Part shown: piece after piece, positions 1-64,000 of the stretch
How positions within the stretch are numbered: the first letter of the stretch is position 1
How the letters are laid out: the number at the start of each line of letters is the position of its first letter
Origin: Escherichia phage muut
Reading direction: 5' to 3' (one strand)
DNA length: 64,000 bases
Sequence record: NC_052657.1
Notes under the pieces: model-generated
The model's input: the letters and a program-made list of their open reading frames with translations, nothing else
The model's database searches: none
Told to the model about the DNA's origin: nothing
Program-made: the position numbers and the translations under genes

Positions 1-8957: not shown

Positions 8958-9388
8958 ATAAATTACTTCAGTGTTACCACAAAGTGACGAACTGCTTTTC
9001 GTGCAGCAGAAGCCAGAGGCTTAGCATACTTAAGTTCATCTTTTTCCATTATAAATTCTCTTTTAAATGAAAATGCAGGACTTATTGGCATTGCCTGCGC
9101 AAGCCCTCAAGGGGAACATAGGTTTTTGTATATTTAACGACCAGGATAACCATAAACCCGTCATCATTCACATTCAAGAGGTACACCATAAAACTGCCGG
9201 GGTCTTAAAACTATAATGATTCGCAAATCATTAATCAGACAGTTCGATGGCTCCTCGATTTTAGCTCACACTAAGGCAGTGAATCTCCAATAAACTAAAA
9301 AATCACTTAAAAAGAACCGCTAGAGTTTGAAGGAGAAAACCATGAGCGAAAAGAGAAATTTTCTCTAGCGATTCCATTTAAATAATCT

Positions 9389-9463
9389 TGGAGCGAGTAA
9401 CAGGACTTGAACCTGCACCTGGAGGGTGGAAACCTCATATGCTACCATTAACACTATACCCGC
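9389..9463 (-). tRNA. tRNA-Gly (anticodon UCC)
   Basis: 75 nt; anticodon loop TTTCCAC, T arm GCAGG-TTCAAGT-CCTGT, acceptor GCGGGTA/TACTCGC with one G-U, CCA. Confidence 0.6.
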
Positions 9464-9518
9464 TTAACAATATTACTCTAACATATTATTAGCCCCTTTG
9501 TCAAGAGGCTTTTAATAT

Positions 9519-9842
9519 TTATTTTAAAATAGTAGATGCACCACGTCTGTTTAGATATGCAACCGTAAAGCTCAAATCACCTATTTCTTCAGGTTCCCAC
9601 TGACCTTCTAAGCCATAACAAGAACAATGATATGCGTGTACTTCATAAAACAAAGATGTTTTCATATCATAGAAATAAACGTGAGATTCGCCTTCATAAT
9701 ATGCACAATCATAAGTGGCAGAAAGAATTACAATGTTATCCTTATCTAACTCTACTTCATAATATCTTTCAACATCTTCAATATCATCAAAACCATCGAA
9801 AACATTGATATTAAAATATTTCTCTAACTCTTTTTCTGTCAC
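9519..9842 (-). CDS. hypothetical protein (about 107 aa) embedded in tRNA array
   Basis: ORF between tRNA-Gly and tRNA-Thr; probable GTG start with AGGGGG RBS. Confidence 0.45.
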   Translation of the reverse strand: MTEKELEKYFNINVFDGFDDIEDVERYYEVELDKDNIVILSATYDCAYYEGESHVYFYDMKTSLFYEVHAYHCSCYGLEGQWEPEEIGDLSFTVAYLNRRGASTILK

Positions 9843-9865
9843 ATACACCCCCTTTAGAGTTAAAT

Positions 9866-9940
9866 TGGTGCTCCCACAAGGACTCGAACCTTGATAAGTT
9901 GCTTACAAGGCAACCGTAATAGCCGTTATACGATAGGAGC
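9866..9940 (-). tRNA. tRNA-Thr (anticodon UGU)
   Basis: 75 nt; anticodon arm GTTGC-CTTGTAA-GCAAC, T arm CAAGG-TTCGAGT-CCTTG, acceptor 7 bp with one G-U, CCA. Confidence 0.65.
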
Positions 9941-10019
9941 AAAATATTTGCTTGGTAGGATTTGATACCTACAATTCTAGAAAATTCTAGAGGTTTCTAT
10001 TAACTCTACAAGCACTATT

Positions 10020-10104
10020 TGGCGATGGATCAAGGATTTGAACCTTGCTAGAACTTTCGTTCACGGATTAACAGTCCGTCGCCCAACCACTAGGCCAATC
10101 CATC
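10020..10104 (-). tRNA. tRNA-Asn (anticodon GUU) with unusually long variable arm
   Basis: Exact acceptor GATGGAT/ATCCATC, CCA, discriminator G; anticodon arm ACGGA-CTGTTAA-TCCGT; 15-nt variable hairpin GAAC-GAAA-GTTC. Confidence 0.5.
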
Positions 10105-10111
10105 TTTAATT

Positions 10112-10198
10112 TGGTGCAGGTAGTTGGACTCGAACCAACGAAGCCCCGAAGGGCAGGAGATTTACAGTCTCCAGCAATTGCCGCTATGCGATACCTAC
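10112..10198 (-). tRNA. tRNA-Tyr (anticodon GUA)
   Basis: 87 nt type II; anticodon arm GGAGA-CTGTAAA-TCTCC, variable hairpin GCCC-TTCG-GGGC, T arm GTTGG-TTCGAGT-CCAAC, CCA. Confidence 0.7.
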
Positions 10199-10203
10199 GT
10201 GTT

Positions 10204-10278
10204 TGGTACATCGTGAAGGATTCGAACCTTCGACCTTGGAGTTAAAAGCCCTTGCTCTACCAACTAAGCTAACGATGT
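10204..10278 (-). tRNA. tRNA-Lys (anticodon UUU)
   Basis: 75 nt; exact acceptor ACATCGT/ACGATGT, D arm GCTT-AGTTGGTA-GAGC, loop CTTTTAA, T arm GAAGG-TTCGAAT-CCTTC; anticodon stem only 3 bp. Confidence 0.6.
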
Positions 10279-10406
10279 ATAAATTATCTTTAAAATAGCC
10301 AGTGTTTGCGGCACTGACTATGAGGTATCGGTAAAATGGCTGCCACCATCTGCCGAAAGTTTACTCTGCTAAAGTAAGTAGCCTCAACGCTACATTAAAG
10401 ATAACT

Positions 10407-10492
10407 TGGCGGTAGATGTAGGACTTGAACCTACACGCCGTTTCCGACGACAGTTTAGCAAACTGTTGTGGCTACCATTTCACCAATCTACC
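10407..10492 (-). tRNA. tRNA-Ser (anticodon GCU)
   Basis: 86 nt type II; exact acceptor GGTAGAT/ATCTACC, anticodon arm ACAGT-TTGCTAA-ACTGT, long variable arm, CCA. Confidence 0.7.
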
Positions 10493-10500
10493 GTTTTTAA

Positions 10501-10653
10501 TTATTCAAAACAACCGGAATCTTTTTGTTCTGCTTTTACCATACGAATATTTTTACCATCTTCAGATTGTTGAAGATTAGAATACTCATAAACAACTTTA
10601 TTATTTACAATCTTAACTCCGGTAACAACCTGTCCAATAGTTTTATAATTCAT
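10501..10653 (-). CDS. hypothetical protein (50 aa)
   Basis: Start moved to internal ATG (AGGAG RBS) because longer track ORF overlaps tRNA-Ser(UGA). Confidence 0.4.
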   Translation of the reverse strand: MNYKTIGQVVTGVKIVNNKVVYEYSNLQQSEDGKNIRMVKAEQKDSGCFE

Positions 10654-10671
10654 AAAGCTCCTAGTTGAATT

Positions 10672-10761
10672 TGGAGGAAGATAATGGAGTCGAACCATCA
10701 CCGTATCACTACAATGGGCCAGGGTTCAAACCTGGTTGCGCACCGCTGCGCCCTACCTTCC
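10672..10761 (-). tRNA. tRNA-Ser (anticodon UGA)
   Basis: 90 nt type II; acceptor GGAAGGT/ATCTTCC with one G-U, anticodon arm CCAGG-TTTGAAC-CCTGG, T arm GATGG-TTCGACT-CCATT, CCA. Confidence 0.65.
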
Positions 10762-10824
10762 CGTTATCATACTTTAAATCTAACATAAAACTATCTTGCT
10801 TGTCAAGCAGTTTTTAAAACTTTT

Positions 10825-10906
10825 TGGCCGGGGTGACAGGATTCGAACCTGCATACTCCAATTACTCGGTTAACGCCTGATTAGAAGTCAGGTGAGATAC
10901 ACCCCG
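10825..10906 (-). tRNA. tRNA-Arg-like (anticodon UCU), non-canonical arm order
   Basis: Exact acceptor CGGGGTG/CACCCCG, CCA, T arm GCAGG-TTCGAAT-CCTGT; UCU hairpin sits right after U8-A9 and a D-loop-like segment follows it. Confidence 0.4.
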
Positions 10907-10978
10907 TTTTCACAGTAACTATAACAAAAAACTAAGTAAATGTCAAGATATTTTTACTAAAAATATTATTTAAATTGA

Positions 10979-11084
10979 AGCCTAGTTATGGAATCGAACC
11001 ATATTTCGTATTTAGTTAGACAAAGCGGTCTAACATATTTTTCAGGCTTTGATGGCCTCGGAATTACCAAATACCCTACTAGGC
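10979..11084 (-). ncRNA. tRNA-like element, about 105 nt, with large insertion
   Basis: Exact acceptor GCCTAGT/ACTAGGC and T arm TATGG-TTCGATT-CCATA, no CCA; inner hairpins AGGC-CATCAAA-GCCT and GTTAGAC-CGCTTT-GTCTAAC. Confidence 0.3.
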
Positions 11085-11086
11085 GT

Positions 11087-11171
11087 TGGTGCAAGTGGAG
11101 GGATTCGAACCCTCAAGCATTTAAGCGTTGCGTTTTAAGCACAATGTGTATCACCAATTCCACCACACTTG
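11087..11171 (-). tRNA. tRNA-Leu (anticodon UAA)
   Basis: 85 nt type II; exact acceptor GCAAGTG/CACTTGC, anticodon arm TTGTG-CTTAAAA-CGCAA, T arm GAGGG-TTCGAAT-CCCTC, CCA. Confidence 0.65.
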
Positions 11172-11286
11172 CATATAGGAGATGCATAGCACCTCCTTTT
11201 AAATGGTGGTTCCCCAGGGTTACAATCCCTGCCCTCGACACTTATGAGGTGTGCGCTCTCGTCAGTGAGCTATGGAACCTTGAATA

Positions 11287-11553
11287 TTAAGCATACTGGG
11301 TCATTTCACCAGCTTCGCGTTTCTCCAGAAGAACTGCAATCAAAGCAATAGCTGCTTCTTCTTCGTGAGGAAGCCCCATTTCATCCAGAAGAGCAAGGAA
11401 GTCAATTACCAAACTTTCTGTTTTAAGGCTAACGCTACCATTTTCGTTTTCAGTAAGAACTGATTCAGGATCAAAAATAAAGATTGCTCCACCTTTATTA
11501 TCAATCAATACGTGCTTCTCAATCAATTCTTTGCCATAAGTCTTTTCTGTCAT
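11287..11553 (-). CDS. hypothetical protein (88 aa)
   Basis: ORF with AGGAG RBS; first gene downstream of minus-strand promoter. Confidence 0.5.
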   Translation of the reverse strand: MTEKTYGKELIEKHVLIDNKGGAIFIFDPESVLTENENGSVSLKTESLVIDFLALLDEMGLPHEEEAAIALIAVLLEKREAGEMTQYA

Positions 11554-11582
11554 AGTTTTCTCCTTTTGTTTAACTTGTGCTT

Positions 11583-11612
11583 ATCTTAGCAAATAACTAG
11601 CTATGTTGTCAA
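11583..11612 (-). promoter_or_regulatory. sigma70-like promoter (TTGACA-18-TAAGAT) reading toward tRNA array
   Basis: Perfect -35 TTGACA and -10 TAAGAT on minus strand about 30 nt upstream of the RBS of gene 11287-11553. Confidence 0.5.
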
Positions 11613-11718
11613 CTAGTTTTTACAATATTTTTTCTTGATCTGTAACCCAGTGTATAACCGCATACAAAAGATACAATAGCAATAAAAACAGATAAGCCAA
11701 AAATAATTTCTGTAGACA
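11608..11718 (-). CDS. small hydrophobic peptide (36 aa)
   Basis: ORF below track cutoff; AAGGAAA RBS; predicted single TM helix. Confidence 0.3.
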
Positions 11719-11732
11719 TACTGTTTCCTTAA

Positions 11733-11954
11733 TTATGTGAAATCTAATTCCTCCTCTGGTGCTGTGTAATTTAGAAGAAGATCAGTTACACTTTGATGTT
11801 GATAAACCCTTTCGGGACTGTCGTCGAATGCCAAACTTGTACAAATCGAGCATAGATCCGACTCTTGAATATTACCATTCCTGTCTCTACGGGAGTGATT
11901 AGTCAAGTGTCTGTTACAGGCTCGGCAACGAAAATAAAAATTATGTTGTTTCAT
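11733..11954 (-). CDS. small Cys-rich protein (73 aa), possible zinc-binding
   Basis: CxxC ... CxxC spacing (CRACN ... CSIC); AAGGA RBS. Confidence 0.45.
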   Translation of the reverse strand: MKQHNFYFRCRACNRHLTNHSRRDRNGNIQESDLCSICTSLAFDDSPERVYQHQSVTDLLLNYTAPEEELDFT

Positions 11955-12025
11955 AAATCCTTCGTGAAGCCCATCCAGGGCAGTTGCAGGCTCTCCTTAC
12001 CTTAATCTTATCACGAAGTTTTTAT

Positions 12026-13759
12026 TTAGTCAACCTGGATGGTTCCCATAGTACGAAGAACCTCTACATCAACACGGTTGCGGATATCAGTAAATGTTTC
12101 ATCACGTCCTTCTACTTGTGGTGTAATAACCGTACCATCTCTGAAGATAACTTGTAACTCATTGTCTTCATCTTGGATATCTTTAAAAGAAAGATTATCC
12201 ACAAGAGAAAGTTTACCATTTGTATCCTTAACAACCTTAATAAAACCTTTTGCAGAGCGTTTACCAGGATCAGTTTTAGGCTCCTTACTTACCAAAATTT
12301 CGTGTTCACCGATGATACTACCTGTTGCTTTAACAGCAAAACCAAAAGTATCTCGTGTATTGAACTGATAAGTATAACTACCAACACCAAATACAATATT
12401 GGAAGCTGCAAAACCTTTCTTCTTCAGTCGGCGTAAGATCTCGTGTTCTCGTTCAACAGTAATAGAATCACCATAAATCATACCGATGTGCTGATCAAGA
12501 ACCTTGTAGCCTTTTCGGTTGATAGTACCACCAAACACTTCCCAAAGGATTTGAATAGAACCTACTGCTTCACAATAAGGAATCTCATAAGTTTCATCAA
12601 TACAATCAGCAACACTGCAATCCTGAAGAACATTGTAATACTTATTAACATCAGCCAAATGAACTACTTCAGTGGCTGTAGCAATACCATTATTTAAAAG
12701 GTCTTCATAGTTATCAAAAGATTCAACATTGTATCCTGCAACAACTTTAACCGGATCTCCTGAGTCTGGACGAATAACAAGACGACCATTTCGTGACATA
12801 ATGGACTCTTTCAATTCTACCAGAATGCGAGTCAAGACAGCCCAGTAATCATAAGAATCTGCTACATATGAACAAAAACCTTCTGGAACAATTTCTTCAA
12901 TATAGCGGCGAAGAAACTCTTTCTCTGCTACATAACGAAGCCCATCAACATCATCTTTAAGATGTGGGAAATGTTTCTTCAGATCTTCAACAATAGCTCC
13001 AATGTTAGTCGTTGCTACTGAATGTTCTGTTGCCGGAATAGAACCTGCAACAAACTGATCATAATCAATACCATAATAATCATGCACAGTTTCAATAGCC
13101 AGAATATTATCTGTTCCTGTGAAAGATGCCAAATGAGCGATACCACTCTTATAACCATCTTCGACATTACTTAAACCACGTAGGCTAAAATCATGACACT
13201 GGAAGTTAACGTGATCAATATTATCACACGTTGCCATCGCATATGCCATAGCAATACGCTTATACTGAAAAGCTGCTGTAGCATTAGTCATTGTCTTCCA
13301 AGTTTCATCTGACAATAGTGTTTCCACATAATTAGTTAACCAAAAGAATTTTTCTAAAGTATTATGCACAGTAAACACAGGAACACCAATAGGACACAAA
13401 ACACCTTCTGGCAGAGATCGAACTTCCAGCGGAAGATAACCTAAATCGTGCAATTCTCCCCAACATTCAGCAGAAGGAGCAGAAGCACCTAATGCATTTT
13501 TAGACATACGATAAAATTTATTTACTGCTGCACTACGAGACATTTTAAAGAAGCTGTCCCACATAGTTACAAGGGCATCGGTGACTGCTCGACGAATACC
13601 TAAAACAATCACACCACGTGCTTCACGATCTGCATAGTGTGCAAAGTTTTTATCATTACGAGGAGTTAAATTAGAGAAAATGAGTTTTGTATTTTGGTTG
13701 TACATCTGCTTGTGACCAGGCTTATACCAATCAGTAGCAAAAGGTGCAAAAATATTCAT
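12026..13759 (-). CDS. nadV: nicotinamide phosphoribosyltransferase-family enzyme (NadV/Nampt-like; possibly Namat of NARP1)
   Basis: 577 aa; resembles NadV/Nampt by eye and co-operonic with a Prs-like gene; family membership inferred, not searched. Confidence 0.65.
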   Translation of the reverse strand: MNIFAPFATDWYKPGHKQMYNQNTKLIFSNLTPRNDKNFAHYADREARGVIVLGIRRAVTDALVTMWDSFFKMSRSAAVNKFYRMSKNALGASAPSAECWGELHDLGYLPLEVRSLPEGVLCPIGVPVFTVHNTLEKFFWLTNYVETLLSDETWKTMTNATAAFQYKRIAMAYAMATCDNIDHVNFQCHDFSLRGLSNVEDGYKSGIAHLASFTGTDNILAIETVHDYYGIDYDQFVAGSIPATEHSVATTNIGAIVEDLKKHFPHLKDDVDGLRYVAEKEFLRRYIEEIVPEGFCSYVADSYDYWAVLTRILVELKESIMSRNGRLVIRPDSGDPVKVVAGYNVESFDNYEDLLNNGIATATEVVHLADVNKYYNVLQDCSVADCIDETYEIPYCEAVGSIQILWEVFGGTINRKGYKVLDQHIGMIYGDSITVEREHEILRRLKKKGFAASNIVFGVGSYTYQFNTRDTFGFAVKATGSIIGEHEILVSKEPKTDPGKRSAKGFIKVVKDTNGKLSLVDNLSFKDIQDEDNELQVIFRDGTVITPQVEGRDETFTDIRNRVDVEVLRTMGTIQVD

Positions 13760-13830
13760 AGTTATGTCTCCTTGTTTGTTAATGTGGGAGTATCTTACTA
13801 GGCATACTCCCTATTATCAACACTTATTAT

Positions 13831-14724
13831 TTAAAAATTCCACACGTATGGAGATACAATTTGTTGTTGCAAATCTGACTGATTCTTAACAAGAACACCG
13901 GAATCTTCTTGGATGTTATCTTCCCACACATTAAGAGAATGAATGCAGTCAAAGTGCTCACTTAACTCTTTAAGACCTTTAGAAAAGATACCGTGTGTAA
14001 CATATAACTCAATCTTACCTGCGTTACGAGCACGTAGCACTTTAGCCAATTCAATAAAAGTTCTACCGCCGTCACAGATATCATCTACGATCATCAGGTT
14101 ACGCTTATTGAAATCCTGTACAGAAATGTCTGTACGAACAATAGCACCTGTCGCAGTATCTCTAACCTTCTCTGCACAGAACACATCTAAAGACATTTTC
14201 TTAGATAATTTAAATATTTTCTTAAGAGCACCACCATCAGGACTAACAAGAGCAAAATTCTCCATACGTAACTTCCACTTTAAAGTTTCGTAAGCAATCT
14301 CTTCTTGAGGTATTACACAGAGTCTGTCAAACACCGCTGGAGTAACATCACTATGTGGATCAGCAACGATAACACGTGAGAAATTTAATGAATTAATTAT
14401 AGAAGCAAATGCTTTAACTCCGAATGCTTCCCCAGGTTCACACACTCTGTCTTGTCGTGCATATGGCACATACAACATGAGCAAATCAACACAATATGGT
14501 TTATGATATAGCATATTGTCCAATGCATTCTTAGTCATAACCAAAGTCATCAAGTCTTTAGCAGATCTTACTTCTAAAGAGAGTAAGATTCTGTCTGTAG
14601 CATGATTGAAACCTGATAGATTCGTATCTAGTTGAACATGTTGTTCTCCACCAGAGAATGTAAAGACTTTAACGTCTACATCAGTAACATAACAGTTAAC
14701 ACCATGTAGAATACTAACTTTCAT
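13831..14724 (-). CDS. ribose-phosphate pyrophosphokinase-family enzyme (Prs-like; possibly Adps of NARP1)
   Basis: 297 aa; PRPP-binding loop MIVDDICDGGRTF typical of Prs / type I phosphoribosyltransferases; directly upstream of nadV-like gene. Confidence 0.6.
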   Translation of the reverse strand: MKVSILHGVNCYVTDVDVKVFTFSGGEQHVQLDTNLSGFNHATDRILLSLEVRSAKDLMTLVMTKNALDNMLYHKPYCVDLLMLYVPYARQDRVCEPGEAFGVKAFASIINSLNFSRVIVADPHSDVTPAVFDRLCVIPQEEIAYETLKWKLRMENFALVSPDGGALKKIFKLSKKMSLDVFCAEKVRDTATGAIVRTDISVQDFNKRNLMIVDDICDGGRTFIELAKVLRARNAGKIELYVTHGIFSKGLKELSEHFDCIHSLNVWEDNIQEDSGVLVKNQSDLQQQIVSPYVWNF

Positions 14725-14763
14725 TGTTTATCTCCTTAGTTAAGTTAGGACTTTATGTTCTCT

Positions 14764-14792
14764 ACTCTACATACAGATAGATCTAAAGTCAA
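14764..14792 (-). promoter_or_regulatory. sigma70-like promoter for prs-nadV operon
   Basis: On minus strand TTGACT-17-TAGAGT about 40 nt upstream of prs-like start. Confidence 0.45.
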
Positions 14793-14970
14793 TAGATATT
14801 TATTATTTAATTAATAATAAAATTAATAAAGAATCTATTGTTAGTATAGAGCATGTATGTTAGTATTATAAACATAACATAGTGCTATATGTAGACTACT
14901 CAGTTGTCTGTTAGATCATGTATCACAGGATTAGATAACACCCCCTCGCTGCGCTCGGCGTTTTTCGGGG

Positions 14971-14994
14971 GTTAGGGTAGCATACTTTTTTGCG
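14971..14994 (+). promoter_or_regulatory. conserved upstream element TTAGGGTAGCAT-N2-TTTTTT-N-CG (copy 1)
   Basis: Near-identical 24-nt motif recurs in opposite orientation at 55907-55930; both precede the first gene of an operon. Confidence 0.35.
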
Positions 14995-15133
14995 TTTGTC
15001 AACACCTTTTTAGATTATTTTTAAGTACAACCTAAACCTCCTAAAAACGATTGTAACGAGTTTTACTGTGAGGTAAGGTGATTGCATATCTTAAAGGCCA
15101 TTAGCTCGTTACAGAGCCGTATAGGAGGGAATA

Positions 15134-15502
15134 ATGAGGGTCACACGCTACGTTAGAAGTGAAACAATAGATGGAAGCATAATGTATGCTTTCTACGATG
15201 ATAAAACTTTTTGTTCTGCATTCTATGAAGAAGACTTGTCTACGGAATGGCAACAAATCATCTTCTTACTTGACATTTTGAAAAGAAGAGATAACTTTGA
15301 AGGTATTGAGTGGACAGCGGAAAGCAAAGTTATCGTTGCAGGTTTAAGCAAACATGAATTGCTTGACTTAGACTGTAAACTTTGTAATTATCAATTCTCA
15401 AAACGTTTACCATTAGAAAGACAGTTAGGAGTTGAGATTCATGTTGACTTGGGCGATGGAGTATCCTATACTTTCAACAATCATAGTGCTGACATTAATT
15501 AG
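15134..15502 (+). CDS. hypothetical protein (122 aa)
   Basis: First ORF of plus-strand operon; RBS AGGAGGG; no motif recognised. Confidence 0.45.
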   Translation: MRVTRYVRSETIDGSIMYAFYDDKTFCSAFYEEDLSTEWQQIIFLLDILKRRDNFEGIEWTAESKVIVAGLSKHELLDLDCKLCNYQFSKRLPLERQLGVEIHVDLGDGVSYTFNNHSADIN

Positions 15503-15568
15503 TGGAATCACAAAATGCGTCACAAGCATTTGCGATTGTTTAACACATTTTAAACAAAGGAAAAATAA

Positions 15569-15766
15569 ATGAATCAAACTATGCAAACAATCTATAGAGT
15601 CATCCTTGGTGAGTTCCATGTTGTTAAGTCAACATTGAATTATGAAGAAGCTAAAGAGAATTTCTTGCTTTGGGTTGAAGAATTCTCTGAAGTTGAAAAG
15701 GTGAGTTACAATTGTGTAACTTTAACTGCTGATCACGTACCTGTATTGGAGTTTATTAAGAAATGA
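15569..15766 (+). CDS. hypothetical protein (65 aa)
   Basis: Track ORF, co-oriented and tightly packed. Confidence 0.4.
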   Translation: MNQTMQTIYRVILGEFHVVKSTLNYEEAKENFLLWVEEFSEVEKVSYNCVTLTADHVPVLEFIKK

Positions 15767-16002
15767 AAAAAGAAATTTTAACTGATGTAACATATTCTTG
15801 TATTAGCAAAGGCGGTTTATATCGTGTAGTTGGCTTTCCTAAACCAGCGGGTGTATCTAAAGTATTTGATCCTGTTGTGATCTACGAAGATGTAAGGACT
15901 GGTCAACAGTATTGGCGATTCCAGCAAGATTTCTTACACCGCATGGAGGTTGTTGATGGCGAAAACACCGAAGAAGCGATCCGTAACAAAGCGCGCATCT
16001 AA
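15763..16002 (+). CDS. hypothetical protein (79 aa)
   Basis: Track ORF; start overlaps upstream stop. Confidence 0.4.
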   Translation: MKKEILTDVTYSCISKGGLYRVVGFPKPAGVSKVFDPVVIYEDVRTGQQYWRFQQDFLHRMEVVDGENTEEAIRNKARI

Positions 16003-16291
16003 AGATGGGGCGGCAAAAGCCGCTCCTAAGAAACAAAAATTTGACACAGAGGCTTTTGTCTTTGATACTCCAATAGAAAAGATAGAAGAAGCTCTTGCTA
16101 AATTTGAAGCACGTGATGCAGATCCTATGGCAGATCCTTTCACAGAAGATGAATTGTACTGGTTTGGCTGGTGGGTTTTGAATCTACCAGAAGCTAAAAA
16201 ACGAGGAATGAAGTCAGTTCCTATTTGTGCAAAAGAATCGGCTGTGTTAGGTTTATACGAGAAACCTAAAAGAAGGAGCAAAAAGAAATGA
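15956..16291 (+). CDS. lysine-rich basic protein (111 aa)
   Basis: Start reset to ATG 15956 (GGAGG RBS); K/A-rich N- and C-termini suggest nucleic-acid binding. Confidence 0.4.
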   Translation: MAKTPKKRSVTKRASKDGAAKAAPKKQKFDTEAFVFDTPIEKIEEALAKFEARDADPMADPFTEDELYWFGWWVLNLPEAKKRGMKSVPICAKESAVLGLYEKPKRRSKKK

Positions 16292-16566
16292 GAAAAACTT
16301 ATCTGAAGTGTTTGTCTGTTGTGCAAAATGAATGGTATTCAGGTTTGCTGACAGCAGGTAAGAAATATGAAGTGCTCAATAAACCAGGGGCAAGATTTTC
16401 ATTAATTAAGAACGACGAAGGCACTGAAATGCTTATTTCAGTTGCAGATTCTGTGTATGGTACTTTTGAGTTTGTCTATGAACATGCACCAATTATTCTT
16501 GAATACAGCGGTACAAACAAACCTTACACAGCTTTAGATGTGATCAACAACAAAAGGAATAAGTAA
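16288..16566 (+). CDS. hypothetical protein (92 aa)
   Basis: Track ORF, start overlaps upstream stop. Confidence 0.45.
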   Translation: MRKTYLKCLSVVQNEWYSGLLTAGKKYEVLNKPGARFSLIKNDEGTEMLISVADSVYGTFEFVYEHAPIILEYSGTNKPYTALDVINNKRNK

Positions 16567-16760
16567 TGTTTCTTATTTATTCAGGTAAAGCCAAATACAT
16601 GCAAGGTGTAAAGCGTGTAGAAGTAGCAGATACTGTAACTATAGGAAAATCCTTTATTCTTTATTTGTTTTATATCAATGGAGAAAGATTTGCTGTTTCT
16701 AAGAAGTTGGTAGATAATGGTAAAACTTGGAAAGAAGAGAAACAGGAAGGGGGTAGATAG
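16566..16760 (+). CDS. hypothetical protein (64 aa)
   Basis: Track ORF, start overlaps upstream stop. Confidence 0.4.
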   Translation: MFLIYSGKAKYMQGVKRVEVADTVTIGKSFILYLFYINGERFAVSKKLVDNGKTWKEEKQEGGR

Positions 16761-17101
16761 TGGCTAAAATTCTTTGGTTAGACGATTTAAGAGATCCTAA
16801 AGATTATGGTTATGAGGATGCCATTTGGTTAAAATCTTTTGAGGATTGGTTATCTTTTGTTTCAGATGAAGATAATTTCAATAATATCTCAGAGATACAC
16901 TTCGATAATGATCTTGGAGAAGATCAAGAAGGATATCATGCGTTCTTAGACGTAGAATGTATGTTGTACGCGGGTGAATGGGATGCTCTTAAAACTATCT
17001 ATGTTCATACATCAAATCCTTCTGCTGCTGGTAAATATATGTTAGCTAAGGAAAATTTTATTTCATCCTATGGTGTTGAAATTAAACGTGTTAACTATTA
17101 A
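16760..17101 (+). CDS. hypothetical protein (113 aa)
   Basis: Track ORF, start overlaps upstream stop. Confidence 0.45.
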   Translation: MAKILWLDDLRDPKDYGYEDAIWLKSFEDWLSFVSDEDNFNNISEIHFDNDLGEDQEGYHAFLDVECMLYAGEWDALKTIYVHTSNPSAAGKYMLAKENFISSYGVEIKRVNY

Positions 17102-17109
17102 GTAGGTAT

Positions 17110-17259
17110 TATGCATTACTCAGTTTGGTCAGAGCAAGAAGAGGATGAAGGGCGTTTTATCTATAAAGAGGAAGAAAACTGTAACGATATGAGTAATGAT
17201 CTTTTACTTCCTGATTACAGTTTTTTCGCTGATAGACTAAAAGAGTATAGGGAAAATTG
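17110..17259 (+). CDS. hypothetical acidic protein (49 aa)
   Basis: Sub-cutoff ORF filling gap; its stop overlaps next start (TGATG). Confidence 0.3.
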
Positions 17260-17619
17260 ATGTGCGCTACTAATCAACATGATATTTGTTACCAACCTCT
17301 TACCTGGATTGGTGAGGATCACTATGCTCAACGTGTTATAGTCTGCGCTGCGAATAAGTATATTCTCAATAATGGCGAAGAGTTAATTATTCCTTGTGTT
17401 AGACATGCAAATCCTGTACTATCTGCACAACTTAATGTTTTAAAAGATGCAGGATTGATTGATAAACTGTTTTGCTTACCTGATAATCAAGGGTTTATTG
17501 ATCAGTATTATAATTGGTGGAGTCGAAAAGATGCTTATATCATTGCAGATAACGCCAAACAAATTAACTACGAAAGAAATGGTCACAACAGTGAACTATT
17601 CAGCGAGGGATTATACTAA
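17257..17619 (+). CDS. hypothetical protein (120 aa)
   Basis: Track ORF; no motif recognised. Confidence 0.45.
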   Translation: MMCATNQHDICYQPLTWIGEDHYAQRVIVCAANKYILNNGEELIIPCVRHANPVLSAQLNVLKDAGLIDKLFCLPDNQGFIDQYYNWWSRKDAYIIADNAKQINYERNGHNSELFSEGLY

Positions 17620-18170
17620 TGTTTATTACAAGTGATTTGCATTTTATGCACAAACGTATCCGAGAGTTTGCTCCTGAATATCGCCCGTGGGAAGATATGG
17701 AGCATATGACAGAAGCACTGATCGAAGCATGGAATAAATGTGCCACAACACCAGGAGTAAAGATGTACCATCTTGGGGACTTCTGTTTCGGGACTGAAGA
17801 AGATACCCGTAAGATTGCTTCCCGTCTCCAAGGAGATATTACTTACTGTGTTGGGAACCATGATTACAGCAAACACAGAAAAGTGCTTGCAGAGTATGGA
17901 GAAGTTGTGTATTATGACGAAGTGAAATATCAGAAGCTGTTCTTCGTCTTAAGTCATTACCCTATGGCTGCCTGGAATAAACAAGGGCATGGATCAATCA
18001 TGCTACACGGACACTCTCACGGATCATTCCCTGATCATTTATATGGGAAAATGTTGGATGTTGGTTGGGATGCACACGGGAAAATCTTGCATTTTGACGA
18101 AATCATCTCTATTATGGATAAGCGTGATATTATTGTTGTAGATCATCATAAGATAATCAAAGGAGATTAA
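17619..18170 (+). CDS. calcineurin-like metallophosphoesterase (candidate RNA 3-prime/2-prime,3-prime-phosphatase)
   Basis: Motifs SDLHF, LGDFCFG, VGNHD, LHGHSHG; first gene of phosphoesterase-ligase-kinase trio. Confidence 0.65.
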   Translation: MFITSDLHFMHKRIREFAPEYRPWEDMEHMTEALIEAWNKCATTPGVKMYHLGDFCFGTEEDTRKIASRLQGDITYCVGNHDYSKHRKVLAEYGEVVYYDEVKYQKLFFVLSHYPMAAWNKQGHGSIMLHGHSHGSFPDHLYGKMLDVGWDAHGKILHFDEIISIMDKRDIIVVDHHKIIKGD

Positions 18171-18171
18171 G

Positions 18172-19104
18172 GTGGCTAAGTTCAATTGTGATGACCTGAT
18201 TGCAAAAGGTTTAGTGCATAAAAAAGAAGTTAAATCTGGAGAGTATGCTGGTCTTGCTGTACTTAAATACAAAAACAATGTATTCTGGGATAACTTGTGG
18301 AACGTTGACAAACGACTTTTAGATTGTCGTGGGTTGGTTGTTGACTCAGAAGACAATGTTGTTATTTGGCCTTTTACTAAAATCTTTAATCGTTTTGAAA
18401 ATGGTACAGATCTTCCAGCAGACGAAATTGTAGATGCTGTCCGTAAAGTAAACGGTTTTATGGCATCTGTAGGTGTGTACAAAGGGAAACTTGTTGTATC
18501 AACAACAGGGAGCCTAGAATCAGATTTCGCAATTATGGCAAAGAACCGTATTGTTTCCGAGTGTGACGACATAGAGTATTTCATTAAGTGGACAGAAAGT
18601 GCAAAAGCAACTTTTCTTTTTGAAATCTGTGATCCTTCTGATCCACATATTGTCGAAGAAGAACCAGGCGCATACTTAATTGGAGCAAGAATTCAAAATC
18701 TTGATGGGACAAGTTTCATGTTACCTGAAGGTGTTCTTGATGGGATTGCATCTGTTACAAAATTTAAACGTCCTGAAGTTTATCCGATGATTAAATTTTC
18801 AGATGTTGTTGAAATGTCTAAACATTGTAAACACGAAGGGTTTGTTGTTCGTGAAACAAACTATCCGTTTAACTTACTGTTAAAGATTAAGTCACCATAC
18901 TATCTTGCTAAAAAATTCCTTATGCGTGGTGGCAATAAGAAGTGGGATATGATTTGGGACAACCCAAACAATGCTAAACAAATTGTTGACGAAGAATATT
19001 ATACTTTGCTAGAATGGCTTCGAAACAACTTTACTAAGACTCAATGGGCTGCTTTAGATCCACAAGAGCGACGTAAAGAAATAGAAAACTTCTTTGGAGG
19101 CTAA
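18172..19104 (+). CDS. RNA ligase-like nucleotidyltransferase
   Basis: Motif I KVNGF, III FLFEICD, IV EGFVVRE, V LLKIKS; GTG start with AAAGGAG RBS. Confidence 0.55.
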   Translation: MAKFNCDDLIAKGLVHKKEVKSGEYAGLAVLKYKNNVFWDNLWNVDKRLLDCRGLVVDSEDNVVIWPFTKIFNRFENGTDLPADEIVDAVRKVNGFMASVGVYKGKLVVSTTGSLESDFAIMAKNRIVSECDDIEYFIKWTESAKATFLFEICDPSDPHIVEEEPGAYLIGARIQNLDGTSFMLPEGVLDGIASVTKFKRPEVYPMIKFSDVVEMSKHCKHEGFVVRETNYPFNLLLKIKSPYYLAKKFLMRGGNKKWDMIWDNPNNAKQIVDEEYYTLLEWLRNNFTKTQWAALDPQERRKEIENFFGG

Positions 19105-19509
19105 ATGAAACAACTTATCATCTTACGTGGTGTTTCAGGTGCAGGTAAATCTACAGTAGCAGAAATTATTTCTGAAGGTTATTGGCCTATCTGTGAGGCA
19201 GATCAATATCATTACACAGAAAGTGGTGTTTACGATTGGAAGCCAGAGAATGTAGGTAAAGCACACGCATGGTGTCAGAGTATTGTTCGTGATGCTATGG
19301 CATCTAATATTAAAAAGATTATTGTCTCTAACACTTCAACCACAGAGAAAGAACTTAAACCTTATTTAACTCTTGCTGAAGAGTTTGGTTATCAAGTTAT
19401 CTCTTTAGTAGTTGAAAATAGGCACGGTAACGACTCAATTCATGAGGTTCCACAACATATTCGTGATCAGCAAGAGAAACGTCTTCGCAGTTCACTTAAA
19501 CTACAATAA
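19105..19509 (+). CDS. polynucleotide 5-prime-kinase-like P-loop kinase
   Basis: ILRGVSGAGKST P-loop and later segment resembling T4 Pnk kinase domain. Confidence 0.6.
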   Translation: MKQLIILRGVSGAGKSTVAEIISEGYWPICEADQYHYTESGVYDWKPENVGKAHAWCQSIVRDAMASNIKKIIVSNTSTTEKELKPYLTLAEEFGYQVISLVVENRHGNDSIHEVPQHIRDQQEKRLRSSLKLQ

Positions 19510-19518
19510 GGAGAGTGT

Positions 19519-19839
19519 ATGGAAATTTATTCTGGTGAAGGTAAGTATTTTACAGTAGTCGATAATGGTGAAATTATTATTTATCGCTACGGAAGTGAGT
19601 GGAGGAACGAGACAGGAGACGGCTATATCTTATCTTTGCTCCGTTTGATTAATGATCTTACGGAAGAACTTGAAGAAACAAAACGTTCATATGATGACCA
19701 AGTAGATTCATTAGAAAACATTATTTCAGATCTAAATGAAGAAGTTTGTTATTTGAGTGGACAAGTTTCAGAGTTAACACTGGAATGTGAAGATTTAGGT
19801 GATGTTATTGCAGATTTAAATGAACGTCTTAAGGATTAA
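19519..19839 (+). CDS. hypothetical coiled-coil protein (106 aa)
   Basis: Track ORF; heptad-like acidic C-terminal half. Confidence 0.4.
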   Translation: MEIYSGEGKYFTVVDNGEIIIYRYGSEWRNETGDGYILSLLRLINDLTEELEETKRSYDDQVDSLENIISDLNEEVCYLSGQVSELTLECEDLGDVIADLNERLKD

Positions 19840-19842
19840 TAT

Positions 19843-20067
19843 ATGAGTACAGCTATCTATGTTAAAGGTGTAAGCGAAGATCAACAAATGTTATTCTCAT
19901 TTGGTGAGAATACTGAAATGGAAGATATGTTTAATGATATCCTTGATGCCCTTTCTTCGGAAGGGTTCACAATGATTACATACTTTATGGCAACATCTTC
20001 TGAATATGTTGATACAGATCTTGAAGATTTGATGGAAGAAATTCAAACTCTTGTGTATAATTGGTAA
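19843..20067 (+). CDS. hypothetical acidic protein (74 aa)
   Basis: Track ORF. Confidence 0.4.
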   Translation: MSTAIYVKGVSEDQQMLFSFGENTEMEDMFNDILDALSSEGFTMITYFMATSSEYVDTDLEDLMEEIQTLVYNW

Positions 20068-20264
20068 GGTTAACTATGACATTTATTGAAGAACTAACGA
20101 GAATTGCAAACGCGCCTAACAGTAGTGAAGATCCTTACTTTATGGTGGATGATTACACTGGTGGTAATATTGATGATGCCTATGAACTAGGCAGACTACA
20201 CGGTGAAATTGAAATGGCTAAATGGGTTCTTTCGCAACTGGAGGTTAAAGATGAAACAAACTAA
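20061..20264 (+). CDS. hypothetical protein (67 aa)
   Basis: Track ORF; overlaps both neighbours by a few codons. Confidence 0.35.
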   Translation: MVRLTMTFIEELTRIANAPNSSEDPYFMVDDYTGGNIDDAYELGRLHGEIEMAKWVLSQLEVKDETN

Positions 20265-21366
20265 TCCTACATTGTATGGTAAAACTTCTACAGGTAAAAT
20301 TAAACAGTGGTCAGTCTATACCGAAGGTAGTGTTGTAACTGTTGCTCATGGTCAATTAGGTGGAAAGATTACTAGCAAATCTTATACAGCAGAACCTAAA
20401 AATATTGGTCGCTCAAATGAAACAACAGCAGAAGAACAAGCTGAAATAGAAGCTCTTGCCAAATGGACAAAACAACTTAAGAATGGGTATTATAAAACAA
20501 AAGAGGAAGCTGAAAACCATGTTCCTTCCACACCCATGAAATGTCAGGATTATAAAGATTATGCTGATCGTGTTTTGTTCCCAGGTTATGCACAATATAA
20601 ATTGAATGGTCTACGTTCAATGATTAACATGCAAGGTGAATGTTTATCTAAAGCTGGGGAAGTATATAAACTTCCACCTCACTGGAAAGAAATTCCAACC
20701 TTCATTAAAGAAGTAGTTGGTCATCCTCTTGATGGTGAAGTTTTTGCTGGTCTGGGTGTCCTTAGCCTTCAACAAATTAATAGTGCGTGGAAAAAGCACA
20801 ATGCTAACACACCGCTTCTTAAATATTATGTATACGATGTTCCTGTGGCATCTGTACCATTTGAGAAGAGGGTTCAAGTTTTGGCTGCTCTAAAAGAAGT
20901 TGTTGAAGATAAAGGTTTAGATGAACTTATTTGTGTAGTACATACAGAGTACATTGAAAACCAAGAACAGTTTGATGCTTTCTATGCAAAAGCTCTACAT
21001 GAGAAAGCGGAAGGTGTGGTGTATCGTAACGCACAAGGTGTTTACGAATTCGATAAACGTTCTTATGATGTTATTAAACGTAAACCACGTCAGACGCTTG
21101 AAGTTAAAGTGGTAAGTGCAAAGCGTGATAAAAATGGTGACGGGGTATTGACAGGCGAGATGGAAAATGGTAAAGTAGTCGAATTCCTGATGCGTAAGGA
21201 TTCAGATGAAACCATTAACTATCGTAAAGCAGAAAATGCCGAAATGTTAATTGGTAAATTTGTTGAGATTGAGTATGAAGAGTTTTCCGATGGTGGAATA
21301 CCTACGAAACCAACAGGTGTCCGTTTACGGGAAATGGTGGAGGGAACATGGGAGCCAAGAGAGTAG
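20251..21366 (+). CDS. ATP-dependent polynucleotide (DNA) ligase
   Basis: Start reset to ATG 20251 (GGAGG RBS); motifs KLNG, LDGEV, EGVVYRN, VIKRK and OB-like C-terminus. Confidence 0.5.
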   Translation: MKQTNPTLYGKTSTGKIKQWSVYTEGSVVTVAHGQLGGKITSKSYTAEPKNIGRSNETTAEEQAEIEALAKWTKQLKNGYYKTKEEAENHVPSTPMKCQDYKDYADRVLFPGYAQYKLNGLRSMINMQGECLSKAGEVYKLPPHWKEIPTFIKEVVGHPLDGEVFAGLGVLSLQQINSAWKKHNANTPLLKYYVYDVPVASVPFEKRVQVLAALKEVVEDKGLDELICVVHTEYIENQEQFDAFYAKALHEKAEGVVYRNAQGVYEFDKRSYDVIKRKPRQTLEVKVVSAKRDKNGDGVLTGEMENGKVVEFLMRKDSDETINYRKAENAEMLIGKFVEIEYEEFSDGGIPTKPTGVRLREMVEGTWEPRE

Positions 21367-21977
21367 ACTTTGTAGGTAAGAAATGCGGTTGTTATACTGT
21401 CTTAGAAGAGATTGAAAGGGACAAACATGGCAAAAGACGTTTTACTTGTTCTTGTGATTGTGGTAATATTTGCACGGTAACTATGGAAACACTTAGGAAG
21501 AATAGAAGTTCTTATTGTTCCAAGTGTAGACCGAAAACAACACAAACAGGAGCATACAAATCGTGGGAAGCTATGTTAGGGAGATGCTATAACAAAAACA
21601 ATACTCACTTTGAATACTACGGTGGTCGTGGTATTAAGGTTTGTGATGCTTGGAGAAATTCATTCTCTGCATTCTTTGAGGATATGGGAGATAGACCTAA
21701 AGGCTTATCTCTTGACAGAATAGACTCGGAAAAAGATTACAGTAAAGAAAATTGTCGCTGGGCTACAAGGTCTGTCCAGTCATACAATACACGAAAACAG
21801 AAAAATAACACTTCTGGTAAAACAGGTGTTGTGTGGAGCGAGAAAGAAAAAAGATGGATTGCTCGTATATCCTATCAAGGAAAAGATATCCGTCTTGGAG
21901 CATTTATTGATATTGAAGATGCTATATCAGCAAGACAGGAAGCTGAAGTATTGTATTTTGGCAAGATTAAAACATAA
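21348..21977 (+). CDS. HNH-family homing endonuclease-like protein
   Basis: Cys cluster (KCGCY...CSCDCG) and segment YGGRGIKVCDAW...SLDRID...NCRWAT seen in phage HNH annotations; overlaps ligase end. Confidence 0.45.
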   Translation: MGAKRVDFVGKKCGCYTVLEEIERDKHGKRRFTCSCDCGNICTVTMETLRKNRSSYCSKCRPKTTQTGAYKSWEAMLGRCYNKNNTHFEYYGGRGIKVCDAWRNSFSAFFEDMGDRPKGLSLDRIDSEKDYSKENCRWATRSVQSYNTRKQKNNTSGKTGVVWSEKEKRWIARISYQGKDIRLGAFIDIEDAISARQEAEVLYFGKIKT

Positions 21978-21988
21978 AGGAGGTTGCA

Positions 21989-22180
21989 ATGAGCATTGAA
22001 GTTATTTTGATTCTTGTGTTGCTTTCTATTGTTGCTTGTGGTATAATTGTCGCATCAACTTTCCCTCACCCAACATGGTGGCAGAAGGCTAGTCTGATGA
22101 TTGTCTACGGTGCAGCAGGTGTACAAATGGGTGCAGTTGTTGTATATCTGGTGGAATTTACAAAACAATATTTTAAATAA
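21989..22180 (+). CDS. small membrane protein (63 aa)
   Basis: Two predicted TM helices. Confidence 0.4.
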   Translation: MSIEVILILVLLSIVACGIIVASTFPHPTWWQKASLMIVYGAAGVQMGAVVVYLVEFTKQYFK

Positions 22181-22189
22181 GGAGAAACA

Positions 22190-22912
22190 ATGATCGAGAA
22201 TTTTTTCAAACAAGTAAAAGTGGACAATAGCTTCTTTATCAAAGCTGCCGATCAAATTGTTGCTTGGAATGCTAAGGCACGTGGTGGAGTAACTCCAGAG
22301 TTTACTCAAGAGATGTTTGAAGCTCAACTTTCTTTTGTACGAGAAGAACTTAAAGAGTTCCAAGCAGCAGCACAGGAAAATGATCACGTTGAATTACTTG
22401 ATGCAGCAGCAGATATTTTTGTGGTAGCATCCTATCTGGCATTTATGTTCTTTGGTAAAGAAGGTGTTGATAAAGCTCTGGAAATGCCGACAGGAGATGT
22501 TCTGGCAGAAAACATTTACGATGTTATCATTGAATTCGATAAAATGGTAGAAAATGACTTGCAATTTGCCTTAATGTCTCTTACACTTACCCGTATGGCA
22601 CGAGATACTTTGGTGCGTTCTGTTTATAACGAGAAGAAGGTTATGCGTGAAGTGTTGAATAGCAATGAATCCAAGTATCCTACCAAGAAGCAACTCCTGG
22701 CTATTTGGGAAACTAAGGATATTATTGAAGCTCTTGAAAAAGAGTGCGATGCTATCGAGATGCGAAGCAAAGATCGTGCAGAAGGTTCTTATACTGGGGT
22801 ACATGCTGTATATAACGAAGTTCAAAAGGTATACGTATTCTTTGATGACAAAGGTAAAATTATGAAACCATCTACCTTTGTTAAACCTAATATCGCAGCA
22901 ATCATTGCTTAA
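22190..22912 (+). CDS. MazG-like NTP pyrophosphohydrolase (tentative)
   Basis: REELKEF...DHVELLDAAADIFVVA resembles the MazG/HisE EExxE...DxxD metal-binding helix pair. Confidence 0.35.
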   Translation: MIENFFKQVKVDNSFFIKAADQIVAWNAKARGGVTPEFTQEMFEAQLSFVREELKEFQAAAQENDHVELLDAAADIFVVASYLAFMFFGKEGVDKALEMPTGDVLAENIYDVIIEFDKMVENDLQFALMSLTLTRMARDTLVRSVYNEKKVMREVLNSNESKYPTKKQLLAIWETKDIIEALEKECDAIEMRSKDRAEGSYTGVHAVYNEVQKVYVFFDDKGKIMKPSTFVKPNIAAIIA

Positions 22913-22919
22913 GAAATAA

Positions 22920-22939
22920 AGCCCCTTCGGGGGCTTATT
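22920..22939 (+). terminator. putative terminator hairpin (UUCG loop)
   Basis: AGCCCC-ttcg-GGGGCT then TATTGG; T-run weak. Confidence 0.35.
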
Positions 22940-22948
22940 GGAGGTATT

Positions 22949-23227
22949 ATGTTAACAGCAGAAGATATCTTTAAACACGGTTTGCGTCAGGTAATCAAAT
23001 CCTTGAAGAATGCAGGTATTGAAGATATCACACAGGAAATTGTTGGTTTAGAAAAAGAAGGTAAGAGAACAGAGTTTAAGTTTTACACAGAAGAACAGTG
23101 GCTGAGTAATCCGCAAAACAAAGCTAATGAGGCTGTTAGTCTGTTTGGTAAATCTTATAAAGGATTTAAATATCCTGATCATATTGTCGAATATGATGGT
23201 GTAAAATATTTTGTAGTTATTATTTGA
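22949..23227 (+). CDS. hypothetical protein (92 aa)
   Basis: Track ORF. Confidence 0.4.
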   Translation: MLTAEDIFKHGLRQVIKSLKNAGIEDITQEIVGLEKEGKRTEFKFYTEEQWLSNPQNKANEAVSLFGKSYKGFKYPDHIVEYDGVKYFVVII

Positions 23228-23237
23228 GGAGAAAACT

Positions 23238-24122
23238 ATGTTTGCTAAAAATTTCAAATCTTGCGTAACCCTGATTTCTGGTGATGGTCTGTCTATTTCC
23301 GCACTGAACACAGTAACAGACAAACCGCTGGATTTTGTTGTGGCACAGGGGCAACAAGCACATACCATTGGTCTTGTTCGTTTTGAAGATGATGGTTCCT
23401 ATGTAAAAGTGTTCTCTGGTTTAGAGGTTATTAAAGTAGGGCAATCTGTTAAGAAAGTTAACAAGAAAAAAGTTAAACGCATTCTTAATGAAAAACTCCA
23501 AGAGATGGAACAAGAGTTTATTGCTGCAAATCCTACTAAAGAATTCTTCTTGGATAAAGAAAGTAAAAAAGCAATTGAGGCTGATATCGTGTTTTCTCTG
23601 CTCCCAGAAACAGAGGCAGATGATTTCTATAACTATGTTGTTGTAGACACTGAGAACAGTATTACCTACGTTCTTAATGGTACTAAGAAAATTAGTGAAG
23701 ATATTGCTGTGTTTCTTCGTGAGGTGTTGGGTACTTTCCCAGTTCTGCCGTTTAGTGTACACGAAGAAGCCATTATTAAAGGTTTTGATACCATCTTAGA
23801 AGAACATGAGGCTGAACGACTGACCCTTGGTAATTATATTAAACTTGAAGATTCTGAAGGTGTGGTTGTATGGAGTAAAGAATCCCTTTATGAATCTCGT
23901 GCAGTAGAACTTATGGAAGATGGTAAGCACGTTGTTGCCATTGGCCTGGAATATGACGGTTTCGTTAACTTTATTGTTGATAAAGAATTTAAGTTGAGTG
24001 GTATTAAATTCCCTAAATACTTTAACGATGAAGAAGGATCTTTTGAAGCATCTGTCCTTCTGTGCTTTAATGAAATCCGTGGTATTATGCAAGACCTTAT
24101 TAAGTCAACTATTCAAAAATAA
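23238..24122 (+). CDS. hypothetical protein (294 aa)
   Basis: Track ORF; no motif recognised. Confidence 0.45.
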   Translation: MFAKNFKSCVTLISGDGLSISALNTVTDKPLDFVVAQGQQAHTIGLVRFEDDGSYVKVFSGLEVIKVGQSVKKVNKKKVKRILNEKLQEMEQEFIAANPTKEFFLDKESKKAIEADIVFSLLPETEADDFYNYVVVDTENSITYVLNGTKKISEDIAVFLREVLGTFPVLPFSVHEEAIIKGFDTILEEHEAERLTLGNYIKLEDSEGVVVWSKESLYESRAVELMEDGKHVVAIGLEYDGFVNFIVDKEFKLSGIKFPKYFNDEEGSFEASVLLCFNEIRGIMQDLIKSTIQK

Positions 24123-24125
24123 TAC

Positions 24126-24155
24126 TTGACTTACTAATTTAATATGTGTTAATAT
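24126..24155 (+). promoter_or_regulatory. sigma70-like promoter (TTGACT-18-TAATAT) followed by 5-prime-UTR hairpin
   Basis: -35 TTGACT at 24126; 7-bp hairpin 24156-24178; then AAGGAGA RBS and ATG 24197. Confidence 0.5.
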
Positions 24156-24196
24156 GCCTACCTACTTAGTTAGGTGGGCTTTTAAGGAGACACACC

Positions 24197-24409
24197 ATGA
24201 AAAAACTTCTTGTCGGTTTACTTTTAGTAATCAGTTCTTATTCTTATGCTGGTCAAATAACTTTAATTAATTCTGGAGAACAAGTTTCTGGAAGTACAAA
24301 ATACTGTTTTTACTCTAACGGTATGTACGACAAGGTTATAGAGGTTTCTGCAAGTCGTCAGTGTCCCTACACACGAACATTCTCAACAGAGAGTTCAGAT
24401 GATGAATAG
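24197..24409 (+). CDS. small secreted protein (70 aa)
   Basis: N-terminal signal peptide MKKLLVGLLLVISSYSYA. Confidence 0.4.
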   Translation: MKKLLVGLLLVISSYSYAGQITLINSGEQVSGSTKYCFYSNGMYDKVIEVSASRQCPYTRTFSTESSDDE

Positions 24410-24417
24410 GAGGTAAT

Positions 24418-25536
24418 ATTAGCGGTTACATTTTAATCCAACCGGAAGACCTGCACAAATATGTTGACGAGAACACAATTCTTGCAATAGACTACGATCA
24501 AGTGGCGTTCCAAGCATCTTCAGCTTTAGAGCAAAGAAAAATCCACGCTGTACACAAGGCTTCCGGTAATGTAAAAGAGTTTGAAACAAGAACAGATTTT
24601 TGGGGTAAATCTTCAAAAAATATTGGAGGATGGTTAGGAGCACTTAACGCGCAACGCGAAGCTGCTGGTAAGAAGTTGTTCTCCAAGGAAGATTTTGAAA
24701 TAAAAGATGTTCAAATAGTCCCAGAGAATATTTCTTTTACGTTTCAAGCTGCAAAGACAAAAATAACCCAGATGGTGGATCACCTAAAACTTCAAAAGTA
24801 TTGCGGTGTCATCGGGGTAGGAAAAACCTTCCGGCATTCTTTCAAAATGCCAAAAGAATATAAATCAGAACGATCAGATTTAAGACCAATCCAATTATCA
24901 GATACTAAAGATTATCTAGTTGAAAAACATAACGGTGACGTTGTTACTGGTATTGAGGCAGATGATGCTTTAGAAATCTATGGATATGCAGGGTATAAAG
25001 CCTACAAGGAAACTGGTAAGTTTTCTCATATTGTAGCATCTATCGACAAAGATAGCTTACACACACCAAGTTTACTCTTTAACTTTTATAAAGAGGATGG
25101 TGTTTATAAAAATCCTTGTGTTATTCTGATTGATGAATCTATCGGTGATATCTGGATCGTAGAAAAAGGTAAGAAAAAAGAAGTTAAGGGTTGGGGTAGT
25201 TACTGGTTAGCTTATCAAATGCTAATGGGCGATAAGACAGATAGTATTCGACCTTACCAAGATTTCGATGTTAAGTTTGGAGATATTACTTGCTTTAATC
25301 TTATTTCCAAATGTAAAACACAGGCTGAACTTTTTCAGACAGTTAAAGATCAGTATTATGAATGGTTCCCAGATGGCGTTAAATTTACTTCTTGGGATGG
25401 TGAAGAAGTAGAAATGACAACTGATGAATGGATAGAGACAATTTTTCAGTTGGTATATATGAAACGTTGGGCGAATGATGAAACAACTTTTGAAAGTATG
25501 CTACAAGCATATATTTCAGAGCAGGAGGAACATTGA
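24418..25536 (+). CDS. rnh: RNase H / 5-prime-3-prime flap exonuclease (T4 rnh-like); non-AUG start likely
   Basis: Motifs ILAIDYDQVAF, EADDALEIYG, SIDKDS, MGDKTDSIRP; conserved N-terminus lies upstream of first in-frame ATG/GTG. Confidence 0.65.
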   Translation: MSGYILIQPEDLHKYVDENTILAIDYDQVAFQASSALEQRKIHAVHKASGNVKEFETRTDFWGKSSKNIGGWLGALNAQREAAGKKLFSKEDFEIKDVQIVPENISFTFQAAKTKITQMVDHLKLQKYCGVIGVGKTFRHSFKMPKEYKSERSDLRPIQLSDTKDYLVEKHNGDVVTGIEADDALEIYGYAGYKAYKETGKFSHIVASIDKDSLHTPSLLFNFYKEDGVYKNPCVILIDESIGDIWIVEKGKKKEVKGWGSYWLAYQMLMGDKTDSIRPYQDFDVKFGDITCFNLISKCKTQAELFQTVKDQYYEWFPDGVKFTSWDGEEVEMTTDEWIETIFQLVYMKRWANDETTFESMLQAYISEQEEH

Positions 25537-26495
25537 GTAAATTAACAGACGAACAGAAAGCCTTGATTGTATCTATGAAAGCACAAGGTTATTCTTCGCG
25601 TAAGATTGCACAAGAGGTGTTGGGAAGTTCTACTAAGAAGAGCACAGTAAATGATTACTTAGCTCGTGTAAATTCACCACATCGCGGTGCTCCGCAAGAT
25701 AAAGGTGGGCCAGTAATTAAAATTATTGACGTAGAGACAGCACCGGAGATTGTGTATAGCTTCTCACGTTTCAAAGCCTTTATTGCACCTGAACAAGTTA
25801 TTCGTCGAGGTTACTTGCTTTCCTATTCATCTGCTGATTTAGAAACAGGGGAAGTAGAAGGTAAGAACCTTAGCAATTACCCTCTGTTTGACATAGATCA
25901 TACAGATGATTGGGAATTATGTCAAGATCTGTGGCACTTGCTTGACGATGCAGATATTGTGATCGCGCACAACGGTATTAAGTTTGATAAGGCTTATATT
26001 AACCAACGTTTTGCTTTTCACGGTATGGAGCCACCATCACACTATGTTGTAATTGATACACTCAAGGCAGCTAAGAAGCAGTTTGCACTACCTTCTAATG
26101 CGCTTAAAGAAATGTGTTTGTATTTTGATACAGAAAACTTTAAACTTGACAATGAAGGTTTTCCTTTGTGGAAAGCATGTTGTGAAGGAGACAGACACGC
26201 CTTCTTCCGTATGCAAACATACAACGATGGTGATGTTGTTTCTCTTAGAGATCTTTACATCAAACTTCGTGCGTGGATTCCACAACATCCTAACGTATCT
26301 GCATTCTATGACGATGAAAAACTTCGTTGTCCTCGTTGCGGTAAAGAGCACCTTGAAGTTGTTCCTGGTAAGGTTTACACAACAGCGGTTAGTACATTCC
26401 AAGTGCTAAGATGCACATCATGTAATAGCCTGTCTCGTGGACGTGTTAATTTGCGTAGCAAAGAGAAGCGTGTAAACACTGTTATTGGAATTTAA
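25533..26495 (+). CDS. DEDD-family 3-prime-5-prime exonuclease with N-terminal HTH and C-terminal zinc ribbon
   Basis: Exo motifs IIDVETAPE and AHNGIKFDKAYI; C-terminal CPRCG...CTSCN. Confidence 0.5.
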   Translation: MSKLTDEQKALIVSMKAQGYSSRKIAQEVLGSSTKKSTVNDYLARVNSPHRGAPQDKGGPVIKIIDVETAPEIVYSFSRFKAFIAPEQVIRRGYLLSYSSADLETGEVEGKNLSNYPLFDIDHTDDWELCQDLWHLLDDADIVIAHNGIKFDKAYINQRFAFHGMEPPSHYVVIDTLKAAKKQFALPSNALKEMCLYFDTENFKLDNEGFPLWKACCEGDRHAFFRMQTYNDGDVVSLRDLYIKLRAWIPQHPNVSAFYDDEKLRCPRCGKEHLEVVPGKVYTTAVSTFQVLRCTSCNSLSRGRVNLRSKEKRVNTVIGI

Positions 26496-26500
26496 TAAAA

Positions 26501-26524
26501 AGGGGCGAAAGCCCCTTTATTTTT
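26501..26524 (+). terminator. rho-independent terminator (GNRA loop)
   Basis: AGGGGC-gaaa-GCCCCT followed by TTATTTTT. Confidence 0.6.
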
Positions 26525-26533
26525 GGAGGATTT

Positions 26534-26935
26534 ATGACTACAGCACTGGATATTCAAATTGATGGTGATCACTACAAACGTATGCGTATGCAACCTTTGG
26601 AACTTGCATATCTAATTGGTGCAACTCCTTGTTTCACTAAGTTAGCTAAGTATGCTTGTCGAAACAAAGGTGATCGTGTGATCAACCTAAACAAAGCGAT
26701 TCACGTTATTCATATTGAAAAAGAATTGAGTGATAAATATTACAATATGTTGTATGAAGCCTACCCTAACTTAAAAAATCCTGTAAAAATTGAGTTAGCT
26801 AATCAGCTAATTGATTTATACACAGACGATGATCTTGTTCGTAAGGCTTTAAAAGCAATGTATAAAGGTAAGTATATTGAAGCAGCAGATGCTATTGAAC
26901 AATTGAAGGAGAGTGTAGATGGCTTCTCACGGTAA
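26534..26935 (+). CDS. hypothetical protein (133 aa)
   Basis: Track ORF with AGGA RBS. Confidence 0.45.
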   Translation: MTTALDIQIDGDHYKRMRMQPLELAYLIGATPCFTKLAKYACRNKGDRVINLNKAIHVIHIEKELSDKYYNMLYEAYPNLKNPVKIELANQLIDLYTDDDLVRKALKAMYKGKYIEAADAIEQLKESVDGFSR

Positions 26936-27113
26936 ACAATACGGAGAGGGTGAAGTATATAAAATATACAATAAACGTGGAGATAAACTCCTATATACAA
27001 TCACAATCCCAGAAAACATGTGTAAGGCTGGTTTAGACCGTATGCTTTTCTTTAAATATAACATTCCACCTGGAGATTATGTAGCTAAAAAGGTGAGCAC
27101 TATTGGAAAATAA
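26919..27113 (+). CDS. hypothetical protein (64 aa)
   Basis: Track ORF. Confidence 0.35.
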   Translation: MASHGKQYGEGEVYKIYNKRGDKLLYTITIPENMCKAGLDRMLFFKYNIPPGDYVAKKVSTIGK

Positions 27114-27678
27114 AGAACCTAAAGTTATTTGGGGAGATGGAACACCTTGGAAAACTCAAGCAGCCTTTTATACATATTTAAGGGGTTGCTTAAGGAAAGC
27201 ATGGGTGAGACACCCGAATAAGATAAAAAAGATCCAATCTGTACGATTTAAAGCCGATAGGTTGGATAAAGATGGCAATGTAGTTTTAGATAAGAAAACA
27301 GGCAAACCGAAACAGGTTTGGAATTGTCAATGTGAATTGTGTGGACATACAGGAGGTATGAAAGACTTTCAAGTAGACCATATTAATGCAGCAGGTACAT
27401 TAACCTGTTATGAAGATATCCCAAGTTTTGTTTTACGCCTATTATATGTAACAGAAGACGATCTGCGTGTAGTTTGTAAGCAGTGTAACGCTATCCTAGC
27501 TTATGCTGACAAGCACGATATGACATTCAGGGAAGCAAAAGCGGAGAAGGAAGCGATAGCTTTATGCCAGTCTAAAAAGGATAAAAATTGGCTAACGAAG
27601 CGCGGAATTTCACCAGAAAGTACAGTAAGTAAGCGAAGAAAACAAATAGTAAAAATTCTTCTTGACGAAGAGAAATAA
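27103..27678 (+). CDS. HNH endonuclease-like protein
   Basis: CQCELCGH...FQVDHINAAG...CKQCN fits HNH His-Me finger with zinc ligands. Confidence 0.5.
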   Translation: MENKEPKVIWGDGTPWKTQAAFYTYLRGCLRKAWVRHPNKIKKIQSVRFKADRLDKDGNVVLDKKTGKPKQVWNCQCELCGHTGGMKDFQVDHINAAGTLTCYEDIPSFVLRLLYVTEDDLRVVCKQCNAILAYADKHDMTFREAKAEKEAIALCQSKKDKNWLTKRGISPESTVSKRRKQIVKILLDEEK

Positions 27679-27723
27679 TAAAGTATTATCGCTCCCACAA
27701 ATGGGAGCGTTAGAGGAGAAAAT

Positions 27724-28287
27724 ATGGCTAAACTTTATTTCCGATATAGTCCAATGAACAGTGGTAAAAGCACACATCTTCTACAAACAGCTTGGAACTA
27801 TAAAGAAAGAAATATGAAAGTTCTTCTTTTAACTTCAGCTTTAGATACCAGATCTGGTTGTGCTATTGCTTCTAGGATAGGTATTAAAGAGGAAGCAAAA
27901 CCAGTTAAAACAAAAGAAGATATGCTGGAAATTTATACACAACTTAAAGAAAATCCAGTAGATGCAGTATTTGTGGACGAATCACAATTCCTAACTAAAG
28001 ATATGGTTGACATTCTTGGAGATGTGGTAGATAATTACGATATTCCTGTATTCTGTTATGGACTTAAAACAGATTTTGCTACAGAATTGTTTGAAGGTTC
28101 TGAACGGTTATTAGCCATAGCAGATTCAATTACAGAATTGAAAAGCATTTGTAAATGTGGAAGAAAAGCTATTTTCAATGCTAGACTTATCGACTCTAAA
28201 GAACAGATTGTTATTGGGGGAGAAGACATTTACGAAACAATGTGTAGAAAATGTTATAACAGGAGAAATAATGCGTCTAGTATGTGA
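27724..28287 (+). CDS. tdk: thymidine kinase
   Basis: Near-collinear with E. coli Tdk: P-loop MNSGKST, DESQFL, C-terminal zinc motif CKCGRKA...CRKCY. Confidence 0.9.
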   Translation: MAKLYFRYSPMNSGKSTHLLQTAWNYKERNMKVLLLTSALDTRSGCAIASRIGIKEEAKPVKTKEDMLEIYTQLKENPVDAVFVDESQFLTKDMVDILGDVVDNYDIPVFCYGLKTDFATELFEGSERLLAIADSITELKSICKCGRKAIFNARLIDSKEQIVIGGEDIYETMCRKCYNRRNNASSM

Positions 28288-28861
28288 TTGGGATTTAGTA
28301 ATAGCTCCTGCGGATATAGAATGGTTAAATTGGTTAAATGCGGTAAGTAGATCTAATATCAAATTTGATAAGGCACATAAGACTGTGCATTATGATATTA
28401 CGAAATATTTTCCTGATTTTAAAAAACAATTTGGTGTAGATCCTTACTCTTTTTGGGATAACCAACATCTATATGATACTATGGGAGTAGTACCTAATAG
28501 TACAGATGTTGTTCATCGTATAATTGCAAATGGAGCTAATATATCTATAGCAAGCCACACTAAGGGTGGACACCTTAGTTCTAAATATAGACACGTAACA
28601 CGATCTTTAGATAAAGTGGACTTTAGTAGAACATCTGGTAATGGCTTTTTCGCAACAAAAGAAAAATACTTATTACCTTGCGACGTAACTATTGACGATA
28701 GGGCTGAAAATCTTGTCCTATTTCCAGATGAAACGTTGAAAATATATTTCAACACTATTTACGAAGATCCATACTTGGAAGAGTTAAAGAAACTTCCTAA
28801 TGTAATTATCACTGGTTTAGATAATCAGTGGGAAGAAATTGAAAGTATTTTACTACCTTAA
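28271..28861 (+). CDS. HAD-family 5-prime(3-prime)-deoxyribonucleotidase-like protein (tentative)
   Basis: Start reset to ATG 28271 (AGGAG RBS); DxD motif (VCDWDLV) and DD motif (TIDDRAEN). Confidence 0.4.
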   Translation: MRLVCDWDLVIAPADIEWLNWLNAVSRSNIKFDKAHKTVHYDITKYFPDFKKQFGVDPYSFWDNQHLYDTMGVVPNSTDVVHRIIANGANISIASHTKGGHLSSKYRHVTRSLDKVDFSRTSGNGFFATKEKYLLPCDVTIDDRAENLVLFPDETLKIYFNTIYEDPYLEELKKLPNVIITGLDNQWEEIESILLP

Positions 28862-28870
28862 GGAGAAATA

Positions 28871-29842
28871 ATGACAAACTCTATTTCAGCAAAAATTATT
28901 GCACACTCTCAAACATCTGAAGGTAAGGATATTGTTACCTTTGAACTTGAATATCCTCGAATCATTCACTCTGAATTGATGACGCATCGTTTGTTTTCTC
29001 GTAATGCCGCATCAAGTCGAGCTATCCCTGTTAAAACTCTAATTGAAATGGTACGGCAATCTCCCGCACGTCCTTATCGTTTTGGTGCTAACCAACCAGG
29101 TATGCAAGATAAAGGCACAGATCACGATGCCCTGATTGATGCAGGTTACACTGCAAAAGAATGGTGGGACTTGGCTGCGCTAAGTGCTGCACGTTTTGCA
29201 GAAGAGTTTGCCCTTGCTGGTTATCATAAACAGGTTGCAAACCGCCTACTAGAACCATTCCAGCGTATGAAGACTGTAGTAACCACTACAGAGCTAGAAA
29301 ACTTCTTGTGGTTGCGCGTAGATGCTGATGCAGATCCTACTATTGAGGCTCTTGCTAAAGAAATTAAAAAACTGTATGAATCTTCTGAACCATATCTTCT
29401 TTTCCCAGGGGAATGGCATACACCTTACGTTAATCGTGATCGAGATCCAGAAACTGGTATGATCCGTTATTTCTTGGGTGAAACCTTCTCCAACGAGAAA
29501 ATGTTGACAGAAGAGGAAGCAAAAGCTATTTCAGCTTCTTGTTGCGCTCAGGTAAGTTATCGTAAATTGAATGATACTAAAGATAAAGCATTGGATATCT
29601 ATTCTCGTTTGCTGTCTGGACAAAAGGTACATGCATCTCCGTTTGAACACCAGGCAACACCAATGAAAGAAATGGATTTGTCAGGATTAAAACAACAGAA
29701 AGGTGGTATTAATATTCCTCCGTTCCCTACTTCTTGGGAAGAAGGTATTACACACATGGATCGTAAACATCGTTTGTGGAGTGGAAACTTCTGTGGTTGG
29801 ATTCAACATCGTCAACTTTTGACTAACCATACAAAATGGTGA
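28871..29842 (+). CDS. thyX: flavin-dependent thymidylate synthase
   Basis: ThyX signature RHRLFSRNAASSRAIP (RHRxxSxxxxSxR). Confidence 0.85.
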   Translation: MTNSISAKIIAHSQTSEGKDIVTFELEYPRIIHSELMTHRLFSRNAASSRAIPVKTLIEMVRQSPARPYRFGANQPGMQDKGTDHDALIDAGYTAKEWWDLAALSAARFAEEFALAGYHKQVANRLLEPFQRMKTVVTTTELENFLWLRVDADADPTIEALAKEIKKLYESSEPYLLFPGEWHTPYVNRDRDPETGMIRYFLGETFSNEKMLTEEEAKAISASCCAQVSYRKLNDTKDKALDIYSRLLSGQKVHASPFEHQATPMKEMDLSGLKQQKGGINIPPFPTSWEEGITHMDRKHRLWSGNFCGWIQHRQLLTNHTKW

Positions 29843-29859
29843 TCAACTTAAAATTATAG

Positions 29860-29888
29860 TTGACTTTTAATTGAGATTCGTGTAGTAT
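29860..29888 (+). promoter_or_regulatory. sigma70-like promoter (TTGACT-17-TAGTAT) followed by 8-bp hairpin
   Basis: Hairpin AGGAGAGC-tat-GCTCTCCT at 29900-29918, then RBS and ATG 29940. Confidence 0.5.
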
Positions 29889-29939
29889 AGGCTAACGTTA
29901 GGAGAGCTATGCTCTCCTTAAAAGAGAGAAGGAGAATTT

Positions 29940-30350
29940 ATGTCACTAATTAATACAACCATTTGGGCGACCGTAAGTATGTCTACCATTAAGGCTACAC
30001 CGATCTGGAAAGAAATGGCTAAAAAGCACGGAGGAAAAATTCCTCACGAGTATCATAACACTACATTGCGAGCAGCATTAGTAATGCTTGGTATGTCTAC
30101 CGATGGACATTATACAGTAGAACGTGGTGTTAATATTCGTAGTAACAACAATCGACGTGTGGTGTTTGCAAATACTACATTGTATACTTTCCCAGTTCGA
30201 CAAGACTATAAATATAAGCGAATCTATCAAGGTGTAGATATTTTGCACTTTGGAGAAGAAGATTTTACAGGTTGGGGTAGCTCTCATATCAAAATGGAAG
30301 ACTTCGGAAATGAACATGATCCATCACGAGATGATGATTCTGAATTCTAA
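29940..30350 (+). CDS. hypothetical protein (136 aa)
   Basis: Track ORF. Confidence 0.45.
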   Translation: MSLINTTIWATVSMSTIKATPIWKEMAKKHGGKIPHEYHNTTLRAALVMLGMSTDGHYTVERGVNIRSNNNRRVVFANTTLYTFPVRQDYKYKRIYQGVDILHFGEEDFTGWGSSHIKMEDFGNEHDPSRDDDSEF

Positions 30351-30611
30351 TTGAGAGGCCAAATGACAGAAAGTAATAAATATGAAGGCTGTGAAATTGA
30401 AGTCTATTTTGATGAAACATTAGGTTGCAATGTAACAGTTATCCTTGATACATCTAAAAGATTATCCCCAAAAAGACAAGAAGCAGACCGCAAAGCAAAG
30501 GCAAAAGGTTTTGAAGGTATAGATCATTTTGAAGGTTTTCTATACGCAAATGGCTTATATAATGAGATGCGTGGCGGTTATGATGTAGATGTTCTAAACA
30601 TGCACAATTAA
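30351..30611 (+). CDS. hypothetical protein (86 aa)
   Basis: Track ORF. Confidence 0.4.
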   Translation: MRGQMTESNKYEGCEIEVYFDETLGCNVTVILDTSKRLSPKRQEADRKAKAKGFEGIDHFEGFLYANGLYNEMRGGYDVDVLNMHN

Positions 30612-30622
30612 TAGGAGAGGAA

Positions 30623-32884
30623 GTGACTCAGTATCTAAGCAAATCTATCCGTTATGTAACAAAAACAAACGGCAAGAAAGAAGAATTTAATCCAGAAAAA
30701 CTTCGTAAATGGTCAGAGTTTGCTGCTGGTAAATTAAATTGGTCTGAAATTGAACTCGAAGCTGTTAAACGTTGTTACGACGGTGTGCCTACTCGTGATT
30801 TACATAAAGCTATGATAGCAGCATGTATTGATAAGAAAGATCAGGCATATAGTGATATGGCAGGTCGGTTACTTCTTGGTATGATTTATAAACAGGCTCA
30901 TGGGGGATATCACAATATCCCCTCCCTCCTGGATTTCTACAATATGTCTGTAAGTAAAGGCTATTGGGGAAAAATGGATTATACAGAAGAAGAAATTATT
31001 GAGATTGGTAAAATTGTCAATCACGATAAAAACCTAACTTATGGTTATTCCGTACTGCGCCAGATGGTTGATAAGTATCTTGTGAAAGATGCGATCAATG
31101 ATGTTGTTTTTGAATCACCACAGTTTTTATTCATTGGTGTAGCAATGAAGGTAATGGAAATTCAACCAAAAGATCGCAGAGTAGAAGACATTAAACGTCT
31201 ATATACCTACGTAAGTGATCTTAAGATTAATTTACCATCACCTTATTTAACAACGTTGCGTACTAAGATTAAAGGTAGTGCTTCTTGTTGTCTGTTTAGA
31301 GCAGATGATACAGCAGAATCTTTAGCAATTGCTAACTATCTTGCTCATGAATATACATTGAATAATGCAGGTATTGGTGTTAACCTCCAAACCCGTGCTA
31401 CAGGACAAGGTGTTAAGAACAACCGTATCGTTCACGGTGGTCTTTTACCATATCTGAAATGGATGGAAACAAGTGTTGGAGCATCAAAACAAGCAAGCCG
31501 TGGTGGAAGTGCAACAGTAACGTTTACAATATTAGAACCTGATTTTGAAGATCTGGTACGTTTGAAAAACCCAACTACTGTTAGTGAAAAACGAGTAGAT
31601 AAACTTGATTACTCTATTGTAGTAAACAATGCTTTCCTGCGCCGTGCAGCAAAAGGTAAAGATTGGATGCTAGTCAGTTATGACGAAGCACCAGAACTCT
31701 ATGATGCGCTTTATAAAAGCGAGGAAGAGTTTGAAGAAGTATATGAAAAAGTTAGTCGCAAACGAATTAAGAAAAAGTTTGTAAAAGCACGAGATCTTCT
31801 GGCAGAAATTATTACACAAAGAGCAGAGACAGGACGTATTTATATGTTCTTTGCGGATAATGCTAATAAGCATACTCCGTTTAAGGATGTTATTTATCAG
31901 TCAAACTTGTGCCAAGAAATTTTCTTACCTACGAAAGCATTTCACAGTATGACTGATCTTTTCACAGGTGAGAATACAGAAGATCAAGAATTGGCATTAT
32001 GCTTCCTGTCTTCTATTGTAGCTGGTCGTGTTACACCAGAAGAATATGAAGATGTTGCATATTATACCGTTCTAACTATTGATAATGTTATTGAAACAAT
32101 GCAGTATCCGTTTAAACATAACGAAATCACTGCTAAAGCACGTAGGTCTATCGGTGTAGGTATTACAAACCTGGCACATTATCTGGCAAGTAATTTTGTT
32201 ACTTATTCAGATCCTTACGGCAAAAAACTAATTCACGAATTAGCAGAAAGACATTATTACTGGTTAGCAAGAGCTTCTCTTCGTTTGGCAAAAGAGAAAG
32301 GTAATGCAGAATGGATGCATAAAACCAAATGGCCTGAAGGATGGTTGCCTATTGATACCTACGCTAAAGCTGTAGACGATATTGGCAATTTTAAACTTAA
32401 AATGGATTGGGAAGGTTTACGACAAGATATCATTGCACAAGGTGGTATCCGAAATAGCGTATTAGCAGCTATTGCTCCAAATGAGTCCAGTAGTCTTGTA
32501 AGTAATACGACTAACTCTGTGTATCCTGTACGTGATACTATAGTTTATAAACAAAGCCAAAAGGGTAATGTTCTGTTTATTGTGCCAGACTACGATAAAC
32601 TAAAAGATATTTACCAATCGGCTTGGGATACACCAGATAAAGATATGGCTGAAGCATATGGACTGTTGACTAAATTCTTAGATCAAGGTGCATCATGTGA
32701 TAAGTGGATTGACTATTCTAAGATGGAAGGTGGTCGTTTATCCATTAAATCAGAAATGCAATATATTCTTCAGTTTGCAAAACTTGGTGGTAAATCTTTG
32801 TACTATCTAAATAGCAGAACAAAATCGGCAACCTCACTCGCTCAAGAGGATGAAGAATCCGGTTGTGAGGCTTGTAAGATGTAA
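30623..32884 (+). CDS. nrdA: ribonucleotide reductase class Ia large subunit
   Basis: 753 aa; N-terminal ATP-cone-like region; active-site NLCQEI; GTG start with AGGAGAGG RBS. Confidence 0.85.
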   Translation: MTQYLSKSIRYVTKTNGKKEEFNPEKLRKWSEFAAGKLNWSEIELEAVKRCYDGVPTRDLHKAMIAACIDKKDQAYSDMAGRLLLGMIYKQAHGGYHNIPSLLDFYNMSVSKGYWGKMDYTEEEIIEIGKIVNHDKNLTYGYSVLRQMVDKYLVKDAINDVVFESPQFLFIGVAMKVMEIQPKDRRVEDIKRLYTYVSDLKINLPSPYLTTLRTKIKGSASCCLFRADDTAESLAIANYLAHEYTLNNAGIGVNLQTRATGQGVKNNRIVHGGLLPYLKWMETSVGASKQASRGGSATVTFTILEPDFEDLVRLKNPTTVSEKRVDKLDYSIVVNNAFLRRAAKGKDWMLVSYDEAPELYDALYKSEEEFEEVYEKVSRKRIKKKFVKARDLLAEIITQRAETGRIYMFFADNANKHTPFKDVIYQSNLCQEIFLPTKAFHSMTDLFTGENTEDQELALCFLSSIVAGRVTPEEYEDVAYYTVLTIDNVIETMQYPFKHNEITAKARRSIGVGITNLAHYLASNFVTYSDPYGKKLIHELAERHYYWLARASLRLAKEKGNAEWMHKTKWPEGWLPIDTYAKAVDDIGNFKLKMDWEGLRQDIIAQGGIRNSVLAAIAPNESSSLVSNTTNSVYPVRDTIVYKQSQKGNVLFIVPDYDKLKDIYQSAWDTPDKDMAEAYGLLTKFLDQGASCDKWIDYSKMEGGRLSIKSEMQYILQFAKLGGKSLYYLNSRTKSATSLAQEDEESGCEACKM

Positions 32885-32891
32885 TGAAACT

Positions 32892-32912
32892 AGGGGGCTT
32901 TGTCCCCCTTTC
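32892..32912 (+). terminator. putative terminator/attenuator hairpin between nrdA and next gene
   Basis: AGGGGG-ctttgt-CCCCCT followed by TTTCTT. Confidence 0.4.
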
Positions 32913-32924
32913 TTAAGGAGGAAT

Positions 32925-33260
32925 ATGCCTACATTAGTTGTATTACCTGGGGCAACACCACAAAGACGCTGGGGAAATTATACACTGGTAGATAGTAAAG
33001 ATTTTACATTCGATTGGTGTTGTCATTATATTGCAGGTTTTCAATTTTCCAGTGTTGAAATATGGGCTTCCAATGATCCCATAGCTACCTGGTATGCTTT
33101 AACCAGAGCAAGGTATGAGGGAGAGGTTACTATACTACTCACAAAGAGTGTATGGGACGCATTAGAGAAGGCTTACCTAGAGGATGGTATGGAGAGAGAA
33201 CACATTGATACAATAAAAGCAATGTGTGATATTGTGGAGGATTTAAATGGCAGCAATTAA
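32925..33260 (+). CDS. hypothetical protein (111 aa)
   Basis: Start reset to ATG 32925 (AAGGAGG RBS) so that terminator hairpin is not translated. Confidence 0.4.
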   Translation: MPTLVVLPGATPQRRWGNYTLVDSKDFTFDWCCHYIAGFQFSSVEIWASNDPIATWYALTRARYEGEVTILLTKSVWDALEKAYLEDGMEREHIDTIKAMCDIVEDLNGSN

Positions 33261-34332
33261 CTTATACAACGACACTTACAAAGAAGGTTTCTACCCTGTA
33301 TTTTTGGGAGAACAGTTAGGTATTTTTGATTCTATTAATGTAACATACCCAGAAATGCATCGTCTGTACAAACTACAAAAACAGCAAGATTGGGATGAAA
33401 ACGAAGTAAACTTAGATCAGACACGAAAAGATTTCGTAGCTTGTTCTAAAAGCAACTATGATGTTATGATCAAAAACCTATCCTTCCAATGGGAAAATGA
33501 TTCACTTGCTAAATCAATCATCACTTTGTTTGCACCATTTTTAAGCAACAACGAAGCATGTGCAATGATGATGAAGCAATCAGAAATGGAAGTTTTACAC
33601 GCTTTGACATATTCTGAAATTATTCGTCAGTGTATCCCTAATCCAAATGAAGTTATCGATCAGATTATGGAGAATGAAAGAATCTTCCAGAGGATGGGTA
33701 TAGTTGAAGAGATAATGAGTGATCTGGCAGAGGCAGGACATAAATATGCTCTAGGTCTGATTGAGAAGGATGATAACCTTCGTCTACTGATTCTGAAAGG
33801 AATGATTGCACTTATCGGTCTGGAAGGCATTCAATTCATATCATCTTTTGCTGCAACATTTGCCTTAGCAGAGCAGCAACTGTTTGTAGGTGCAGCTAAA
33901 CTCATTCAAAAAATTATGTTGGATGAACTATTGCACGTTAAAATGGATTATGCTATTATTGATGCACTGCTGAAAGATCCTGTCTGGAGAAAAGTATACG
34001 AAGATAATATCGACGTTCTGACAGAAATTCTTGACACAGTAGTTGGACAAGAGGAAGATTGGTGTGACTATCTGTTTAGTGAAGGAAGGATTATCGTTGG
34101 TGGTAACGCAGAGTTGTTCAAACTTTGGGTTTACTTCAATGCTGCGCCTATCTATCGCAGACTGAAAATGAAACACAAATTCCGTGCACCGAAGAAAAGT
34201 CCACTACCTTGGATGGATGTTTGGTTAAATCCAGATCAAATTCAAGCAGCAGCACAGGAGATCCAAATTACAGCTTACAAACTGAATTCAGCAAATAAAG
34301 ACGTAAGTGATGACGAGGAGTTAGACTTTTAA
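33247..34332 (+). CDS. nrdB: ribonucleotide reductase class Ia small subunit
   Basis: 361 aa with ExxH iron-ligand motifs (EVLHALTYSE, ELLHVKMDY); adjacent to nrdA. Confidence 0.8.
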   Translation: MAAINLYNDTYKEGFYPVFLGEQLGIFDSINVTYPEMHRLYKLQKQQDWDENEVNLDQTRKDFVACSKSNYDVMIKNLSFQWENDSLAKSIITLFAPFLSNNEACAMMMKQSEMEVLHALTYSEIIRQCIPNPNEVIDQIMENERIFQRMGIVEEIMSDLAEAGHKYALGLIEKDDNLRLLILKGMIALIGLEGIQFISSFAATFALAEQQLFVGAAKLIQKIMLDELLHVKMDYAIIDALLKDPVWRKVYEDNIDVLTEILDTVVGQEEDWCDYLFSEGRIIVGGNAELFKLWVYFNAAPIYRRLKMKHKFRAPKKSPLPWMDVWLNPDQIQAAAQEIQITAYKLNSANKDVSDDEELDF

Positions 34333-34550
34333 TGAAACTACTTTGTGTTGGATTAATTTCTGACTTCAAAGACGTTTTCGAAAAGGGAGCCTCTTATGAG
34401 GCTTCCGAATTACAGAATGGTTTCTGTGATGTTTACGGTAAACGTTTAAAAAAGAATGGTGATCATTGGCTAGGAGTTATGTCTTGCGGTCACATTATAG
34501 TTAATGGTGTAGCCAAGTTTGAAATTATCAAAGGAGAAAAAGATGATTGA
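34332..34550 (+). CDS. hypothetical protein (72 aa)
   Basis: Track ORF. Confidence 0.4.
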   Translation: MKLLCVGLISDFKDVFEKGASYEASELQNGFCDVYGKRLKKNGDHWLGVMSCGHIIVNGVAKFEIIKGEKDD

Positions 34551-34725
34551 TTTTGTTGATGTAGATATTAATTCTGACTTAACAGAAGATGAAGGTGGCG
34601 CTTTTGTGTGTTCAGATGGGGAAAAATGTTTTACTCTGATGGTAGAAACTTATGATGGTATCACAGAAATTCTGTTAACAGAGAATGAGTTAAAACAGAT
34701 GTTAGAAAAGATTGAGGAGCTTTAA
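34519..34725 (+). CDS. hypothetical protein (68 aa)
   Basis: Track ORF. Confidence 0.4.
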   Translation: MKLSKEKKMIDFVDVDINSDLTEDEGGAFVCSDGEKCFTLMVETYDGITEILLTENELKQMLEKIEEL

Positions 34726-34726
34726 T

Positions 34727-34867
34727 AATGGATGATGTAAGTATTTGTCCTATCTGCGGCGGCACTGGGAATTTTATTGTTAGTATGGAACAATTTATTC
34801 CTTGTTGGAATTGTAACGGCTTAGGTTTCGTTCATACAGAAGAAAAAGAAGAAGAGGAAGATAGTGG
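34727..34867 (+). CDS. small zinc-ribbon protein (46 aa)
   Basis: Sub-cutoff ORF with GAGGAG RBS; CPICGG...CWNCNG. Confidence 0.4.
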
Positions 34868-35190
34868 GAGTTGATATTGCATGGCGTATGTTACAGGGTG
34901 CACCTTTTAATAAATGGGAAGAGGCTGTAGGAGAAGATCCTAGAATTGAAGAAGAATTTGATGGAGATTTTAATTGGTTCTTACAAGAAGGTCTTGATTT
35001 AAGCCGTATCTCACCTTTCTATGACGCTGATGCATCTTATTGCATATATGGGATTTATTTAGAAGGTGGCGAAGGAAGTATAGCTGTAGATCTTGAGCAA
35101 CTAAATAAGAATGCAAAAGAAGCCTACGCACAACTTCTTGAAAAATATAACATTGAAACGGAAACTATTATTTCTCAACACGTTTGGTAA
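34864..35190 (+). CDS. hypothetical protein (108 aa)
   Basis: Track ORF. Confidence 0.4.
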   Translation: MGVDIAWRMLQGAPFNKWEEAVGEDPRIEEEFDGDFNWFLQEGLDLSRISPFYDADASYCIYGIYLEGGEGSIAVDLEQLNKNAKEAYAQLLEKYNIETETIISQHVW

Positions 35191-35203
35191 GGAGGATAGT
35201 AGA

Positions 35204-35401
35204 ATGATGCTAGATCAACTGATCAATGCTCCTCGCGTAACAGTAAGTCCAAAAACATTTGCATCACTTTTAGAAGATGCTAGAGAGGTTTATAACTTTA
35301 CTGAAGAAGAGCTTCCTGTTCCTGTTAAAAAAGGTTCCAGATGGTTGTTTTATGAAGGTATTATTTTTACTGAAGGGAATAATTGGAAGGAGACTAAATG
35401 A
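35204..35401 (+). CDS. hypothetical protein (65 aa)
   Basis: Start reset to ATG 35204 (AAGGAGG RBS). Confidence 0.4.
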   Translation: MMLDQLINAPRVTVSPKTFASLLEDAREVYNFTEEELPVPVKKGSRWLFYEGIIFTEGNNWKETK

Positions 35402-36387
35402 AATACTTAGTAACAGGTGGTTTAGGCTTTATTGGAAGTGCGGTAGTTCGTTTCCTGGCTAAAAACACTAAGAATGATATTTACGTTATAGATAAATGGG
35501 GTTACGCTTCAGACCCTAGAAATTTATCAGAAACACCTAATGTAAAGTTTTGTCGTGTTGACTTGACAAATGCTCAGTTAACTGCTAAGATTGTGGCAGA
35601 TGTTAATCCAGATTATATAATGCATCTTGCAGCAGAAAGTCACGTAGATAATTCAATAGCATCACCGAGTGTTTTTATAAATTCAAATATTGTTGGAACA
35701 TTTAATCTTCTAGAAGCTGTTCGTTTAATGGGAGATAAATCAAATCTTAAAATGTTTCATCATATTTCAACAGATGAAGTGTATGGTGATCTGGAAGAAG
35801 GGGATTATCCGTTTACAGAACAGAATCCTTATAAGCCAAGTAGTCCATATGCTGCATCTAAGGCAGCAAGCGATCATTTGGTAAGAGCGTGGCATCGTAC
35901 TTATGGTATTCCGACAGTTATAACAAATTGTTCAAATAATTTTGGAGCGTATCATCATCCAGAAAAACTAATACCTAAAACGATAACAAATATTTTGATG
36001 CATAAACCAATCCCTGTTTATGGCAATGGTCTTCAAGTAAGAGATTGGTTATACGTTGACGATCACGCAGAAGCATTACACCTAGTAGTAACTAAAGGCA
36101 AATCTGGAGAAACATATAATATTGGGAGCAGAAACCCTAGAACTAATATTGATGTAATCTATATGATTTGTGATTATATGGATGCGGTGTATCCATCTGA
36201 AACAGATGCTTGTAGCCTCATTGAGATGGTTACAGATAGGCCTGGGCATGATTTAAGATATGAAGTGAATCCTTATAAGATTGAAAAGGAATTAGGGTGG
36301 AAAGCTAAAGGCACATTTGAAGAAAAACTTTATTCAACCATTGATTGGTATGTAGATAACAAAGAGTGGTGGGAAAATAAAGTTTAA
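35398..36387 (+). CDS. rmlB: dTDP-glucose 4,6-dehydratase
   Basis: GGLGFIGS Rossmann motif, [10 protein letters not shown] (YxxxK), [22 protein letters not shown]; collinear with E. coli RffG/RmlB. Confidence 0.9.
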
Positions 36388-36395
36388 GGAGGAGT

Positions 36396-37265
36396 ATGAA
36401 AGGTATTATCTTAGCAGGTGGTAGTGGAACAAGACTTTACCCAGTTACTAAAGGGGTTAGTAAACAACTATTACCAATTTACGATAAACCTATGATTTAT
36501 TATCCACTCTCTGTCCTAATGCTTTCTGGAATTAGGGAAATACTAATAATTACGACACCAGAAGATCAAATTAATTTTGTAAATCTTCTAGGTGATGGTT
36601 CTTCTTTTGGTATTTCCCTACAGTATGCAATACAGGACAACCCAAAAGGTTTAGCAGAAGCGTTTATTATTGGTGAGAGCTTTATTGGTGAAGATTCTGT
36701 AGCACTTGTTCTAGGTGATAATTTGTTCTTTGGTCAGAGTTTTGGTAGCATTTTAGATTCTGCTAAAGAACATATTGAAAAGAATGGTGGAGCTAATATT
36801 TTTGGGTATCACGTAAATGATCCTGAAAGATTTGGTGTTGTTGAGTTTGATTCTGAAGGTACAGTGGTAAGTATTGAAGAAAAACCAAAAGCACCAAAAA
36901 GCAATTATGCAATTACAGGCTTGTACTTTTACGATAATTCTGTTATACAGAAAGCTAAAAGCGTTAAACCTTCTGCTAGAGGGGAATTAGAGATCACAGA
37001 TATAAATGAGATGTACTGGAAAGAAAAGACTTTACGTGTCTGTAAACTAGGAAGAGGTTTCACTTGGCTGGATACAGGAACACATGAAAGTCTTATGGAA
37101 GCATCTCAATTTGTTCATGCAATAGAAAAGCAACAAGGTATGAAGGTTGCATGCCTGGAAGAGATTGCTTTTAAAAATGAATGGATTACTTTAGACTCTG
37201 TAAAAAGTTCTGGAGAGGTTTTAAGTAAAACAGACTACGGTAAGTATTTACTTAAATTAAAATAA
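36396..37265 (+). CDS. rmlA: glucose-1-phosphate thymidylyltransferase
   Basis: [17 protein letters not shown]...[17 protein letters not shown] nearly identical to RmlA N-terminus. Confidence 0.9.
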
Positions 37266-37277
37266 AGGGGGAATTAA

Positions 37278-37832
37278 ATGATTCAAGCAACAAAAATCGA
37301 AGATTTGTTGATCATTCAACCTGACGTTTACGGAGATGAACGTGGTTTTTTCTTAGAAAGTTTTAATCAGGCTTTATATGATCAATACATAGGTAAACAA
37401 AACTTTGTCCAAGATAACCATTCACGTTCTATTCGAGGAGTTCTACGTGGGCTTCATTTTCAAAAGAAAAACCCACAAGGGAAGTTAGTACGTTGTGTTC
37501 GTGGTGAAGTTTATGATGTTGCTGTAGATATTAGGGTTGATAGTCCAACATTTGGAGAATGGGTAGGTGTTCTCTTATCTGAAAAGAATAAAACACAATT
37601 TTGGATTCCTCCTGGTTTCGCTCATGGCTTTGTTGTGATTAGTGACATTGCTGATTTTGAATATAAATGTACAGAATATTACGATCCGACTTCAGAGTGT
37701 AGTCTTGCGTGGAATGATCCAGATATCAATATTGATTGGGGTTTTGATTTAATCTTTAATGATATTAATTTTAAACCTATCTTGTCACAAAAAGATCAGG
37801 AAGCCAAAACACTAAAGGAGATCATATTTTGA
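37278..37832 (+). CDS. rmlC: dTDP-4-dehydrorhamnose 3,5-epimerase
   Basis: YGDERGFFLESF and RGLHFQ cupin motifs typical of RmlC. Confidence 0.85.
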   Translation: MIQATKIEDLLIIQPDVYGDERGFFLESFNQALYDQYIGKQNFVQDNHSRSIRGVLRGLHFQKKNPQGKLVRCVRGEVYDVAVDIRVDSPTFGEWVGVLLSEKNKTQFWIPPGFAHGFVVISDIADFEYKCTEYYDPTSECSLAWNDPDINIDWGFDLIFNDINFKPILSQKDQEAKTLKEIIF

Positions 37833-38659
37833 CAAAATTTTTAATCTTTGGTTCAAAAGGTCAATTAGGACAATCTTTGGCAAAAGTTGCACCAGAAGAT
37901 GTTATTTTGATTGAAGCAAGTGATATAGACATTACCAACTTTAAAGATGTTATGAATAGTCTTGTACAGCACGTGCCTGATGTTGTTGTGAATTGTGCGG
38001 CTTACACGGCAGTAGATAAAGCTGAAGAAGATGTTAACACCTGTATAAATGTTAATGCATACGGTGCAACAAACATTGCCAAAGCATGTAATGATTTACT
38101 GATACAGTTTGTACATATTTCAACAGACTATGTTTTTGATGGGCATGTTGCTGGCACAGAAGATAGTAAAACAAACCCCTTGAACACCTACGGTTACAGT
38201 AAACAATTAGGTGAAACTTTAGTACAAACAGTTTGTCCTACAGCACTTATTATCAGAACAGCTTCTGTTTATAGTGAATTTGGACATAACTTTTTGAAAA
38301 CTATGTTGGAACGCTACAACGGTGGTCAAAAAGAATTTAATGTAGTATGTGATCATTTATCATGTCCTACTTATGCACCTGATCTTGCAGAAACAATTTT
38401 TAAACTTGTAAAAGATGGTGTAAATAGTAAAATTGTACACTATGCAGGTGCAGATTATATTTCTTGGTATGATTTTGCACGAAAGATATTTCTTGTTATA
38501 GATTTATCTGTTACAGTTAATCCTGTATCTGCTTCAACCTATAATTCCAAAGCAGTCAGACCAGCAACATCTTATTTAAAAACAGATCCTACTTTAAATC
38601 CGCGAAGTGTTGATAGCGGTATTGTAAGAACTTTAACTATACTTTTAAACAAGGAGTGA
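37829..38659 (+). CDS. rmlD: dTDP-4-dehydrorhamnose reductase
   Basis: N-terminal IFGSKGQLG Rossmann motif, STDYVFDG; completes rmlBACD order. Confidence 0.8.
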   Translation: MTKFLIFGSKGQLGQSLAKVAPEDVILIEASDIDITNFKDVMNSLVQHVPDVVVNCAAYTAVDKAEEDVNTCINVNAYGATNIAKACNDLLIQFVHISTDYVFDGHVAGTEDSKTNPLNTYGYSKQLGETLVQTVCPTALIIRTASVYSEFGHNFLKTMLERYNGGQKEFNVVCDHLSCPTYAPDLAETIFKLVKDGVNSKIVHYAGADYISWYDFARKIFLVIDLSVTVNPVSASTYNSKAVRPATSYLKTDPTLNPRSVDSGIVRTLTILLNKE

Positions 38660-38922
38660 AAATGAATTTTATTATCTACGGTAAACCAAATTGTCCTTTC
38701 TGCACTAACGCTAAGATTCTACTAGAACAGCGTGAACAGGATTTTAAATACCTTACCTTAGATGAAGACTATTCTTTAGATCAGATTCAGACTCTGGTCT
38801 TAGAGAAAACAGGTGTTCTACCACGTACATTTCCTCAGATTTTTGTGGAAGATGGTGAACAGCTAACCCACGTAGGAGGTTTTTCTGAACTACGTGAATT
38901 CATGGCTCAGATTGCGGAGTAA
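38656..38922 (+). CDS. glutaredoxin / NrdH-like redoxin
   Basis: 88 aa with CPFC active site. Confidence 0.65.
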   Translation: MKMNFIIYGKPNCPFCTNAKILLEQREQDFKYLTLDEDYSLDQIQTLVLEKTGVLPRTFPQIFVEDGEQLTHVGGFSELREFMAQIAE

Positions 38923-38926
38923 CAAT

Positions 38927-39070
38927 ATGAAAGGTAAACAGAAACGTAAGATCTTTTCTCGTGCTTTGGCAACAGAGCTTAAGTCCCAAACTAAAAAGAC
39001 GAAGCCTAAACGTGAAATGTCTCCTGAACACCTACTGTTTCAAGAGCTAGATCATGGGGAGGGCGACTAA
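38927..39070 (+). CDS. small basic protein (47 aa)
   Basis: Sub-cutoff ORF filling gap before lysozyme; weak RBS. Confidence 0.3.
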   Translation: MKGKQKRKIFSRALATELKSQTKKTKPKREMSPEHLLFQELDHGEGD

Positions 39071-39082
39071 TATAAGGAAAAC

Positions 39083-39583
39083 ATGGCTAAAGTAGTTGAT
39101 GTGTTTGATATGTTACGTTTTGATGAAGGACTAAAGCTAACTGTATATCCTGATACCGAAGGGTATTGGACAGTTGGTATTGGACACCTTCTGACAAAAC
39201 TCAAAGATAAAGCAGAAGCTATACGTATTCTTGATAACTTAGTAGGTAGAAAAACCAATGGGGTTATTACTGAAGCGGAAGCTAGAAGAATCTTTGAGAG
39301 TGACGTAAAGAAAGCGATACAACAAATCCATTCAAGTGCCATATTATCTCCTATTTACGATAAAGTAAGTCCTAATCGTAAAATGGCTATTATTAATATG
39401 GTATTTCAAATGGGATTGAAAGGTGCAGAATCTTTCAAAAATAGCTTGACTTTAGTGAGTAATTCATATTATACTCAAGCCTCTATAAATTTACGTAAAA
39501 GTAAATGGTATCGCCAAACGCCTAATCGCGCAGAGCGTGTAATTCAGGTACTTAAAACTGGAACATTAGACGCTTATAACTAA
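39083..39583 (+). CDS. e: T4-type lysozyme (endolysin, GH24)
   Basis: Collinear with T4 lysozyme: DEGLKLTVYPDTEGYWTVGIGHLL with catalytic E/D/T. Confidence 0.9.
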   Translation: MAKVVDVFDMLRFDEGLKLTVYPDTEGYWTVGIGHLLTKLKDKAEAIRILDNLVGRKTNGVITEAEARRIFESDVKKAIQQIHSSAILSPIYDKVSPNRKMAIINMVFQMGLKGAESFKNSLTLVSNSYYTQASINLRKSKWYRQTPNRAERVIQVLKTGTLDAYN

Positions 39584-39587
39584 ACAA

Positions 39588-39608
39588 AGGGGCGAAAGCC
39601 CCTTTTAT
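39588..39608 (+). terminator. rho-independent terminator (GNRA loop)
   Basis: AGGGGC-gaaa-GCCCCT followed by TTTTAT; same hairpin as at 26501 and 51598. Confidence 0.6.
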
Positions 39609-39621
39609 AAGGAGTGCAAAC

Positions 39622-40374
39622 ATGGGAAATAAAACCGCAAAGGCTCGTCGTCAATCAGCAGCCAATGATGACAAACGTGCCAGTCGTTATGCGGCTAAAG
39701 CAGTAGGAAATGATGATTACCGTCTTGATGAATTTACCCCTGTTGGGAATCAAGAAGCTATTGTAAGAAGCATGGTTTGGAATGATTTAACCATTGTTAA
39801 TGCCCCAGCAGGAACAGGAAAAACGACAACAGCACTATGGAAAGCATTGCAAATGCTTAAAGCTGGTGATTTCAGAAAGTTGATTTTCCTTAAAAACCCG
39901 ACAGAAGTAGGTGATGATCAAATTGGTTTCTTATCTGGAGATAAGACTGATAAACTAGCAGCACATTACGAATCAACTAAAAGAATTTTCCAACAGTTTA
40001 TGACTGCAAATAAATTGGAAAACGATATTGCAAGTGGCAAAATTGAACTTAATATTCCAAACTATGCACTAGGTGCTACGTGGGATAACAGCATTATTCT
40101 TATTGATGAAGTTCAACTTATGTCACCAAATACAGTAAAACTTCTCCTTGAGCGAGCAGGTCTTAATACACGTATTGTCATTATGGGTGATGTTAATCAA
40201 ACATATGCAATTAAACGAAGAGCTAATGGGTTAGGTGATTTGTTAGATCGTGTTGTTCCTATTAACGAAGAAGGAGAAAGGGAAGCTATTGTAGATTTTA
40301 TTGGTTATGTTGAAATGACAACTGCTGATAACCAACGTTCCCGTTTGTCTCAGTTCATCACGGAAGTATATTAA
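39622..40374 (+). CDS. phoH: PhoH-like ATPase
   Basis: Walker A NAPAGTGKTT and Walker B-like IILIDEVQ. Confidence 0.8.
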   Translation: MGNKTAKARRQSAANDDKRASRYAAKAVGNDDYRLDEFTPVGNQEAIVRSMVWNDLTIVNAPAGTGKTTTALWKALQMLKAGDFRKLIFLKNPTEVGDDQIGFLSGDKTDKLAAHYESTKRIFQQFMTANKLENDIASGKIELNIPNYALGATWDNSIILIDEVQLMSPNTVKLLLERAGLNTRIVIMGDVNQTYAIKRRANGLGDLLDRVVPINEEGEREAIVDFIGYVEMTTADNQRSRLSQFITEVY

Positions 40375-40410
40375 TAATTACAAGGCAAGGATGCCTGTTA
40401 TGGAGGTTAA

Positions 40411-40902
40411 ATGACGCTAATTGAGATTGATCGCAATGGTATTGATGAATGCTATCAAGCTGGCTTAGTTAAGCCGAATGAGTTTAGACAGATTTATATT
40501 GACAAGATTGAAAAAGAAATATCTCTTCGTTTAGAGAACATGGCAACTTTGCAAAAAGTTCAGATGTTTTTTAGTTGGTTGAAAGGAGAGGATTGGCTAA
40601 CTAAATATTACCAGGAATTATCTGATAGTCAAGAAGGCTTGTTTGAGTGTATAATAAATGTAGCTGGGTCTAATTCAGAGTTACTCCTGATTGATGAAGA
40701 AGATTCTAAACTTCTTTTTCTTAGCAGTATTTTTCACAAGAAATCTATGTTAGTAAGAAATTGCAGTGATTTACTAAATCATCCACTAACAAGAACTAAT
40801 AAAATTCTTGTGGATAAAGAAACACTAAGAGCTATTGATTACCTCCGTAAATATGTAAGCGGTGGTAAAGCAGTCCTTAAAACACTACAGGAGGAAGTAT
40901 AA
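40411..40902 (+). CDS. hypothetical protein (163 aa)
   Basis: Track ORF. Confidence 0.45.
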   Translation: MTLIEIDRNGIDECYQAGLVKPNEFRQIYIDKIEKEISLRLENMATLQKVQMFFSWLKGEDWLTKYYQELSDSQEGLFECIINVAGSNSELLLIDEEDSKLLFLSSIFHKKSMLVRNCSDLLNHPLTRTNKILVDKETLRAIDYLRKYVSGGKAVLKTLQEEV

Positions 40903-41555
40903 TGACAACAATTATTGCAACACGTAACAAAATTTTGTCTGACGGTAAGGTAACAGTAGGTAGTCGTGTAGACACTTTAAACTTCAAGAAAGTGCGTAAA
41001 ATTGGGGACTACCTTGTTGGTGGTGCAGGACGTCTGTCTTCTATCCTGACTTTCTTTTCTTGGTTTGAACAAAACTTACAATGCCAGGCAGCACAAGAGA
41101 CAATCCCAGGTTTGGTGATCCAGTCAGATCCCGATAAAGAAGATGAAGAGTTTGTGGCATTGGTTGTTCATCCAGACGGTAAAATTTATATGCACGAGGG
41201 TAATAATCCAACGCGAGCATATCCTTTAACTGAAGATTATTATGCTGTTGGTAGTGGGGCAGATTTTGCTTTAGCAGCTTTAGATGCAGGGGCAACTCCA
41301 GAAGAAGCGATGGAAGTTGCAAAACTGCGAGATGCTTTTTCCGGCGGTGAAACTTTTATCGAAGAGATCGAAGAACAACTGGAGTTAACAGCGGAAGATA
41401 TTCTGAACTTCAGCAAGGAGCAACTAATTAGTATGCTGTTGACTGGTGATCCTGATAGCGATGAAGCTGAAAGTATTTTAGCAGAAATGAAAGAATCACA
41501 AGAAAAAGTATTGACAGTCTCTGAAAAACTTGATAAAGTGTCCTCTGATAATTAA
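40902..41555 (+). CDS. HslV-like Ntn-hydrolase peptidase with acidic C-terminal extension
   Basis: N-terminus MTTIIATR (Thr2 nucleophile), KKVRKIGDYLVGGAGR and YAVGSGADFALAALDAG parallel E. coli HslV. Confidence 0.5.
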   Translation: MTTIIATRNKILSDGKVTVGSRVDTLNFKKVRKIGDYLVGGAGRLSSILTFFSWFEQNLQCQAAQETIPGLVIQSDPDKEDEEFVALVVHPDGKIYMHEGNNPTRAYPLTEDYYAVGSGADFALAALDAGATPEEAMEVAKLRDAFSGGETFIEEIEEQLELTAEDILNFSKEQLISMLLTGDPDSDEAESILAEMKESQEKVLTVSEKLDKVSSDN

Positions 41556-41564
41556 TCTAGTATA

Positions 41565-41585
41565 AACCCCCTCAAGGGGGTTATT
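41565..41585 (+). terminator. putative terminator hairpin
   Basis: AACCCCC-tcaa-GGGGGTT followed by ATTAGG; T-run weak. Confidence 0.4.
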
Positions 41586-41595
41586 AGGAGGAGAT

Positions 41596-42024
41596 ATGTT
41601 ACCAGTACCTGTAACCTTTGTAGAAAAAGCCTACTACTCTTTAGAACAAAACTGTAAAAGAGCTAAAAATTTTATTGAAAGTTTAGCAGAACAGCGTTAC
41701 ACTGTATCTAAAAAGGGATGGTTCAGAACTTCACAATATTCAGTCAACCCTTTCGGAGAAGTTCGTGTGTTGTACGGCAACACAGAAAATATCTTAGAAA
41801 GAATGTTAGAACTAGATAGGATCTCCTCCTGTGATTATCAACTGTTGAAATTTTACGATGTGTCAGAAAACATTAAAAACTTTCTTGACGATTTATGTAA
41901 ACGAAAAACAGAAGAAGATACAATACCAGTATCTATGGAAGAATTAACGTTCTTAAGAGATATTATGGTTTTTGAAGAAAACCCTGAAATCACAAAAGAG
42001 GAGATTTTAAGTAGTGGCAAATAA
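41596..42024 (+). CDS. hypothetical protein (142 aa)
   Basis: Track ORF. Confidence 0.45.
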   Translation: MLPVPVTFVEKAYYSLEQNCKRAKNFIESLAEQRYTVSKKGWFRTSQYSVNPFGEVRVLYGNTENILERMLELDRISSCDYQLLKFYDVSENIKNFLDDLCKRKTEEDTIPVSMEELTFLRDIMVFEENPEITKEEILSSGK

Positions 42025-42523
42025 GTATGATCGTCCACCAACTGATTACTATCCTACTCCACAAAAATGTATAAATGCATTATTTAGTGTAATAGATTTT
42101 AATAACCTTAAAGAAGAAGGTTTTATTTTTGCAGAACCGTGTAAAGGCGCTGCTGCTGCAATTTATCAACATTTTCCAGAAGGATCAGAATATTGTGAGT
42201 TAGAAGAAGGGAAGGATTATTTTAACCACGAATGGCATACTAAGCCGGATATTATAATCACAAATCCACCATTCAGACTTGCACTTGAGTTCTTGCAAAA
42301 GAGCTTAAAAGAAGCAGACGTTTGCATATACTTGTTGCGTCTTGGGTTCCTAGAGTCTATTAAACGAAGGGAATTCCATAAACAGAACCCACCAACAAAT
42401 TTGATTGTTCTTTCTGAACGACCATCTTTTGTTGCAGGTGGTACTGATAAGACAGCATATGCTTGGTACGTCTACGACCCAAAAAACAGGCTGGGTTTAA
42501 CTCAACCTTTCTATTTTGTTTAA
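42014..42523 (+). CDS. small phage-type N6-adenine DNA methyltransferase (tentative)
   Basis: YYPTP near N-terminus and catalytic IITNPPF motif; GTG start. Confidence 0.5.
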   Translation: MANKYDRPPTDYYPTPQKCINALFSVIDFNNLKEEGFIFAEPCKGAAAAIYQHFPEGSEYCELEEGKDYFNHEWHTKPDIIITNPPFRLALEFLQKSLKEADVCIYLLRLGFLESIKRREFHKQNPPTNLIVLSERPSFVAGGTDKTAYAWYVYDPKNRLGLTQPFYFV

Positions 42524-42767
42524 GAGGAGCATTTTTATGACCGAGAAATTTATTGTTACTATGGAACTCACCTTTGATGAAGAAGATTTTGATCTTCACG
42601 TATCAACTAAAGCAGATAACATTCACACGACACAGAGTGTTGCAATCGCTATGTTCTTTAAGCAAGCAATTGCAAAACAAGCTGAAGTGTGTGCTGGTTT
42701 AGCTGTAGAGTACGCAGAAGTTGTCAAGGTTCTTGAAAGTGCTCGCAACAACGATTGGGATGAATAA
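42516..42767 (+). CDS. hypothetical protein (83 aa)
   Basis: Track ORF. Confidence 0.4.
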   Translation: MFKRSIFMTEKFIVTMELTFDEEDFDLHVSTKADNIHTTQSVAIAMFFKQAIAKQAEVCAGLAVEYAEVVKVLESARNNDWDE

Positions 42768-42970
42768 TGGCATACAATTACTATCTGGTATATTTTAACG
42801 AAACTAAGAAAAAAGACACAGGAACTAATGTTTATGCGGAATCGGAAGAACACGCAAAAGCTATTGGTTCAGTGCTTCTTTCTAGAATAGCAGGTGAAGA
42901 AATTCCTGTAGAGGCTATCTTTGCAGAAGTTGACCCTGGTATTCAAGAAGATGATATTACCACTACTTAA
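42767..42970 (+). CDS. hypothetical protein (67 aa)
   Basis: Track ORF. Confidence 0.4.
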   Translation: MAYNYYLVYFNETKKKDTGTNVYAESEEHAKAIGSVLLSRIAGEEIPVEAIFAEVDPGIQEDDITTT

Positions 42971-42973
42971 CTG

Positions 42974-43002
42974 TTGACTTTAACATTGAGGTAGTGCATA
43001 CT
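42974..43002 (+). promoter_or_regulatory. sigma70-like promoter (TTGACT-17-CATACT) followed by hairpin
   Basis: Hairpin TCCTGT-aacaga-ACAGGA at 43003-43020, then GGAGGG RBS and ATG 43028. Confidence 0.5.
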
Positions 43003-43027
43003 TCCTGTAACAGAACAGGAGGGTATT

Positions 43028-43690
43028 ATGAAGTTTGTACTGTATCATCGACTTTCTAAGAAGAAACAACAAGGCAACCAGTATGGTATAGAATCACAGG
43101 AAGCAGATATCCAACGCTTCCTGGATTCACAAGAAAATTATACTATTGTAGGTAGCTTTGCAGAGTTTTATTCTGGTAAAGGCGATTGGAAGCAACGTAG
43201 AGAGCTTGTAAAAGCTGTTAATCTTTGCAAAGAAACAGGTGCTACACTTGTTGTTGCTAAGGTTGACCGTCTTGGACGTAACACAGCTTCTGTTGCAACC
43301 TTGTTAGAGATGATTAATGTACGGATAGCCACTATGCCCTCCGCTGAAAATATGATAATAAATATTTTAGCAGTTCTGGCAGAAGAAGAGGCTCGTGCAA
43401 TATCTGATCGTGTTAAGAAGAGCCTTAAGGTAGCAAAAGCGAAGGGAACGCTTCTTGGTGCAGCAAACCCTAAATACAAAAGAACAGATTATACGAAAAC
43501 GGAAGAAGCAAAACGCTCAAAAGAGTTTGCACTTTCTTTAAAAGATTCTTTAGTTGCATACAGAGCTTGTAAAACGCCATATATGACGATTGCAAAGCAT
43601 CTGAATGAATCAGGAAAGAGAACTATTCGTGGGAGTTTGTTCGATGCCAAAGCGGTACAACGTCTTTGTGCAAAATTGAATATTAAATAA
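43028..43690 (+). CDS. serine recombinase (resolvase/invertase family)
   Basis: N-terminal YHRLSKKKQ (catalytic Ser), VVAKVDRLGRN, C-terminal HTH-like region. Confidence 0.7.
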   Translation: MKFVLYHRLSKKKQQGNQYGIESQEADIQRFLDSQENYTIVGSFAEFYSGKGDWKQRRELVKAVNLCKETGATLVVAKVDRLGRNTASVATLLEMINVRIATMPSAENMIINILAVLAEEEARAISDRVKKSLKVAKAKGTLLGAANPKYKRTDYTKTEEAKRSKEFALSLKDSLVAYRACKTPYMTIAKHLNESGKRTIRGSLFDAKAVQRLCAKLNIK

Positions 43691-43699
43691 GGAGGAAAC

Positions 43700-43903
43700 A
43701 TGGCAGTTCAATCTTTTGAGGAGACTGTTAAAAAACAATTCCTATCGAAGCGAGCGATGGTTGAATTTTTGCATTTTCTCGAAGTAGATAGGGTACTTAT
43801 TGAGACTACACCAGATGGTAACTGGCAAGTCTCGTATATTGCCACCAGGCATATCGTAGACAGTACGAAAGAAGAAAATTCGGAAGTTACGGTTGCTAGT
43901 TAA
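43700..43903 (+). CDS. hypothetical protein (67 aa)
   Basis: Track ORF. Confidence 0.4.
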   Translation: MAVQSFEETVKKQFLSKRAMVEFLHFLEVDRVLIETTPDGNWQVSYIATRHIVDSTKEENSEVTVAS

Positions 43904-43914
43904 AGGAGTTAAAT

Positions 43915-44487
43915 ATGCGTTTAGCTTTTAACGGGAAGATAAGCACAGCAAACATATTGTCAGCAGTAGGATTATTAGGTAAAAAATTCACACCTTTCAG
44001 TTTACCAGTTTGTGTAGATTTTGATCATGTGTTTGATATTAATAATCCTTCACGTTGTATCGCCAGAAGTAATATTGATAACCCAAGTGAAAATCTGTTT
44101 TATATTACTAAACCATCCCAAGCAATTTTGAATCAATGGGAAGCAGGTCTGATTAAACCAGGTAAATATTTTGCATTACTACCTTGTAAATCATTGGCTA
44201 TAGAGGACAGTCTAAACTATGCAAACAATCTTGTTGTTACAGCATTCATTGTCTCAGAAAAAGAAGAAACTGCGGCACTTGCAAATACTGTTAAATCTTT
44301 GTATGATGCTTTGGGTGTTACTTACACTACCTTCGTTTGTGAAGATATTCCACATTGCGTTGAATTTGTGGTGAATGGTGTAACTGTATGTCGTGTAGAA
44401 ACAACTCAAGACGAAGACGTTTTTATTACTGTAGCCGATGTAATATCTGAACCTGTGTTTAGCTACGCAGTTTCATTAACACATTAA
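43915..44487 (+). CDS. hypothetical protein (190 aa)
   Basis: Track ORF. Confidence 0.45.
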   Translation: MRLAFNGKISTANILSAVGLLGKKFTPFSLPVCVDFDHVFDINNPSRCIARSNIDNPSENLFYITKPSQAILNQWEAGLIKPGKYFALLPCKSLAIEDSLNYANNLVVTAFIVSEKEETAALANTVKSLYDALGVTYTTFVCEDIPHCVEFVVNGVTVCRVETTQDEDVFITVADVISEPVFSYAVSLTH

Positions 44488-44497
44488 GGAGAAGGGG

Positions 44498-44824
44498 ATG
44501 AAAATAACGACAGAACAGGCTTTAATAGACAAAGGAAGGGAAATCTTAGAAAGTCATTTGGAGGATATTCAAAGGACTCCAGGGTATCTCGGCTGGCGTA
44601 TACAAGAAGCCGTCGATTTTCTACCCCGTAAAAATAAAGAGATTGAAGTAAGATCTCTATTCCTCCTTGTTAAAGTAGATGGTGACGCTATATACAAAGA
44701 TGTAGCGTCTCACATTGAACAAATAGAAGAAAAAGCCTACAAAGAATTTGCAGATCTTGTTGTAGAACATAATATAGAAGGTAAAGTTAATATCTTTATA
44801 CTTATGGATTTTGAGGAGAGTTGA
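44498..44824 (+). CDS. hypothetical protein (108 aa)
   Basis: Track ORF. Confidence 0.4.
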   Translation: MKITTEQALIDKGREILESHLEDIQRTPGYLGWRIQEAVDFLPRKNKEIEVRSLFLLVKVDGDAIYKDVASHIEQIEEKAYKEFADLVVEHNIEGKVNIFILMDFEES

Positions 44825-45567
44825 TGCTAGTATATCAAGAAATTAGTGTAAAAGATGATCAAGACCTGTTTATTATTGGTGATTTACATGGTTGCTTTGA
44901 TTTGTACCAGAAAGGTGTTAATACTTTAGGTATCCGAGATCAAGATGTTGTTGTATCTTTAGGAGATCTTACAGATCGCGGCAAGCAGAATTTTCGTTGT
45001 GTTGTTGAATTCACCAGAAAGCTAAATCGTTATGGTATTCGTGGAAACCATGAAGATATGATGATTAAAGGGTTGCTAGAAGGTGATAGACGATATTACG
45101 AATGTTGGTTTCAGAACGGAGGCCATACAGTTCTAGACGAGTGTGGAGAAGAGGGTGCAACTGCTCTTGCTTTGATGCTAGAAGATTTACCTGTTGTACT
45201 TGTTGTCAATTATCGTAATATGAAACTAGGCTTTATTCACGGTGGTTATCCTTCAGTTTTGGAACATTTACCAGTGACAGAAGTTTTGCCATTTTGTTTG
45301 AATATGAATAAAGAGCAAGTTTCTCGATTCACAGAATCTTTAATGTGGGATCGTGATATGATAGATTGCGCCCTTGAAGGGATTCTTCTTCCTAGAGTTT
45401 CAGGAGTAGATTATGTATTTCACGGGCATTCTTATGTTCCTAAACCTGTAATTAGCAGTAATAGGGTATATATGGATACAGGATCTTGCTTCAATGGTAA
45501 TTTAACCTTTGCATATTTTGATGATACAAATACGTTACAATTTTATTCTACTTTAGAGGAGGACTAA
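44821..45567 (+). CDS. Ser/Thr protein phosphatase (PPP-family metallophosphatase)
   Basis: GDLHG, GDLTDRG, RGNHE motifs. Confidence 0.75.
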   Translation: MMLVYQEISVKDDQDLFIIGDLHGCFDLYQKGVNTLGIRDQDVVVSLGDLTDRGKQNFRCVVEFTRKLNRYGIRGNHEDMMIKGLLEGDRRYYECWFQNGGHTVLDECGEEGATALALMLEDLPVVLVVNYRNMKLGFIHGGYPSVLEHLPVTEVLPFCLNMNKEQVSRFTESLMWDRDMIDCALEGILLPRVSGVDYVFHGHSYVPKPVISSNRVYMDTGSCFNGNLTFAYFDDTNTLQFYSTLEED

Positions 45568-45887
45568 TGTATAAAGTCACAATTAAAGAGACGGTAGGGA
45601 ATATTACGAAAGAAACTACTATTGAAACGGAAGACGTTGAGTTAGTCAAAGAGCTTTTATTTCCAAAATCAGAAATAAAAGATAATGACGAACAGTTGGA
45701 TGAAGATAACGATACAGCAAGGGATAAATGGAAGAAACAACTAGCGGAGATTTGGAAAAAGCCTCAAGTAACGCCTCCATTTGATCCTCGTACACCTTAT
45801 AGTCCTTGGGAAATTGGAAGCCCTTGGTTTACGTACCCTATTACTCCAATTGTTACTCCCAGTATTATTCCCAATATTACTTGTTAA
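45567..45887 (+). CDS. hypothetical protein (106 aa)
   Basis: Track ORF. Confidence 0.4.
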   Translation: MYKVTIKETVGNITKETTIETEDVELVKELLFPKSEIKDNDEQLDEDNDTARDKWKKQLAEIWKKPQVTPPFDPRTPYSPWEIGSPWFTYPITPIVTPSIIPNITC

Positions 45888-45897
45888 GGAGAAAACC

Positions 45898-46476
45898 ATG
45901 AGCGATTTATTCTACACAGGTGTTGGTAGTAGAGATATTACAGACGAAGAATGGGACACTATGGTAGCTGTTGCAAAATGGTTATCTACATGGTTCATTT
46001 TGCGATCTGGTAAAGCAGAAGGTGCAGATTCCGCATTTGAATGCGGGGTATATGATAGTGGAAACAATACAAAGAAAGAAATATACATTCCTTGGCCTTC
46101 GTTTAAAGGTAATGAGATAGATGGAGAGGTTATTGTTCTTGACAGACCAGATAGTGTAAACTATGCTCTAACCTTGCAATATGCAAAAGAATTGCATCCA
46201 GCTTGGGACAGATTATCTCAAGGTGCTAAAAAATTACATCAAAGAAATATCCACCAAGTTCTTGGAAGAGATCTTGAGAATCCAAAACCATCTTGTTTTC
46301 TTTTAGCTTGTGCAAATACAGATAAAAATGGAGATCCTTTAGGTGGTACAAGAACAGCTTGGATGTTGGCTAAAAAGTTTAATGTTCCTTGTTTTAATAT
46401 TCGAGGTAAAAGTAAAAAACAAATTTTCGAATTTATTAAGCCTATTTTAGAGGAGAATGGTCTTGTCCAGAAATAA
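45898..46476 (+). CDS. hypothetical protein, possible DprA/SLOG-like Rossmann domain
   Basis: Start reset to ATG 45898 (AAGGAG RBS); TGVGSRDI...SGKAEGADSAFECG loosely resembles DprA nucleotide-binding motif. Confidence 0.3.
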   Translation: MSDLFYTGVGSRDITDEEWDTMVAVAKWLSTWFILRSGKAEGADSAFECGVYDSGNNTKKEIYIPWPSFKGNEIDGEVIVLDRPDSVNYALTLQYAKELHPAWDRLSQGAKKLHQRNIHQVLGRDLENPKPSCFLLACANTDKNGDPLGGTRTAWMLAKKFNVPCFNIRGKSKKQIFEFIKPILEENGLVQK

Positions 46477-46981
46477 TATAAGCATCATTAAAGATAGCTT
46501 TATTGATGTAACAAACGATATTGTACCTACAATACAATATATAGTTGAGGCACAAGGTTTAAACTTTATACGTGATAAAGTTAAGATTGTTTTTCATAAC
46601 ACTCCAGGTTTTGTAACAGTAGGTTCAACAAAAACGCCGTGCTCTACAGATCTGATTACTTTAGACAAAAACTTAACACAAGAAGAAGTAGAAATTCTTA
46701 ACCTCTATTGGCTAGGTTTTAAAAGATATGAGGATACAGCTTTATCCCGAATGTCAACTATTTTAGCTAACATTCTAGTTCGGAAAATTTCTAAACTATG
46801 GGATGAAGAAAACCCAGATGAAATAGTTTTACACTTTGCTAAACCGGAAGACGGGGCATATGATATAGACACATCTGAAATGGCTTATGGGTTTATTATT
46901 TCTGGTAATGTATTACAGATGGAATCTTTATTGTATGTTGAGACAGTAAAACACAATAACAACTACGAGGAGGTTGTATGA
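46457..46981 (+). CDS. hypothetical protein (174 aa)
   Basis: Track ORF with GAGGAG RBS. Confidence 0.45.
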   Translation: MVLSRNNISIIKDSFIDVTNDIVPTIQYIVEAQGLNFIRDKVKIVFHNTPGFVTVGSTKTPCSTDLITLDKNLTQEEVEILNLYWLGFKRYEDTALSRMSTILANILVRKISKLWDEENPDEIVLHFAKPEDGAYDIDTSEMAYGFIISGNVLQMESLLYVETVKHNNNYEEVV

Positions 46982-47235
46982 AAGGTTTAGAGTTTAACTT
47001 TGTAGATGCGTGGGAAGGATGGGATGAACTAGGAGTAGGGGATTTATGTTTTTATGATGTTACCTTGAAGGAAGAATACAAACATCTAGCCCCTAGTGAA
47101 GATTGCGATGTGATTCTATCTATTCTATTAAGTCAGTCTATAGTGCAATTTGATTTTCTAAAAGGTAGTGAGTGTATTGAAAGTAAAGCATTCCGTTTAG
47201 AAGTTTCTCTTGGTGAAGAAGTTCCTGTAGAATAA
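46978..47235 (+). CDS. hypothetical protein (85 aa)
   Basis: Track ORF. Confidence 0.4.
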   Translation: MKGLEFNFVDAWEGWDELGVGDLCFYDVTLKEEYKHLAPSEDCDVILSILLSQSIVQFDFLKGSECIESKAFRLEVSLGEEVPVE

Positions 47236-47239
47236 TATA

Positions 47240-47263
47240 AACCCGCTTCAGCGGGTTTTTTGT
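47240..47263 (+). terminator. rho-independent terminator
   Basis: AACCCGC-ttca-GCGGGTT followed by TTTTTT. Confidence 0.7.
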
Positions 47264-47291
47264 TGACAACACCAGTTTTTTCGAATAAACT
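47263..47291 (+). promoter_or_regulatory. sigma70-like promoter (TTGACA-17-TAAACT)
   Basis: Immediately after terminator; precedes RBS and ATG 47321. Confidence 0.45.
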
Positions 47292-47320
47292 ACAGAAAAA
47301 CAGAAGAGGAGAAGATTAGC

Positions 47321-47731
47321 ATGTACTATAGTGACTATTTTGTAAACCCAACAAAAGAACAACTTCAATCAGCAGCGGATAAGATGCAGATTGTAGTTAA
47401 AGAATGTGAGAAAATAAGAAAACAACTACAAGAAGAGATTGTTGTTGTTAATAAATGGTTTGGTCTTAAGAAGAAAATTGTTAGTAAACACAATATCATC
47501 CTTGAAAAAGCAAAAACGACAGGAACTAGTTACGCCTTACAAGCCTTGTTACTAAATTACATTGATATAGAACAACATTCTCTTCTGCACTGTTGGCTTA
47601 ACAGCCCTAGTATTGAGAATCTCTTGTTCTGGTTATCGTGTGAATCTGTACTTTTAAATGAGAATGAGGCTTACCGTTTAAACTTCTGCCTCAAGGCAGA
47701 ATTACCAGCTAGTGTTAAGGAGAAGAAGTAA
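47321..47731 (+). CDS. hypothetical protein (136 aa)
   Basis: Track ORF. Confidence 0.45.
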   Translation: MYYSDYFVNPTKEQLQSAADKMQIVVKECEKIRKQLQEEIVVVNKWFGLKKKIVSKHNIILEKAKTTGTSYALQALLLNYIDIEQHSLLHCWLNSPSIENLLFWLSCESVLLNENEAYRLNFCLKAELPASVKEKK

Positions 47732-47733
47732 TA

Positions 47734-48723
47734 ATGAAAGTTTTAAGTCTTTTTGATGGTATGTCAGGAGGAATGCTTGCGCTAAAAAGTGCAGGTATTG
47801 AAGTAGATACATATTACGCTTCAGAATTAGACAAATTTGCCGTAGCTGAAAGCCAAGCAAATTTTCCAGATATTATTCAGTTAGGTGATGTTACAAAATG
47901 GAGAGAATGGGATATCCCGTGGGGAGAAATTGATCTTTTGTTAGGTGGTAGTCCGTGTCAAGGCTTCTCTTCTTCTGGTAAGGGTTTGAACTTTCAAGAT
48001 CCGCGATCTAAGTTATTCTTCGAATATGTTGAAATTCTTGAACATATTAAAAAGTTTAATCCTAATGTTAAGTTCATGCTTGAAAACGTTAAGATGAAAG
48101 TGGAGTGGGAAAACGTGATCACAAGTTACTTAGGTGTTGATCCCGTATTCATTAACTCCGCAGATTTCACGGCACAGAATAGACAACGTTTATACTGGTG
48201 CAACTGGGAAATAAAACCCTGGGAGATTACCAATGAAGTGTTGCAAGATATCATTGAAGATGATAGTATTGTAGACAGAGATAAGGCTTATTGCATAGAT
48301 GCAAATTATGCCAAAGGTGGTAATATAGAACAGTATTTTGAAAAGAGTCGCAGACAACTGGTTTTTTATCCGGCAGCAATATATGGGCGTAGAATTAATG
48401 AAAATGGCAAACGTAGTACATCTAAAACTGATCGTTTGGTACATTGTTTGGAAGTTCAGGACAGTGAAAAAACTCGTTGCCTCACGACTGTGCCTAAAGA
48501 CGTACTATTAGCCTACATTCCACCTGGAAGATATCTAGATGCTTTTGAAAAATTGAGTGAAGGCGTACATTATAGAAAGTTAACGGTTAAAGAGTGTTGC
48601 CGCTTGCAAGGTGTGCCAGATGATTACTTTAAAGTGAGTAGTAACACACAAGCATATAAGATGTTAGGTAACGGTTGGACTATACCTGTCATTGCACATA
48701 TTCTTAAATGTATGGAGGAATAG
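47734..48723 (+). CDS. dcm: DNA (cytosine-5)-methyltransferase
   Basis: Motif I LFDGMSGG, PC motif GGSPCQGFS, ENV motif (FMLENV). Confidence 0.8.
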   Translation: MKVLSLFDGMSGGMLALKSAGIEVDTYYASELDKFAVAESQANFPDIIQLGDVTKWREWDIPWGEIDLLLGGSPCQGFSSSGKGLNFQDPRSKLFFEYVEILEHIKKFNPNVKFMLENVKMKVEWENVITSYLGVDPVFINSADFTAQNRQRLYWCNWEIKPWEITNEVLQDIIEDDSIVDRDKAYCIDANYAKGGNIEQYFEKSRRQLVFYPAAIYGRRINENGKRSTSKTDRLVHCLEVQDSEKTRCLTTVPKDVLLAYIPPGRYLDAFEKLSEGVHYRKLTVKECCRLQGVPDDYFKVSSNTQAYKMLGNGWTIPVIAHILKCMEE

Positions 48724-48848
48724 TGGAAACATTGTGGAAAGGCTGGAAGACTGCTCTGATAGCCTTTATAATTCCATTAACTTTTCTTGGTTGGTGTTTT
48801 TGGGAATTTATCTTTTGGTTAATTTCCCATATACATTGGGGGTAATAT
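48723..48848 (+). CDS. small hydrophobic protein (41 aa)
   Basis: Sub-cutoff ORF, GTG start after GGAGG RBS; one TM helix. Confidence 0.3.
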
Positions 48849-49458
48849 GACTCAAAAAGTTGCATATCAAGTAGATCGTGAAGACGGTGAAGGTAGTGTT
48901 GTAGTTTTTGATACACATGGTCTTGCAGCAAGACGCAAAGGTGCTTGTCTACTGGACATTGGTGGTGAAGATGAATACTGCACTGTACGTAGAGTAAAAG
49001 AATTTGATCAATATGCTGAAAAAGGTTTTGTACCTGCAAAAGCACTATTAGAAGCTGGATGGTGGATACCTAGTGCACATGATTATGATATTTTGGAATC
49101 AGATACAGACGATTTTAACAGTGAAGATTTTGTTTTTTCTCTGGATGAAAAATGCGTTTGGAAAGATTGGGATGAAATGGAACGCCATGCTTATTTTATA
49201 AACGAAGCATTAGATCGTAAAACTTGGTTTGAGAATACAGTTAAAGCAGCGTATCCTCAATTTACTTTTACAGAATTTTGGGGTGGCCCACACCATATTA
49301 CTCATGTGGCATACTTCGAGTTCCCAGGCTCACGCTATAAAGGTACTGTCTATTGGGATTGGGACGAGGACAAAGAACCTTCTGCTCAAGACTTCCGTTG
49401 CTATGTTTGTCAAGGTGATCAAGAAGCCCTTGACAAGTACCTTAAAAGTCTGGTATAA
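48847..49458 (+). CDS. hypothetical protein (203 aa)
   Basis: Track ORF. Confidence 0.45.
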   Translation: MTQKVAYQVDREDGEGSVVVFDTHGLAARRKGACLLDIGGEDEYCTVRRVKEFDQYAEKGFVPAKALLEAGWWIPSAHDYDILESDTDDFNSEDFVFSLDEKCVWKDWDEMERHAYFINEALDRKTWFENTVKAAYPQFTFTEFWGGPHHITHVAYFEFPGSRYKGTVYWDWDEDKEPSAQDFRCYVCQGDQEALDKYLKSLV

Positions 49459-49459
49459 T
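49430..49459 (+). promoter_or_regulatory. consensus sigma70 promoter (TTGACA-18-TATAAT) overlapping stop of upstream gene
   Basis: Perfect hexamers; followed by hairpin 49477-49495, GGAGGA RBS and ATG 49513. Confidence 0.55.
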
Positions 49460-49476
49460 CCGTAAAACTTAACCAA

Positions 49477-49499
49477 AGCCCCAAGCAGGGGCTTTATTT
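49477..49499 (+). terminator. hairpin with T-run (terminator and/or 5-prime-UTR stem-loop)
   Basis: AAGCCCC-aagca-GGGGCTT followed by TATTTG. Confidence 0.45.
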
Positions 49500-49512
49500 G
49501 TCTGGAGGATAT

Positions 49513-50046
49513 ATGGGTTTTGATGACATGTTATTATATGAGGAGGCTTGTGTGAAAGAAGCTATGGCTTTACCAGTTTTATCTATTGATATTACAACAG
49601 TAGACACTTTTTCAGATTGTGAAACGTGTGGATCGTATTCGTCTATTGTACATGAAGTTAGTGGGGATTTAGGCACTTACGAAGATGGAGATTATGCAAG
49701 TTGTTTAGGTGATAATCGAGATGGTGAAGTGGCGAATGTTGCAAACTGGATTGCTTCTAAGTTAAAAGAAAGAAATCGTCCGTTCCCTAATCTTCTTACA
49801 CCAGAAGCTATGCTTAAAGCTGAACAAGAGATGTATGATTATGGTTATAAAGTAGATTATGACTATAATGATCCTAAATATAAAAAATTGAGTGACAAGT
49901 ATTGGGAACTAGCTAATGCTTATGATAAATACTACTCTACAGAAAACATTGTTAAATTGTTTTTAGATTTTGGAGTAGAAATTAATTGGGATTTCGAAGA
50001 GGAAGAGCGTTACGACGCATCTTCTTGGGAGGACGAGGGTGAATGA
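49513..50046 (+). CDS. hypothetical acidic protein
   Basis: Start reset to ATG 49513 (GGAGGA RBS). Confidence 0.4.
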   Translation: MGFDDMLLYEEACVKEAMALPVLSIDITTVDTFSDCETCGSYSSIVHEVSGDLGTYEDGDYASCLGDNRDGEVANVANWIASKLKERNRPFPNLLTPEAMLKAEQEMYDYGYKVDYDYNDPKYKKLSDKYWELANAYDKYYSTENIVKLFLDFGVEINWDFEEEERYDASSWEDEGE

Positions 50047-50783
50047 TAGAACGAAAACCCTTACCAGATAGAGATTACTTGTTATCAAGGTTTAGTGTGG
50101 AGAATGGTCGTCTTGTTTGGAAACCTAAACCTTCTACAACAAAAGAGAACAAAAGGTGGAATAGCAGATACGCAGGGAAGATTGCAGGGACTATTGATAA
50201 AGCTGGTTACTCTCATGTCAAAATAGATGGTATTGTATACTTGGAGCACAGAGTTTGTTTTAAAATGTATCATAATTACTGTCCAGATGTTATAGACCAT
50301 GATGACGGCAATAAACTTAATAATGCGGAAAGTAATTTATTGGATAGTAACTATTTATTAAATAATAACAATAGACACGTGGATGGGTTAGAAGGTATTT
50401 ATGAAAAGGATGGTGTTTTTCTTTGGGTTATAAACTACAACCAAGAAACTTTCTCTGTTTCAGGTTTCAAAACTAAAGAGGAAGCTATTGTAGCTAGAGC
50501 TTTAGCAAAACAAGAAATTTTGAAAGGATCTTATATCAAAAAAGAAAAGAAGCGTATAGATAACACTTCAGGATTAAGCTGTGTGTTTGTGGCAACAAGA
50601 GAGAGAACATTCTTTTTCAAGTTTGTGTTTGACAAGATCACGTATTGCAAATATGGTTTCAACGATCCAGAGAGATGTGCTATAGCTCTGGAGAAACTAA
50701 GATTGAAGGTGATGAAAGAAAAATATAAACCTGCAAATAAAAGCATTTGCGAAAAATATAAGGAGGAGATTTATGCCGCGTAG
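50043..50783 (+). CDS. HNH homing endonuclease with AP2-like DNA-binding domain
   Basis: HNH motif VIDHDDGNKLNNAESNL; downstream SGFKTKEEAIVARALA AP2-like segment. Confidence 0.65.
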   Translation: MIERKPLPDRDYLLSRFSVENGRLVWKPKPSTTKENKRWNSRYAGKIAGTIDKAGYSHVKIDGIVYLEHRVCFKMYHNYCPDVIDHDDGNKLNNAESNLLDSNYLLNNNNRHVDGLEGIYEKDGVFLWVINYNQETFSVSGFKTKEEAIVARALAKQEILKGSYIKKEKKRIDNTSGLSCVFVATRERTFFFKFVFDKITYCKYGFNDPERCAIALEKLRLKVMKEKYKPANKSICEKYKEEIYAA

Positions 50784-51588
50784 AGTCATATTCATAACTG
50801 GTGCAGGACTATCTGTGGATAGCGGTATCCCAGCTTTTAGAACAGATACTTCTTCAGGGAAGGCGTTATGGTCTTCTTATGATCTTTTTGAGGTCTGTGA
50901 CATTTTCAACTTCCGTGACGGTTATCAGCAAGAACAAGGTGTTCTTGATGCTATGGGTGGTTTAGATGCAGAAGGATATAACCTCTACCGTAAAACTCAC
51001 GACTTTTACAATAAACGTCGCGTGGAATTAGAGAAAGTTGACCCGAATCCAGCACATCTTCAGATTGGAGAATGGTTCAAAAAATATGGCCCAGAACGAA
51101 TTATTAACATTACTACTAACGTGGATGACCTCCTTGAACGAGCAGGAGTAGATAGGGAAGAAGTGCTACATGTGCACGGTTTTCTTCCTGAAATTACTTT
51201 TCAAAGAAAAGCTGGACAACCTACAATTGTAAAAGATGTTGGTTATCAAGCCATAGATGTAGATGACTACCATTATGTAAAACCTAATGTAATTTTCTTT
51301 GGGGAAGCTGCTCCACTTTACACGGATATGTATCATATTTTTGATACTTTGACCATGCAAGATTTGGTTGTTGTAGTAGGATGTTCAAACCAAGTTATCA
51401 ATTTTAATTGGGAATTATTCCCTGCACTTAATATGGGTACAAAAATGATCGTTGTTAACCCAGGAATTAATTACGAAGAAACTCTTCTTTACGAAGACAG
51501 AGGAGTTTTTGTTTATCGAGAAAAGGCCGCAGATGCTTTTAGCAATCCTGCTTTCATAAAAATGATAGAAGATCATTTGACTAAGTAA
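50773..51588 (+). CDS. Sir2-family NAD-dependent deacylase / ADP-ribosyltransferase
   Basis: NAD-binding signature GAGLSVDSGIPAFR near N-terminus; 271 aa. Confidence 0.7.
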   Translation: MPRRVIFITGAGLSVDSGIPAFRTDTSSGKALWSSYDLFEVCDIFNFRDGYQQEQGVLDAMGGLDAEGYNLYRKTHDFYNKRRVELEKVDPNPAHLQIGEWFKKYGPERIINITTNVDDLLERAGVDREEVLHVHGFLPEITFQRKAGQPTIVKDVGYQAIDVDDYHYVKPNVIFFGEAAPLYTDMYHIFDTLTMQDLVVVVGCSNQVINFNWELFPALNMGTKMIVVNPGINYEETLLYEDRGVFVYREKAADAFSNPAFIKMIEDHLTK

Positions 51589-51597
51589 CTTGACCAA

Positions 51598-51621
51598 GGG
51601 GCGAAAGCCCCTTTTCTTATA
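51598..51621 (+). terminator. rho-independent terminator (GNRA loop)
   Basis: AGGGGC-gaaa-GCCCCT followed by TTTTCTTAT. Confidence 0.55.
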
Positions 51622-51631
51622 GGAGAATATT

Positions 51632-51889
51632 ATGACCACAGAACAAATCGTTAAAGACCATTTTATGATGCACTACGTTTATTACTTCAATAATAATCAA
51701 CAGAAAGGTGAGGGATTTTGTTATCTATCCGCACAACAAGGTTTTGGTATCCGTCAAGCAGATATTAACGGAGCAGTGGCTGGAATTACAAAAGGCTTGG
51801 TTGCAAACCTTAAAGATAATGTTGTTGTTGTCCCAACGTGCATCTCTTATCTCTCAACCTGCCCTGAAGAAGATTTTATGCATTCCTAA
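51632..51889 (+). CDS. hypothetical protein (85 aa)
   Basis: Last plus-strand ORF before convergent junction. Confidence 0.4.
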   Translation: MTTEQIVKDHFMMHYVYYFNNNQQKGEGFCYLSAQQGFGIRQADINGAVAGITKGLVANLKDNVVVVPTCISYLSTCPEEDFMHS

Positions 51890-51960
51890 AACCTCCTGTA
51901 ACGCATTCTAACGCACTTTTTATTTTAGTAATACGTTTCCCTATCTAATGCAAACAAAAG

Positions 51961-51992
51961 CCCCTAGAATCACTTCTAGGGGTTTTATTTTA
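51961..51992. terminator. bidirectional terminator at convergent junction
   Basis: 9-bp hairpin CCCCTAGAA-tcact-TTCTAGGGG flanked by A-run upstream and TTTTATTTT downstream. Confidence 0.65.
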
Positions 51993-52064
51993 GTCTTCTG
52001 TAAAATATCCTATGACAACAATGATAAAGATGATTAACACTACGATACTCTCTAGTAAAGTCAT

Positions 52065-52286
52065 CTATAGATCTCGTTCATATAATTCAATTATCAATTC
52101 ATCCTCTGCTGTTATCGTACCAATTTGCCAAGTATGAAGATAAACCTCTGTATAAGAGTGTATCTTACTATCTAACAAGCACAACCACGTATTGTTGCTT
52201 ACCTTTTCTTGAATATGAACCTTAACCACGAAAGGGTGAGGGTTATCTACTAAGAAACCAATACTACCTTCTACAACTACAGACAT
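52065..52286 (-). CDS. hypothetical protein (73 aa)
   Basis: Track ORF. Confidence 0.4.
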   Translation of the reverse strand: MSVVVEGSIGFLVDNPHPFVVKVHIQEKVSNNTWLCLLDSKIHSYTEVYLHTWQIGTITAEDELIIELYERDL

Positions 52287-52324
52287 AATACCTCCTATTG
52301 TTTATGCTAAGACAAATAAAAACA

Positions 52325-52353
52325 CACATACAAGAAAACCCGCCGAAGCGGGT
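52325..52353 (-). terminator. rho-independent terminator
   Basis: On minus strand ACCCGC-ttcg-GCGGGT followed by TTTCTTG, just downstream of gene 52361-52684. Confidence 0.55.
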
Positions 52354-52360
52354 TTATGTG

Positions 52361-52684
52361 TTATACAATGTGTTTTGTTTTAACGTGCGAAGATTTAAAA
52401 ATCTTATTATGTAATGAAATACAACTATCACGGAACACATAGTAGTTAACAACATCTGGTTTATCAACACAGAGTGTAGCCACAACTTTCATAGGTATAG
52501 ATACATTCTCACGAAGAGTAACACTACCTTTCAAACGTTCAGATGAAATGTGAATCAAACCTTCTTTTTCATCAATGATAACTTCTTTAACATTTTTGAA
52601 ATTATAACAAGAGTTGTCAACATAAGATACCCTTGCTTTTGTTTGCTTCTGTTTAGGACGAGAACCAGTGTTTATTTTTTGCAT
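52361..52684 (-). CDS. hypothetical protein (107 aa)
   Basis: Track ORF. Confidence 0.45.
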   Translation of the reverse strand: MQKINTGSRPKQKQTKARVSYVDNSCYNFKNVKEVIIDEKEGLIHISSERLKGSVTLRENVSIPMKVVATLCVDKPDVVNYYVFRDSCISLHNKIFKSSHVKTKHIV

Positions 52685-52692
52685 AGTTTTCC

Positions 52693-52980
52693 TTATTTGC
52701 TTTCACGAGCAAAATAATAATTTTCATATTCATTACGTGTAACGATTTCTGGATGATCAGGTTCACCGTAACTAAGTTTAATTTCAGGATACACTTTGGT
52801 GTTGAATAGACACGTAACACCTCTCATATAATATCCTGTAGGACTTAAAACAACATCATCTTCACTTACACTTGAGAATTTTATTTCACCATTAGTATCT
52901 TTGACGACAATAAGAGCATGTTCAGGCCAATCAAGATTCTCTTCTTTCAGTTTTTCATAAACTTCTTGCACTAGTTCCAT
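52693..52980 (-). CDS. hypothetical protein (95 aa)
   Basis: Track ORF with GGAGG RBS. Confidence 0.45.
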   Translation of the reverse strand: MELVQEVYEKLKEENLDWPEHALIVVKDTNGEIKFSSVSEDDVVLSPTGYYMRGVTCLFNTKVYPEIKLSYGEPDHPEIVTRNEYENYYFARESK

Positions 52981-52989
52981 ATTGCCTCC

Positions 52990-53163
52990 TCAGATTACAA
53001 ATTTTTCTTCTTCTGGTTTCTCGTAGTTGGGAGAATAAACGTGGGATGGATTAAAACCTTTAAAGCTACCTCGCCCTTTTCGTGGACAATTGAATGTTTT
53101 AGCTTTGTGATCACCAAAAGATTTACCACAATGTACACATTTATAATTGGTATCTTTGAACAT
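52990..53163 (-). CDS. small zinc-ribbon protein (about 57 aa)
   Basis: Alternative frame to track ORF 52995-53192; AGGAGAG RBS; CVHCGK...CPRKG. Confidence 0.4.
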   Translation of the reverse strand: MFKDTNYKCVHCGKSFGDHKAKTFNCPRKGRGSFKGFNPSHVYSPNYEKPEEEKFVI

Positions 53164-53214
53164 TTTACTCTCCTTTGAAAGATAGGCTGCACAGCAGTAC
53201 AGCCTTTTAAAAAA

Positions 53215-53319
53215 TTAGTGTTTAAATTTTTCGATTACTTCGTCAACTTTAGCGATGATAACATCTTGGTACTTGTGACCAAAATAACCAACAACAACAC
53301 CAACAATAAACGTCATCAT
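53215..53319 (-). CDS. small protein (34 aa)
   Basis: Sub-cutoff ORF with AAGGAG RBS. Confidence 0.3.
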   Translation of the reverse strand: MMTFIVGVVVGYFGHKYQDVIIAKVDEVIEKFKH

Positions 53320-53919
53320 TTACTTCTCCTTTTTAACTATAATGGCTTCTTCATTCAGAGTAAACAGCAAGGAAGATGTATCACCAACACACCTTGCACC
53401 TGGAATGAGTTCTAAAATTTTAGAGGATATAGCAATAGTATCTTCATCCAGTACATATTCTCCAGGTAACAATCTTAATGTTATTGGAAAATCTACGGAT
53501 GCCAAACCAGAGAACATCCCATCATTAAGAAGAACAACTTCTAAACCGTTACCTTCTTGTTGAGCATTATGCACTTTTTCCGGTAAGAAGTCAATACATT
53601 GATTTAAAATTTCCACATTTAATTCTACACCAGTACGAGCTTTATAAACTCTAGCCAAATCTATGATCCGAGGATCAATACTGGCGTAAGGGGATTCTAG
53701 GTGTTTTGGATCAATAGGAGCAACGCGCAATTTACCATCGAGAGATATCCACGTTACAATCCACATTTCACCAATCCCAGGTTGATCTCGCGCAGTAAGG
53801 AATTCTACTAATGCTCCAGGATTAGGCATTATGTAATCTTGTGTGATCAACATGTTCTTTACTCGCAAAAGCATTCCTGGCTTTAGTAAGCCCTTCTCAC
53901 CACTCCAATATTCTTTCAT
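53320..53919 (-). CDS. hypothetical protein (about 199 aa)
   Basis: Start reset to internal ATG 53919 preceded by AGGAG. Confidence 0.45.
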   Translation of the reverse strand: MKEYWSGEKGLLKPGMLLRVKNMLITQDYIMPNPGALVEFLTARDQPGIGEMWIVTWISLDGKLRVAPIDPKHLESPYASIDPRIIDLARVYKARTGVELNVEILNQCIDFLPEKVHNAQQEGNGLEVVLLNDGMFSGLASVDFPITLRLLPGEYVLDEDTIAISSKILELIPGARCVGDTSSLLFTLNEEAIIVKKEK

Positions 53920-53932
53920 TTTTACTCCTGCT

Positions 53933-54205
53933 TTAATGTCGTAGTTCACTAAACTTACAAACAAAGTGAACGTTAAGAAAAGTTAGTTTTCGATCTGGTG
54001 TAAACTCTGTTACTGTTTTATACACCTGTGCAATACCGAACCTGTTGACAGCAGGTACTGACAATTGGCTTATACATTTCATAGCTGACAGTTTTGCCTC
54101 TTCTTCAGATGCAAAATAAGTAAACATACCTTCTTCGTCAACTATAATTTCTTGTGTAACACAATCTACAAAACAAAAGAAAACATTAGGTAATTTTTCC
54201 GACAT
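53933..54205 (-). CDS. hypothetical protein (90 aa)
   Basis: Track ORF. Confidence 0.4.
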   Translation of the reverse strand: MSEKLPNVFFCFVDCVTQEIIVDEEGMFTYFASEEEAKLSAMKCISQLSVPAVNRFGIAQVYKTVTEFTPDRKLTFLNVHFVCKFSELRH

Positions 54206-54206
54206 A

Positions 54207-54419
54207 TTAGTTGTTCCTGTACTTAGAGAACAAAGTATTGACTAACCAGTCAGCAAACAGTAATCCGAGTGTACCAATACCGTAACCGATAAGCATAATG
54301 TAAGGCACTGCCTTATTTTCATTACCTGTCATTACTTCAGGAAAAATCAAAAACACAATACCGTTACCAACGATAATCCAGAACATAAGAAACACAAACA
54401 TACGAAGCAACATTGTCAT
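54207..54419 (-). CDS. small membrane protein (70 aa)
   Basis: Two predicted TM helices. Confidence 0.4.
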   Translation of the reverse strand: MTMLLRMFVFLMFWIIVGNGIVFLIFPEVMTGNENKAVPYIMLIGYGIGTLGLLFADWLVNTLFSKYRNN

Positions 54420-54420
54420 A

Positions 54421-54603
54421 TTATTCTTCCTCCTTCACTTCTTCAACTTTACGAAGCATACGTTTATCAAATGTAGCTTTCTGTAGTTGTTCATTAACAT
54501 CAAACCACACCACTTCGCAAGTATCGTAGGTAGATACCATTACAGTCATTAACATTTCTTCACTAGCAAGACGTACAATATCACCTGTTTTAATATTTAC
54601 CAT
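54421..54603 (-). CDS. hypothetical protein (60 aa)
   Basis: Track ORF. Confidence 0.35.
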   Translation of the reverse strand: MVNIKTGDIVRLASEEMLMTVMVSTYDTCEVVWFDVNEQLQKATFDKRMLRKVEEVKEEE

Positions 54604-55007
54604 AACTCCTCCAGAAGTTTACCAAGTTTAGTTTTAAATTCATTATCCCACGCTATACGAACTATGTCAAGATCACCTTGTGCATTACGTTTTGTATCTA
54701 AGTAGTAACCACCATGCTCATAGCGGTGTTTTATATGCTCGATCAGACGTTCTTTACCACTCTTGGATAAATAGTCATCAAATTCCCCATTGAAAAGGTC
54801 TAAGATTGTTTGTCTATTATCTCCTAATTGAGTGATTCTAAAACTAATCAAAGATCCCTGTAAACCTATATCTGTTTGTTTAAGAGAAAACCCATGACCA
54901 AAGCCGCCTGTAACTATAACAAGCGGTTTTCCTGTGATAGAGCTTTTAATAACATCTTGCTTAGGTTCTGCCAAAGATGTTAGAAACTCTTTTAACCATT
55001 TGAACAT
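54597..55007 (-). CDS. hypothetical protein (136 aa)
   Basis: Track ORF with AGGAGAG RBS. Confidence 0.45.
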   Translation of the reverse strand: MFKWLKEFLTSLAEPKQDVIKSSITGKPLVIVTGGFGHGFSLKQTDIGLQGSLISFRITQLGDNRQTILDLFNGEFDDYLSKSGKERLIEHIKHRYEHGGYYLDTKRNAQGDLDIVRIAWDNEFKTKLGKLLEELW

Positions 55008-55112
55008 AAACTCTCCTGTGTGGCGTGGCTTTGCCTAAGCGCCGAAGGCGCGGATCAAATATAAGCTGAATTTATTACGCCCAGGTAGCCAGGGCGCATA
55101 AATATCAGAAAT

Positions 55113-55361
55113 TTACCATCGAATAACTATTCGAGTAAAGTTTTCATCGTAATGAGATGTTTCTGTATCAATAAAAGTTGAAAAACCTTCAGCATCCAAG
55201 CTAACTTTTACGAAAGTTGGATAGAGCGTGTATATAGCAGCTTCTCTGTCTCCATCTTTAGCTGCTCTTTCAATATACGCGTAGACGTTTTGTAAACTCT
55301 CTTTTGCTTTGTTAAGTTCTGCGTTTTCTGCCAGTTCTCTCATTTTATCTGCTACAGTCAT
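55113..55361 (-). CDS. hypothetical protein (82 aa)
   Basis: Track ORF. Confidence 0.4.
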   Translation of the reverse strand: MTVADKMRELAENAELNKAKESLQNVYAYIERAAKDGDREAAIYTLYPTFVKVSLDAEGFSTFIDTETSHYDENFTRIVIRW

Positions 55362-55630
55362 TTGTCAGTATCCTTTTCAATAAATCCTGTGGTTTTACAA
55401 GGCACACATTCATACATTTGTCCAACATCTGCAACTACCCAACCCATTCCACTGCAATAAGGGCAGATTGTTTTGTTCTCTTTAGCATACACAGCCAGAA
55501 GTCTTTCTTCTAGCTTATTGTAATCAGCAAGAAGAACATAATCCCCTTCTGGATCTGGTACAATATCACATTGACCAGCAGCACCTTGGCTGTACACCTC
55601 TAAGTCATATCGTGTAACCATTATTCCCAC
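55358..55630 (-). CDS. hypothetical Cys-containing protein (90 aa), paralog of 60765-60989
   Basis: Shares CDIV-DP-G-Y...DY..L block with ORF 60765-60989. Confidence 0.45.
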   Translation of the reverse strand: MGIMVTRYDLEVYSQGAAGQCDIVPDPEGDYVLLADYNKLEERLLAVYAKENKTICPYCSGMGWVVADVGQMYECVPCKTTGFIEKDTDK

Positions 55631-55839
55631 TCCGCAATCAGTTTTGGATTTTCTGCACGAGAATAGAATGTTGTAATGTCACCGTAAGTGTACTCTTGTT
55701 CCGACAGTTTTACAAGAGAGATCATTTCACGATCTGGAGTACCGGAGATCCAATCGAACACAGCAACACCCCGAGGTGTTACATAGAAACCAGATGTATT
55801 ACCCGTAAACTTATCTTTTGCTTTATATAATTTGTACAC
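55621..55839 (-). CDS. hypothetical protein (72 aa)
   Basis: GTG start with GAGGAG RBS; first gene after conserved upstream element. Confidence 0.4.
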   Translation of the reverse strand: MYKLYKAKDKFTGNTSGFYVTPRGVAVFDWISGTPDREMISLVKLSEQEYTYGDITTFYSRAENPKLIAEWE

Positions 55840-55906
55840 TTTCTACTCCTCATAGATAAAATCTATTAAAAACCTGCTATCAATCGGTACAAACAGTTTT
55901 ACTTTT

Positions 55907-55930
55907 CGTAAAAAACATGCTACCCTAATC
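55907..55930 (-). promoter_or_regulatory. conserved upstream element TTAGGGTAGCAT-N2-TTTTTT-N-CG (copy 2)
   Basis: Reverse-complement match to motif at 14971-14994, with further downstream similarity. Confidence 0.35.
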
Positions 55931-56046
55931 TTATATACCGAGCGATAGCGAGGTAGAGAATATTCCATGTTATACATGGAAAGAGTATATGTAATGTTAC
56001 TAACTCTATAACTAACTATATACTCTTTATACCTTACTTACTACTC

Positions 56047-56310
56047 TTATTGAAGTTCAAAGATATCCCCATCTCCATCATATCCATACTCTAACTCTCC
56101 TGTATCATATAATACAATAAAGTCTGTATCATCTTCAATAAAAGATTTAGCATAATCTACTAACTCTTCATTATCTTCATACCCTTCCAGGTACTCAATA
56201 CGACCATTGATACATTTAGCTGCAACAACTCCTGGGCCATTGCTTGGAGTCCACTCACTGTATACTCGCATACCTAATTCTTTAATCATTGTTTGTCTCC
56301 TCATAATCAA
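56047..56310 (-). CDS. hypothetical protein (87 aa)
   Basis: Track ORF. Confidence 0.4.
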   Translation of the reverse strand: MIMRRQTMIKELGMRVYSEWTPSNGPGVVAAKCINGRIEYLEGYEDNEELVDYAKSFIEDDTDFIVLYDTGELEYGYDGDGDIFELQ

Positions 56311-56506
56311 TGTAGTTGTAACACTTATTCTTTAAGAAATCTTCTGCTTGTTTCTTGTGTTTTAGAATGATGCACTTCTCTTTATTCTGTTCTACATCAT
56401 TATGTAGATTGTATAAGTTAGATGCACCATACAGAATACCAATTAACAAAAGCAAAAAGATTGCTGTTGATAACAAAAATTGTTGCAACTTGTTTACAGA
56501 CTTCAT
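56282..56506 (-). CDS. small membrane protein (74 aa), paralog of 61294-61503
   Basis: N-terminal TM helix; shared C-terminal block KE-C-I-LKH...AE-FL...C..Y..Y. Confidence 0.45.
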   Translation of the reverse strand: MKSVNKLQQFLLSTAIFLLLLIGILYGASNLYNLHNDVEQNKEKCIILKHKKQAEDFLKNKCYNYIDYEETNND

Positions 56507-56556
56507 AAACCCTCCTTATCGTTAGTACACATTGATACTAACAAGAAGTTAAGATC

Positions 56557-56733
56557 GTGTCAACATCTTTGTGTTAATTTTATCCACTGTTCACATTCTT
56601 CTTTTGTGTCGTACTCTACAGGCTTCCCTGTATCATTTCCACAACCATCTCCGAACGTAGCCCACCAGGAGAATAGAAAACAAGTTTCTCTTACTCTCCA
56701 CTTATTGGCATAGGGTACAACATAATAACTCAT
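56557..56733 (-). CDS. hypothetical protein (58 aa)
   Basis: Sub-cutoff ORF with AAGGA RBS; start overlaps upstream stop. Confidence 0.35.
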
Positions 56734-56981
56734 AAGATTGTGATCCTTAGCTCATTTTCTAAGGTATGTCTCACACACTCTTTGAAATTGTTATCAATAT
56801 ACACCACACGTACTCCATGAGGTGTGTCTTTACATTCAAACACATTATATACAGTATCAGATAAGACATGTTGTACGTTTACTTGTCCAATGCCATTTTT
56901 AACCACAACCATTACTTTCAGTAAACTTGTATGGTTTTTAACTTCATCTTCTACATATGCTACAACATCTTTGATATTCAT
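56730..56981 (-). CDS. hypothetical protein (83 aa)
   Basis: Track ORF. Confidence 0.4.
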   Translation of the reverse strand: MNIKDVVAYVEDEVKNHTSLLKVMVVVKNGIGQVNVQHVLSDTVYNVFECKDTPHGVRVVYIDNNFKECVRHTLENELRITIL

Positions 56982-57277
56982 GGTTTCTCCTGTTTAAGTA
57001 CGATATAAGATTGACGAGATTTCCATCGCCCTATCTTAACAAGGCAAATAATGCCTCTCTTTAACAGATATTTCATATCTTCGTCATAAGCTGTTTGCAA
57101 TTGCCACTTACTGTTAACAGGAAGAGAACCATGTACCCTTAAATGAGCTAACAGATACTTTCTTCGCTCCTTCCCATAAGGCAGATATTGCCATTCTTTC
57201 TTTGATACAGGTTCATGTACTTTACGATGCCAGTAAGTAAGGTGTCTTCTTTTATGTAAACCCCTATTCCTTACCAT
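56978..57277 (-). CDS. hypothetical basic protein (99 aa)
   Basis: Track ORF; Arg/Lys/His-rich. Confidence 0.4.
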   Translation of the reverse strand: MVRNRGLHKRRHLTYWHRKVHEPVSKKEWQYLPYGKERRKYLLAHLRVHGSLPVNSKWQLQTAYDEDMKYLLKRGIICLVKIGRWKSRQSYIVLKQEKP

Positions 57278-57516
57278 TATACCTCTACCTCCGTTACCCC
57301 AGGATCTCTAGTCCAGGTATAGTAGAGCATACCATCTTCTTTCAGTGCAATGCGATCACTTTCGTCTCGAAGATATAGGTCACATACTACGCGCAGTTGC
57401 GGATCTGATCCGAGTAGTTCTGAAACAATAAGGTCATCACCGCTCATACGAGCAACAATCACTGCATATTGACCAGTATCTGCATCAAAAATTGGTTGTC
57501 CGATGTTTAATTGCAT
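57277..57516 (-). CDS. hypothetical protein (79 aa)
   Basis: Track ORF. Confidence 0.4.
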   Translation of the reverse strand: MQLNIGQPIFDADTGQYAVIVARMSGDDLIVSELLGSDPQLRVVCDLYLRDESDRIALKEDGMLYYTWTRDPGVTEVEV

Positions 57517-57701
57517 TGTGTTGTCTCCTTATTCAGTACGTTGTTTTGTGCTGCGCACCAGCACTCATAAAAACCTTGGGTTAATGGCATAGTGTAGTTT
57601 CCAGAAGGATCTCTTTCGAGATCCCCATCTGCATAACAACCACTACCTAAGAACCATTTTTCAAAATCGGATAAATCATCCCAATCTACACTATTTTTCA
57701 T
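57507..57701 (-). CDS. hypothetical protein (about 64 aa)
   Basis: Start reset to internal ATG to remove 86-nt overlap with upstream gene. Confidence 0.35.
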   Translation of the reverse strand: MKNSVDWDDLSDFEKWFLGSGCYADGDLERDPSGNYTMPLTQGFYECWCAAQNNVLNKETTQCN

Positions 57702-57702
57702 A

Positions 57703-58161
57703 TTATACTGTCTTATACCCGACAATAGCAACCTGATTCGTAGGCTTCCAACGACCAATAATCTCACCAGAAATCTCTGTGCTACCATTTATGTATTGGT
57801 AATGGGTATCATCATGATTAACCCACGCCATAACGTCAAGAGTAGGGGTTTTGACGTGTACCAGTAGTGTAGCCCATTCTGGGGCTTCTTTAATATCCAC
57901 AGAATCTTGCCAATCTTCTTCGATGTGCCAAGTAGGTTCACCATCAACATCTGTAACGAAGAAACGAGCTTTCATACGTTTAAAGAACATTGGTGTATAC
58001 CCATGATCGCACTCTGGGATAAAATCATCCATCGTCTCGTCATAGGTGAAATATTGTCCATCTTTGTAATGAAAAGATGCACAAAATAGTTCATTACGAG
58101 CAGGAACATGCCATACAGCTACAAAACTACGACCATGTGGATAATGTTTAACCTCTTTCAT
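57703..58161 (-). CDS. hypothetical protein (152 aa)
   Basis: Track ORF. Confidence 0.45.
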   Translation of the reverse strand: MKEVKHYPHGRSFVAVWHVPARNELFCASFHYKDGQYFTYDETMDDFIPECDHGYTPMFFKRMKARFFVTDVDGEPTWHIEEDWQDSVDIKEAPEWATLLVHVKTPTLDVMAWVNHDDTHYQYINGSTEISGEIIGRWKPTNQVAIVGYKTV

Positions 58162-58176
58162 AGTTTTCTCCTTATT

Positions 58177-58521
58177 TTATTCAAAAGAATCAATTCGATT
58201 TTGTTCTATGTCAATTGCAGCATCTAAGATAAGTTTTAATGCTTCGAATTGCAAGTCTTCCTCTAAAGAGAAGACATATAAAACAACAGATTCCAAGTAA
58301 GACAGCACCCCAAGACTAAGAGTTGCAATTTCTACTCCTGCATCGGAGAAGCCTGTTTGCAAAATTTCTTTGAAGAAACGTTGTTTATCAACAATAGCAG
58401 ATAAAATAAGCGTTTTACGCTCGTCTGCTGATCGTACTGTGCAGTATATGTTGCTAAAAGAATCTAACCACATTTTGATCATACCTTGTCGGTACATAAG
58501 GATTTCAATATCAGCCAACAT
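58177..58521 (-). CDS. hypothetical protein (about 114 aa)
   Basis: Start reset to internal ATG 58521 preceded by AGGAGA. Confidence 0.4.
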   Translation of the reverse strand: MLADIEILMYRQGMIKMWLDSFSNIYCTVRSADERKTLILSAIVDKQRFFKEILQTGFSDAGVEIATLSLGVLSYLESVVLYVFSLEEDLQFEALKLILDAAIDIEQNRIDSFE

Positions 58522-58522
58522 A

Positions 58523-58711
58523 TTATTTCTCCTCTGGAGAAAGGTTTGCATTAACTTGATAGTAAAAATCAAAATCCTTGTGTTGATCGCACCATTCTTG
58601 AGCTTCTTTAAATGACGCAAATTGCATAGTGAATGTTGCCATCCACGTGTTCATACTTTTATTGAACTTGTCGATAAAAAATGTTTGCATTATTCCTCCC
58701 ATTTTATCCAA
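58523..58711 (-). CDS. hypothetical protein (62 aa)
   Basis: Track ORF. Confidence 0.4.
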   Translation of the reverse strand: MDKMGGIMQTFFIDKFNKSMNTWMATFTMQFASFKEAQEWCDQHKDFDFYYQVNANLSPEEK

Positions 58712-58908
58712 AGGCAGTATTCTGGAACATAAACCTCCTTCCCTTTGTTATTTACAAAGGTGTACTCCACAAATTCTGCTTTATATGTTTTGTTATATTC
58801 CTGTGCTGCTGGCACAGGACATTTTGTAATGCGCGTTTCAGTCCAACGGCGGTGTATAACCGCCTTGTTCTTTGGATCAAACGGATGTATAAAGTGTGTT
58901 TTACTCAT
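58690..58908 (-). CDS. hypothetical protein (about 72 aa)
   Basis: Track ORF, start trimmed to internal ATG. Confidence 0.35.
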   Translation of the reverse strand: MSKTHFIHPFDPKNKAVIHRRWTETRITKCPVPAAQEYNKTYKAEFVEYTFVNNKGKEVYVPEYCLWIKWEE

Positions 58909-59305
58909 GCGCCATTTCCACAAGATTTTTAATCATAGTTTCTCGACAGAGATTCCACATATCTGAAGCAACCATAGAAGCATATTCATCGGGGTTGGAT
59001 TCTGGTAAAACCTCTTTAACTGCTTCTGGCGTTGGGCTGCACATAGCAGGTAGTGCTTTAAGTGCATCTTCAATAGAGAGCTTCTTACCTTCACTGTAAA
59101 TAACTTCGTAAGCATAGTCATTTACATCTTCTGGAATATCTTGATCCAGGTAACGCACAGTCGAGTTATGCATTTTGTTCATAGCTTCACTAACACCAGC
59201 GCCACAAAGCTGTGCAACTTCTTTAGAGATACAGTCACAAATAACAACTTCGTAAGGCTTTCCACCATAATACTGCGCATTATATTTGATTTTAACAGAC
59301 CACAT
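58901..59305 (-). CDS. hypothetical protein (134 aa)
   Basis: Track ORF. Confidence 0.45.
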   Translation of the reverse strand: MWSVKIKYNAQYYGGKPYEVVICDCISKEVAQLCGAGVSEAMNKMHNSTVRYLDQDIPEDVNDYAYEVIYSEGKKLSIEDALKALPAMCSPTPEAVKEVLPESNPDEYASMVASDMWNLCRETMIKNLVEMAHE

Positions 59306-59315
59306 ATTACTCTCC

Positions 59316-60002
59316 TTATTTAACGTGTTTTAGCAATTCAATGTTAGCAGAATAATTTTCACCACAATTGGTAACGCTCAACAGTGACCATTTACAAGAG
59401 AATACACCTTTTAGATGATCTGGAACACACATTAGCGGAACATAAACTGTTTCTGAATCTTGTGTTTGCTCTGTTTTGTTAACATTGCAACAAAATGGCA
59501 ATACATCATCATGAATCATTTTACATTCACTCAAATTATCTAACATATGTGAAACTTGTTCTGAAGTTTCAAACATTTGTGCTTCACAAGCCAGCGCACC
59601 AACCACTTGATAAGCCTCTCCACACAAATCTTCTAGCTCTAAGATACGTTCAGACATAGCTTCAATGATGGCTGATCGTGCTTTCACCTTAGTTTCTGCT
59701 TCTTTAATTTTCTTCTCAAGTTCTGCAATGTACTTCAGTAGTGCACTAACAACATCTGGAGTATTTTCTTGATCATCTTGGGAAATTTTTACCAAAGAAG
59801 AAGCTGCTTTGCAGCGCACTTTAGGCTCTACGTAGCCAAAAGTCATATTTTCCGAAGAAGATTGTTGTGAAAACCAGTGTTTGTTCGAAGAAAACACAGG
59901 TTCATCTTCAAACCAGAACACATCTCCAGTGATATCACGAGCCATGAAATTTGCATTGTCTGGAACTTCGTAACGATGCCCTTCAAACATAATCTCTTTC
60001 AT
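59316..60002 (-). CDS. hypothetical protein (228 aa)
   Basis: Track ORF. Confidence 0.45.
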   Translation of the reverse strand: MKEIMFEGHRYEVPDNANFMARDITGDVFWFEDEPVFSSNKHWFSQQSSSENMTFGYVEPKVRCKAASSLVKISQDDQENTPDVVSALLKYIAELEKKIKEAETKVKARSAIIEAMSERILELEDLCGEAYQVVGALACEAQMFETSEQVSHMLDNLSECKMIHDDVLPFCCNVNKTEQTQDSETVYVPLMCVPDHLKGVFSCKWSLLSVTNCGENYSANIELLKHVK

Positions 60003-60586
60003 TACACATCCTCCATTTGGAACATCTCTTTGTGGTTAGAATAGATCTGTTTGAAAATCTTGTCAAGGCGTTCATATGATTCTTTATGCTCTTGTTTCCA
60101 TCCGTGATTTCGGATTTTATCTGCCAGATCATAAACCTCGCATAAAACTTTGGCAAAGTTGGTATTACCTATAGCACAAGCCTCAAAACCTTGAACTAAA
60201 CCCTCTACATCATACCACGTATAGTCAGAGTCACTAGGAGGATTCCCTGCATCGGCTAAACGTTGCCTCACCCATTCGATACGTTTTTCATTTAAATGGC
60301 ACTTACCTTCTCTACACTCTTGTTCTAATTCTTCTTTAGATTCGTTGAATGGGTGAAGGACAGGAAGTTCTGCTTTTTGCAATTGCTCCAGGTATTCACC
60401 TACAATGCGCATAGCTTCACTGTGTGTACACTTTCTGCCTGTGTGCCAATAACGGAAGATACTTTCTGTTAAACAGATGTTTTTACTAAACATCGCATTG
60501 TCTTTAACATTCGATCTATTAACCCAGTCTAAGTAATATACATAAAACTGCAATAATTCATAACTGCTTGGTATAATTTTACTCAT
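60002..60586 (-). CDS. hypothetical protein (194 aa), member of LLQFY/PFN paralog family
   Basis: Shares LLQFY...LHPFN...QWV-RI blocks with ORFs 61496-61864 and 63647-63997. Confidence 0.45.
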   Translation of the reverse strand: MSKIIPSSYELLQFYVYYLDWVNRSNVKDNAMFSKNICLTESIFRYWHTGRKCTHSEAMRIVGEYLEQLQKAELPVLHPFNESKEELEQECREGKCHLNEKRIEWVRQRLADAGNPPSDSDYTWYDVEGLVQGFEACAIGNTNFAKVLCEVYDLADKIRNHGWKQEHKESYERLDKIFKQIYSNHKEMFQMEDV

Positions 60587-60589
60587 AAC

Positions 60590-60763
60590 CTCTCCTTAAT
60601 TGTGAAAAATGTTATCAATCAATATGACTAATAATACAAGGATAGAAGGGAGTAGGAACAGAAATCTTAACATTATGTGATGCGTGTGAGAAGCGGCTTT
60701 AGCGCCAGCCGCCAATAAGCCTACTAATCCTACAATAAAGAGCAGTTGTTCAGGGACACCCAT
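60590..60763 (-). CDS. small membrane protein (57 aa)
   Basis: Sub-cutoff ORF filling gap; weak RBS. Confidence 0.25.
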
Positions 60764-60764
60764 A

Positions 60765-60989
60765 TTATGGAACACTTGGATACTCCGTAAGTTCGGCTAA
60801 TAGTTGGATATGTGGACACGTGAATTGTTGTCCTGGATAGCGTGAGCTAATATCATCCAGTAAAGCAATCACAGCATTGTGCAATGCTTCGTAATCCTCA
60901 TAATACACCATCTCTCCATTAGGATCTTCAACAATATCACAGTGACAAGCGTGAGCAGTACACGCATCCCATTCCAGACGTTTTACCAT
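60765..60989 (-). CDS. hypothetical Cys-containing protein (74 aa), paralog of 55358-55630
   Basis: Shared CDIVEDPNGEMVYYEDYEAL block. Confidence 0.45.
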   Translation of the reverse strand: MVKRLEWDACTAHACHCDIVEDPNGEMVYYEDYEALHNAVIALLDDISSRYPGQQFTCPHIQLLAELTEYPSVP

Positions 60990-61035
60990 AAACCCTCCTA
61001 TTTATATATCAAGAAACACAAAAGAATAACATCTA

Positions 61036-61284
61036 TCACCAAACCGTTACTACTCCGGTACGTAGCGTCTCTTCATGTCCCCAAATATCCGCTTCAATTG
61101 TAATTACAACCCACTCCGTGTTCCACTGAATACCAGTGATCTCTGTGAGATGTGCAGCTTCACGTTGTAGTGAGGCTGTGTCTGTAAGAGACGCACGTAA
61201 AGCATCCAATTCTTGTTCAATTTTGGTACGTTCTTCTTCGGTAATCGGTGTACCAACACGATCAAAGGTAAAAATATCTAACAT
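61036..61284 (-). CDS. hypothetical protein (82 aa)
   Basis: Track ORF. Confidence 0.4.
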   Translation of the reverse strand: MLDIFTFDRVGTPITEEERTKIEQELDALRASLTDTASLQREAAHLTEITGIQWNTEWVVITIEADIWGHEETLRTGVVTVW

Positions 61285-61293
61285 ACTTCCCTC

Positions 61294-61503
61294 CTAATTA
61301 TAATTCACATAGCGCCCACAATCCTGTTCAAGAAATTTTTCAGCATCCCTTTGGTGCTTTAACACGATGCACTGTTCTTTTTTAGCTTCACTTTCACGAG
61401 CTTCTCTTGCCATATACTCACCTAAACGAATGATACTAGAGAATAACACGTATGCAAGAATAAGACAAACAGTGATTGCACAGAAAGTTTTAAACTTAAC
61501 CAT
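61294..61503 (-). CDS. small membrane protein (about 69 aa), paralog of 56282-56506
   Basis: Start reset to ATG 61503 (GGAGGA RBS); TM helix plus shared C-terminal block. Confidence 0.45.
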   Translation of the reverse strand: MVKFKTFCAITVCLILAYVLFSSIIRLGEYMAREARESEAKKEQCIVLKHQRDAEKFLEQDCGRYVNYN

Positions 61504-61864
61504 TGTATTCCTCCATATCACGAATACGATCAATCACCCATTGTACACGTTCTTTATTAAGGTGTGCAATGCCTAGTTCTGTTTCCGTAAAGTAGTGCGA
61601 GAAATCCGTATTAAACGGATGTAAATGGTTCAAACCCGCTTTCTTAAATTGTTCCTTCATTTCCTCTCGTACAGAGGATTGGAGCTTTGATACATTCTCA
61701 ACATCTTTTATCCAAGCAATATTGTACAAGAAGTCTACAAGACACGTGCAAAGACCATAATGCTTTTTGCTAAAGTTTGTATCTTCTTGTTCTAACCACC
61801 ACTCATAAAATTGTAGCAAATAGGGGCTGCTTTTCATGCTACACACTTTACTATTCTCTTGCAT
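61496..61864 (-). CDS. hypothetical protein (122 aa), LLQFY/PFN paralog family
   Basis: Shares blocks with 60002-60586 and 63647-63997. Confidence 0.45.
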   Translation of the reverse strand: MQENSKVCSMKSSPYLLQFYEWWLEQEDTNFSKKHYGLCTCLVDFLYNIAWIKDVENVSKLQSSVREEMKEQFKKAGLNHLHPFNTDFSHYFTETELGIAHLNKERVQWVIDRIRDMEEYNG

Positions 61865-61873
61865 GACTTCTCC

Positions 61874-62173
61874 TTAATACCAGTCTACGATCACTGAATC
61901 TACAAAGCCCTCTTTGGTGTTTAAAGCATACACCTTACTAAGCCCATGCTCTCGTAGTGCTTCCATAGCAAGATCAATCAAATCAACTTGTCGTTTCTTT
62001 GCTTGTTCATTTTTTGGATAGTCATCCAAACCGAAAACAGATGGTTTAAATGCTTTGGAGTATTTGCCAGTCTTAGCCTGATCATAACAGTCCTGAATAA
62101 TTTCCTCAATAGGAAACCATAAACCTTCTCCACTTTGCTTTGCAATACAGCGCAGTTTTTCTGTAATAGTCAT
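61874..62173 (-). CDS. hypothetical protein (99 aa)
   Basis: Track ORF. Confidence 0.4.
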   Translation of the reverse strand: MTITEKLRCIAKQSGEGLWFPIEEIIQDCYDQAKTGKYSKAFKPSVFGLDDYPKNEQAKKRQVDLIDLAMEALREHGLSKVYALNTKEGFVDSVIVDWY

Positions 62174-62382
62174 TCTTCCTCTCCTTTCAATTTACACTCA
62201 AAGATACCATTCTTAATGTTATCTGTCAAATAAAGGCTATCTTCTATCTCTTCTTTTGTATACACATAAGCCTCCTTTTCCACGTCTGTCAGACCTTGCA
62301 TCGGAGCTAGTAGCCACCAACCCCGCCAGTCAAACATAGGAGACTTATCAGATACACGAAGAATGTATCTGTCATTACACAT
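62170..62382 (-). CDS. hypothetical protein (70 aa)
   Basis: Track ORF. Confidence 0.4.
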   Translation of the reverse strand: MCNDRYILRVSDKSPMFDWRGWWLLAPMQGLTDVEKEAYVYTKEEIEDSLYLTDNIKNGIFECKLKGEEE

Positions 62383-62385
62383 ATA

Positions 62386-62838
62386 TTATACGATGTTCAC
62401 ACTAATATCTGCAACACCAACAAGAGAATAGACTTCAACTACACTCTGTGTACGATCCAGCTTGTAACGTTTCGCCTCTTTTTCAACTTCCTCACGGGAG
62501 ATGGTTTCCATGATCGGAACTCCATCAACTACAAGCAGGTATTTTTCTTCGTGTTTACTTTTTGGTGCTTCCTCTAAGACTTCTACAAAATACTCAAACT
62601 CACTTTTTACGAGCAACGTGTAACACTGAAGAAAGTCTCCTTCATTTTGAGCGATAATTTCTTGTTCTCCTGCTAAGGATTGCAAAGCAGTGACACCATA
62701 CCAATCATCCACATCTAATACACGAAAATAGGAATCACCTAAAAAAGAAGCAATCCTGCTATTGCACTCAGACATATTAGCAAACTTACGGATATAAGAT
62801 GGGTTTTTAAAACGATACACTTTACCAATTTCAAACAT
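62386..62838 (-). CDS. hypothetical protein (150 aa)
   Basis: Track ORF with AAGGAG RBS. Confidence 0.45.
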   Translation of the reverse strand: MFEIGKVYRFKNPSYIRKFANMSECNSRIASFLGDSYFRVLDVDDWYGVTALQSLAGEQEIIAQNEGDFLQCYTLLVKSEFEYFVEVLEEAPKSKHEEKYLLVVDGVPIMETISREEVEKEAKRYKLDRTQSVVEVYSLVGVADISVNIV

Positions 62839-62859
62839 TACACAACTCCTTATTGTTCA

Positions 62860-63027
62860 AGAGTAAAAGGAATGATTTCACCATAGCTGTATTGCATGGC
62901 ATTCACTTCTGCTTCTGCACGTTGTGCTAGTTCTAATGTTGCACAGATTTTATAAGGTACAGTGCTGCATTGGCTCCAGCCTGGGGGTATTCTTTGTTAC
63001 TAAGTACACAGTAGTTTGTTTATCCAT
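62860..63027 (-). pseudogene. small gene interrupted by +1 frame change at a C5 homopolymer
   Basis: ATG 63027 with AGAGGA RBS opens a 25-codon frame; a 44-codon frame continues in +1 register; junction at CCCCC 62984-62988. Confidence 0.35.
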
Positions 63028-63041
63028 CTTCTTTTCCTCTT

Positions 63042-63257
63042 TTAAACAGTATATTCGTGTGGAAGGAAAACATAGTCTTCTCCTTCAACAACATCAACTA
63101 CTTCCCACTTCCAGCCAGGTACTTGGCTCATTGTCTTGAATGACACATAAGCAACTCCGCTGTAAGCGATATCGGCATCTAACATAAGAGGGAAAGCAAC
63201 GTGTGTCAACCCCAGATAACCACAATTATTTTCAATACACACCTGAATGCTTTTCAT
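63042..63257 (-). CDS. hypothetical protein (about 71 aa)
   Basis: Start reset to internal ATG 63257 (GGAG RBS) to remove overlap. Confidence 0.4.
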   Translation of the reverse strand: MKSIQVCIENNCGYLGLTHVAFPLMLDADIAYSGVAYVSFKTMSQVPGWKWEVVDVVEGEDYVFLPHEYTV

Positions 63258-63258
63258 G

Positions 63259-63576
63259 TTATGCTCCATTAAAGACGGGGCGCGTAGCGTTACGTTCATC
63301 ATCAACTGTAATAAGGTTTTTCATAACCATAACACCCTGAATATAGCCTAGCCAACGATGGCGTTTGGTTTCAGACATACCATTACACCCATCCTGAATT
63401 TCATTCAACATCCACAGTAAGTGGGAAACACCTGTTTCACTAGTATCTGGATCTTCTACAGAACTAAGCATAGTTTCATAGCGTTCACAAATTTCTGGGT
63501 AGAATTCATAGTCCTGTTGTACATCTCGCATTTCTCGAATGGAGTGAGGATCAATATACAAAGCTAAGGTTCTCAT
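63259..63576 (-). CDS. hypothetical protein (105 aa)
   Basis: Track ORF. Confidence 0.4.
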   Translation of the reverse strand: MRTLALYIDPHSIREMRDVQQDYEFYPEICERYETMLSSVEDPDTSETGVSHLLWMLNEIQDGCNGMSETKRHRWLGYIQGVMVMKNLITVDDERNATRPVFNGA

Positions 63577-63646
63577 TTACACCTCTCATTAGTAGTTTGT
63601 TATGCGCGATATTGCATATCTTATGGAACACAGTGTACAGACATTT

Positions 63647-63997
63647 CTATTCAATGCAAGCATTATTTGCATCTTCGATTCTGTCTTTCACCCATTGAAG
63701 ACGTAACGTGTTGGTATGACACGCCAAGTCTATACACTCTGAAAGGTAATCCATGCAATCTACATTGAACGGAAGATTGTAGTCCAGTCCTGCACATGTA
63801 AATTGTTTCCTCATTTCGTATTTCAAACTATCCAACAAACGATCACGCCATCTTTTATCTTCTTCTCTAGTTGTCTCACCAACAAAATCATCTACATAAT
63901 CTACCAGACAACCACATAAGCCACTCGTTGTGCGATTCATTGCAGGATAGTTGGCAATCCATGCTTTATAGAAGCGAAGCAATGTTGCACTACTCAA
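63647..63997 (-). CDS. hypothetical protein (116 aa), LLQFY/PFN paralog family
   Basis: Shares LLRFY...GLCGCLVD...LPFN...LQWVKDRI blocks with 61496-61864. Confidence 0.45.
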   Translation of the reverse strand: MSSATLLRFYKAWIANYPAMNRTTSGLCGCLVDYVDDFVGETTREEDKRWRDRLLDSLKYEMRKQFTCAGLDYNLPFNVDCMDYLSECIDLACHTNTLRLQWVKDRIEDANNACIE

Positions 63998-64000
63998 CGG

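Follow-up and report, generated by a model that had tools for sequence, protein, structure and literature searches.

A compact N-terminal-threonine peptidase, probably of PPH type and independent of HslU, in Escherichia phage muut

The window analysed here, a stretch of 64,000 nucleotides from Escherichia phage muut (NC_052657.1), carries a gene for a 217-residue peptidase that is assigned, from the published description of the PPH group and not from its reference sequence WP_042125023.1, to the compact PPH type and not to true HslV. The protein is probably an active, HslU-independent accessory protease. The whole explanation, in which a catalytically competent PPH-type peptidase with an N-terminal threonine has an accessory role that does not involve HslU, is narrowly favoured. 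The gene and its family are already public in many records, with 'peptidase HslV family' or 'putative 20S proteasome' as the label given by GenBank/RefSeq and by PHROG 1040, and annotated phage records hold proteins up to 100% identical to the window peptidase; the sequence finding therefore adds little beyond the refinement from HslV to PPH type. A search of the literature for the function of this peptidase, or of any PPH-type protein, returned annotations only.

The phage is a phi92-like myovirus (Justusliebigvirus) with 100% identity to phage ESCO9 across a compared stretch of 4 kb. The first-pass annotation had described an ORF that opens with MTTIIATR, with Thr placed directly after Met, and this was correct; the ORF lies on the plus strand behind a strong Shine-Dalgarno sequence. 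The locus has the following features.

40411..40902, plus strand: gene for an upstream, all-alpha 163-aa protein (phrog_14834), adjoining the peptidase gene
40889..40894, plus strand: Shine-Dalgarno sequence AGGAGG, 7 nt before the peptidase ATG, read from the sequence
40902..41555, plus strand: complete peptidase ORF, 217 aa plus stop; PPH-type N-terminal-threonine peptidase, orthologue of phi92 gp058
41567..41580, no strand assigned: G+C-rich hairpin CCCCC-TCAA-GGGGG, 11 nt past the peptidase stop and ahead of the Shine-Dalgarno sequence of the next ORF

The peptidase ATG (40902-40904) and the TAA stop of the upstream ORF have one base in common (TAATG), and the two proteins are possibly translationally coupled. 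In two related records, a 'terminator' feature lies under the stretch that matches the hairpin.

The proposal that the ORF encodes a proteasome-type Ntn peptidase with HslV-like segments was upheld by matches far beyond chance. These were to PHROG 1040 (E 1.3e-61), to the Pfam Proteasome family PF00227 (25.1 bits; cut-off 22.4) and, among PDB sequences, to HslV chains as the best matches (1m4y, E 5e-8; E. coli and H. influenzae HslV, about 1e-5), with the N-terminal MTTI falling inside one of the PDB HslV alignments. Fold prediction, which had been suggested as a check, pointed the same way. The AlphaFold2 model had a pLDDT of 84 overall and above 90 across residues 1-155, and in Foldseek this model matched 20S beta subunits, HslV and BPH at a probability of 1.00; the PDB chains that it matched at E<=1e-3 numbered 952. 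The alpha-beta-beta-alpha Ntn fold of the proteasome/HslV superfamily was found by the model, by Foldseek and by PF00227. Within the protein, four regions were delimited.

40905..41366, plus strand: Ntn-hydrolase (proteasome beta-like) core, aa 2-155, from invariant columns, model pLDDT >90 and Foldseek
41127..41150, plus strand: acidic loop DPDKEDEE, aa 76-83, from alignment with the HslV pore segment; coil, with lower pLDDT
41382..41456, plus strand: conserved two-helix module, aa 161-185, LTAEDILNFSKEQLISMLLTGDPD, with an acidic linker before it
41457..41552, plus strand: variable acidic tail, aa 186-217, net charge -5, with a low-confidence helix in the model

The residues that characterise the superfamily (an N-terminal Thr together with Asp17, Lys33, Gly47, Ser129, Asp166 and Ser169) were all represented. 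The catalytic equivalents are Thr2 (T1), Asp14 (D17), Lys30 (K33), Gly40/Gly43 and Gly117-Ser118-Gly119 (S129), and Arg143-Asp144-x-x-Ser147-Gly148-Gly149 supplies the equivalents of D166, S169 and G170. In an alignment of 24 diverse sequences, which took in Vibrio phage homologues at 33-34% identity, M1, T2, T3, D14, K30, G43 and G117-S118-G119 were invariant. Conservation was 90% or more at G40, D144, S147, G148 and G149. The N-terminus was MTT in almost all of about 146 representatives, with no propeptide. Judged by sequence, the peptidase looks catalytically competent. It is highly improbable that the protein is instead a catalytically dead decoy or scaffold, with the tail mimicking nucleic acid or titrating a host factor and the Ntn core acting as an oligomerisation platform. 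Such a role would suit the strongly acidic tail of almost all relatives and the dispensability of the gene (see below), but the catalytic residues are invariant or nearly so in homologues down to about 30% identity, which would be unexpected were catalysis irrelevant.

HslV (ClpQ) supplies the peptidase subunits of the ATP-dependent bacterial protease HslUV and forms a dodecamer from two hexameric rings, which HslU and ATP activate. The phage peptidase resembles HslV in its Ntn fold, in a Thr1 predicted to be exposed through Met removal, in its equivalents of Asp17, Lys33, Gly45 and Ser124 and in its best PDB sequence matches. Nevertheless, on the evidence of alignments and profile scores it is not an HslV orthologue. 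The two NCBI HslV equivalogs, NF003964 and TIGR03692, were its best NCBIfam matches, but it scored only 34.0 and 31.6 bits against them (cut-offs 137 and 157.75); E. coli HslV, the positive control, scored 303.3 and 287.5 bits. The surface that faces HslU, built in HslV from two apical helices (H1 and H2), was also different. In the model, H1 is one long helix (residues 45-67) that is followed by coil at residues 68-83 (ETIPGLVIQSDPDKEDEE; pLDDT 72-82). Helix H2 is missing from the predicted structure, a conclusion based on one model and a Pro/Gly-rich sequence, and the region that replaces it is the lowest-confidence part of the core (pLDDT about 72).

The position of HslV Lys28, which anchors the HslU C-terminal carboxylate in the H. 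influenzae HslUV structure, is occupied by a variable Thr in the peptidase alignment, and the first beta-hairpin has a 4-residue deletion compared to HslV. The HslV pocket residues reported to grip the HslU C-terminus are Phe54, Phe57, Gln114 and Ala79/Lys80 (PMC6429459). Of these residues only Phe57 is kept, as F52; Phe54 is replaced by L49, Gln114 by P108 and Ala79/Lys80 by Q74/S75, which lie in a non-helical segment. The DPDKEDEE loop aligns with HslV residues about 83-90 (R86/L88/R89/K90), so that the pore segment is acidic in the phage peptidase and basic/hydrophobic in HslV. The phage protein also differs in having an extra C-terminal module and in being without an hslU partner gene. The first-pass annotation had seen no HslU-like ATPase next to the gene; consistent with that observation, neither the window nor the complete genome of a relative with a 100% identical peptidase had an annotation for HslU, ClpX or Lon.

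The same annotation had envisaged an 'HslV core' that hijacks host HslU. This suggestion was not supported: the peptidase fell short of each equivalog cut-off by more than 100 bits, H2 was missing, most of the pocket was lost and the protein clustered with compact phage homologues. The 'HslV' label is misleading and docking of HslU is unlikely. In the hijacking reading, which is accordingly given a low probability, the peptidase would serve as an HslV surrogate, forming HslV-like hexameric rings that dock with host HslU and redirect this ATP-dependent unfoldase to substrates chosen by the phage. The primacy of HslV among the PDB and NCBIfam matches, the retention of Phe57 and the fact that no unfoldase was found in the phage would agree with this alternative, as would the known hosts, all of which are gamma-proteobacteria, a class that possesses HslUV. 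In addition to the score deficit, it would have to accommodate the absence of the helix that provides Ala79/Lys80, the Gln114 to Pro and Phe54 to Leu changes, the variable Thr at Lys28, the shortened beta-hairpin, the acidic substitutions in the pore and the existence of compact phage homologues that are nearer to the peptidase than HslV. Since independence from HslU is argued from lost pocket residues, a different docking mode is conceivable.

The genome of the relative encodes two paralogous AAA-type ATPases of ~380 aa (phrog_2376; PF00004, 38.9 and 29.4 bits). These proteins were rejected as an unfoldase partner: they have no aromatic-hydrophobic-Gly pore loop, their similarity to p97/spastin is only marginal, and many of the 378 phage records with phrog_2376 come from phages of Gram-positive hosts that have no proteasome homologue of their own.

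The window protein is much nearer to compact phage proteins of ~140 aa than to E. coli HslV. Conversely, each of the 63 short (<=165 aa) and each of the 60 long representatives of the family resembled the window protein more than it resembled E. coli HslV. The nearest non-orthologous relatives have 137-157 aa and 30-37% identity to the window protein, and compact Caulobacter-phage proteins matched the AlphaFold2 model with TM-scores of 0.83-0.88. PPH proteins have been described as phage-borne (Caudovirales or prophage) and compact, with about 140 residues, no H2, no S12/H5 and no propeptide (Fuchs et al. 2021). The window peptidase is likewise borne by Caudovirales, belongs to group I (HslV/BPH-related), has a compact core without H2 or S12/H5 and without a propeptide, and keeps the catalytic triad; it differs in its 217 aa, in which a two-helix module and an acidic tail are added to the core. 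The RPC proteins of Proteobacteria combine a PPH-related core with a C-terminal domain (Fuchs et al. 2021), and are similar to the peptidase, when compared by description and not with the reference WP_140207863, in a PPH-like core without H2 and a C-terminal extension that matches no known structure. However, RPC proteins are described as more divergent than PPH and are reported only from proteobacterial genomes, whereas the window family is phage-borne: homologues were present in 165 phage records, and a search of 185,579 species genomes gave close relatives in a single 425-bp contig only. Fifty viral structure models had a proteasome-like fold.

BPH (PDB 5OVS/5OVT), for which no unfoldase is known, also belongs to group I and has an acidic loop in its pore; pore loops are short in HslV but long and acidic in BPH (Fuchs et al. 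2021). In contrast to the phage protein, BPH has H2 as well as H1 and a far longer pore loop; it forms a heptameric double ring, and its TM-score to the model (0.47-0.54) was below that of HslV (0.64-0.67). The 20S beta subunits share the fold, and the RD-x-x-SGG segment (Asp166/Ser169/Gly170) of beta5 aligns nearly letter for letter, RDAYSGG against RDAFSGG in the peptidase. The phage protein is much smaller than these subunits and has no propeptide, alpha-subunit partner, H2 or H5, and the sequence similarity is marginal.

An acidic C-terminal tail that HslV does not have, which had been noted from the sequence, was confirmed. The E. coli HslV C-terminus is reached opposite about residue 158, and the 217 aa comprise a core of about 155 aa and a 62-aa extension; residues 151-217 contain 19 D/E against 5 K/R, a net charge of -14. 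The two-helix module (helices at 164-169 and 172-181 in the model) has the family consensus LTxExxxxMSKEELLxxLFG and is kept, with few exceptions, across about 58 long-form representatives. An acidic tail of 30-220 aa, with a net charge of -2 to -35, is present in nearly all relatives. No Pfam family recurred among the C-terminal modules of 45 long forms, and a profile of the module gave no significant match to PDB sequences. Two isolated weak matches provide a lead towards a HeH/SAP-like module.

The gene lies in a same-strand block of nucleotide-metabolism, lysozyme and PhoH genes. The order lysozyme-PhoH-small ORF(s)-peptidase recurred in all of the relatives examined, and these relatives also have long-range synteny in common (RNR, glutaredoxin and others). 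The unrelated phage DSL-LC04, which carries a homologue of the short form, has no PhoH nearby. For these two reasons the proximity of PhoH was treated as inherited gene order and not as functional evidence, and PhoH was rejected as a functional partner. The 163-aa upstream protein is a candidate partner. In enterobacterial-type relatives its gene keeps this position immediately before that of the peptidase, but it is not conserved in Vibrio/Aeromonas phages that retain the peptidase and its C-terminal module. Neither the peptidase nor either flanking ORF had a defence or anti-defence match in PADLOC.

In a viable VEcB stock (MT932211), a 1,130-bp deletion between 8-bp repeats removes the catalytic N-terminus of the peptidase, which argues against an essential role; the VEcB stock of record OZ035773 is intact. 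The gene thus appears to be dispensable in the laboratory, although it is conceivable that the deletion is compensated or is a minority genotype. That the peptidase acts alone, as had also been suggested, is plausible; 'proteolytic takeover' by it is speculation.

A role as the capsid (prohead) maturation protease was effectively refuted. Large myoviruses need such an enzyme and a peptidase homologue was at hand, but the head genes are ~38 kb from the peptidase gene, on the opposite strand to its nucleotide-metabolism/lysozyme/PhoH block, and the VEcB stock without the catalytic N-terminus is a phage that was propagated and sequenced. Furthermore, the region of the portal and major head genes already has an S78 protease homologue.

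2398..2889: XkdF-type S78 protease homologue (E 2.6e-11), adjoining the portal and major head genes

In the favoured explanation, host methionine aminopeptidase would strip Met1 and expose the Thr nucleophile, as in E. coli HslV. Before assembly, single subunits of the proteasome type generally show no activity (Fuchs et al. 2021). The peptidase is predicted to assemble into homomeric rings because the genome has only one proteasome-like gene; profile searches of six-frame translations of the phage detected no second one, although Aeromonas phage 4L372D does have a second proteasome-like gene. The acidic DPDKEDEE loop would line the ring pore, the two-helix module and acidic tail would point outward and recruit substrate or a partner, and the enzyme would work without HslU, like BPH. 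Given the surrounding gene block and the dispensability of the gene in the laboratory, its role is most likely accessory, either in remodelling the proteome of the infected cell or in counteracting a host factor.

A more specific version seems doubtful. In it, the long-form phage homologues would be self-contained, unfoldase-independent proteases, rings of PPH-type subunits whose outward-facing module and acidic tails capture specific basic host proteins for degradation early in infection, with the 163-aa protein acting as a regulator or adaptor in enterobacterial phages. Candidate targets under this reading include nucleoid-associated or defence proteins. If true, it would add a new way for substrates to reach a proteasome-like chamber, as well as a new mechanism by which phages counter the host.

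It is equally doubtful that the protein is not degradative but a specific processing enzyme, a transpeptidase/ligase (cf. connectase) or another amidohydrolase that acts on one phage or host target via its C-terminal module. The proteasome-like family does include connectase, a monomeric ligase of high specificity, and many forms in the family are predicted not to form rings (Fuchs et al. 2021); the conserved module resembles a specific docking element, and the small protein encoded next to the peptidase, itself conserved, might serve as target or cofactor. However, the peptidase has no active-site insertion like the S3/S4 two-helix specificity element of connectase, the residues it keeps, including the Asp166/Ser169 equivalents, are those of proteolytic beta subunits, and the neighbour is not conserved in the Vibrio/Aeromonas phages that have the enzyme and module.

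Phage proteasome homologues are widespread, and a member in genetically tractable E. coli phages offers a convenient entry point, with a complete catalytic set, a conserved tail module of clear extent and a naturally occurring deletion for comparison, to the questions of whether the enzyme works without an unfoldase and what it degrades. These tractable phages include members of the BASEL collection, in which the peptidase gene is identical or nearly identical.

The peptidase gene was found to be intact, and the features in its immediate vicinity were as follows:

40889..40894, + strand: consensus Shine-Dalgarno sequence AGGAGG, 7 nt 5' of the peptidase ATG
40902..41555, + strand: peptidase ORF, 217 codons, N-terminus MTTIIATR
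41567..41580: G+C-rich hairpin CCCCC-TCAA-GGGGG just 3' of the peptidase stop, with a weak T tract on either strand

One base is shared by the ATG and the stop codon (TAA) of the 163-codon ORF before it (TAATG), an arrangement that is compatible with translational coupling. In the Paula and PATM records a 'terminator' feature lies under the stretch matching the hairpin. The product matched PHROG 1040, 'peptidase HslV family', from end to end (E 1.3e-61) and scored above the gathering threshold of Pfam Proteasome PF00227 (25.1 bits; threshold 22.4). When all PDB chains were searched the top matches were HslV proteins, with T. maritima 1m4y at E 5e-8 and the E. coli and H. influenzae chains at ~1e-5; one of these alignments begins at the MTTI N-terminus common to both proteins. 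Judged from these matches, the likeness to HslV did not arise by chance. Since the ORF, the HslV matches and the acidic tail were all found, the observation made in the first-pass annotation (Thr directly after Met, segments parallel to HslV, an acidic C-terminal tail absent from HslV and no adjacent HslU-like ATPase) was confirmed in all particulars.

The gene was already known: public sources give both the gene and its family label, and phage proteasome homologues as such have been described. The surrounding 4 kb matched Escherichia phage vB_EcoM_ESCO9 at 100% identity; for 53 further phi92-like phages (Justusliebigvirus, Stephanstirmvirinae) the figure was 98-99.6%. Existing labels are 'peptidase HslV family' (RefSeq phi92 gene 058, VivaForever, alia and others), 'putative 20S proteasome' (Paula, ECGD1, PD114), 'putative proteasome component' (BASEL phages EmilieFrey, JohannJBalmer and PaulScherrer) and 'putative nucleophile aminohydrolase'. 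Homologues were detected by tblastn in 165 phage records, with identities to the window protein of 95-100% in phi92-like phages, ~72-80% in phAPEC8-like and Klebsiella phages and ~34-41% in Aeromonas, Vibrio and Shewanella phages. Four unannotated records with Campylobacter jejuni given as host ('Campylobacter phage' A150, A145, C3 and A110a; MG065639, MG065645, MG065656 and MG065689) shared 98.5% identity with phi92-like phages of E. coli over the peptidase region; by this identity they are probably mislabelled or contaminant coliphages. Phage genomes with HslV but without HslU have been remarked on (PMC7823757) and the gene is merely listed in PMC12210895; no functional study of a phage proteasome homologue was found in the literature, where the gene appears as a listing or annotation. 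The findings will not surprise a specialist. The analysis adds evidence for a phage-type proteasome homologue over HslV, the loss of most HslU docking determinants, a description of the conserved tail architecture and a natural deletion showing dispensability, and the protein is a tractable example for asking what viral proteasome homologues do.

An AlphaFold2 model built on 59 homologues had a pLDDT of 90-98 over most of residues 1-155 (mean 84). The comparison with HslV and proteasome beta subunits proposed in the first-pass annotation gave a Foldseek probability of 1.00 against 20S beta subunits, HslV and the bacterial proteasome homologue BPH, with a TM of ~0.65 normalised to HslV. Twenty-four diverse sequences were aligned, among them E. 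coli HslV and homologues from Vibrio phages (33-34% identity). The columns without variation were M1, T2, T3, D14, K30, G43 and G117-S118-G119, the equivalents of HslV/proteasome Thr1, Asp17, Lys33, the glycine motif and Ser124/129; G40, D144, S147, G148 and G149 were at least 90% conserved in the 59-sequence alignment. The segment AVGSGADFA...LRDAFSGG aligned with SVGSGSVYA...YRDAYSGG of proteasome beta5, which placed the equivalents of Asp166, Ser169 and Gly170. A proteasome-type Ntn fold and family are virtually certain. Because the entire catalytic set is kept down to ~30% identity, it can be argued that catalysis is the selected function. Proteolytic activity is predicted with good confidence; a specific processing or ligase-type enzyme is quite unlikely, and a decoy to which these residues would be catalytically irrelevant is very improbable. 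Almost all of ~146 family representatives begin M-T-T and the family therefore lacks a propeptide. In E. coli HslV the Met before Thr is taken off by methionine aminopeptidase, and by analogy the same may hold here.

The window protein is not an HslV orthologue. It scored 34.0 and 31.6 bits against the NCBI curated HslV equivalog models, with cut-offs of 137 and 157.75; the control, E. coli HslV, scored 303 and 287 bits. Compared to HslV, the first beta-hairpin is shorter by 4 residues and 9 residues are missing C-terminal to the GSG motif in the alignment, and the model shows only one long helix, H1 (45-67), with a coil (68-83) that contains Pro and Gly at the position of helix H2. When 1.84 billion cluster representatives were searched with a profile, 7,548 relatives reached E <= 1e-3. 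The top 57, at E <= 1e-30, were mostly long forms, ~180-350 aa in total and with a C-terminal extension, and many 137-157-aa proteins came next. All 63 short-form (<=165 aa) and all 60 long-form representatives were closer to the window protein (median 59 and 89 bits, respectively) than to E. coli HslV (18 and 32 bits). In a viral structure library 50 models had the fold at E <= 1e-3, jumbo-phage proteins among them, and two compact Caulobacter-phage proteins, from CcrBL9 (146 aa) and CcrColossus (131 aa), matched with a TM of 0.83-0.88. The catalogue of 22 new proteasome homologues of Fuchs, Alva and Lupas (2021) includes a phage-type class, PPH, and a proteobacterial class, RPC (PMC8665760). 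The PPH hallmarks are present (phage-borne, compact core, no H2 or H5, no propeptide), but the window protein has an additional C-terminal extension. RPC, by its description, is not virus-restricted, whereas the long form appears to be, because close relatives were found in just one 425-bp contig in a one-genome-per-species bacterial scan. This evidence indicates that the 'HslV' label is imprecise and that the protein, placed by the published description, is PPH-type.

HslV Lys28, which binds the HslU C-terminal carboxylate in the H. influenzae HslUV structure, corresponds to Thr25, in a variable column. The HslU tail sits in grooves between neighbouring HslV subunits (PMC7468587). Of the E. 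coli/H. influenzae residues that accommodate it (PMC6429459), Phe54, Phe57 and Gln114 align with Leu49, Phe52 and Pro108, and the nearby H2 residues Ala79/Lys80 align with Gln74/Ser75 in a non-helical segment. An acidic stretch, DPDKEDEE, replaces the HslV pore segment Arg86, Leu88, Arg89, Lys90; HslV, with its short pore loop, is gated by HslU, and BPH, whose pore loop is long and acidic, has no known unfoldase (Fuchs et al., PMC8665760). Because the pocket residues are mostly lost, Lys28 is replaced by Thr25 and the pore segment is acidic, canonical docking of host HslU is unlikely on the alignment. The suggestion of an HslV core that hijacks host HslU was thus not borne out, given the failed HslV cut-offs, the absent H2 and the largely unconserved pocket; hijacking is unlikely, and we lean towards a protein that works independently of HslU.

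No unfoldase gene adjoins the peptidase gene. In VivaForever, which has a peptidase 100% identical to the window protein, the complete annotation includes no HslU, ClpX, Lon or FtsH. Two paralogous AAA-type ATPases of ~380 aa are encoded in VivaForever beyond the part that corresponds to the window (phrog_2376; L008:31623-32750, - strand, and L008:46730-47890, + strand), with Pfam AAA scores of 38.9 and 29.4 bits, Walker A GTKGSGKT and Walker B DEFD. They were rejected as a dedicated unfoldase: the aromatic pore-1 loop is absent, the resemblance to p97/spastin is marginal and phrog_2376 occurs in 378 phage records, Herelleviridae-type Gram-positive phages among them, and many of the Gram-positive phages lack a proteasome homologue.

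Any ring would be homomeric, since a profile search of six-frame translations found a single proteasome-like gene in the genome. In contrast to this phi92-like genome, Aeromonas phage 4L372D (NC_048771.1) has two adjoining PHROG 1040 genes. The first (L012:4432-4983) encodes a divergent 183-aa form with a TTG start, an M-T-C-I-I N-terminus and G-C-G for G-S-G; the second (L012:5001-5885) encodes a long form of 294 aa in which the conserved C-terminal module is present. Their adjacency suggests a possible two-subunit assembly in Aeromonas phages.

Residues 151-217 include 19 acidic and 5 basic residues (net -14). E. coli HslV stops opposite ~residue 158 and lacks an equivalent of this part. The plan of the extension was constant across ~58 long-form representatives. 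An acidic linker leads to a two-helix module with the consensus LTxExxxxMSKEELLxxLFG (residues 161-185 of the window protein; model helices 164-169 and 172-181), and the module is followed by a tail, 30-220 residues long, that is acidic (net -2 to -35) with one exception. The tails shared no recurring Pfam family and a profile of the module had no significant match in the PDB. [quoted passage not shown] The overall picture, which we favour by a little, is of a competent peptidase in which Met removal would expose Thr1, homomeric rings with an acidic pore would assemble, the C-terminal module and acidic tail would point outward to bind substrate or partner, and unfolded or loosely folded polypeptides would be cleaved without HslU.

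The peptidase gene lies in a + strand block, preceded by genes for nucleotide-sugar enzymes, glutaredoxin, a T4-type lysozyme and a PhoH-like ATPase and, directly before it, the 163-aa ORF (+); a 142-aa ORF, an adenine methyltransferase, a serine recombinase and a metallophosphatase follow. Other features of the window were:

1280..2395, - strand: 371-aa ORF without a Pfam match, neighbour of the S78 ORF
2398..2889, - strand: 163-aa S78 ORF, Peptidase_S78_2 (XkdF-type phage serine protease; E 2.6e-11), adjoining portal and head genes
8242..11279, - strand: 15 tRNA genes (Ile, Met x2, Leu x2, Phe, Pro, Gln, Gly, Thr, Asn, Tyr, Lys, Ser x2)
35398..38659, + strand: epimerase, dTDP-4-dehydrorhamnose 3,5-epimerase and RmlD-like reductase, upstream of the glutaredoxin gene
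43028..43690, + strand: serine recombinase/DNA invertase homologue, next to the 190-aa ORF
43915..44487, + strand: 190-aa ORF, automated label 'histidyl tRNA synthetase', without a Pfam match

The S78 homologue, labelled 'DNA methyltransferase' in a related record, is likely the prohead protease, and the 371-aa ORF is possibly a scaffold. Because this separate protein likely fills the role, the chance that the proteasome homologue is a prohead protease is negligible.

Metagenomic relatives (peptidase 41-51% identical to the window protein) share the gene order RNR, glutaredoxin, lysozyme, PhoH, small ORF(s), peptidase; for Vibrio phage VnaP and Aeromonas phage 4L372D the shared part runs from lysozyme through PhoH and the small ORF(s) to the peptidase. 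The shared order reflects long-range synteny of a broad phage lineage; no PhoH lay near the short-form homologue of an unrelated 61-kb phage. A related record lists four glycosyltransferases elsewhere in the genome, and these and the nucleotide-sugar enzymes may serve sugar modification of DNA or a host surface structure. The 'histidyl tRNA synthetase' label recurs once more elsewhere in the genome. The serine recombinase homologue occurs in a strictly lytic phage and has the same relative position in distant relatives (loci L004-L006).

In phage VEcB (MT932211/NC_052663; MT932211.1 20948-22820) 1,130 bp are missing compared to the window (equivalent 39966..41087), and the 267-aa product vecB_055 is an in-frame fusion of PhoH residues 1-114 and peptidase residues 63-217. 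Half of PhoH, the entire 163-aa ORF and peptidase Thr1, Asp14, Lys30 and Gly43 are lost. The breakpoints lie in two copies of the 8-bp direct repeat GCAGCACA, the signature of a microhomology-mediated deletion. A second, independent VEcB record (OZ035773; 148,885 bp) is intact. Since a propagated stock carries the deletion, PhoH, the 163-aa ORF and the peptidase all appear dispensable in the laboratory, which points to an accessory, condition-dependent function instead of an essential part in host takeover.

Follow-up and report, generated by a model that had tools for sequence, protein, structure and literature searches.

Two solitary methyltransferase genes of a phi92-like phage: a predicted C5-cytosine enzyme and a putative minimal N6-adenine enzyme

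Introduction

Solitary methyltransferases are commonplace in phages. Among C5-cytosine DNA methyltransferases, M.HhaI and M.HaeIII are compact proteins of 327-330 amino acids (aa), and solitary phage enzymes of the PF00145/TIGR00675 type carry the hallmarks of the ten-motif architecture. The gamma-class N6-adenine DNA methyltransferases, such as M.TaqI, CamA, M.BseCI and HsdM, combine the motif order X, I, IV with a Rossmann core, span roughly 400-550 aa and, in the cases of TaqI and CamA, include a C-terminal target-recognition domain. Hia5, Hin1523 and Nme1821, solitary enzymes encoded by mobile elements, methylate DNA adenines non-specifically as an anti-restriction device; the Hia5 group consists of Dam-like, alpha-class proteins (281 aa) with a DPPY motif and a divergent recognition region (PMC3299994).

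The window analyzed here, a stretch of 64,000 nucleotides from Escherichia phage muut (NC_052657.1), comes from a phi92-like myovirus (Justusliebigvirus) and shares 98-99% identity with over 50 genomes in GenBank. A first-pass annotation of this DNA called attention to two methyltransferases of different specificity, without cognate restriction enzymes, and noted that such enzymes in virulent phages usually protect against host restriction. Both open reading frames (ORFs) are indeed present on the plus strand, with exact coordinates and motifs as annotated:

42014-42523, plus strand: minimal gamma-type amino-methyltransferase, putative N6-adenine DNA methyltransferase, 169 aa (phi92 gp056, bas61_0203)
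47734-48723, plus strand: predicted C5-cytosine DNA methyltransferase, 329 aa (phi92 gp043, bas61_0190), assigned from PF00145, TIGR00675, PDB relatives and invariant motifs

The window has 121 ORFs with a length of 80 aa or more, and only these two contain motifs of the NPPF or the PCQ plus ENV type. Both genes are 98-100% conserved across more than 50 phage genomes, and neither is a chance ORF. Annotation of both already exists for phi92, the BASEL phages and dozens of further records. The finding is an ordinary one; the observation as first made adds little, and its value is corrective. The count of two holds inside the window, whereas phi92-like genomes encode a third DNA methyltransferase outside it (phi92 gp155, PF01555, beta-class N6/N4), such that this phage type possesses three methyltransferases. 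The two genes discussed here lie within a co-directional cluster of genes for replication, recombination and nucleotide metabolism.

The orphan status of both genes holds as well. Searches of the neighboring ORFs against Pfam, PHROGs, NCBIfam and PADLOC produced no nuclease match, the 136-aa protein encoded next to the C5 enzyme (see below) shows no nuclease signature by sequence, and the curated annotation of Bas61 lists no restriction endonuclease; both methyltransferases are solitary, with no recognizable nuclease partner. The sole HNH gene nearby is a sporadic insertion of the homing type.

The C5-cytosine methyltransferase

The larger gene encodes what is predicted to be a complete, SAM-dependent C5-cytosine DNA methyltransferase, the identity originally proposed for it. 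The match to PF00145 is full-length (residues 1-327 on positions 1-322 of the 324-position profile; E = 1.7e-43; 149.8 bits, cutoff 22), the TIGR00675 score of 142 bits exceeds the cutoff of 100.65, and all ten-motif hallmarks of the solitary phage enzymes are present in a protein similar in size to M.HhaI and M.HaeIII. The motifs include I (LSLFDGMSGG), IV (GGSPCQGFS, with the catalytic-type Cys75), VI (ENV), VIII (QNRQRLYW), IX (YRKLTVKECCRLQGVP) and X (LGNGWT), with PCQ at residues 74-76 and ENV at residues 117-119. Across 26 homologues, the invariant positions are F7-G9, P74-C75, E117-N118-V119, R150/R152, motif IX and G312-N313. The nearest solved structures are the catalytic domain of DNMT3A/B, M.HhaI and M.HaeIII (PDB relatives, all at about 1e-23).

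Under the established mechanism of the family, the enzyme would flip its target base out of the helix, the Pro-Cys cysteine (Cys75) would attack C6 of the cytosine, and SAM would donate its methyl group to C5. The target sequence would be dictated by the variable recognition region, which separates motifs VIII and IX and measures about 115 aa (approximately residues 160-278). Among homologues this region is modular, with blocks present, absent or inserted, and its similarity to any solved enzyme is not detectable; a comparison of motif avoidance between the window and phage phAPEC8 yielded no candidate target. At 95% identity or higher, the protein is found in 53 records, all phi92-like, and the nearest relatives in sequenced phages outside the genus, from Vibrio phages including ICP1 and from jumbo coliphages, show about 50% identity; judging from these records, the gene is genus-specific. 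One GenBank record labels it 'modification methylase SPRI'; multispecific phage C5 enzymes of the SPR/phi3T type have several target-recognition modules in tandem between motifs VIII and IX.

The C5 cassette and its counterpart in sister genera

The C5 gene is part of a conserved cassette that, as read from the DNA, extends from a candidate promoter to a terminator:

47239-47258, no strand assigned: GC-rich hairpin with a T-run, intrinsic-terminator-like on both strands, at the close of the upstream unit and ahead of the C5 cassette
47263-47291, plus strand: sigma-70-like promoter candidate of the cassette, TTGACA-17-TAAACT (consensus match only)
47321-47731, plus strand: 136-aa ORF with no assigned function, which opens the cassette (phrog_16551)
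48708-48845, plus strand: small hydrophobic ORF of 41-45 aa between the C5 gene and the 203-aa ORF, hypothetical in phi92 and Bas61
48847-49458, plus strand: 203-aa ORF, final gene of the cassette (phrog_8514)
49475-49495, no strand assigned: GC-rich hairpin with a T-run, terminator-like on both strands, which closes the cassette

In the sister genus represented by phAPEC8 and in rV5-like phages, a different, minimal C5-type enzyme is found. In phAPEC8, this enzyme (gp194) occupies the same slot, between flanking genes homologous to those of the window: the 136-aa ORF is homologous to gp193 (23% identity, E = 3e-12), and the 203-aa ORF shares 68% identity with gp195 despite the exchange of the methyltransferase. 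For the 203-aa protein, no known family, PDB sequence match, fold match or nuclease fold was found. The gp194 type (phrog_757), known in Phapecoctavirus, rV5-like phages and Drexlerviridae, is a 227-aa protein with FDGSG, FPPC and ENP motifs that does not match PF00145 and aligns only faintly with the C5 enzyme of the window (26% identity, E = 0.13); presumably it corresponds to the latter in function. By synteny, the C5 gene has been replaced in place between genera, and the retention of a C5-type enzyme through gene replacement suggests that the pairing of an A-type with a C5-type enzyme is under selection.

The small amino-methyltransferase

The small methyltransferase gene starts with GTG inside the end of another ORF:

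41596-42024, plus strand: 142-aa ORF, no assigned function (phrog_15078), its 3' end overlapping the start of the small methyltransferase gene by 11 nt
41999-42004, plus strand: Shine-Dalgarno sequence GAGGAG, 9 nt 5' of the GTG start and within the end of the upstream ORF, also annotated in phi92

The 142-aa ORF is missing from rV5-like phages and hence is not a conserved partner of the methyltransferase; no such neighboring partner, nor an HsdS-like specificity subunit, was found nearby.

The protein itself is probably a small amino-methyltransferase, and likely a (putative) N6-adenine DNA methyltransferase. It displays motif X (YPTP), motif I (EPCKG), an acidic residue, E62, and motif IV (NPPF, residues 84-87); T15/P16, E41-P42-x-x-G45 and N84-P85-P86-F87 are conserved, and E41, P42, N84, P85, P86, R136 and P137 are invariant among 44 homologues. 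The order of motifs X, I and IV is that of the gamma-class enzymes M.TaqI, CamA, M.BseCI and HsdM, the core is of the Rossmann type, and the alignment of the family profile to HsdM StySJI (PDB) is collinear through YxTP, (D/E)PxxG and NPPF (E = 0.0098). The AF2 model (pLDDT 90.7, pTM 0.87) retrieves CamA, M.TaqI and HsdM first in Foldseek (E about 2-4e-4, TMq 0.5-0.55), with M.BseCI among the best matches, followed by RNA m6A enzymes (about 6e-4 to 1e-3). Unlike the gamma-class enzymes, however, the protein is only 169 aa long and, unlike TaqI and CamA, has no target-recognition domain, the chain ending some 30 residues past the last core strands. Motifs and fold are the basis for the putative N6-adenine label; no curated Pfam or NCBIfam model (PF02384, PF07669 and PF13651 included) matches at threshold. 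The best Pfam score is the 13.4 bits of EcoRI_methylase (cutoff 26.4). Every match is short and centered on NPPF, and NCBIfam gave none. These sub-threshold matches are mostly to DNA N6-adenine families (EcoRI_methylase in 40 of the 44 homologues, N6_Mtase and Dam in 13 each, Eco57I in 10), with the generic MTS domain matched in 22.

The family, which lacks a curated model, is very large: when clustered at 50% identity, its proteins of about 170 aa fall into more than 13,900 groups. The phage protein matches phrog_799 (1.7e-56) and is found in 493 phage records of the rV5/phAPEC8/PVP-SE1/phi92 superfamily; for no member of the family were biochemical data found. Some homologues contain a Cys-rich, zinc-ribbon-like insert. 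In one distant contig of the temperate type, the gene lies in the early region near genes for a C5 DNA methyltransferase and HNH proteins. Membership in the Hia5 group was considered and rejected, given that a gamma-ordered, 169-aa protein with NPPF contrasts with alpha-class proteins of about 280 aa with DPPY.

Restriction and site avoidance

The phages Bas61 and Bas62 of the BASEL collection are about 98-99% identical to the region of the window and encode both methyltransferases. In the BASEL raw data, these phages form no plaques on hosts with EcoRI, EcoRV or EcoP1I, and plaques are reduced about 10-fold on the EcoKI host. All four systems are m6A-based, which indicates that the adenine enzyme or enzymes leave those sites uncovered; near-global adenine methylation in the style of Hia5 is incompatible with the total restriction by EcoRI, EcoRV and EcoP1I. 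The phi92-like phages Pau (phiPau) and PATM (phiPATM) are reduced by about 7 logs by BREX, and BrxU, a 5mC-dependent nuclease, does not target them, so that there is no positive sign of dense 5mC. In the searchable literature, no methylome of a phi92-like phage was found.

The window retains 16 GAATTC and 27 GATATC sites, and palindrome avoidance is extreme, with many other palindromes totally absent; this total avoidance suggests that site avoidance, rather than methylation, is the main means of evading six-cutter type II enzymes. A general anti-restriction role is unproven, and the published tests of common systems point the other way; protection against further restriction specificities is possible. 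Of the first-pass interpretation, the gene identities (firm for the C5 enzyme, probable for the small one) and the orphan status stand, whereas the protective purpose, which would follow by analogy with other phages, does not fare well against the common systems. The published plating data show that the broad anti-restriction benefit routinely claimed in genome papers is not given by these enzymes.

Possible functions of the methyltransferases

With moderate confidence, we regard the window as containing two of the three solitary DNA methyltransferase genes of a lytic phi92-like myovirus, with the products methylating replicating phage DNA and providing partial protection. The C5 gene would be transcribed within a small unit, from the promoter-like site to the terminator hairpin. 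The small enzyme would most likely produce N6-methyladenine in DNA, with the catalytic core itself recognizing a short or relaxed motif or with the help of a partner. Both enzymes would act at specific sites in replicating phage DNA, and the methylation would shield it from the subset of nucleases with coinciding sites. General anti-restriction would not be supplied, with EcoRI, EcoRV, EcoP1I and BREX restricting fully and the phage relying heavily on palindrome avoidance. Host-range prediction for phage-therapy candidates in this broad-host-range genus would be helped by knowledge of the restriction systems neutralized by the three enzymes.

It is unlikely that only the C5 enzyme acts on DNA and that the 169-aa protein, as a minimal amino-methyltransferase of RNA (rRNA/tRNA m6A or m2G) or of protein, modifies the host translation apparatus. 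The absence of a target-recognition domain, the sensitivity of the phages to every m6A-based restriction system tried, and the abundance of aaRS-like proteins, RNA ligase, polynucleotide kinase and RtcB in the gene cluster and in relatives are compatible with such a role, and so are the fold search, in which KsgA/Dim1/Erm, PH1948, TrmM and METTL5 differ from the DNA enzymes in score by no more than about 5-fold, and the rank of MTS, a generic small-methyltransferase domain, as the second most common sub-threshold match. The best fold matches, however, are DNA enzymes, the sub-threshold matches are dominated by DNA families (EcoRI_methylase, N6_Mtase, Dam and Eco57I), and YxTP, (D/E)PxxG and NPPF are collinear with type I HsdM; the zinc-ribbon-like insert of some members and the proximity to a C5 DNA methyltransferase in the temperate-type contig also argue for DNA. 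Distinctly unlikely, in our estimate, is that the methyltransferases serve the biology of the phage itself, for example by marking its own DNA while phage nucleases degrade that of the host, or by timing replication, packaging or transcription. Dam methylation does time the packaging of phage P1. The lack of visible protection against six restriction systems or BREX, the superfamily-wide maintenance of an A-type and C-type pair even through gene replacement, the location in a replication cluster, and the sharing of one transcription unit by the C5 gene and the two conserved, functionally unassigned genes on either side of it would all fit such a role. Nevertheless, searches by sequence (both proteins) and by fold (the 203-aa protein) reveal no nuclease or methyl-reader domains in the cassette partners, nothing is on record about degradation of host DNA by these phages, and the C5 slot accepts non-orthologous enzymes, probably with other targets, a turnover that fits an arms race better than a fixed regulatory site.

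The C5 enzyme is very unlikely to be an equivalent of Dcm that methylates CCWGG and shields against EcoRII-type enzymes. The GenBank record of Bas61 does annotate it as 'Dcm-like', the window shows no avoidance of CCWGG (71 sites vs 76 expected), and CCSGG sites are scarce (3 vs 5); yet phAPEC8, which does not encode this enzyme, is equally non-avoiding of CCWGG (ratio 0.96). The enzyme shares the superfamily and the chemistry with E. coli Dcm but falls far short of the model of the Dcm subfamily (NF007772; PRK10458), scoring 30 bits where the cutoff is 710, with residues 280-328 alone aligning, and the Dcm-type chains 3lx6 and 3me5 match only in the C-terminal motifs, at about 1e-6, compared with 1e-23 for DNMT3, HhaI and HaeIII; the label is unsupported. 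We also consider two speculative and quite improbable readings: that the 169-aa family works unlike classical DNA methyltransferases, in that its targets are relaxed or very short, its specificity comes from a factor acting in trans, or its substrate is RNA; and, independently of this, that the three-gene cassette (136-aa ORF, interchangeable C5-type methyltransferase and 203-aa ORF) is a functional module in which the partners read or exploit cytosine methylation. A methyltransferase family as abundant as that of the ~170-aa proteins, and devoid of a recognition domain, would be worth a methylome analysis.

Two methyltransferase genes

Among the 121 open reading frames (ORFs) of at least 80 aa that were screened in the window, methyltransferase signatures were detected in only two, which lie exactly where the first-pass annotation had placed them:

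42014-42523, + strand: gene of the 169-aa small enzyme, with a GTG start and a GAGGAG Shine-Dalgarno sequence upstream (9-nt spacing)
47734-48723, + strand: gene of the 329-aa C5 enzyme

The motifs reported for them are present as well, NPPF at residues 84-87 of the small enzyme, PCQ at 74-76 and ENV at 117-119 of the C5 enzyme; the start of the small enzyme overlaps the 3′ end of the preceding ORF by 11 nt. The identities proposed then, a C5-cytosine and an N6-adenine DNA methyltransferase, fared unequally: the former holds (PF00145, invariant motifs), and the latter is only probable, its DNA substrate being inferred from motifs and fold.

More than 50 GenBank genomes of phi92-like myoviruses (genus Justusliebigvirus, subfamily Stephanstirmvirinae), among them phi92, the BASEL phage EmilieFrey/Bas61, Paula and BME3, match the segment 41500-49500 along its entire length at 98-99% identity. 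The Bas61 record labels the two products ‘putative N6 adenine methyltransferase’ and ‘Dcm-like C5 cytosine methyltransferase’; in the phi92 record the C5 enzyme (gp043) is a ‘putative site-specific DNA-methylase’ and the small enzyme (gp056) carries similarity notes only. Annotations of both genes thus exist in near-identical genomes, and the observation of two methyltransferases, though accurate, is ordinary rather than new.

About 30 kb past the genome part covered by the window, phi92 encodes a further enzyme:

phi92 NC_023693.1 93406-94137 (9407-10138 of the phi92 sequence L008), - strand: gp155, 243 aa

The match to PF01555 (N6_N4_Mtase, E=3.4e-30) identifies it as a genuine N6/N4 DNA methyltransferase; it is of the beta class, DPPY lying towards the N-terminus and FSGSATT towards the C-terminus, and it is genus-specific (54 phi92-like records at ≥95% identity, next relatives at ≤43%). 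Together with the small and C5 enzymes, gp155 brings the DNA methyltransferase genes of this phage type to at least three; the BME3 paper lists four methyltransferase CDSs.

The C5 cytosine methyltransferase

The product of 47734-48723 is a canonical solitary C5 DNA methyltransferase. The PF00145 match spans it end to end (E=1.7e-43), the TIGR00675 cutoff is passed, and in an alignment with 25 homologues (58-85% identity) all catalytic motifs are invariant, namely the SAM-binding motif I, the Pro74-Cys75 nucleophile, Glu117-Asn-Val, Arg150/Arg152, and motifs IX and X. Judged by this conservation, the enzyme is almost certainly active. The closest solved relatives among PDB sequences are the catalytic domains of DNMT3A/B, M.HhaI and M.HaeIII (~1e-23 to 1e-22); a special kinship with DNMT3, which heads the list, was rejected given that its E-values are indistinguishable from those of HhaI and HaeIII. 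The ‘Dcm-like’ label was likewise discarded: the enzyme reaches only 30 bits with the model of the E. coli Dcm subfamily, whose cutoff is 710, and Dcm-type structures align to the C-terminal motifs only.

The target of a C5 methyltransferase is set by the stretch between motifs VIII and IX, which here comprises ~115 aa. This segment resembles that of no solved enzyme and is modular among the aligned homologues. Identity of ≥95% to the whole enzyme is confined to the 53 phi92-like records, the next relatives being ≤52% identical.

The small amino-methyltransferase

Single-protein searches with the small enzyme gave no hit in Pfam or NCBIfam at the usual thresholds, and no sequence relative in the PDB. 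It belongs to a uniform, very large family whose members stand alone and measure 160-220 aa; one search gave 237 clusters at 90% identity and a profile search 13,941 at 50%, none with a curated domain. A link to curated families, sought with Pfam at E≤10, NCBIfam, long or fused members and 44 alignment members, yielded only short sub-threshold matches around NPPF; for the 44 members, the majority of the sub-threshold Pfam matches were to DNA adenine methyltransferase families. Larger annotated ‘DNA methyltransferases’ of Vibrio phage nt-1 and phiCD211, considered as a homology bridge, turned out to be 190-200-aa proteins of the same kind.

Conserved across the family alignment are YPTP near the N-terminus, EPCxG, an acidic residue at position 62, D-x-IITNPPF and RPSF. 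The AlphaFold model is a class I Rossmann methyltransferase (pLDDT 90.7, pTM 0.87), and its best fold matches are gamma-class N6-adenine DNA enzymes (CamA, M.TaqI, type I HsdM, M.BseCI), with RNA m6A enzymes (KsgA/Dim1/Erm, METTL5, TrmM) ranking close behind. The family profile is collinear with an HsdM subunit through motifs X (YxTP), I and IV, at a marginal E=0.0098. The small enzyme is thus probably a minimal gamma-type amino-methyltransferase core that acts on adenine in DNA, an assignment weaker than that of the C5 enzyme. A target-recognition domain is absent. The Hia5-type non-specific adenine methyltransferases, examined as a precedent for this absence, are in fact 281-aa Dam-like enzymes (PMC3299994), and the precedent was dropped.

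The gene is a core gene of the rV5/phAPEC8/PVP-SE1/phi92 superfamily (493 phage records) and has no conserved partner, the neighborhoods varying among distant homologues and in rV5-like phages. A large and uncharacterized family of ~170-aa methyltransferases devoid of a recognition domain is of some interest. Some homologues (such as P0057, P0061, P0094 and P0106 in alignment A1) contain a zinc-ribbon-like insert of 20-30 aa (CxxC...CxC), placed after the RPSF motif and ahead of the last strands, which the window protein lacks; the insert could be a rudimentary nucleic-acid-binding element.

The C5 cassette and gene exchange

The C5 methyltransferase gene follows a 136-aa ORF and precedes a small hydrophobic ORF and a 203-aa ORF, in a unit delimited by the following elements:

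47239-47258: terminator-like hairpin at the upstream end
47263-47291: sigma-70-like promoter candidate
49475-49495: terminator-like hairpin that closes the unit

Both ORFs that flank the C5 gene within the cassette have homologues in phAPEC8, the 203-aa ORF at 68% identity and the 136-aa ORF at 23% (E=3e-12). Between these homologues, phAPEC8 carries gp194, a minimal C5-like methyltransferase of 227 aa whose motifs are FDGSG, FPPC and ENP; its type is widespread (1,488 phage records, rV5-like phages and Drexlerviridae among them) and absent from the window. Homologous flanks around different C5-type genes indicate that the phi92-like genus swapped in a non-orthologous C5 enzyme while the slot remained unchanged, a mildly interesting case of exchange inside a conserved cassette.

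Within the last codons of the 203-aa ORF lies a perfect sigma-70 consensus (TTGACA-18-TATAAT with an upstream TG; 49430-49495, + strand, including the hairpin), followed after only 16 nt by the strong terminator-like hairpin. This promoter-then-hairpin order is unusual, and instead of acting as a terminator the hairpin may form a 5′ leader structure.

Restriction and site avoidance

The claim that cognate restriction enzymes are missing is borne out as far as the searches reach, the neighbors showing no nuclease family or fold. Among the neighboring ORFs, Pfam, PHROGs, NCBIfam and PADLOC detected no nuclease families, and the curated Bas61 annotation contains no restriction nuclease over 50 kb. 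Neither the 136-aa nor the 203-aa cassette partner has a sequence relative in the PDB, and a nuclease hidden in the cassette was rejected after the model of the 203-aa partner, of fair quality (pLDDT 82.8), gave no fold match (best E=0.16). The orphan status of both methyltransferases is therefore supported.

The anti-restriction purpose ascribed to them is, in contrast, contradicted by plating for the common systems tested, EcoRI, EcoRV, EcoP1I and BREX. Two of the plated phages, phiPau and phiPATM, we take from the names alone to be the phi92-like records Paula and vB_Eco_PATM. In the Durham study, BREX lowers both by ~7 logs, and neither was found sensitive to BrxU, a 5mC DNA cutter in vitro. 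According to the BASEL raw data, Bas61 and Bas62 form zero plaques from ~2.5e7 pfu on EcoRI, EcoRV and EcoP1I hosts, drop 10-fold with EcoKI, and show an effect of at most ~20-fold with the two CFT073 systems. No methylome or digestion data for phi92-like phages were found in the searchable literature. An anti-restriction role is plausible in a narrow, site-specific sense only, the methyltransferases covering at best a few other specificities; that three methyltransferases coexist with such marked sensitivity to restriction is of some interest.

Palindrome avoidance is extreme. The window (1-64000) retains 16 GAATTC and 27 GATATC sites but lacks 24 of the 64 six-base palindromes altogether, among them AAGCTT (23.7 expected), CTGCAG (13.3), AGTACT (9.3), CAGCTG and GGATCC. 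GGCC (0.42), CATG (0.52) and CCGG are depleted to 0.4-0.6 of expectation; GATC, GATATC, GAATTC, GCGC, CGCG, GCNGC and CCWGG are not avoided. With EcoRI and EcoRV sites kept and many palindromes missing, site avoidance seems to be the phage's main defense against type II enzymes. Part of it is lineage-specific: compared with phAPEC8 (L007, 1-50000), the window has 0 vs 47 AAGCTT, 0 vs 18 GGWCC, 0 vs 17 GGYRCC and 0 vs 7 GGTACC. The same comparison revealed no cytosine motif, as a candidate C5 target, that is avoided in phAPEC8, with its mini C5 enzyme, and relaxed in the window.

Neighboring genes and related records

Other genes noted around the methyltransferase genes are:

35398-38659, + strand: four-gene dTDP-rhamnose-type sugar nucleotide pathway, as annotated in Bas61 and phAPEC8 (dehydratase, thymidylyltransferase, epimerase, reductase)
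39622-41555, 43915-44487, 49498-50046 and 50773-51588, + strand: accessory genes
43028-43690, + strand: serine recombinase (resolvase/invertase; PF00239, 8.4e-22)
50043-50783, + strand: HNH endonuclease (phrog_99, 3e-34; Pfam HNH_3 just under cutoff)

The accessory genes, an unusual set and all conserved in phAPEC8, encode a PhoH-like ATPase, an HslV/proteasome-like peptidase, two aminoacyl-tRNA-synthetase-like fragments, a NinI-type phosphatase, and DprA-like and Sir2-like proteins. The BASEL paper describes the sugar nucleotide pathway as a putative dTDP glycosylation machinery that evidently gives no protection from restriction. The serine recombinase gene sits between the two methyltransferase genes of this strictly lytic phage. 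The HNH gene, inserted between aminoacyl-tRNA-synthetase-like and Sir2-like genes, is missing in phi92 and Bas61 and present in 7 of 58 matching records, three of them Phapecoctavirus at ~98% nucleotide identity; with such sporadic carriage across genera, it is a mobile homing-type element common to them.

Finally, MG065645.1 (‘Campylobacter phage A145’) and related Campylobacter jejuni phage records (H36, H76, H131) encode proteins that share 99% identity with their phi92-like coliphage counterparts, while other such records match rV5-like phages, which looks like mislabeling or contamination of the deposits.

Follow-up and report, generated by a model that had tools for sequence, protein, structure and literature searches.

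The serine recombinase gp053 of phi92-like phages and its predicted DNA-binding domain of the large-serine-recombinase type

Introduction

A gene for a site-specific recombinase in a phage genome that looks lytic raises the question of what the enzyme recombines. The gene studied here lies in a stretch of 64,000 nucleotides from Escherichia phage muut (NC_052657.1), which was analysed as a whole and is referred to below as the window. An initial inspection of the letters without database searches (the sequence-only reading) had described a serine recombinase of the resolvase/invertase type behind a strong promoter with a hairpin. It had seen no integrase or repressor nearby, and had proposed that the enzyme runs an invertible-segment switch or resolves replication multimers.

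The window is collinear, as its reverse complement, with positions 1142-63068 of phage phi92 (97.7-99.1% identity, few indels). Phi92 is a virulent myovirus of the genus Justusliebigvirus, subfamily Stephanstirmvirinae, and phi92-like phages are called strictly lytic in published descriptions (PMC12210895), in agreement with the lytic appearance of the window. The gene is already known at the annotation level, since existing records label its phi92 counterpart, gp053, as a recombinase or invertase; the labels among the records are 'putative recombinase, resolvase family protein / DNA invertase', 'DNA invertase' and 'hypothetical protein'. The finding is in this sense ordinary in kind and repeats existing annotation. 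New in this analysis are the C-terminal domain of the large serine recombinase (LSR) type, the purifying selection, and the differing loci at which the gene occurs with its own promoters. No functional experiment on gp053 was found in the searchable literature. The sole statement on its role that was found there is a speculative one, 'probably for keeping concatemers as single molecules' (PMC10282059); other papers overlook the gene or list these phages as free of lysogeny genes.

Results

Identity of the Recombinase

The protein encoded by the open reading frame (Table 1) begins with MKFVLYHRLSKKKQ and contains the motif VDRLGRN. It matches the Resolvase N-terminal domain of Pfam (PF00239) over residues 4-141 (E 8.4e-22, 78.3 bits, cut-off 23.3) and PHROG 125 ('DNA invertase', E 1.3e-31). 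The best sequence matches among solved structures in the PDB are the resolvases Sin/Bin3 (1.2e-5), Tn3 (2.3e-5) and gamma-delta (7e-5), the match to Gin being weaker (E about 1e-3). Against the NCBIfam equivalogs (CcrB, Mpi, YneB, XisF) the best scores were 35.8, 33.5 and 29.8 bits, with cut-offs of 900, 272 and 175. The phi92 protein (Phi92_gp053, YP_009012384.1) shows 99-100% amino acid identity across 54 phage records.

Conservation was scored in two alignments, with 25 and 53 homologues, that reach down to about 30% identity. Q24, E46, G50, D80, R81, R84, E121 and R128 are invariant in both, and Y6, R8, the nucleophile S10 and R57 are conserved in at least 90% of the sequences. The residue set assigned to the catalytic domain consists of Y6, R8, S10, Q24, E46, S49-G50, R57, D80-R81, R84, E121 and R128. 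With these catalytic residues and an E-helix, gp053 belongs to the serine recombinase superfamily (PF00239), and its sequence predicts a catalytically competent enzyme. The YxRxS N-terminus and the VDRLGRN motif, from which the recombinase had been recognized in the sequence-only reading, are thereby confirmed by the open reading frame, the Pfam, PHROG and PDB matches and the residue conservation.

Table 1. Features of the recombinase locus (positions in the window).
Feature	Position	Strand	Basis or remark
Sigma-70-like promoter, TTGACT-17 bp-CATACT	42974..43002	+	9/12 match, inferred activity
Stem-loop of 8 bp, presumed mRNA start	43001..43022 (43001-43008 pairs with 43015-43022)	+	Folding
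Serine recombinase CDS (Phi92_gp053)	43028..43690, stop codon included	+	220 aa, ATG start
Catalytic domain and long E-helix, residues 1-140	43028..43447	+	Pfam PF00239, residue conservation, AlphaFold2, Foldseek
C-terminal four-helix DNA-binding domain, residues 161-220	43508..43687	+	AlphaFold2, Foldseek, PF07508 in relatives

The C-Terminal Domain

An AlphaFold2 model of gp053, built with 53 input sequences (pLDDT 88.8), shows the alpha/beta catalytic domain of resolvases, an E-helix at residues 108-138, a poorly ordered linker and C-terminal helices at residues 162-170, 172-180, 185-194 and 207-216. When the model was compared with the PDB using Foldseek, Bxb1 integrase ranked first (9iu2_A, 248 aligned columns), matching along the entire protein, followed by the catalytic domains of Sin and gamma-delta. 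PF07508 ('Recombinase', the DNA-binding domain of large serine recombinases) was matched in 20 of the 53 family members, and HTH_7, the helix-turn-helix of invertases and resolvases, in none of them (0/53). The C-terminal domain carries the motif IAxxLNxxGxxTxxG. Model and sequence together predict that it is a short or truncated form of the LSR 'Recombinase' domain, not an invertase helix-turn-helix. Because of the Foldseek match to Bxb1, the distribution of PF07508 and HTH_7 and the lack of an NCBIfam equivalog, gp053 is best described as a small serine recombinase with a truncated LSR-type DNA-binding domain, for which 'DNA invertase' is a generic label. Divergence is faster in the C-terminal than in the catalytic domain (35 and 65% identity, respectively, between gp053 and its Phapecoctavirus homologue), the pattern that would be expected if DNA specificity co-evolves with the site.

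Conservation and Relocation of the Gene

The recombinase genes of the window and phi92 differ at nine nucleotides, all of them third positions and all synonymous (9 synonymous, 0 non-synonymous). The gene was found in all 54 matched Justusliebigvirus records and is near-universal in more than 130 related genomes. Homologues show 78% identity in Klebsiella phages (KP13-26), 57% in Phapecoctavirus and 35-49% in Vibrio and Shewanella phages of 130-140 kb. By these sequence comparisons gp053 is a lineage-wide gene of the Stephanstirmvirinae under purifying selection.

Phi92, KP13-26 and Klebsiella phage 05F01 have the recombinase in one common slot, which in phi92 lies between gp054 and gp052. In Phapecoctavirus DIJ07P1 this slot is 'empty', with only a terminator hairpin there (11541-11900 of a DIJ07P1 segment). 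Its recombinase gene lies on the opposite strand at a distance of about 15 kb, in an early gene cluster (45689-46351 of a DIJ07P1 segment), behind a promoter TTGACA-17-TAAAGT. As the slot is empty and the copy lies elsewhere on the other strand, the recombinase cassette must have moved during the evolution of the subfamily. In the 05F01 protein (1408-2079 of its segment) the C-terminal domain shares about 70% identity with that of gp053, and the catalytic domain is a different one, of canonical length and starting IAYKRVSTDQQ; this is a domain swap which preserved the DNA-binding part. The copy in Phapecoctavirus phage Schickermooser (1394-2046 of its segment) is frameshifted by six small deletions (1-7 nt) within the first 250 nt and is almost identical to that of phage ESCO13 outside them. 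The deletions are either those of a recent pseudogene or a sequencing or assembly error.

Some further observations were made in the course of these comparisons. Two open reading frames of the window, at 21348-21977 (209 aa) and 50043-50783 (246 aa), are not at these places in phi92; from their translations we take them to resemble homing endonucleases of the HNH/AP2 type. Phi92 gp074, annotated as an HNH endonuclease, is missing from the window (32851-33230). These differences in HNH-type genes are insertion polymorphisms of selfish genes. Five records labeled as 'Campylobacter phage' with Campylobacter jejuni as host (MG065639, MG065645, MG065656, MG065689 and MG065650) are 98-99% identical to phi92-like or phAPEC8-like Escherichia coli phages, and their host labels are probably wrong or due to contamination.

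Promoter and Hairpin Upstream of the Recombinase Gene

The pattern of the promoter upstream of the gene occurs exactly only once in the 64-kb window. At the same place Klebsiella phage KP13-26 has TTGACA-17-CATACT, so that both hexamers and the 17-bp spacing are kept and the spacer sequence is different. Promoters of the TTGACA type are also found directly upstream of the recombinase copies of Phapecoctavirus phages ESCO13 and DIJ07P1 and of Vibrio phage VPMCC14, which brings the lineages with an own recombinase promoter to four. Because hexamers and spacing are kept in KP13-26 and promoters of their own precede these other copies, the promoter is probably real. The sequence-only reading was right about its presence, and not about its strength: it matches the consensus at 9 of 12 positions, lacks an extended -10 element and is surpassed by six better matches within the same 12 kb, so the word strong is unjustified. 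The 47 promoter-like sites in these 12 kb are no excess over shuffled sequences (39.6 +/- 6.5). A perfect consensus sigma-70 promoter (TTGACA-18-TATAAT with TG), much stronger by sequence than that of the recombinase, is present at 49430-49459 of the window, adjoining a bidirectional terminator hairpin (49475-49495).

The hairpin that had been noted beside the promoter is also present. It folds with -11.5 kcal/mol (z = -3.55 in a 35-nt context, with 1 of 200 shuffles folding equally well; z = -1.1 in a 51-nt context), and its 3' arm holds the Shine-Dalgarno sequence AGGAGG (43017-43022), which is paired with CUUCC. An analogue is weak in KP13-26 and absent in ESCO13 and VPMCC14. From its sequence the stem-loop is probably a genus-specific damper of gp053 translation. 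Its sequence TTCCTGTAA resembles what we take to be a gix half-site. As a crossover site of the gix type it was rejected: the window has this 20-mer only once, the left arm is changed without compensation in KP13-26, and scans for gix and hix sites remained at the level of chance.

Search for a Recombination Site

No res site adjoins the recombinase gene: the gaps to the neighboring genes are 57 bp upstream and 9 bp downstream, without repeated half-sites, and the ESCO13 gene has a gap of about 10 bp. Gaps of 57 and 9 bp are too short for a res site of the Tn3 type, which is therefore excluded next to the gp053 gene. Among dyad-symmetric elements recurring in phi92, DIJ07P1 and KP13-26, only terminators and one 21-bp palindrome resembling a Fur box, AAATGA(T/G)AAT-C-ATT(C/A)TCATTT, were found. 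Phi92 has 11 sites of this palindrome where about 0.5 are expected, clustered in large non-coding regions and inside its 343-bp direct terminal repeat; the 64-kb window has none. Sites lie at 72-93 and 267-294 of the phi92 terminal repeat, at 36991-37105, 47407-47427 and 47465-47485 of another phi92 segment, at 27770, 27828, 35201, 35957 and 36136 of the DIJ07P1 segment, and at 2717, 2757 and 16541 of the KP13-26 segment. The 7-1-7 unit of the E. coli Fur box is TGATAAT-N-ATTATCA, which the palindrome matches at 14 of 15 positions. Its centre is odd, and it stays constant in lineages where the DNA-binding domains of the recombinases are only 35% identical. For these three reasons we rejected it as a site for gp053, and we ascribe it to Fur or a different conserved factor. 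At the ends of the genome it may mediate control by iron or Fur, or it may titrate Fur; the literature search gave no paper that connects phi92 with a Fur box.

Two other candidates were rejected as well. The motif TGTAACA was seen upstream of a Synechococcus plasmid recombinase, in the loop of the phage hairpin described above and in a non-coding array of plasmid pMaD11 about 2.3 kb from the recombinase gene, and does not cluster in the phage genomes. In the phi92 terminal repeat, positions 234-265 form an imperfect palindrome, but KP13-26 does not keep its centre. These scans found no cognate gp053 site. Separately, a 27-bp block, GAAAATCGCGTTAAGCACCTCTCGCAA (phi92 331-357), is perfectly conserved in KP13-26 (aligned segment 17440-17940). 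It lies across position 343, where the phi92 terminal repeat has its right boundary, and is a candidate recognition or cutting site of the terminase.

Search for an Invertible Segment

Inverted repeats were searched in the window and in the complete phi92 genome, and only terminator palindromes and chance pairs were obtained. A scan with gix- and hix-like 26-mers as queries gave sites no more frequent than in shuffled sequences. A 25-kb query centred on the recombinase found one collinear place in every one of the 54 Justusliebigvirus records, save for matches cut by record ends. In 80 related loci from IMG/VR, the inverted repeats of at least 20 nt within 6 kb of the gene were two GC-rich sequences of the hairpin type (21-22 nt), neither of them crossover-like.

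Comparison of the whole genomes of phi92 and DIJ07P1 revealed a single inversion of about 1.25 kb (phi92 131,073-132,339), some 110 kb from the recombinase; further coordinates are 2268-3300 in VEcB (MT932211) and 20765-22015 in DIJ07P1, each in the segments compared. This segment, inverted in Phapecoctavirus, also occurs in both orientations within Justusliebigvirus, about 30 records having the phi92 orientation and the others the opposite one. It contains gp214-216, a divergent promoter region and an open reading frame that is presumably DUF2829-like. In the phi92 orientation this frame is fused to the downstream one (gp217, 183 aa), and in the opposite orientation it encodes a 59-aa protein. 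No inverted repeats were found at the junctions, the breakpoints fall on gene starts, and the two orientations diverge by 11-27% in the inverted DNA against 2-5% in the flanks. Given this divergence, the inversion is an old rearrangement kept as two alleles and not a switch, and it was rejected as a target of gp053.

Relatives on Plasmids and Beside Terminase Genes

The closest full-length relatives of gp053 outside phages (about 35% identity) are 'recombinase family proteins' encoded on small plasmids of 5.8-7.3 kb. On plasmid pMaD11 (5.8 kb) the recombinase is accompanied by RepA, a ParA-like protein and three small hypothetical proteins, and the 11 annotated genes of pP18_i (7.3 kb) include those for Rep, ParA, a ribbon-helix-helix protein and the recombinase. 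By analogy, such a Rep/Par setting would be the classical place of a multimer-resolution recombinase. A gene resembling the terminase large subunit, from two unrelated terminase families, lies within 6 kb of the recombinase in 9 of 80 viral relatives. Examples of these terminase-adjoining relatives (about 35% identity) have their loci at 3755-7746, 5110-7628 and 4950-7501. In one viral relative the recombinase is flanked by a terS-like gene and a probable terL (by homology, not Pfam), that is, near the start of packaging. In phage P1, loxP and cre are close to pac, and Cre cyclises the terminally redundant DNA and resolves dimers. Placement beside terminase genes fits a Cre-like role by this analogy without proving it.

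Discussion

We conclude with high confidence that the gene encodes an intact, selected and probably early-expressed serine recombinase, which is the annotated gp053 of phi92 and belongs to a small, uncharacterised subfamily whose DNA-binding domain is LSR-like. What it does to which DNA can be answered far more tentatively. Our best guess, which we put forward as a possibility, is a resolvase-type, excisive reaction on phage DNA, either cyclisation or monomerisation, because the plasmid relatives stand in Rep/Par settings and phage relatives beside terminases. Host RNA polymerase would probably transcribe the gene from its own sigma-70 promoter, which makes gp053 likely to be an early gene, and the stem-loop pairing the ribosome binding site would probably damp its translation. 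Dimers of gp053 would bind one site on phage DNA and recombine two directly repeated copies of it. The terminally redundant incoming genome would thus be cyclised, or circular replication multimers would be reduced to monomers, and no segment would be flipped. Timing of expression, substrate and direction of the reaction are what we infer in this scheme. The resolution of replication multimers, which the sequence-only reading had offered as its second option, is plausible by analogy with the plasmids on which Rep, Par and recombinase genes occur together. A more specific version is distinctly unlikely: gp053 with its minimal LSR-type domain would be a Cre-like cyclisation or monomerisation enzyme of a strictly virulent phage, acting soon after injection on a simple site in or near the 343-bp direct terminal repeat. 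Against an excisive reaction stand the failure to find a cognate site and the 57-bp gap, too short for a Tn3-type res, as well as the fact that a phage packaging its DNA from concatemers would not obviously need to resolve multimers. In addition, classical small resolvases require a supercoiled substrate, and a linear genome that has just been injected is not supercoiled. The relocation of the gene between genera and the six deletions in the Schickermooser copy suggest that gp053 may be dispensable.

The main rival to an excisive reaction, although we consider it rather unlikely, is that promoter and recombinase form an autonomous accessory cassette that does not process phage DNA, being a hitch-hiker or a weapon directed at the host chromosome, plasmids, prophages or co-infecting phages. 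The different loci and strands in Justusliebigvirus and Phapecoctavirus, with a clean empty site (gp054-terminator-gp052), agree with such a cassette, as do the promoter at each copy, the frameshifts in Schickermooser, the swapped catalytic domain in 05F01 and the lack of a gp053 site found in phage DNA. Its near-universal occurrence and purifying selection speak against such a cassette, a recombinase cannot be mobile by itself when no ends of an element are defined, and a weapon would have no known host target. It is extremely unlikely that gp053 has been domesticated as a DNA-binding regulator that lost recombination: neither a site nor a recombination product was found, as such a regulator would predict, yet the catalytic residues including S10 are conserved (at least 90%) over 53 homologues down to 30% identity, which is unexpected for a mere DNA binder.

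That gp053 is a DNA invertase, which like Gin, Cin and Hin would flip a segment between inverted crossover sites and thereby switch gene expression or the tails of proteins, was the first option of the sequence-only reading and is suggested by the common superfamily, the RefSeq and PHROG labels and the 1.25-kb segment with its two orientations. The features of that segment described above, the lack of inverted repeats above chance and of gix- or hix-like sites in the genome, the collinearity of all 54 genomes around the gene, the absence of adjacent crossover-like repeats in the 80 relatives, and a C-terminal domain that is not HTH_7 make it highly improbable. We also regard it as very unlikely that gp053 serves a hidden non-lytic state, integrating the phage or resolving the multimers of a plasmid-like carrier form. 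The Rep/Par contexts of the plasmid relatives and the large repeat-rich non-coding regions near the phage genome ends could be taken in its favor. To our knowledge, all known serine integrases use zinc-ribbon and coiled-coil domains, and gp053 has neither. The phi92 annotation contains no repressor, partition or plasmid replication genes, and the closest homologues in a collection of 5.8 billion proteins are on contigs of roughly 130-157 kb. The published descriptions of these phages as strictly lytic (PMC12210895) likewise speak against such a state.

Compared with known systems, gp053 has the catalytic fold and residues of the small serine resolvases (TnpR of Tn3 and gamma-delta, Sin, plasmid multimer-resolution enzymes) and is similar in size. 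It differs from them in that its gene has neither an adjacent res site nor a transposase, in a segment between beta4 and alphaE that is about 10 residues shorter, and in a C-terminal domain that is not the resolvase helix-turn-helix. With the invertases Hin, Gin, Cin and Pin it shares the superfamily, whereas its gene lacks an adjacent invertible segment and its DNA-binding domain is another one. Behind the E-helix, its linker and first helices look like the beginning of the 'Recombinase' domain found in large serine recombinases (Bxb1, phiC31, TP901-1). A length of 400 amino acids or more characterises that class; gp053, with 220, is less than half the size of these enzymes, with a four-helix remnant of this domain and no zinc-ribbon or coiled-coil, and the phi92-like phage has no attP and is not temperate. 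The likeness to Cre-loxP of P1 is a functional analogy only: in P1 a phage-encoded recombinase has its site near the packaging start, and some relatives of gp053 lie beside terminases, but Cre is a tyrosine recombinase, P1 is temperate, and no lox-like site was found for gp053.

Work is under way to use phi92-like and phAPEC8-like phages in therapy and biocontrol, and genome screens flag the words 'recombinase' and 'invertase' as a lysogeny risk. Recognizing gp053 as a lineage-wide small serine recombinase that is not an integrase helps to interpret such flags correctly. The scientific question is a modest one, namely why a virulent subfamily keeps an intact, selected and relocating site-specific recombinase with its own promoter. 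If its target is indeed a simple site, the 220-aa gp053 could be a compact tool for genome engineering. Should the Cre-like cyclisation hold true, gp053 would be a very compact simple-site recombinase and would represent a new role of serine recombinases in lytic development.

What the first reader, a model, noticed from the sequence alone, without database searches (positions are those of the whole stretch)
50773..51588. Sir2-family protein encoded by a phage that also carries an NAD+ module
The GAGLSVDSGIPAFR NAD-binding signature identifies a sirtuin-like enzyme. Phage sirtuin homologs may deacylate or ADP-ribosylate host proteins, and its presence alongside the NadV-like/Prs-like pair suggests the phage both consumes and regenerates NAD+.
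Basis: partly seen in the sequence, partly recalled or inferred. Interest (0 to 1): 0.45.

Follow-up and report, generated by a model that had tools for sequence, protein, structure and literature searches.

The report
Zinc-less sirtuin gene of a phi92-like phage
The gene is a real, conserved, probably active NAD-using sirtuin enzyme from a family already annotated in about a thousand phage genomes; nobody has tested what it acts on, and the idea that it works with the phage's NAD-rebuilding genes was published years ago.

Summary
Window 50773..51588 (+) encodes a 271-aa Sir2-family protein (Pfam PF02146, E=3e-20; PHROG 2162, E=1e-98) with the GAGLSVDSGIPAFR motif. The window is a phi92-like coliphage, 97-98% identical to deposited genomes whose orthologue is already labelled Sir2.

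The NAD-binding residues and catalytic His135 are conserved across the clade. The predicted fold is closest to E. coli CobB and SIRT5. The four zinc-binding cysteines and the Gln of QNID are missing, and all curated CobB models score below cut-off.

The clade is almost restricted to phages. The NadV-like/Prs-like pair exists at 12026..14724 (-) and matches NARP1, but lies 36 kb away.

In related phages the orthologue sits inside an RNA-repair cassette (cREC, RNA ligase, kinase, phosphoesterase) next to NARP1, or next to NadV/NMNAT/Nudix genes. The same cassette is in this window at 16.7-22.9 kb, without the sirtuin.

Two published readings remain about equally likely: a CobB-like lysine deacylase, or a Tpt1-like remover of RNA 2'-phosphates (Iyer et al. 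2022). I marginally favour the second.

This is a known gene family and a known hypothesis with no experimental test, so interest is low to moderate.

The parts
50773..51588 (+). sir2 coding sequence, 271 aa, phage zinc-less sirtuin clade (PHROG 2162)
50800..50841 (+). codons 10-23, GAGLSVDSGIPAFR, NAD+-binding Rossmann motif
   Evidence: G10, G12, S17 invariant and A11, S14, F22, R23 in at least 90% of sequences
51118..51132 (+). codons 116-120, NVDDL of the 'TTNVDDL' motif (equivalent of sirtuin TQNID; Asn and Asp kept, Gln replaced by Thr115)
51175..51177 (+). codon for His135, the catalytic histidine in 'LHVHG', aligned with the CobB HMHG histidine
51007..51018 (+). codons 79-82 (Y-N-K-R), equivalent of the class III sirtuin Y-x-x-R anion-binding pair ('FYNARR' in CobB)
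   Evidence: alignment; Y79 invariant, R82 in most members, R83 invariant
50760..50766 (+). Shine-Dalgarno AAGGAGG, six bases before the ATG
51596..51613 (+). terminator-like GC hairpin plus T-run directly after the sir2 stop codon
49430..49459 (+). perfect sigma-70 consensus promoter match (TTGACA-18-TATAAT with TG, 12/12), probable start of the p182-HNH-sir2 unit
   Evidence: consensus match only
49498..50046 (+). p182 (PHROG 9509, function unknown); in phi92-like phages without the HNH gene its end overlaps the sir2 start
50043..50783 (+). HNH homing-endonuclease gene inserted between p182 and sir2; overlaps the sir2 start by 11 nt
48847..49458 (+). p203 (PHROG 8514, function unknown), upstream neighbour of sir2 conserved in two myophage lineages down to 30% identity
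12026..13759 (-). NadV/Nampt-like gene, candidate Namat of NARP1
13831..14724 (-). Prs-like gene, candidate Adps of NARP1
16760..17101 (+). cREC (cyclic-phosphate processing receiver domain, PF20274); directly adjacent to Sir2 in Vequintavirinae-type and jumbo phages
17619..18170 (+). calcineurin-like phosphoesterase of the RNA-repair cassette
18172..19104 (+). T4 Rnl1-type RNA ligase
19105..19509 (+). kinase-only polynucleotide kinase (134 aa); in Mydovirus relatives Sir2 lies between this gene and the DNA ligase
22190..22912 (+). MazG-like pyrophosphohydrolase, downstream member of the cassette in relatives

Best explanation
Shown: the gene encodes a folded, selected and probably catalytically competent Sir2-fold enzyme of a phage-restricted, zinc-less sirtuin clade. 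Like all sirtuins it should bind NAD+, expel nicotinamide and join the ADP-ribose C1'' to an oxygen nucleophile. His135 would then help the ribose 2''-OH attack the attached group. Inferred, and only marginally favoured: the acceptor is a phosphate rather than an acyl-lysine. On this reading the enzyme is a functional analogue of Tpt1/KptA. It would remove a 2'-phosphate left on broken or re-ligated tRNA/RNA and release nicotinamide plus ADP-ribose-1'',2''-cyclic phosphate. It would act with the phage's cREC, metallophosphoesterase, polynucleotide kinase and Rnl1 ligase (16.7-19.5 kb). The phosphoesterases could convert the ADP-ribose by-product to ADPR, and the NARP1 pair (12.0-14.7 kb) could rebuild NAD+ from ADPR and nicotinamide. 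This is the prediction of Iyer et al. 2022 (PMC9503650). The neighbourhood pattern behind it was reproduced here independently. In this phage the sirtuin gene is not in the cassette; it sits in its own unit (p182-HNH-sir2) 31 kb downstream.
For: Catalytic competence: Pfam and PHROG matches. GAGxS...FR, N116, D118, H135-G136, FGE (E178) and N229 are conserved across 51 members down to 28% identity. The AF2 model has pLDDT 89.8 and pTM 0.87 and matches CobB with TM 0.71/0.84. dN/dS is about 0.1-0.2. Against a plain deacylase: all four Zn cysteines and the QNID Gln are lost, and CobB NCBIfam models reach at most 96 bits against cut-offs of 221-395. Context: in rV5-like DrSchubert the order is RNA ligase - cREC - Sir2 - MazG. 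In Mydovirus BIS47 it is NARP1 pair | phosphoesterase - RNA ligase - cREC - kinase - Sir2 - DNA ligase - MazG. Window 12-23 kb has the same layout without Sir2. cREC lies within 0.3-1.7 kb of Sir2 in nearly all of the 23 loci that have it, from two very divergent groups, including Nudix-cREC fusions in jumbo phages. In T5-like phages a HAD_SAK_2 'RNA repair' phosphatase lies about 1 kb downstream of Sir2 in all 29 loci of three clusters. Overall 19 of 34 other Sir2 clusters have such a phosphate-end-processing gene within 10 kb. Chemistry (established mechanisms, my inference): the sirtuin and Tpt1 reactions both run through O-attack on C1'' followed by 2''-OH attack that gives a 1'',2''-cyclic species. 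The conserved Y79/R82-R83 anion-binding pair could hold a phosphate.
Against: No biochemical test exists for any member (literature searches). No sirtuin has been shown to act on RNA phosphates. The clade is acidic (median pI 4.9, net charge about -14), which is unusual for an RNA-binding enzyme. The closest sequences and structures are all lysine deacylases, and the class III Y-x-x-R motif is retained. Rnl1-type ligases were found in only 15 Salmonella phage records against 289 with Sir2, so most T5-like carriers appear to lack an Rnl1-type ligase. Many Rnl1 phages (Pseudomonas, Streptomyces) appear to lack Sir2, since neither genus is among the ten commonest for Sir2. T4-type end healing does not produce a 2'-phosphate (own knowledge). 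The function of cREC is itself only predicted. In this window the gene is 31 kb from the cassette.
Confidence: 0.35

Rival explanations
1. CobB-like NAD+-dependent protein lysine deacylase (deacetylase or desuccinylase). It is made early in infection and removes acyl groups from host or phage proteins. Nicotinamide, a sirtuin inhibitor, and O-acyl-ADPR/ADPR are cleared and recycled by NadV/NARP and Nudix enzymes. This is essentially the first reader's reading and that of PMC5107563.
For: Best PDB sequence hits are Sir2Af2 and CobB (E about 4e-14). Best fold hits are CobB, Sir2Af1 and SIRT5 (E 1e-15, TM 0.71/0.84). Catalytic His, the FGE loop and the class III Y79-x-x-R82 pair are present. An acidic enzyme suits basic lysine-rich substrates. 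NadV adjacency in 14 of 34 clusters and Nudix adjacency in jumbo phages fit the well-known Nampt-sirtuin coupling and Nudix hydrolysis of O-acyl-ADPR (own knowledge). It explains carriage by T5-like phages that lack an RNA ligase.
Against: All four Zn-ligand cysteines are absent; every validated deacylase known to me has them. The QNID Gln is lost, and the CobB 'VYP' substrate loop is 'VIN' here. Scores are below all curated CobB cut-offs. It does not explain the repeated adjacency to cREC, HAD_SAK, 2H and RNA ligase genes. No acetyltransferase or target gene is linked.
Confidence: 0.3
2. NAD+ glycohydrolase, or ADP-ribosyltransferase acting on a host protein or small molecule. It would be used for host takeover, superinfection exclusion or counter-defence, like the zinc-less SIR2 domains of bacterial defence systems, with NARP protecting the phage's own NAD+ supply.
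For: The zinc-less SIR2 domains known to me (ThsA, DSR1/2, SIR2-HerA; own knowledge and PMC12700824) process NAD+ rather than deacylate. The clade is phage-restricted: only 2 of 185,579 species genomes have a relative. There is a likely early promoter. It co-localises with NAD/ADPR-metabolising genes including NADAR and an Acb1-like 2H enzyme.
Against: No PADLOC defence-SIR2 model matches. No defence SIR2 structure appears among the 50 best fold matches, which are all deacylase sirtuins. It is a single-domain protein with no sensor or partner such as HerA, TIR, SLOG or Macro nearby. An unregulated NADase would work against the phage's own NARP1. Sirtuin chemistry cannot cleave the O-glycosidic Thoeris signals (own knowledge).
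Confidence: 0.12
3. Decaying or non-functional passenger gene, carried along by recombination with the neighbouring homing endonuclease.
For: The 5' two-thirds of the gene is a divergent allele next to an inserted HNH gene. The gene has moved out of the cassette where relatives keep it.
Against: The ORF is intact with a strong ribosome-binding site. Every motif is conserved in the divergent allele, dN/dS is about 0.1-0.2, the fold is predicted with confidence, and orthologues occur in 982 phage records.
Confidence: 0.03

Closest known systems
Phage Sir2-like proteins (PHROG 2162): phi92 gp038, T5-like 'Sir2-like protein', rV5 gp080, KVP40/phiSt2 Sir2/CobB
   Same: Full-length match (E=1e-98). 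98.5% identical to the BME3 protein and 70-79% identical to those of other phi92-like and Phapecoctavirus phages (phi92-like PaulScherrer 72%). 52-59% identical to T5-like, 48% to rV5-like and 36-40% to KVP40-like and jumbo phage proteins. Same zinc-less architecture, noted earlier for KVP40/phiSt2 in PMC5107563.
   Different: This allele is a mosaic. Its 5' ~550 nt is only 60-70% identical to the common phi92-type allele, and it lies next to an HNH insertion. Only six records have a protein at least 95% identical.
E. coli CobB / human SIRT5 (class III sirtuin lysine deacylases)
   Same: Rossmann plus small-domain fold (TM 0.71/0.84). GAGxS, PNxxH, N-x-D, HG and FGE motifs and the Y-x-x-R pair are shared.
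   Different: About 23% identity. No Cys4 zinc site. Gln of QNID is Thr. A variable 25-residue insert (residues about 50-75) is present. Scores are below the curated family cut-offs. Activity is untested.
Tpt1/KptA RNA 2'-phosphotransferase
   Same: Proposed to work alike: NAD+-dependent removal of an RNA 2'-phosphate, giving nicotinamide and ADPR-1'',2''-cyclic phosphate. Genomic association with RNA ligase, kinase and phosphoesterases (PMC9503650).
   Different: No sequence or fold relationship; only SIR2 was detected. The resemblance is a functional hypothesis, not membership.
Defence-associated SIR2 NADases (ThsA, DSR1/2, SIR2-HerA, SPARSA)
   Same: SIR2 fold without a zinc module; role in phage-host conflict over NAD+.
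   Different: No PADLOC model matches. No sensor or partner domains. Encoded by the phage, not the host. Fold is closest to deacylases.
NARP1 (Adps + Namat; Osterman et al., 10.1101/2024.02.11.579819)
   Same: The window's Prs-like and NadV-like genes are adjacent and co-oriented like the NARP1 operon. The Prs-like protein is 35-40% identical to prs-like genes of 85-88-kb phages that I take to be Felix O1-type, the group of Bas63 (assignment from memory, not checked).
   Different: This concerns the companion module, not the sirtuin. No paper found links NARP1 functionally to a phage sirtuin. Activity and the Namat selectivity clamp were not tested here.

Membership tests
Sir2/sirtuin superfamily (Pfam PF02146) | Profile match above the curated gathering score | tested here: met
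   73.3 bits against 24, E=3e-20, residues 10-208
Sir2/sirtuin superfamily (Pfam PF02146) | NAD+-binding Rossmann motifs (GAGxS...GIPxFR, GxS, terminal N) | tested here: met
   GAGLSVDSGIPAFR at residues 10-23; G203-C-S205; N229. Conserved in 45-51 homologues
Sir2/sirtuin superfamily (Pfam PF02146) | Catalytic His of the HG motif, and Asn/Asp of (T)QNID | tested here: met
   H135-G136 invariant and aligned to CobB HMHG. N116 invariant and D118 present in at least 90% of sequences
Sir2/sirtuin superfamily (Pfam PF02146) | Gln of the QNID motif | tested here: not met
   'TTNVDD': Thr115 (Ala in jumbo and KVP40-like members) replaces Gln across the clade
Sir2/sirtuin superfamily (Pfam PF02146) | Cys4 zinc-binding module in the small domain | tested here: not met
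   Positions aligned to Sir2Af2 CLDC...CRKC read ITFQ...VDDY. The whole protein has two Cys
Sir2/sirtuin superfamily (Pfam PF02146) | Sirtuin fold | tested here: met
   AF2 pLDDT 89.8 and pTM 0.87. Foldseek best hit CobB 1s5p, E=1e-15, TM 0.71/0.84
Class III sirtuin deacylases (CobB/SIRT5) | Y-x-x-R pair that binds acidic acyl groups | tested here: met
   Y79-N-K-R82 aligned to CobB FYNARR. Y79 invariant; R82 replaced by Leu in BF- and RaK2-type members; R83 invariant
Class III sirtuin deacylases (CobB/SIRT5) | Score above curated NCBIfam CobB/deacylase cut-offs | tested here: not met
   Best 95.9 bits against a cut-off of 243; others 41-81 bits against 221-395
Class III sirtuin deacylases (CobB/SIRT5) | NAD+-dependent lysine deacylase activity | not testable with these tools
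   Needs enzyme assays. No published assay of any clade member was found
Phage Sir2 clade (PHROG 2162) | Full-length profile match | tested here: met
   E=1.2e-98, residues 2-270 against profile 10-270 of 277
Phage Sir2 clade (PHROG 2162) | Phage-restricted distribution | tested here: met
   982 phage records. All named sources among the top 120 hits are phages or phage-like contigs. Only 2 loci in one genome per 185,579 species; one is a T4-like phage contig and the other has a bacterial-looking neighbour (HlyD-like)
Defence-associated SIR2 NADases (ThsA, DSR, SIR2-HerA, SPARSA) | Match to defence-system SIR2 models | tested here: not met
   0 PADLOC families at E<=1
Defence-associated SIR2 NADases (ThsA, DSR, SIR2-HerA, SPARSA) | Fused or adjacent sensor or partner (SLOG, HerA, TIR, APAZ-pAgo) | tested here: not met
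   Single SIR2 domain in 271 aa. Neighbours are p182, HNH and p85, with no such domains
SirTM (macrodomain-linked sirtuin ADP-ribosyltransferases) | Adjacent Macro-domain gene | tested here: not met
   No Macro domain in the flanking ORFs 47734-53964
Tpt1/KptA RNA 2'-phosphotransferase | Homology to the Tpt1/KptA fold | tested here: not met
   The only Pfam family above its cut-off is SIR2 (LupA at E=0.14 is noise), and the top fold hits are all sirtuins. 'Works like' is a hypothesis only
Tpt1/KptA RNA 2'-phosphotransferase | NAD+-dependent 2'-phosphate removal yielding ADPR-1'',2''-cyclic phosphate | not testable with these tools
   Needs biochemistry or tpt1 complementation
NARP1 (companion NAD+ module) | Adjacent, co-oriented prs-like (Adps) and nampt-like (Namat) genes | tested here: met
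   13831..14724 and 12026..13759, both on the - strand, 71-nt gap. Pfam, PHROG and NCBIfam matches
NARP1 (companion NAD+ module) | Namat adenine 'selectivity clamp' (PMC12774641) and ADPR-PP synthesis | not tested
   No reference sequences were available for residue mapping; activity needs assays

The most novel reading that the evidence does not exclude
The phage-restricted zinc-less sirtuins are the first sirtuins that act on nucleic-acid phosphates. They would be Tpt1 analogues that, with cREC, a kinase, a phosphoesterase and Rnl1, form a split 'yeast-type' tRNA healing and sealing pathway against host anticodon nucleases. Their nicotinamide and ADPR-cyclic-phosphate by-products would be recycled to NAD+ by NARP1 or NARP2. 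RNA repair and NAD+ reconstitution would then be one integrated counter-defence module.
Probability: 0.25. Interest if true: 0.65.

Novelty: already known. Interest (0 to 1): 0.27.

Why it matters
About a thousand large virulent phages of enterobacteria and vibrios, including the therapy-relevant T5-, rV5-, phi92- and KVP40-like groups, keep this enzyme, and no one has measured what it does. Suppose it repairs RNA or otherwise consumes NAD+ in step with the phage's NAD+-rebuilding pathways. It would then tie two active areas together: tRNA-targeting and NAD+-depleting bacterial immunity. It would also add a new reaction to sirtuin chemistry. If it is a plain deacylase, it would be a rare case of a phage rewriting host protein acylation. 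This window adds no new gene or idea. It does offer a natural genotype in which the sirtuin is unlinked from the RNA-repair/NARP1 island, which is useful for genetic dissection.

Tried and rejected
- PADLOC scan for defence-type SIR2: no hit.
- Neighbours as clues. p182 and p190 are both labelled 'putative aminoacyl-tRNA synthetase' in BASEL records. They are not paralogues and have no meaningful PDB sequence relatives.
- p203, the most conserved upstream neighbour. It has only 23 homologues, all from phage-like contigs, and an AF2 model with pLDDT 81. It has no significant PDB fold match, best E=0.5, so this was a dead end.
- A Sir2 remnant in the 'empty slot' between the kinase and DNA ligase genes (19.5-20.2 kb), or elsewhere in the window: none found.
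- Cellular relatives as independent context: only two loci, one of them a phage contig.
- Experimental literature on any phage sirtuin: none found in five searches. BASEL, NARP1, NARP3, RyR and jumbo-phage papers do not discuss it.
- Mapping the Namat selectivity clamp was not possible without reference sequences.
- Rejected idea: that the enzyme degrades Thoeris-type cyclic ADPR signals. Sirtuin chemistry needs the nicotinamide leaving group (own knowledge).
Full report
**Observation.** Window 50773..51588 (+) is an ATG-started ORF of 271 aa. It has a strong Shine-Dalgarno sequence (AAGGAGG, 50760-50766) and a GC hairpin plus T-run at 51596-51613 directly after the stop. The protein matches Pfam SIR2 (PF02146) at 73.3 bits against a cut-off of 24 (E=3e-20). 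It matches PHROG 2162 'Sir2 (NAD-dependent deacetylase)' over its full length (E=1.2e-98).

**Source of the window.** Positions 49000-53000 are 97-98% identical to phi92-like myophages (Stephanstirmvirinae, Justusliebigvirus). These include Serratia phage KKP_3264 and Escherichia phages KKE7M and BME3. In those records the orthologue is already labelled 'Sir2-like', 'sirtuin family protein' or 'NAD-dependent deacetylase'. tblastn finds relatives in 982 phage records:
- phi92-like and Phapecoctavirus phages, 70-99% identity
- T5-like phages, 52-59%
- Mydovirus and rV5-like phages, 48-55%
- KVP40-like vibriophages and jumbo phages such as Serratia BF and RaK2, 28-40%

In the 5.8-billion-protein collection, every named source among the top 120 hits is a phage or phage-like contig. 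A scan of one genome for each of 185,579 bacterial and archaeal species found only two relatives. One of these sits on a T4-like phage contig binned into a MAG. The clade is therefore essentially restricted to phages.

In alignments of 14, 45 and 51 members down to 28% identity, the following are invariant or nearly so:
- G10-A-G12, S14, S17 and F22-R23 of the Rossmann motif
- P91-N92..H95
- N116 and D118 of 'TTNVDD', the sirtuin TQNID equivalent
- H135-G136
- K170-P171, F176-G-E178, G203..S205 and N229

HMMER alignments place His135 on the catalytic His of CobB (HMHG) and Sir2Af2. An AlphaFold2 model is confident (pLDDT 89.8, pTM 0.87). Its best PDB fold matches are E. coli CobB (E=1e-15, TM 0.71/0.84), then Sir2Af1 and SIRT5. 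The class III Tyr-x-x-Arg pair is present as Y79-N-K-R82, aligned to CobB FYNARR.

Comparison with other alleles gives dN/dS of about 0.1-0.2, with synonymous sites saturated in the divergent part. The gene is real, selected and probably catalytically competent.

**How it departs from validated sirtuin deacylases.**
- The four zinc-ligand cysteines are absent. Positions aligned to Sir2Af2 CLDC...CRKC read ITFQ...VDDY. This holds across the whole clade and was noted earlier for KVP40 and phiSt2 (PMC5107563).
- The Gln of QNID is Thr or Ala.
- The CobB 'VYP' substrate loop is 'VIN'.
- All NCBIfam CobB/deacylase models score 41-96 bits against cut-offs of 221-395.
- No PADLOC defence-SIR2 model matches.
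- The proteins are acidic, with median pI 4.9 and net charge about -14.

**The NAD+ module.** The NadV-like gene (12026..13759, -, 577 aa) and the Prs-like gene (13831..14724, -, 297 aa) are adjacent and co-oriented. This is the signature of NARP1 (Adps + Namat), which rebuilds NAD+ from ADPR and nicotinamide and counters NAD+-depleting defences (10.1101/2024.02.11.579819). The Prs-like protein is 35-40% identical to prs-like genes of 85-88-kb phages. I take these to be Felix O1-type, the group of the characterised phage Bas63, but that assignment is from memory and was not checked. The pair lies 36-39 kb from sir2.

**Surroundings and comparative context.** Next to NARP1 and a 15-tRNA cluster (8242-11279) the window carries a complete predicted RNA-end-repair set:
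- cREC 'cyclic-phosphate processing receiver' domain, 16760..17101
- calcineurin-like phosphoesterase, 17619..18170
- T4 Rnl1-type RNA ligase, 18172..19104
- kinase-only polynucleotide kinase, 19105..19509
- ATP-dependent DNA ligase, 20203..21366
- MazG-like pyrophosphohydrolase, 22190..22912

In Klebsiella Mydovirus BIS47 the same layout contains the sirtuin. The order there is NARP1 pair (opposite strand) | phosphoesterase - RNA ligase - cREC - kinase - Sir2 - DNA ligase - MazG. In rV5-like DrSchubert the order is RNA ligase - cREC - Sir2 - MazG-like. In the window, the slot between the kinase and DNA ligase genes holds no Sir2 remnant. The gene instead sits 31 kb downstream.

I collected 76 IMG/VR loci and annotated phage loci, and searched them with iterative profiles. 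Grouping Sir2 at 75% identity gave 35 clusters, 34 besides the window's own.
- 14 of 34 have a NadV-like gene within 10 kb. Four of these also have Adps (NARP1 type) and ten have an NMNAT-like gene (NARP2 type).
- 19 of 34 have a cREC, Rnl1, HAD_SAK, metallophosphoesterase or 2H gene within 10 kb.
- cREC lies within 0.3-1.7 kb of Sir2 in nearly all of the 23 loci that have it. These span Vequintavirinae-type and jumbo phages, and in the jumbo phages cREC is often a Nudix-cREC fusion.
- All 29 T5-like loci in three clusters have a HAD_SAK_2 'Swiss-army-knife RNA repair' phosphatase about 1 kb downstream.
- The T4-like contig L086 has NADAR - (one ORF) - NadV - (small ORF) - Sir2.

In phi92-like and Phapecoctavirus phages, and in a further ~140-kb myophage group, the constant neighbours differ. 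They are p203 directly upstream, at 30% identity or more. A lambda-phosphatase-like enzyme (44821..45567) and p190 lie 4-8 kb away.

**What the associations do and do not show.** They are recurrent but partial. Rnl1-type ligases occur in only 15 Salmonella phage records against 289 with Sir2. Most T5-like carriers therefore appear to lack an Rnl1-type ligase. Many Rnl1 phages (Pseudomonas, Streptomyces) appear to lack Sir2.

**Local organisation.** A perfect sigma-70 consensus match (TTGACA-18-TATAAT with TG, 12/12) lies at 49430-49459. Together with the terminator-like hairpin at 51596-51613 it frames a p182-HNH-sir2 unit. These are consensus matches only.

Relative to phi92-like PaulScherrer, the flanks are 97-98% identical. 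The HNH endonuclease gene (50043..50783) is an insertion between p182 and sir2. In PaulScherrer those two genes overlap. The first ~550 nt of sir2 are only 60-70% identical, while the last ~250 nt return to 97-98%. The allele here is thus a recombinant next to a homing endonuclease, yet it keeps every motif.

**Mechanism.** Three things are shown:
- a selected Sir2-fold protein with an intact NAD+ site and general base
- no zinc module
- phage-restricted distribution, with repeated physical linkage to NAD+ salvage and to phosphate- or cyclic-phosphate-processing genes

Two published readings fit these facts.

- For: closest sequences and structures, the Y-x-x-R pair, the FGE loop, the acidic charge, NadV/Nudix linkage, and carriage by phages without an RNA ligase.
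- Against: the lost zinc site and Gln, sub-threshold family scores, and no explanation for cREC, HAD_SAK, 2H or RNA ligase adjacency.

(B) *Tpt1/KptA-like removal of RNA 2'-phosphates* (Iyer et al. 2022, PMC9503650; cREC concept in PMC7824862).
- For: the multi-lineage neighbourhoods reproduced here. There is also a chemical parallel, which is my inference from the established mechanisms. Both reactions start with O-attack on C1'' of NAD+ and proceed by 2''-OH attack to a 1'',2''-cyclic species. The His and an anion-binding Tyr/Arg pair are kept.
- Against: no precedent, the acidic protein, T5-like carriers without Rnl1, and the fact that T4-type end healing does not produce a 2'-phosphate.

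I put B at about 0.35 and A at about 0.30. An NADase or other ADP-ribosyl transfer is at about 0.12, and a non-functional gene at about 0.03. In either main reading the enzyme releases nicotinamide and an ADPR derivative. The phage's phosphoesterases and NARP1 could return these to NAD+. NARP1's proven role is counter-defence.

**Comparison with known families and novelty.** The protein belongs to the Sir2 superfamily and to the phage clade PHROG 2162. It is not a member of any curated CobB family, of the defence SIR2 families, of SirTM (no Macro partner), or of Tpt1.

The gene, its annotation, the absence of zinc, the link to NAD+ salvage and the RNA-repair hypothesis are all in the literature. 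No experimental characterisation of any phage member was found. The finding is therefore already known.

What this analysis adds is modest:
- a quantified neighbourhood survey
- synteny showing that the sirtuin has been displaced from the RNA-repair/NARP1 island in phi92-like phages
- the mosaic, HNH-associated allele

**Verdict.**
- Observation: confirmed.
- Interpretation: partly supported.
- Novelty: already known.
- Interest: about 0.27.
- Most novel reading not excluded: a nucleic-acid-phosphate-directed sirtuin integrated with NAD+ reconstitution, at about 0.25 probability.

Noticed in passing
window 50043-51330: An HNH homing-endonuclease gene is inserted between p182 and sir2. Only the adjoining 5' ~550 nt of sir2 are divergent (60-70% nt against PaulScherrer), while both flanks and the 3' 250 nt of sir2 are 97-98% identical. 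This looks like a recombination or co-conversion tract. Only six phage records carry this Sir2 allele at 95% protein identity or more; by match coverage, three of them appear to carry the HNH gene.
   Followed up: partly
window 8242-22912: A compact island holds 15 tRNA genes, the NARP1-type pair, cREC, a metallophosphoesterase, an Rnl1 RNA ligase, a kinase-only PNK, a DNA ligase and a MazG-like gene. It is syntenic with Mydovirus and rV5-like phages, where the Sir2 gene sits inside it. Here the slot between the kinase and DNA ligase genes has no Sir2 remnant.
   Followed up: yes
window 49430-49495: A perfect 12/12 sigma-70 consensus match with an extended -10 TG overlaps the end of p203. It is followed at once by a bidirectional terminator-like hairpin (49475-49495), just upstream of p182. 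Having a hairpin downstream of the promoter is odd: it could be a 5' stabiliser, an attenuator or just the p203 terminator. Terminator-like sites are enriched in 48.6-52.4 kb (10 found against 2.1 expected).
   Followed up: no
window 48847-49458 (p203): p203 is a function-unknown protein (PHROG 8514) that stays directly upstream of Sir2 in two myophage lineages down to 30% identity. It has only 23 homologues in the 5.8-billion-protein set, a fairly confident AF2 model (pLDDT 81) and no PDB fold match.
   Followed up: partly
window 43915-45567: p190 (function unknown) and a lambda/PrpA-like Ser/Thr-type metallophosphatase (44821..45567; NCBIfam PRK11439 E=5e-27, below cut-off) stay within 4-8 kb of Sir2 in the phi92-like group and in a second ~140-kb myophage group, on either strand.
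   Followed up: partly
L005 (Serratia phage BF) 812-6668: An NMNAT-like gene, NadV, a 2H phosphoesterase, Sir2 and a Nudix-cREC fusion form one co-oriented cluster. The 2H protein, annotated 'RNA ligase', hits the anti-CBASS Acb1 family (PF23474, E=3.6e-15). These 'RNA repair' neighbours could instead degrade cyclic-nucleotide immune signals.
   Followed up: no
L086 4658-11660 (contig binned in a Bacilli MAG): A T4-like phage contig (endonuclease VII, NrdD, NrdG) has NADAR - unknown ORF - NadV - small ORF - Sir2. This is an independent NAD/ADPR cluster around a 41%-identical Sir2, apparently outside the enterobacterial phages.
   Followed up: partly
phage records MG065639, MG065656, MG065689 and others: Several GenBank records named 'Campylobacter phage' (A150, C3, A110a and others; some 146,366 bp) are 97-99% identical to E. 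coli phi92-like phages. Others match T5- and rV5-like Sir2 genes. They are probably mislabelled or contaminant assemblies.
   Followed up: no
window 35398-38659 and 47734-48723: Reading across from the PaulScherrer annotation, the window carries a four-gene dTDP-rhamnose biosynthesis set. The window's own Pfam match shows a Dcm-type C5 cytosine methyltransferase. Both are unusual auxiliary functions upstream of the sirtuin unit.
   Followed up: no
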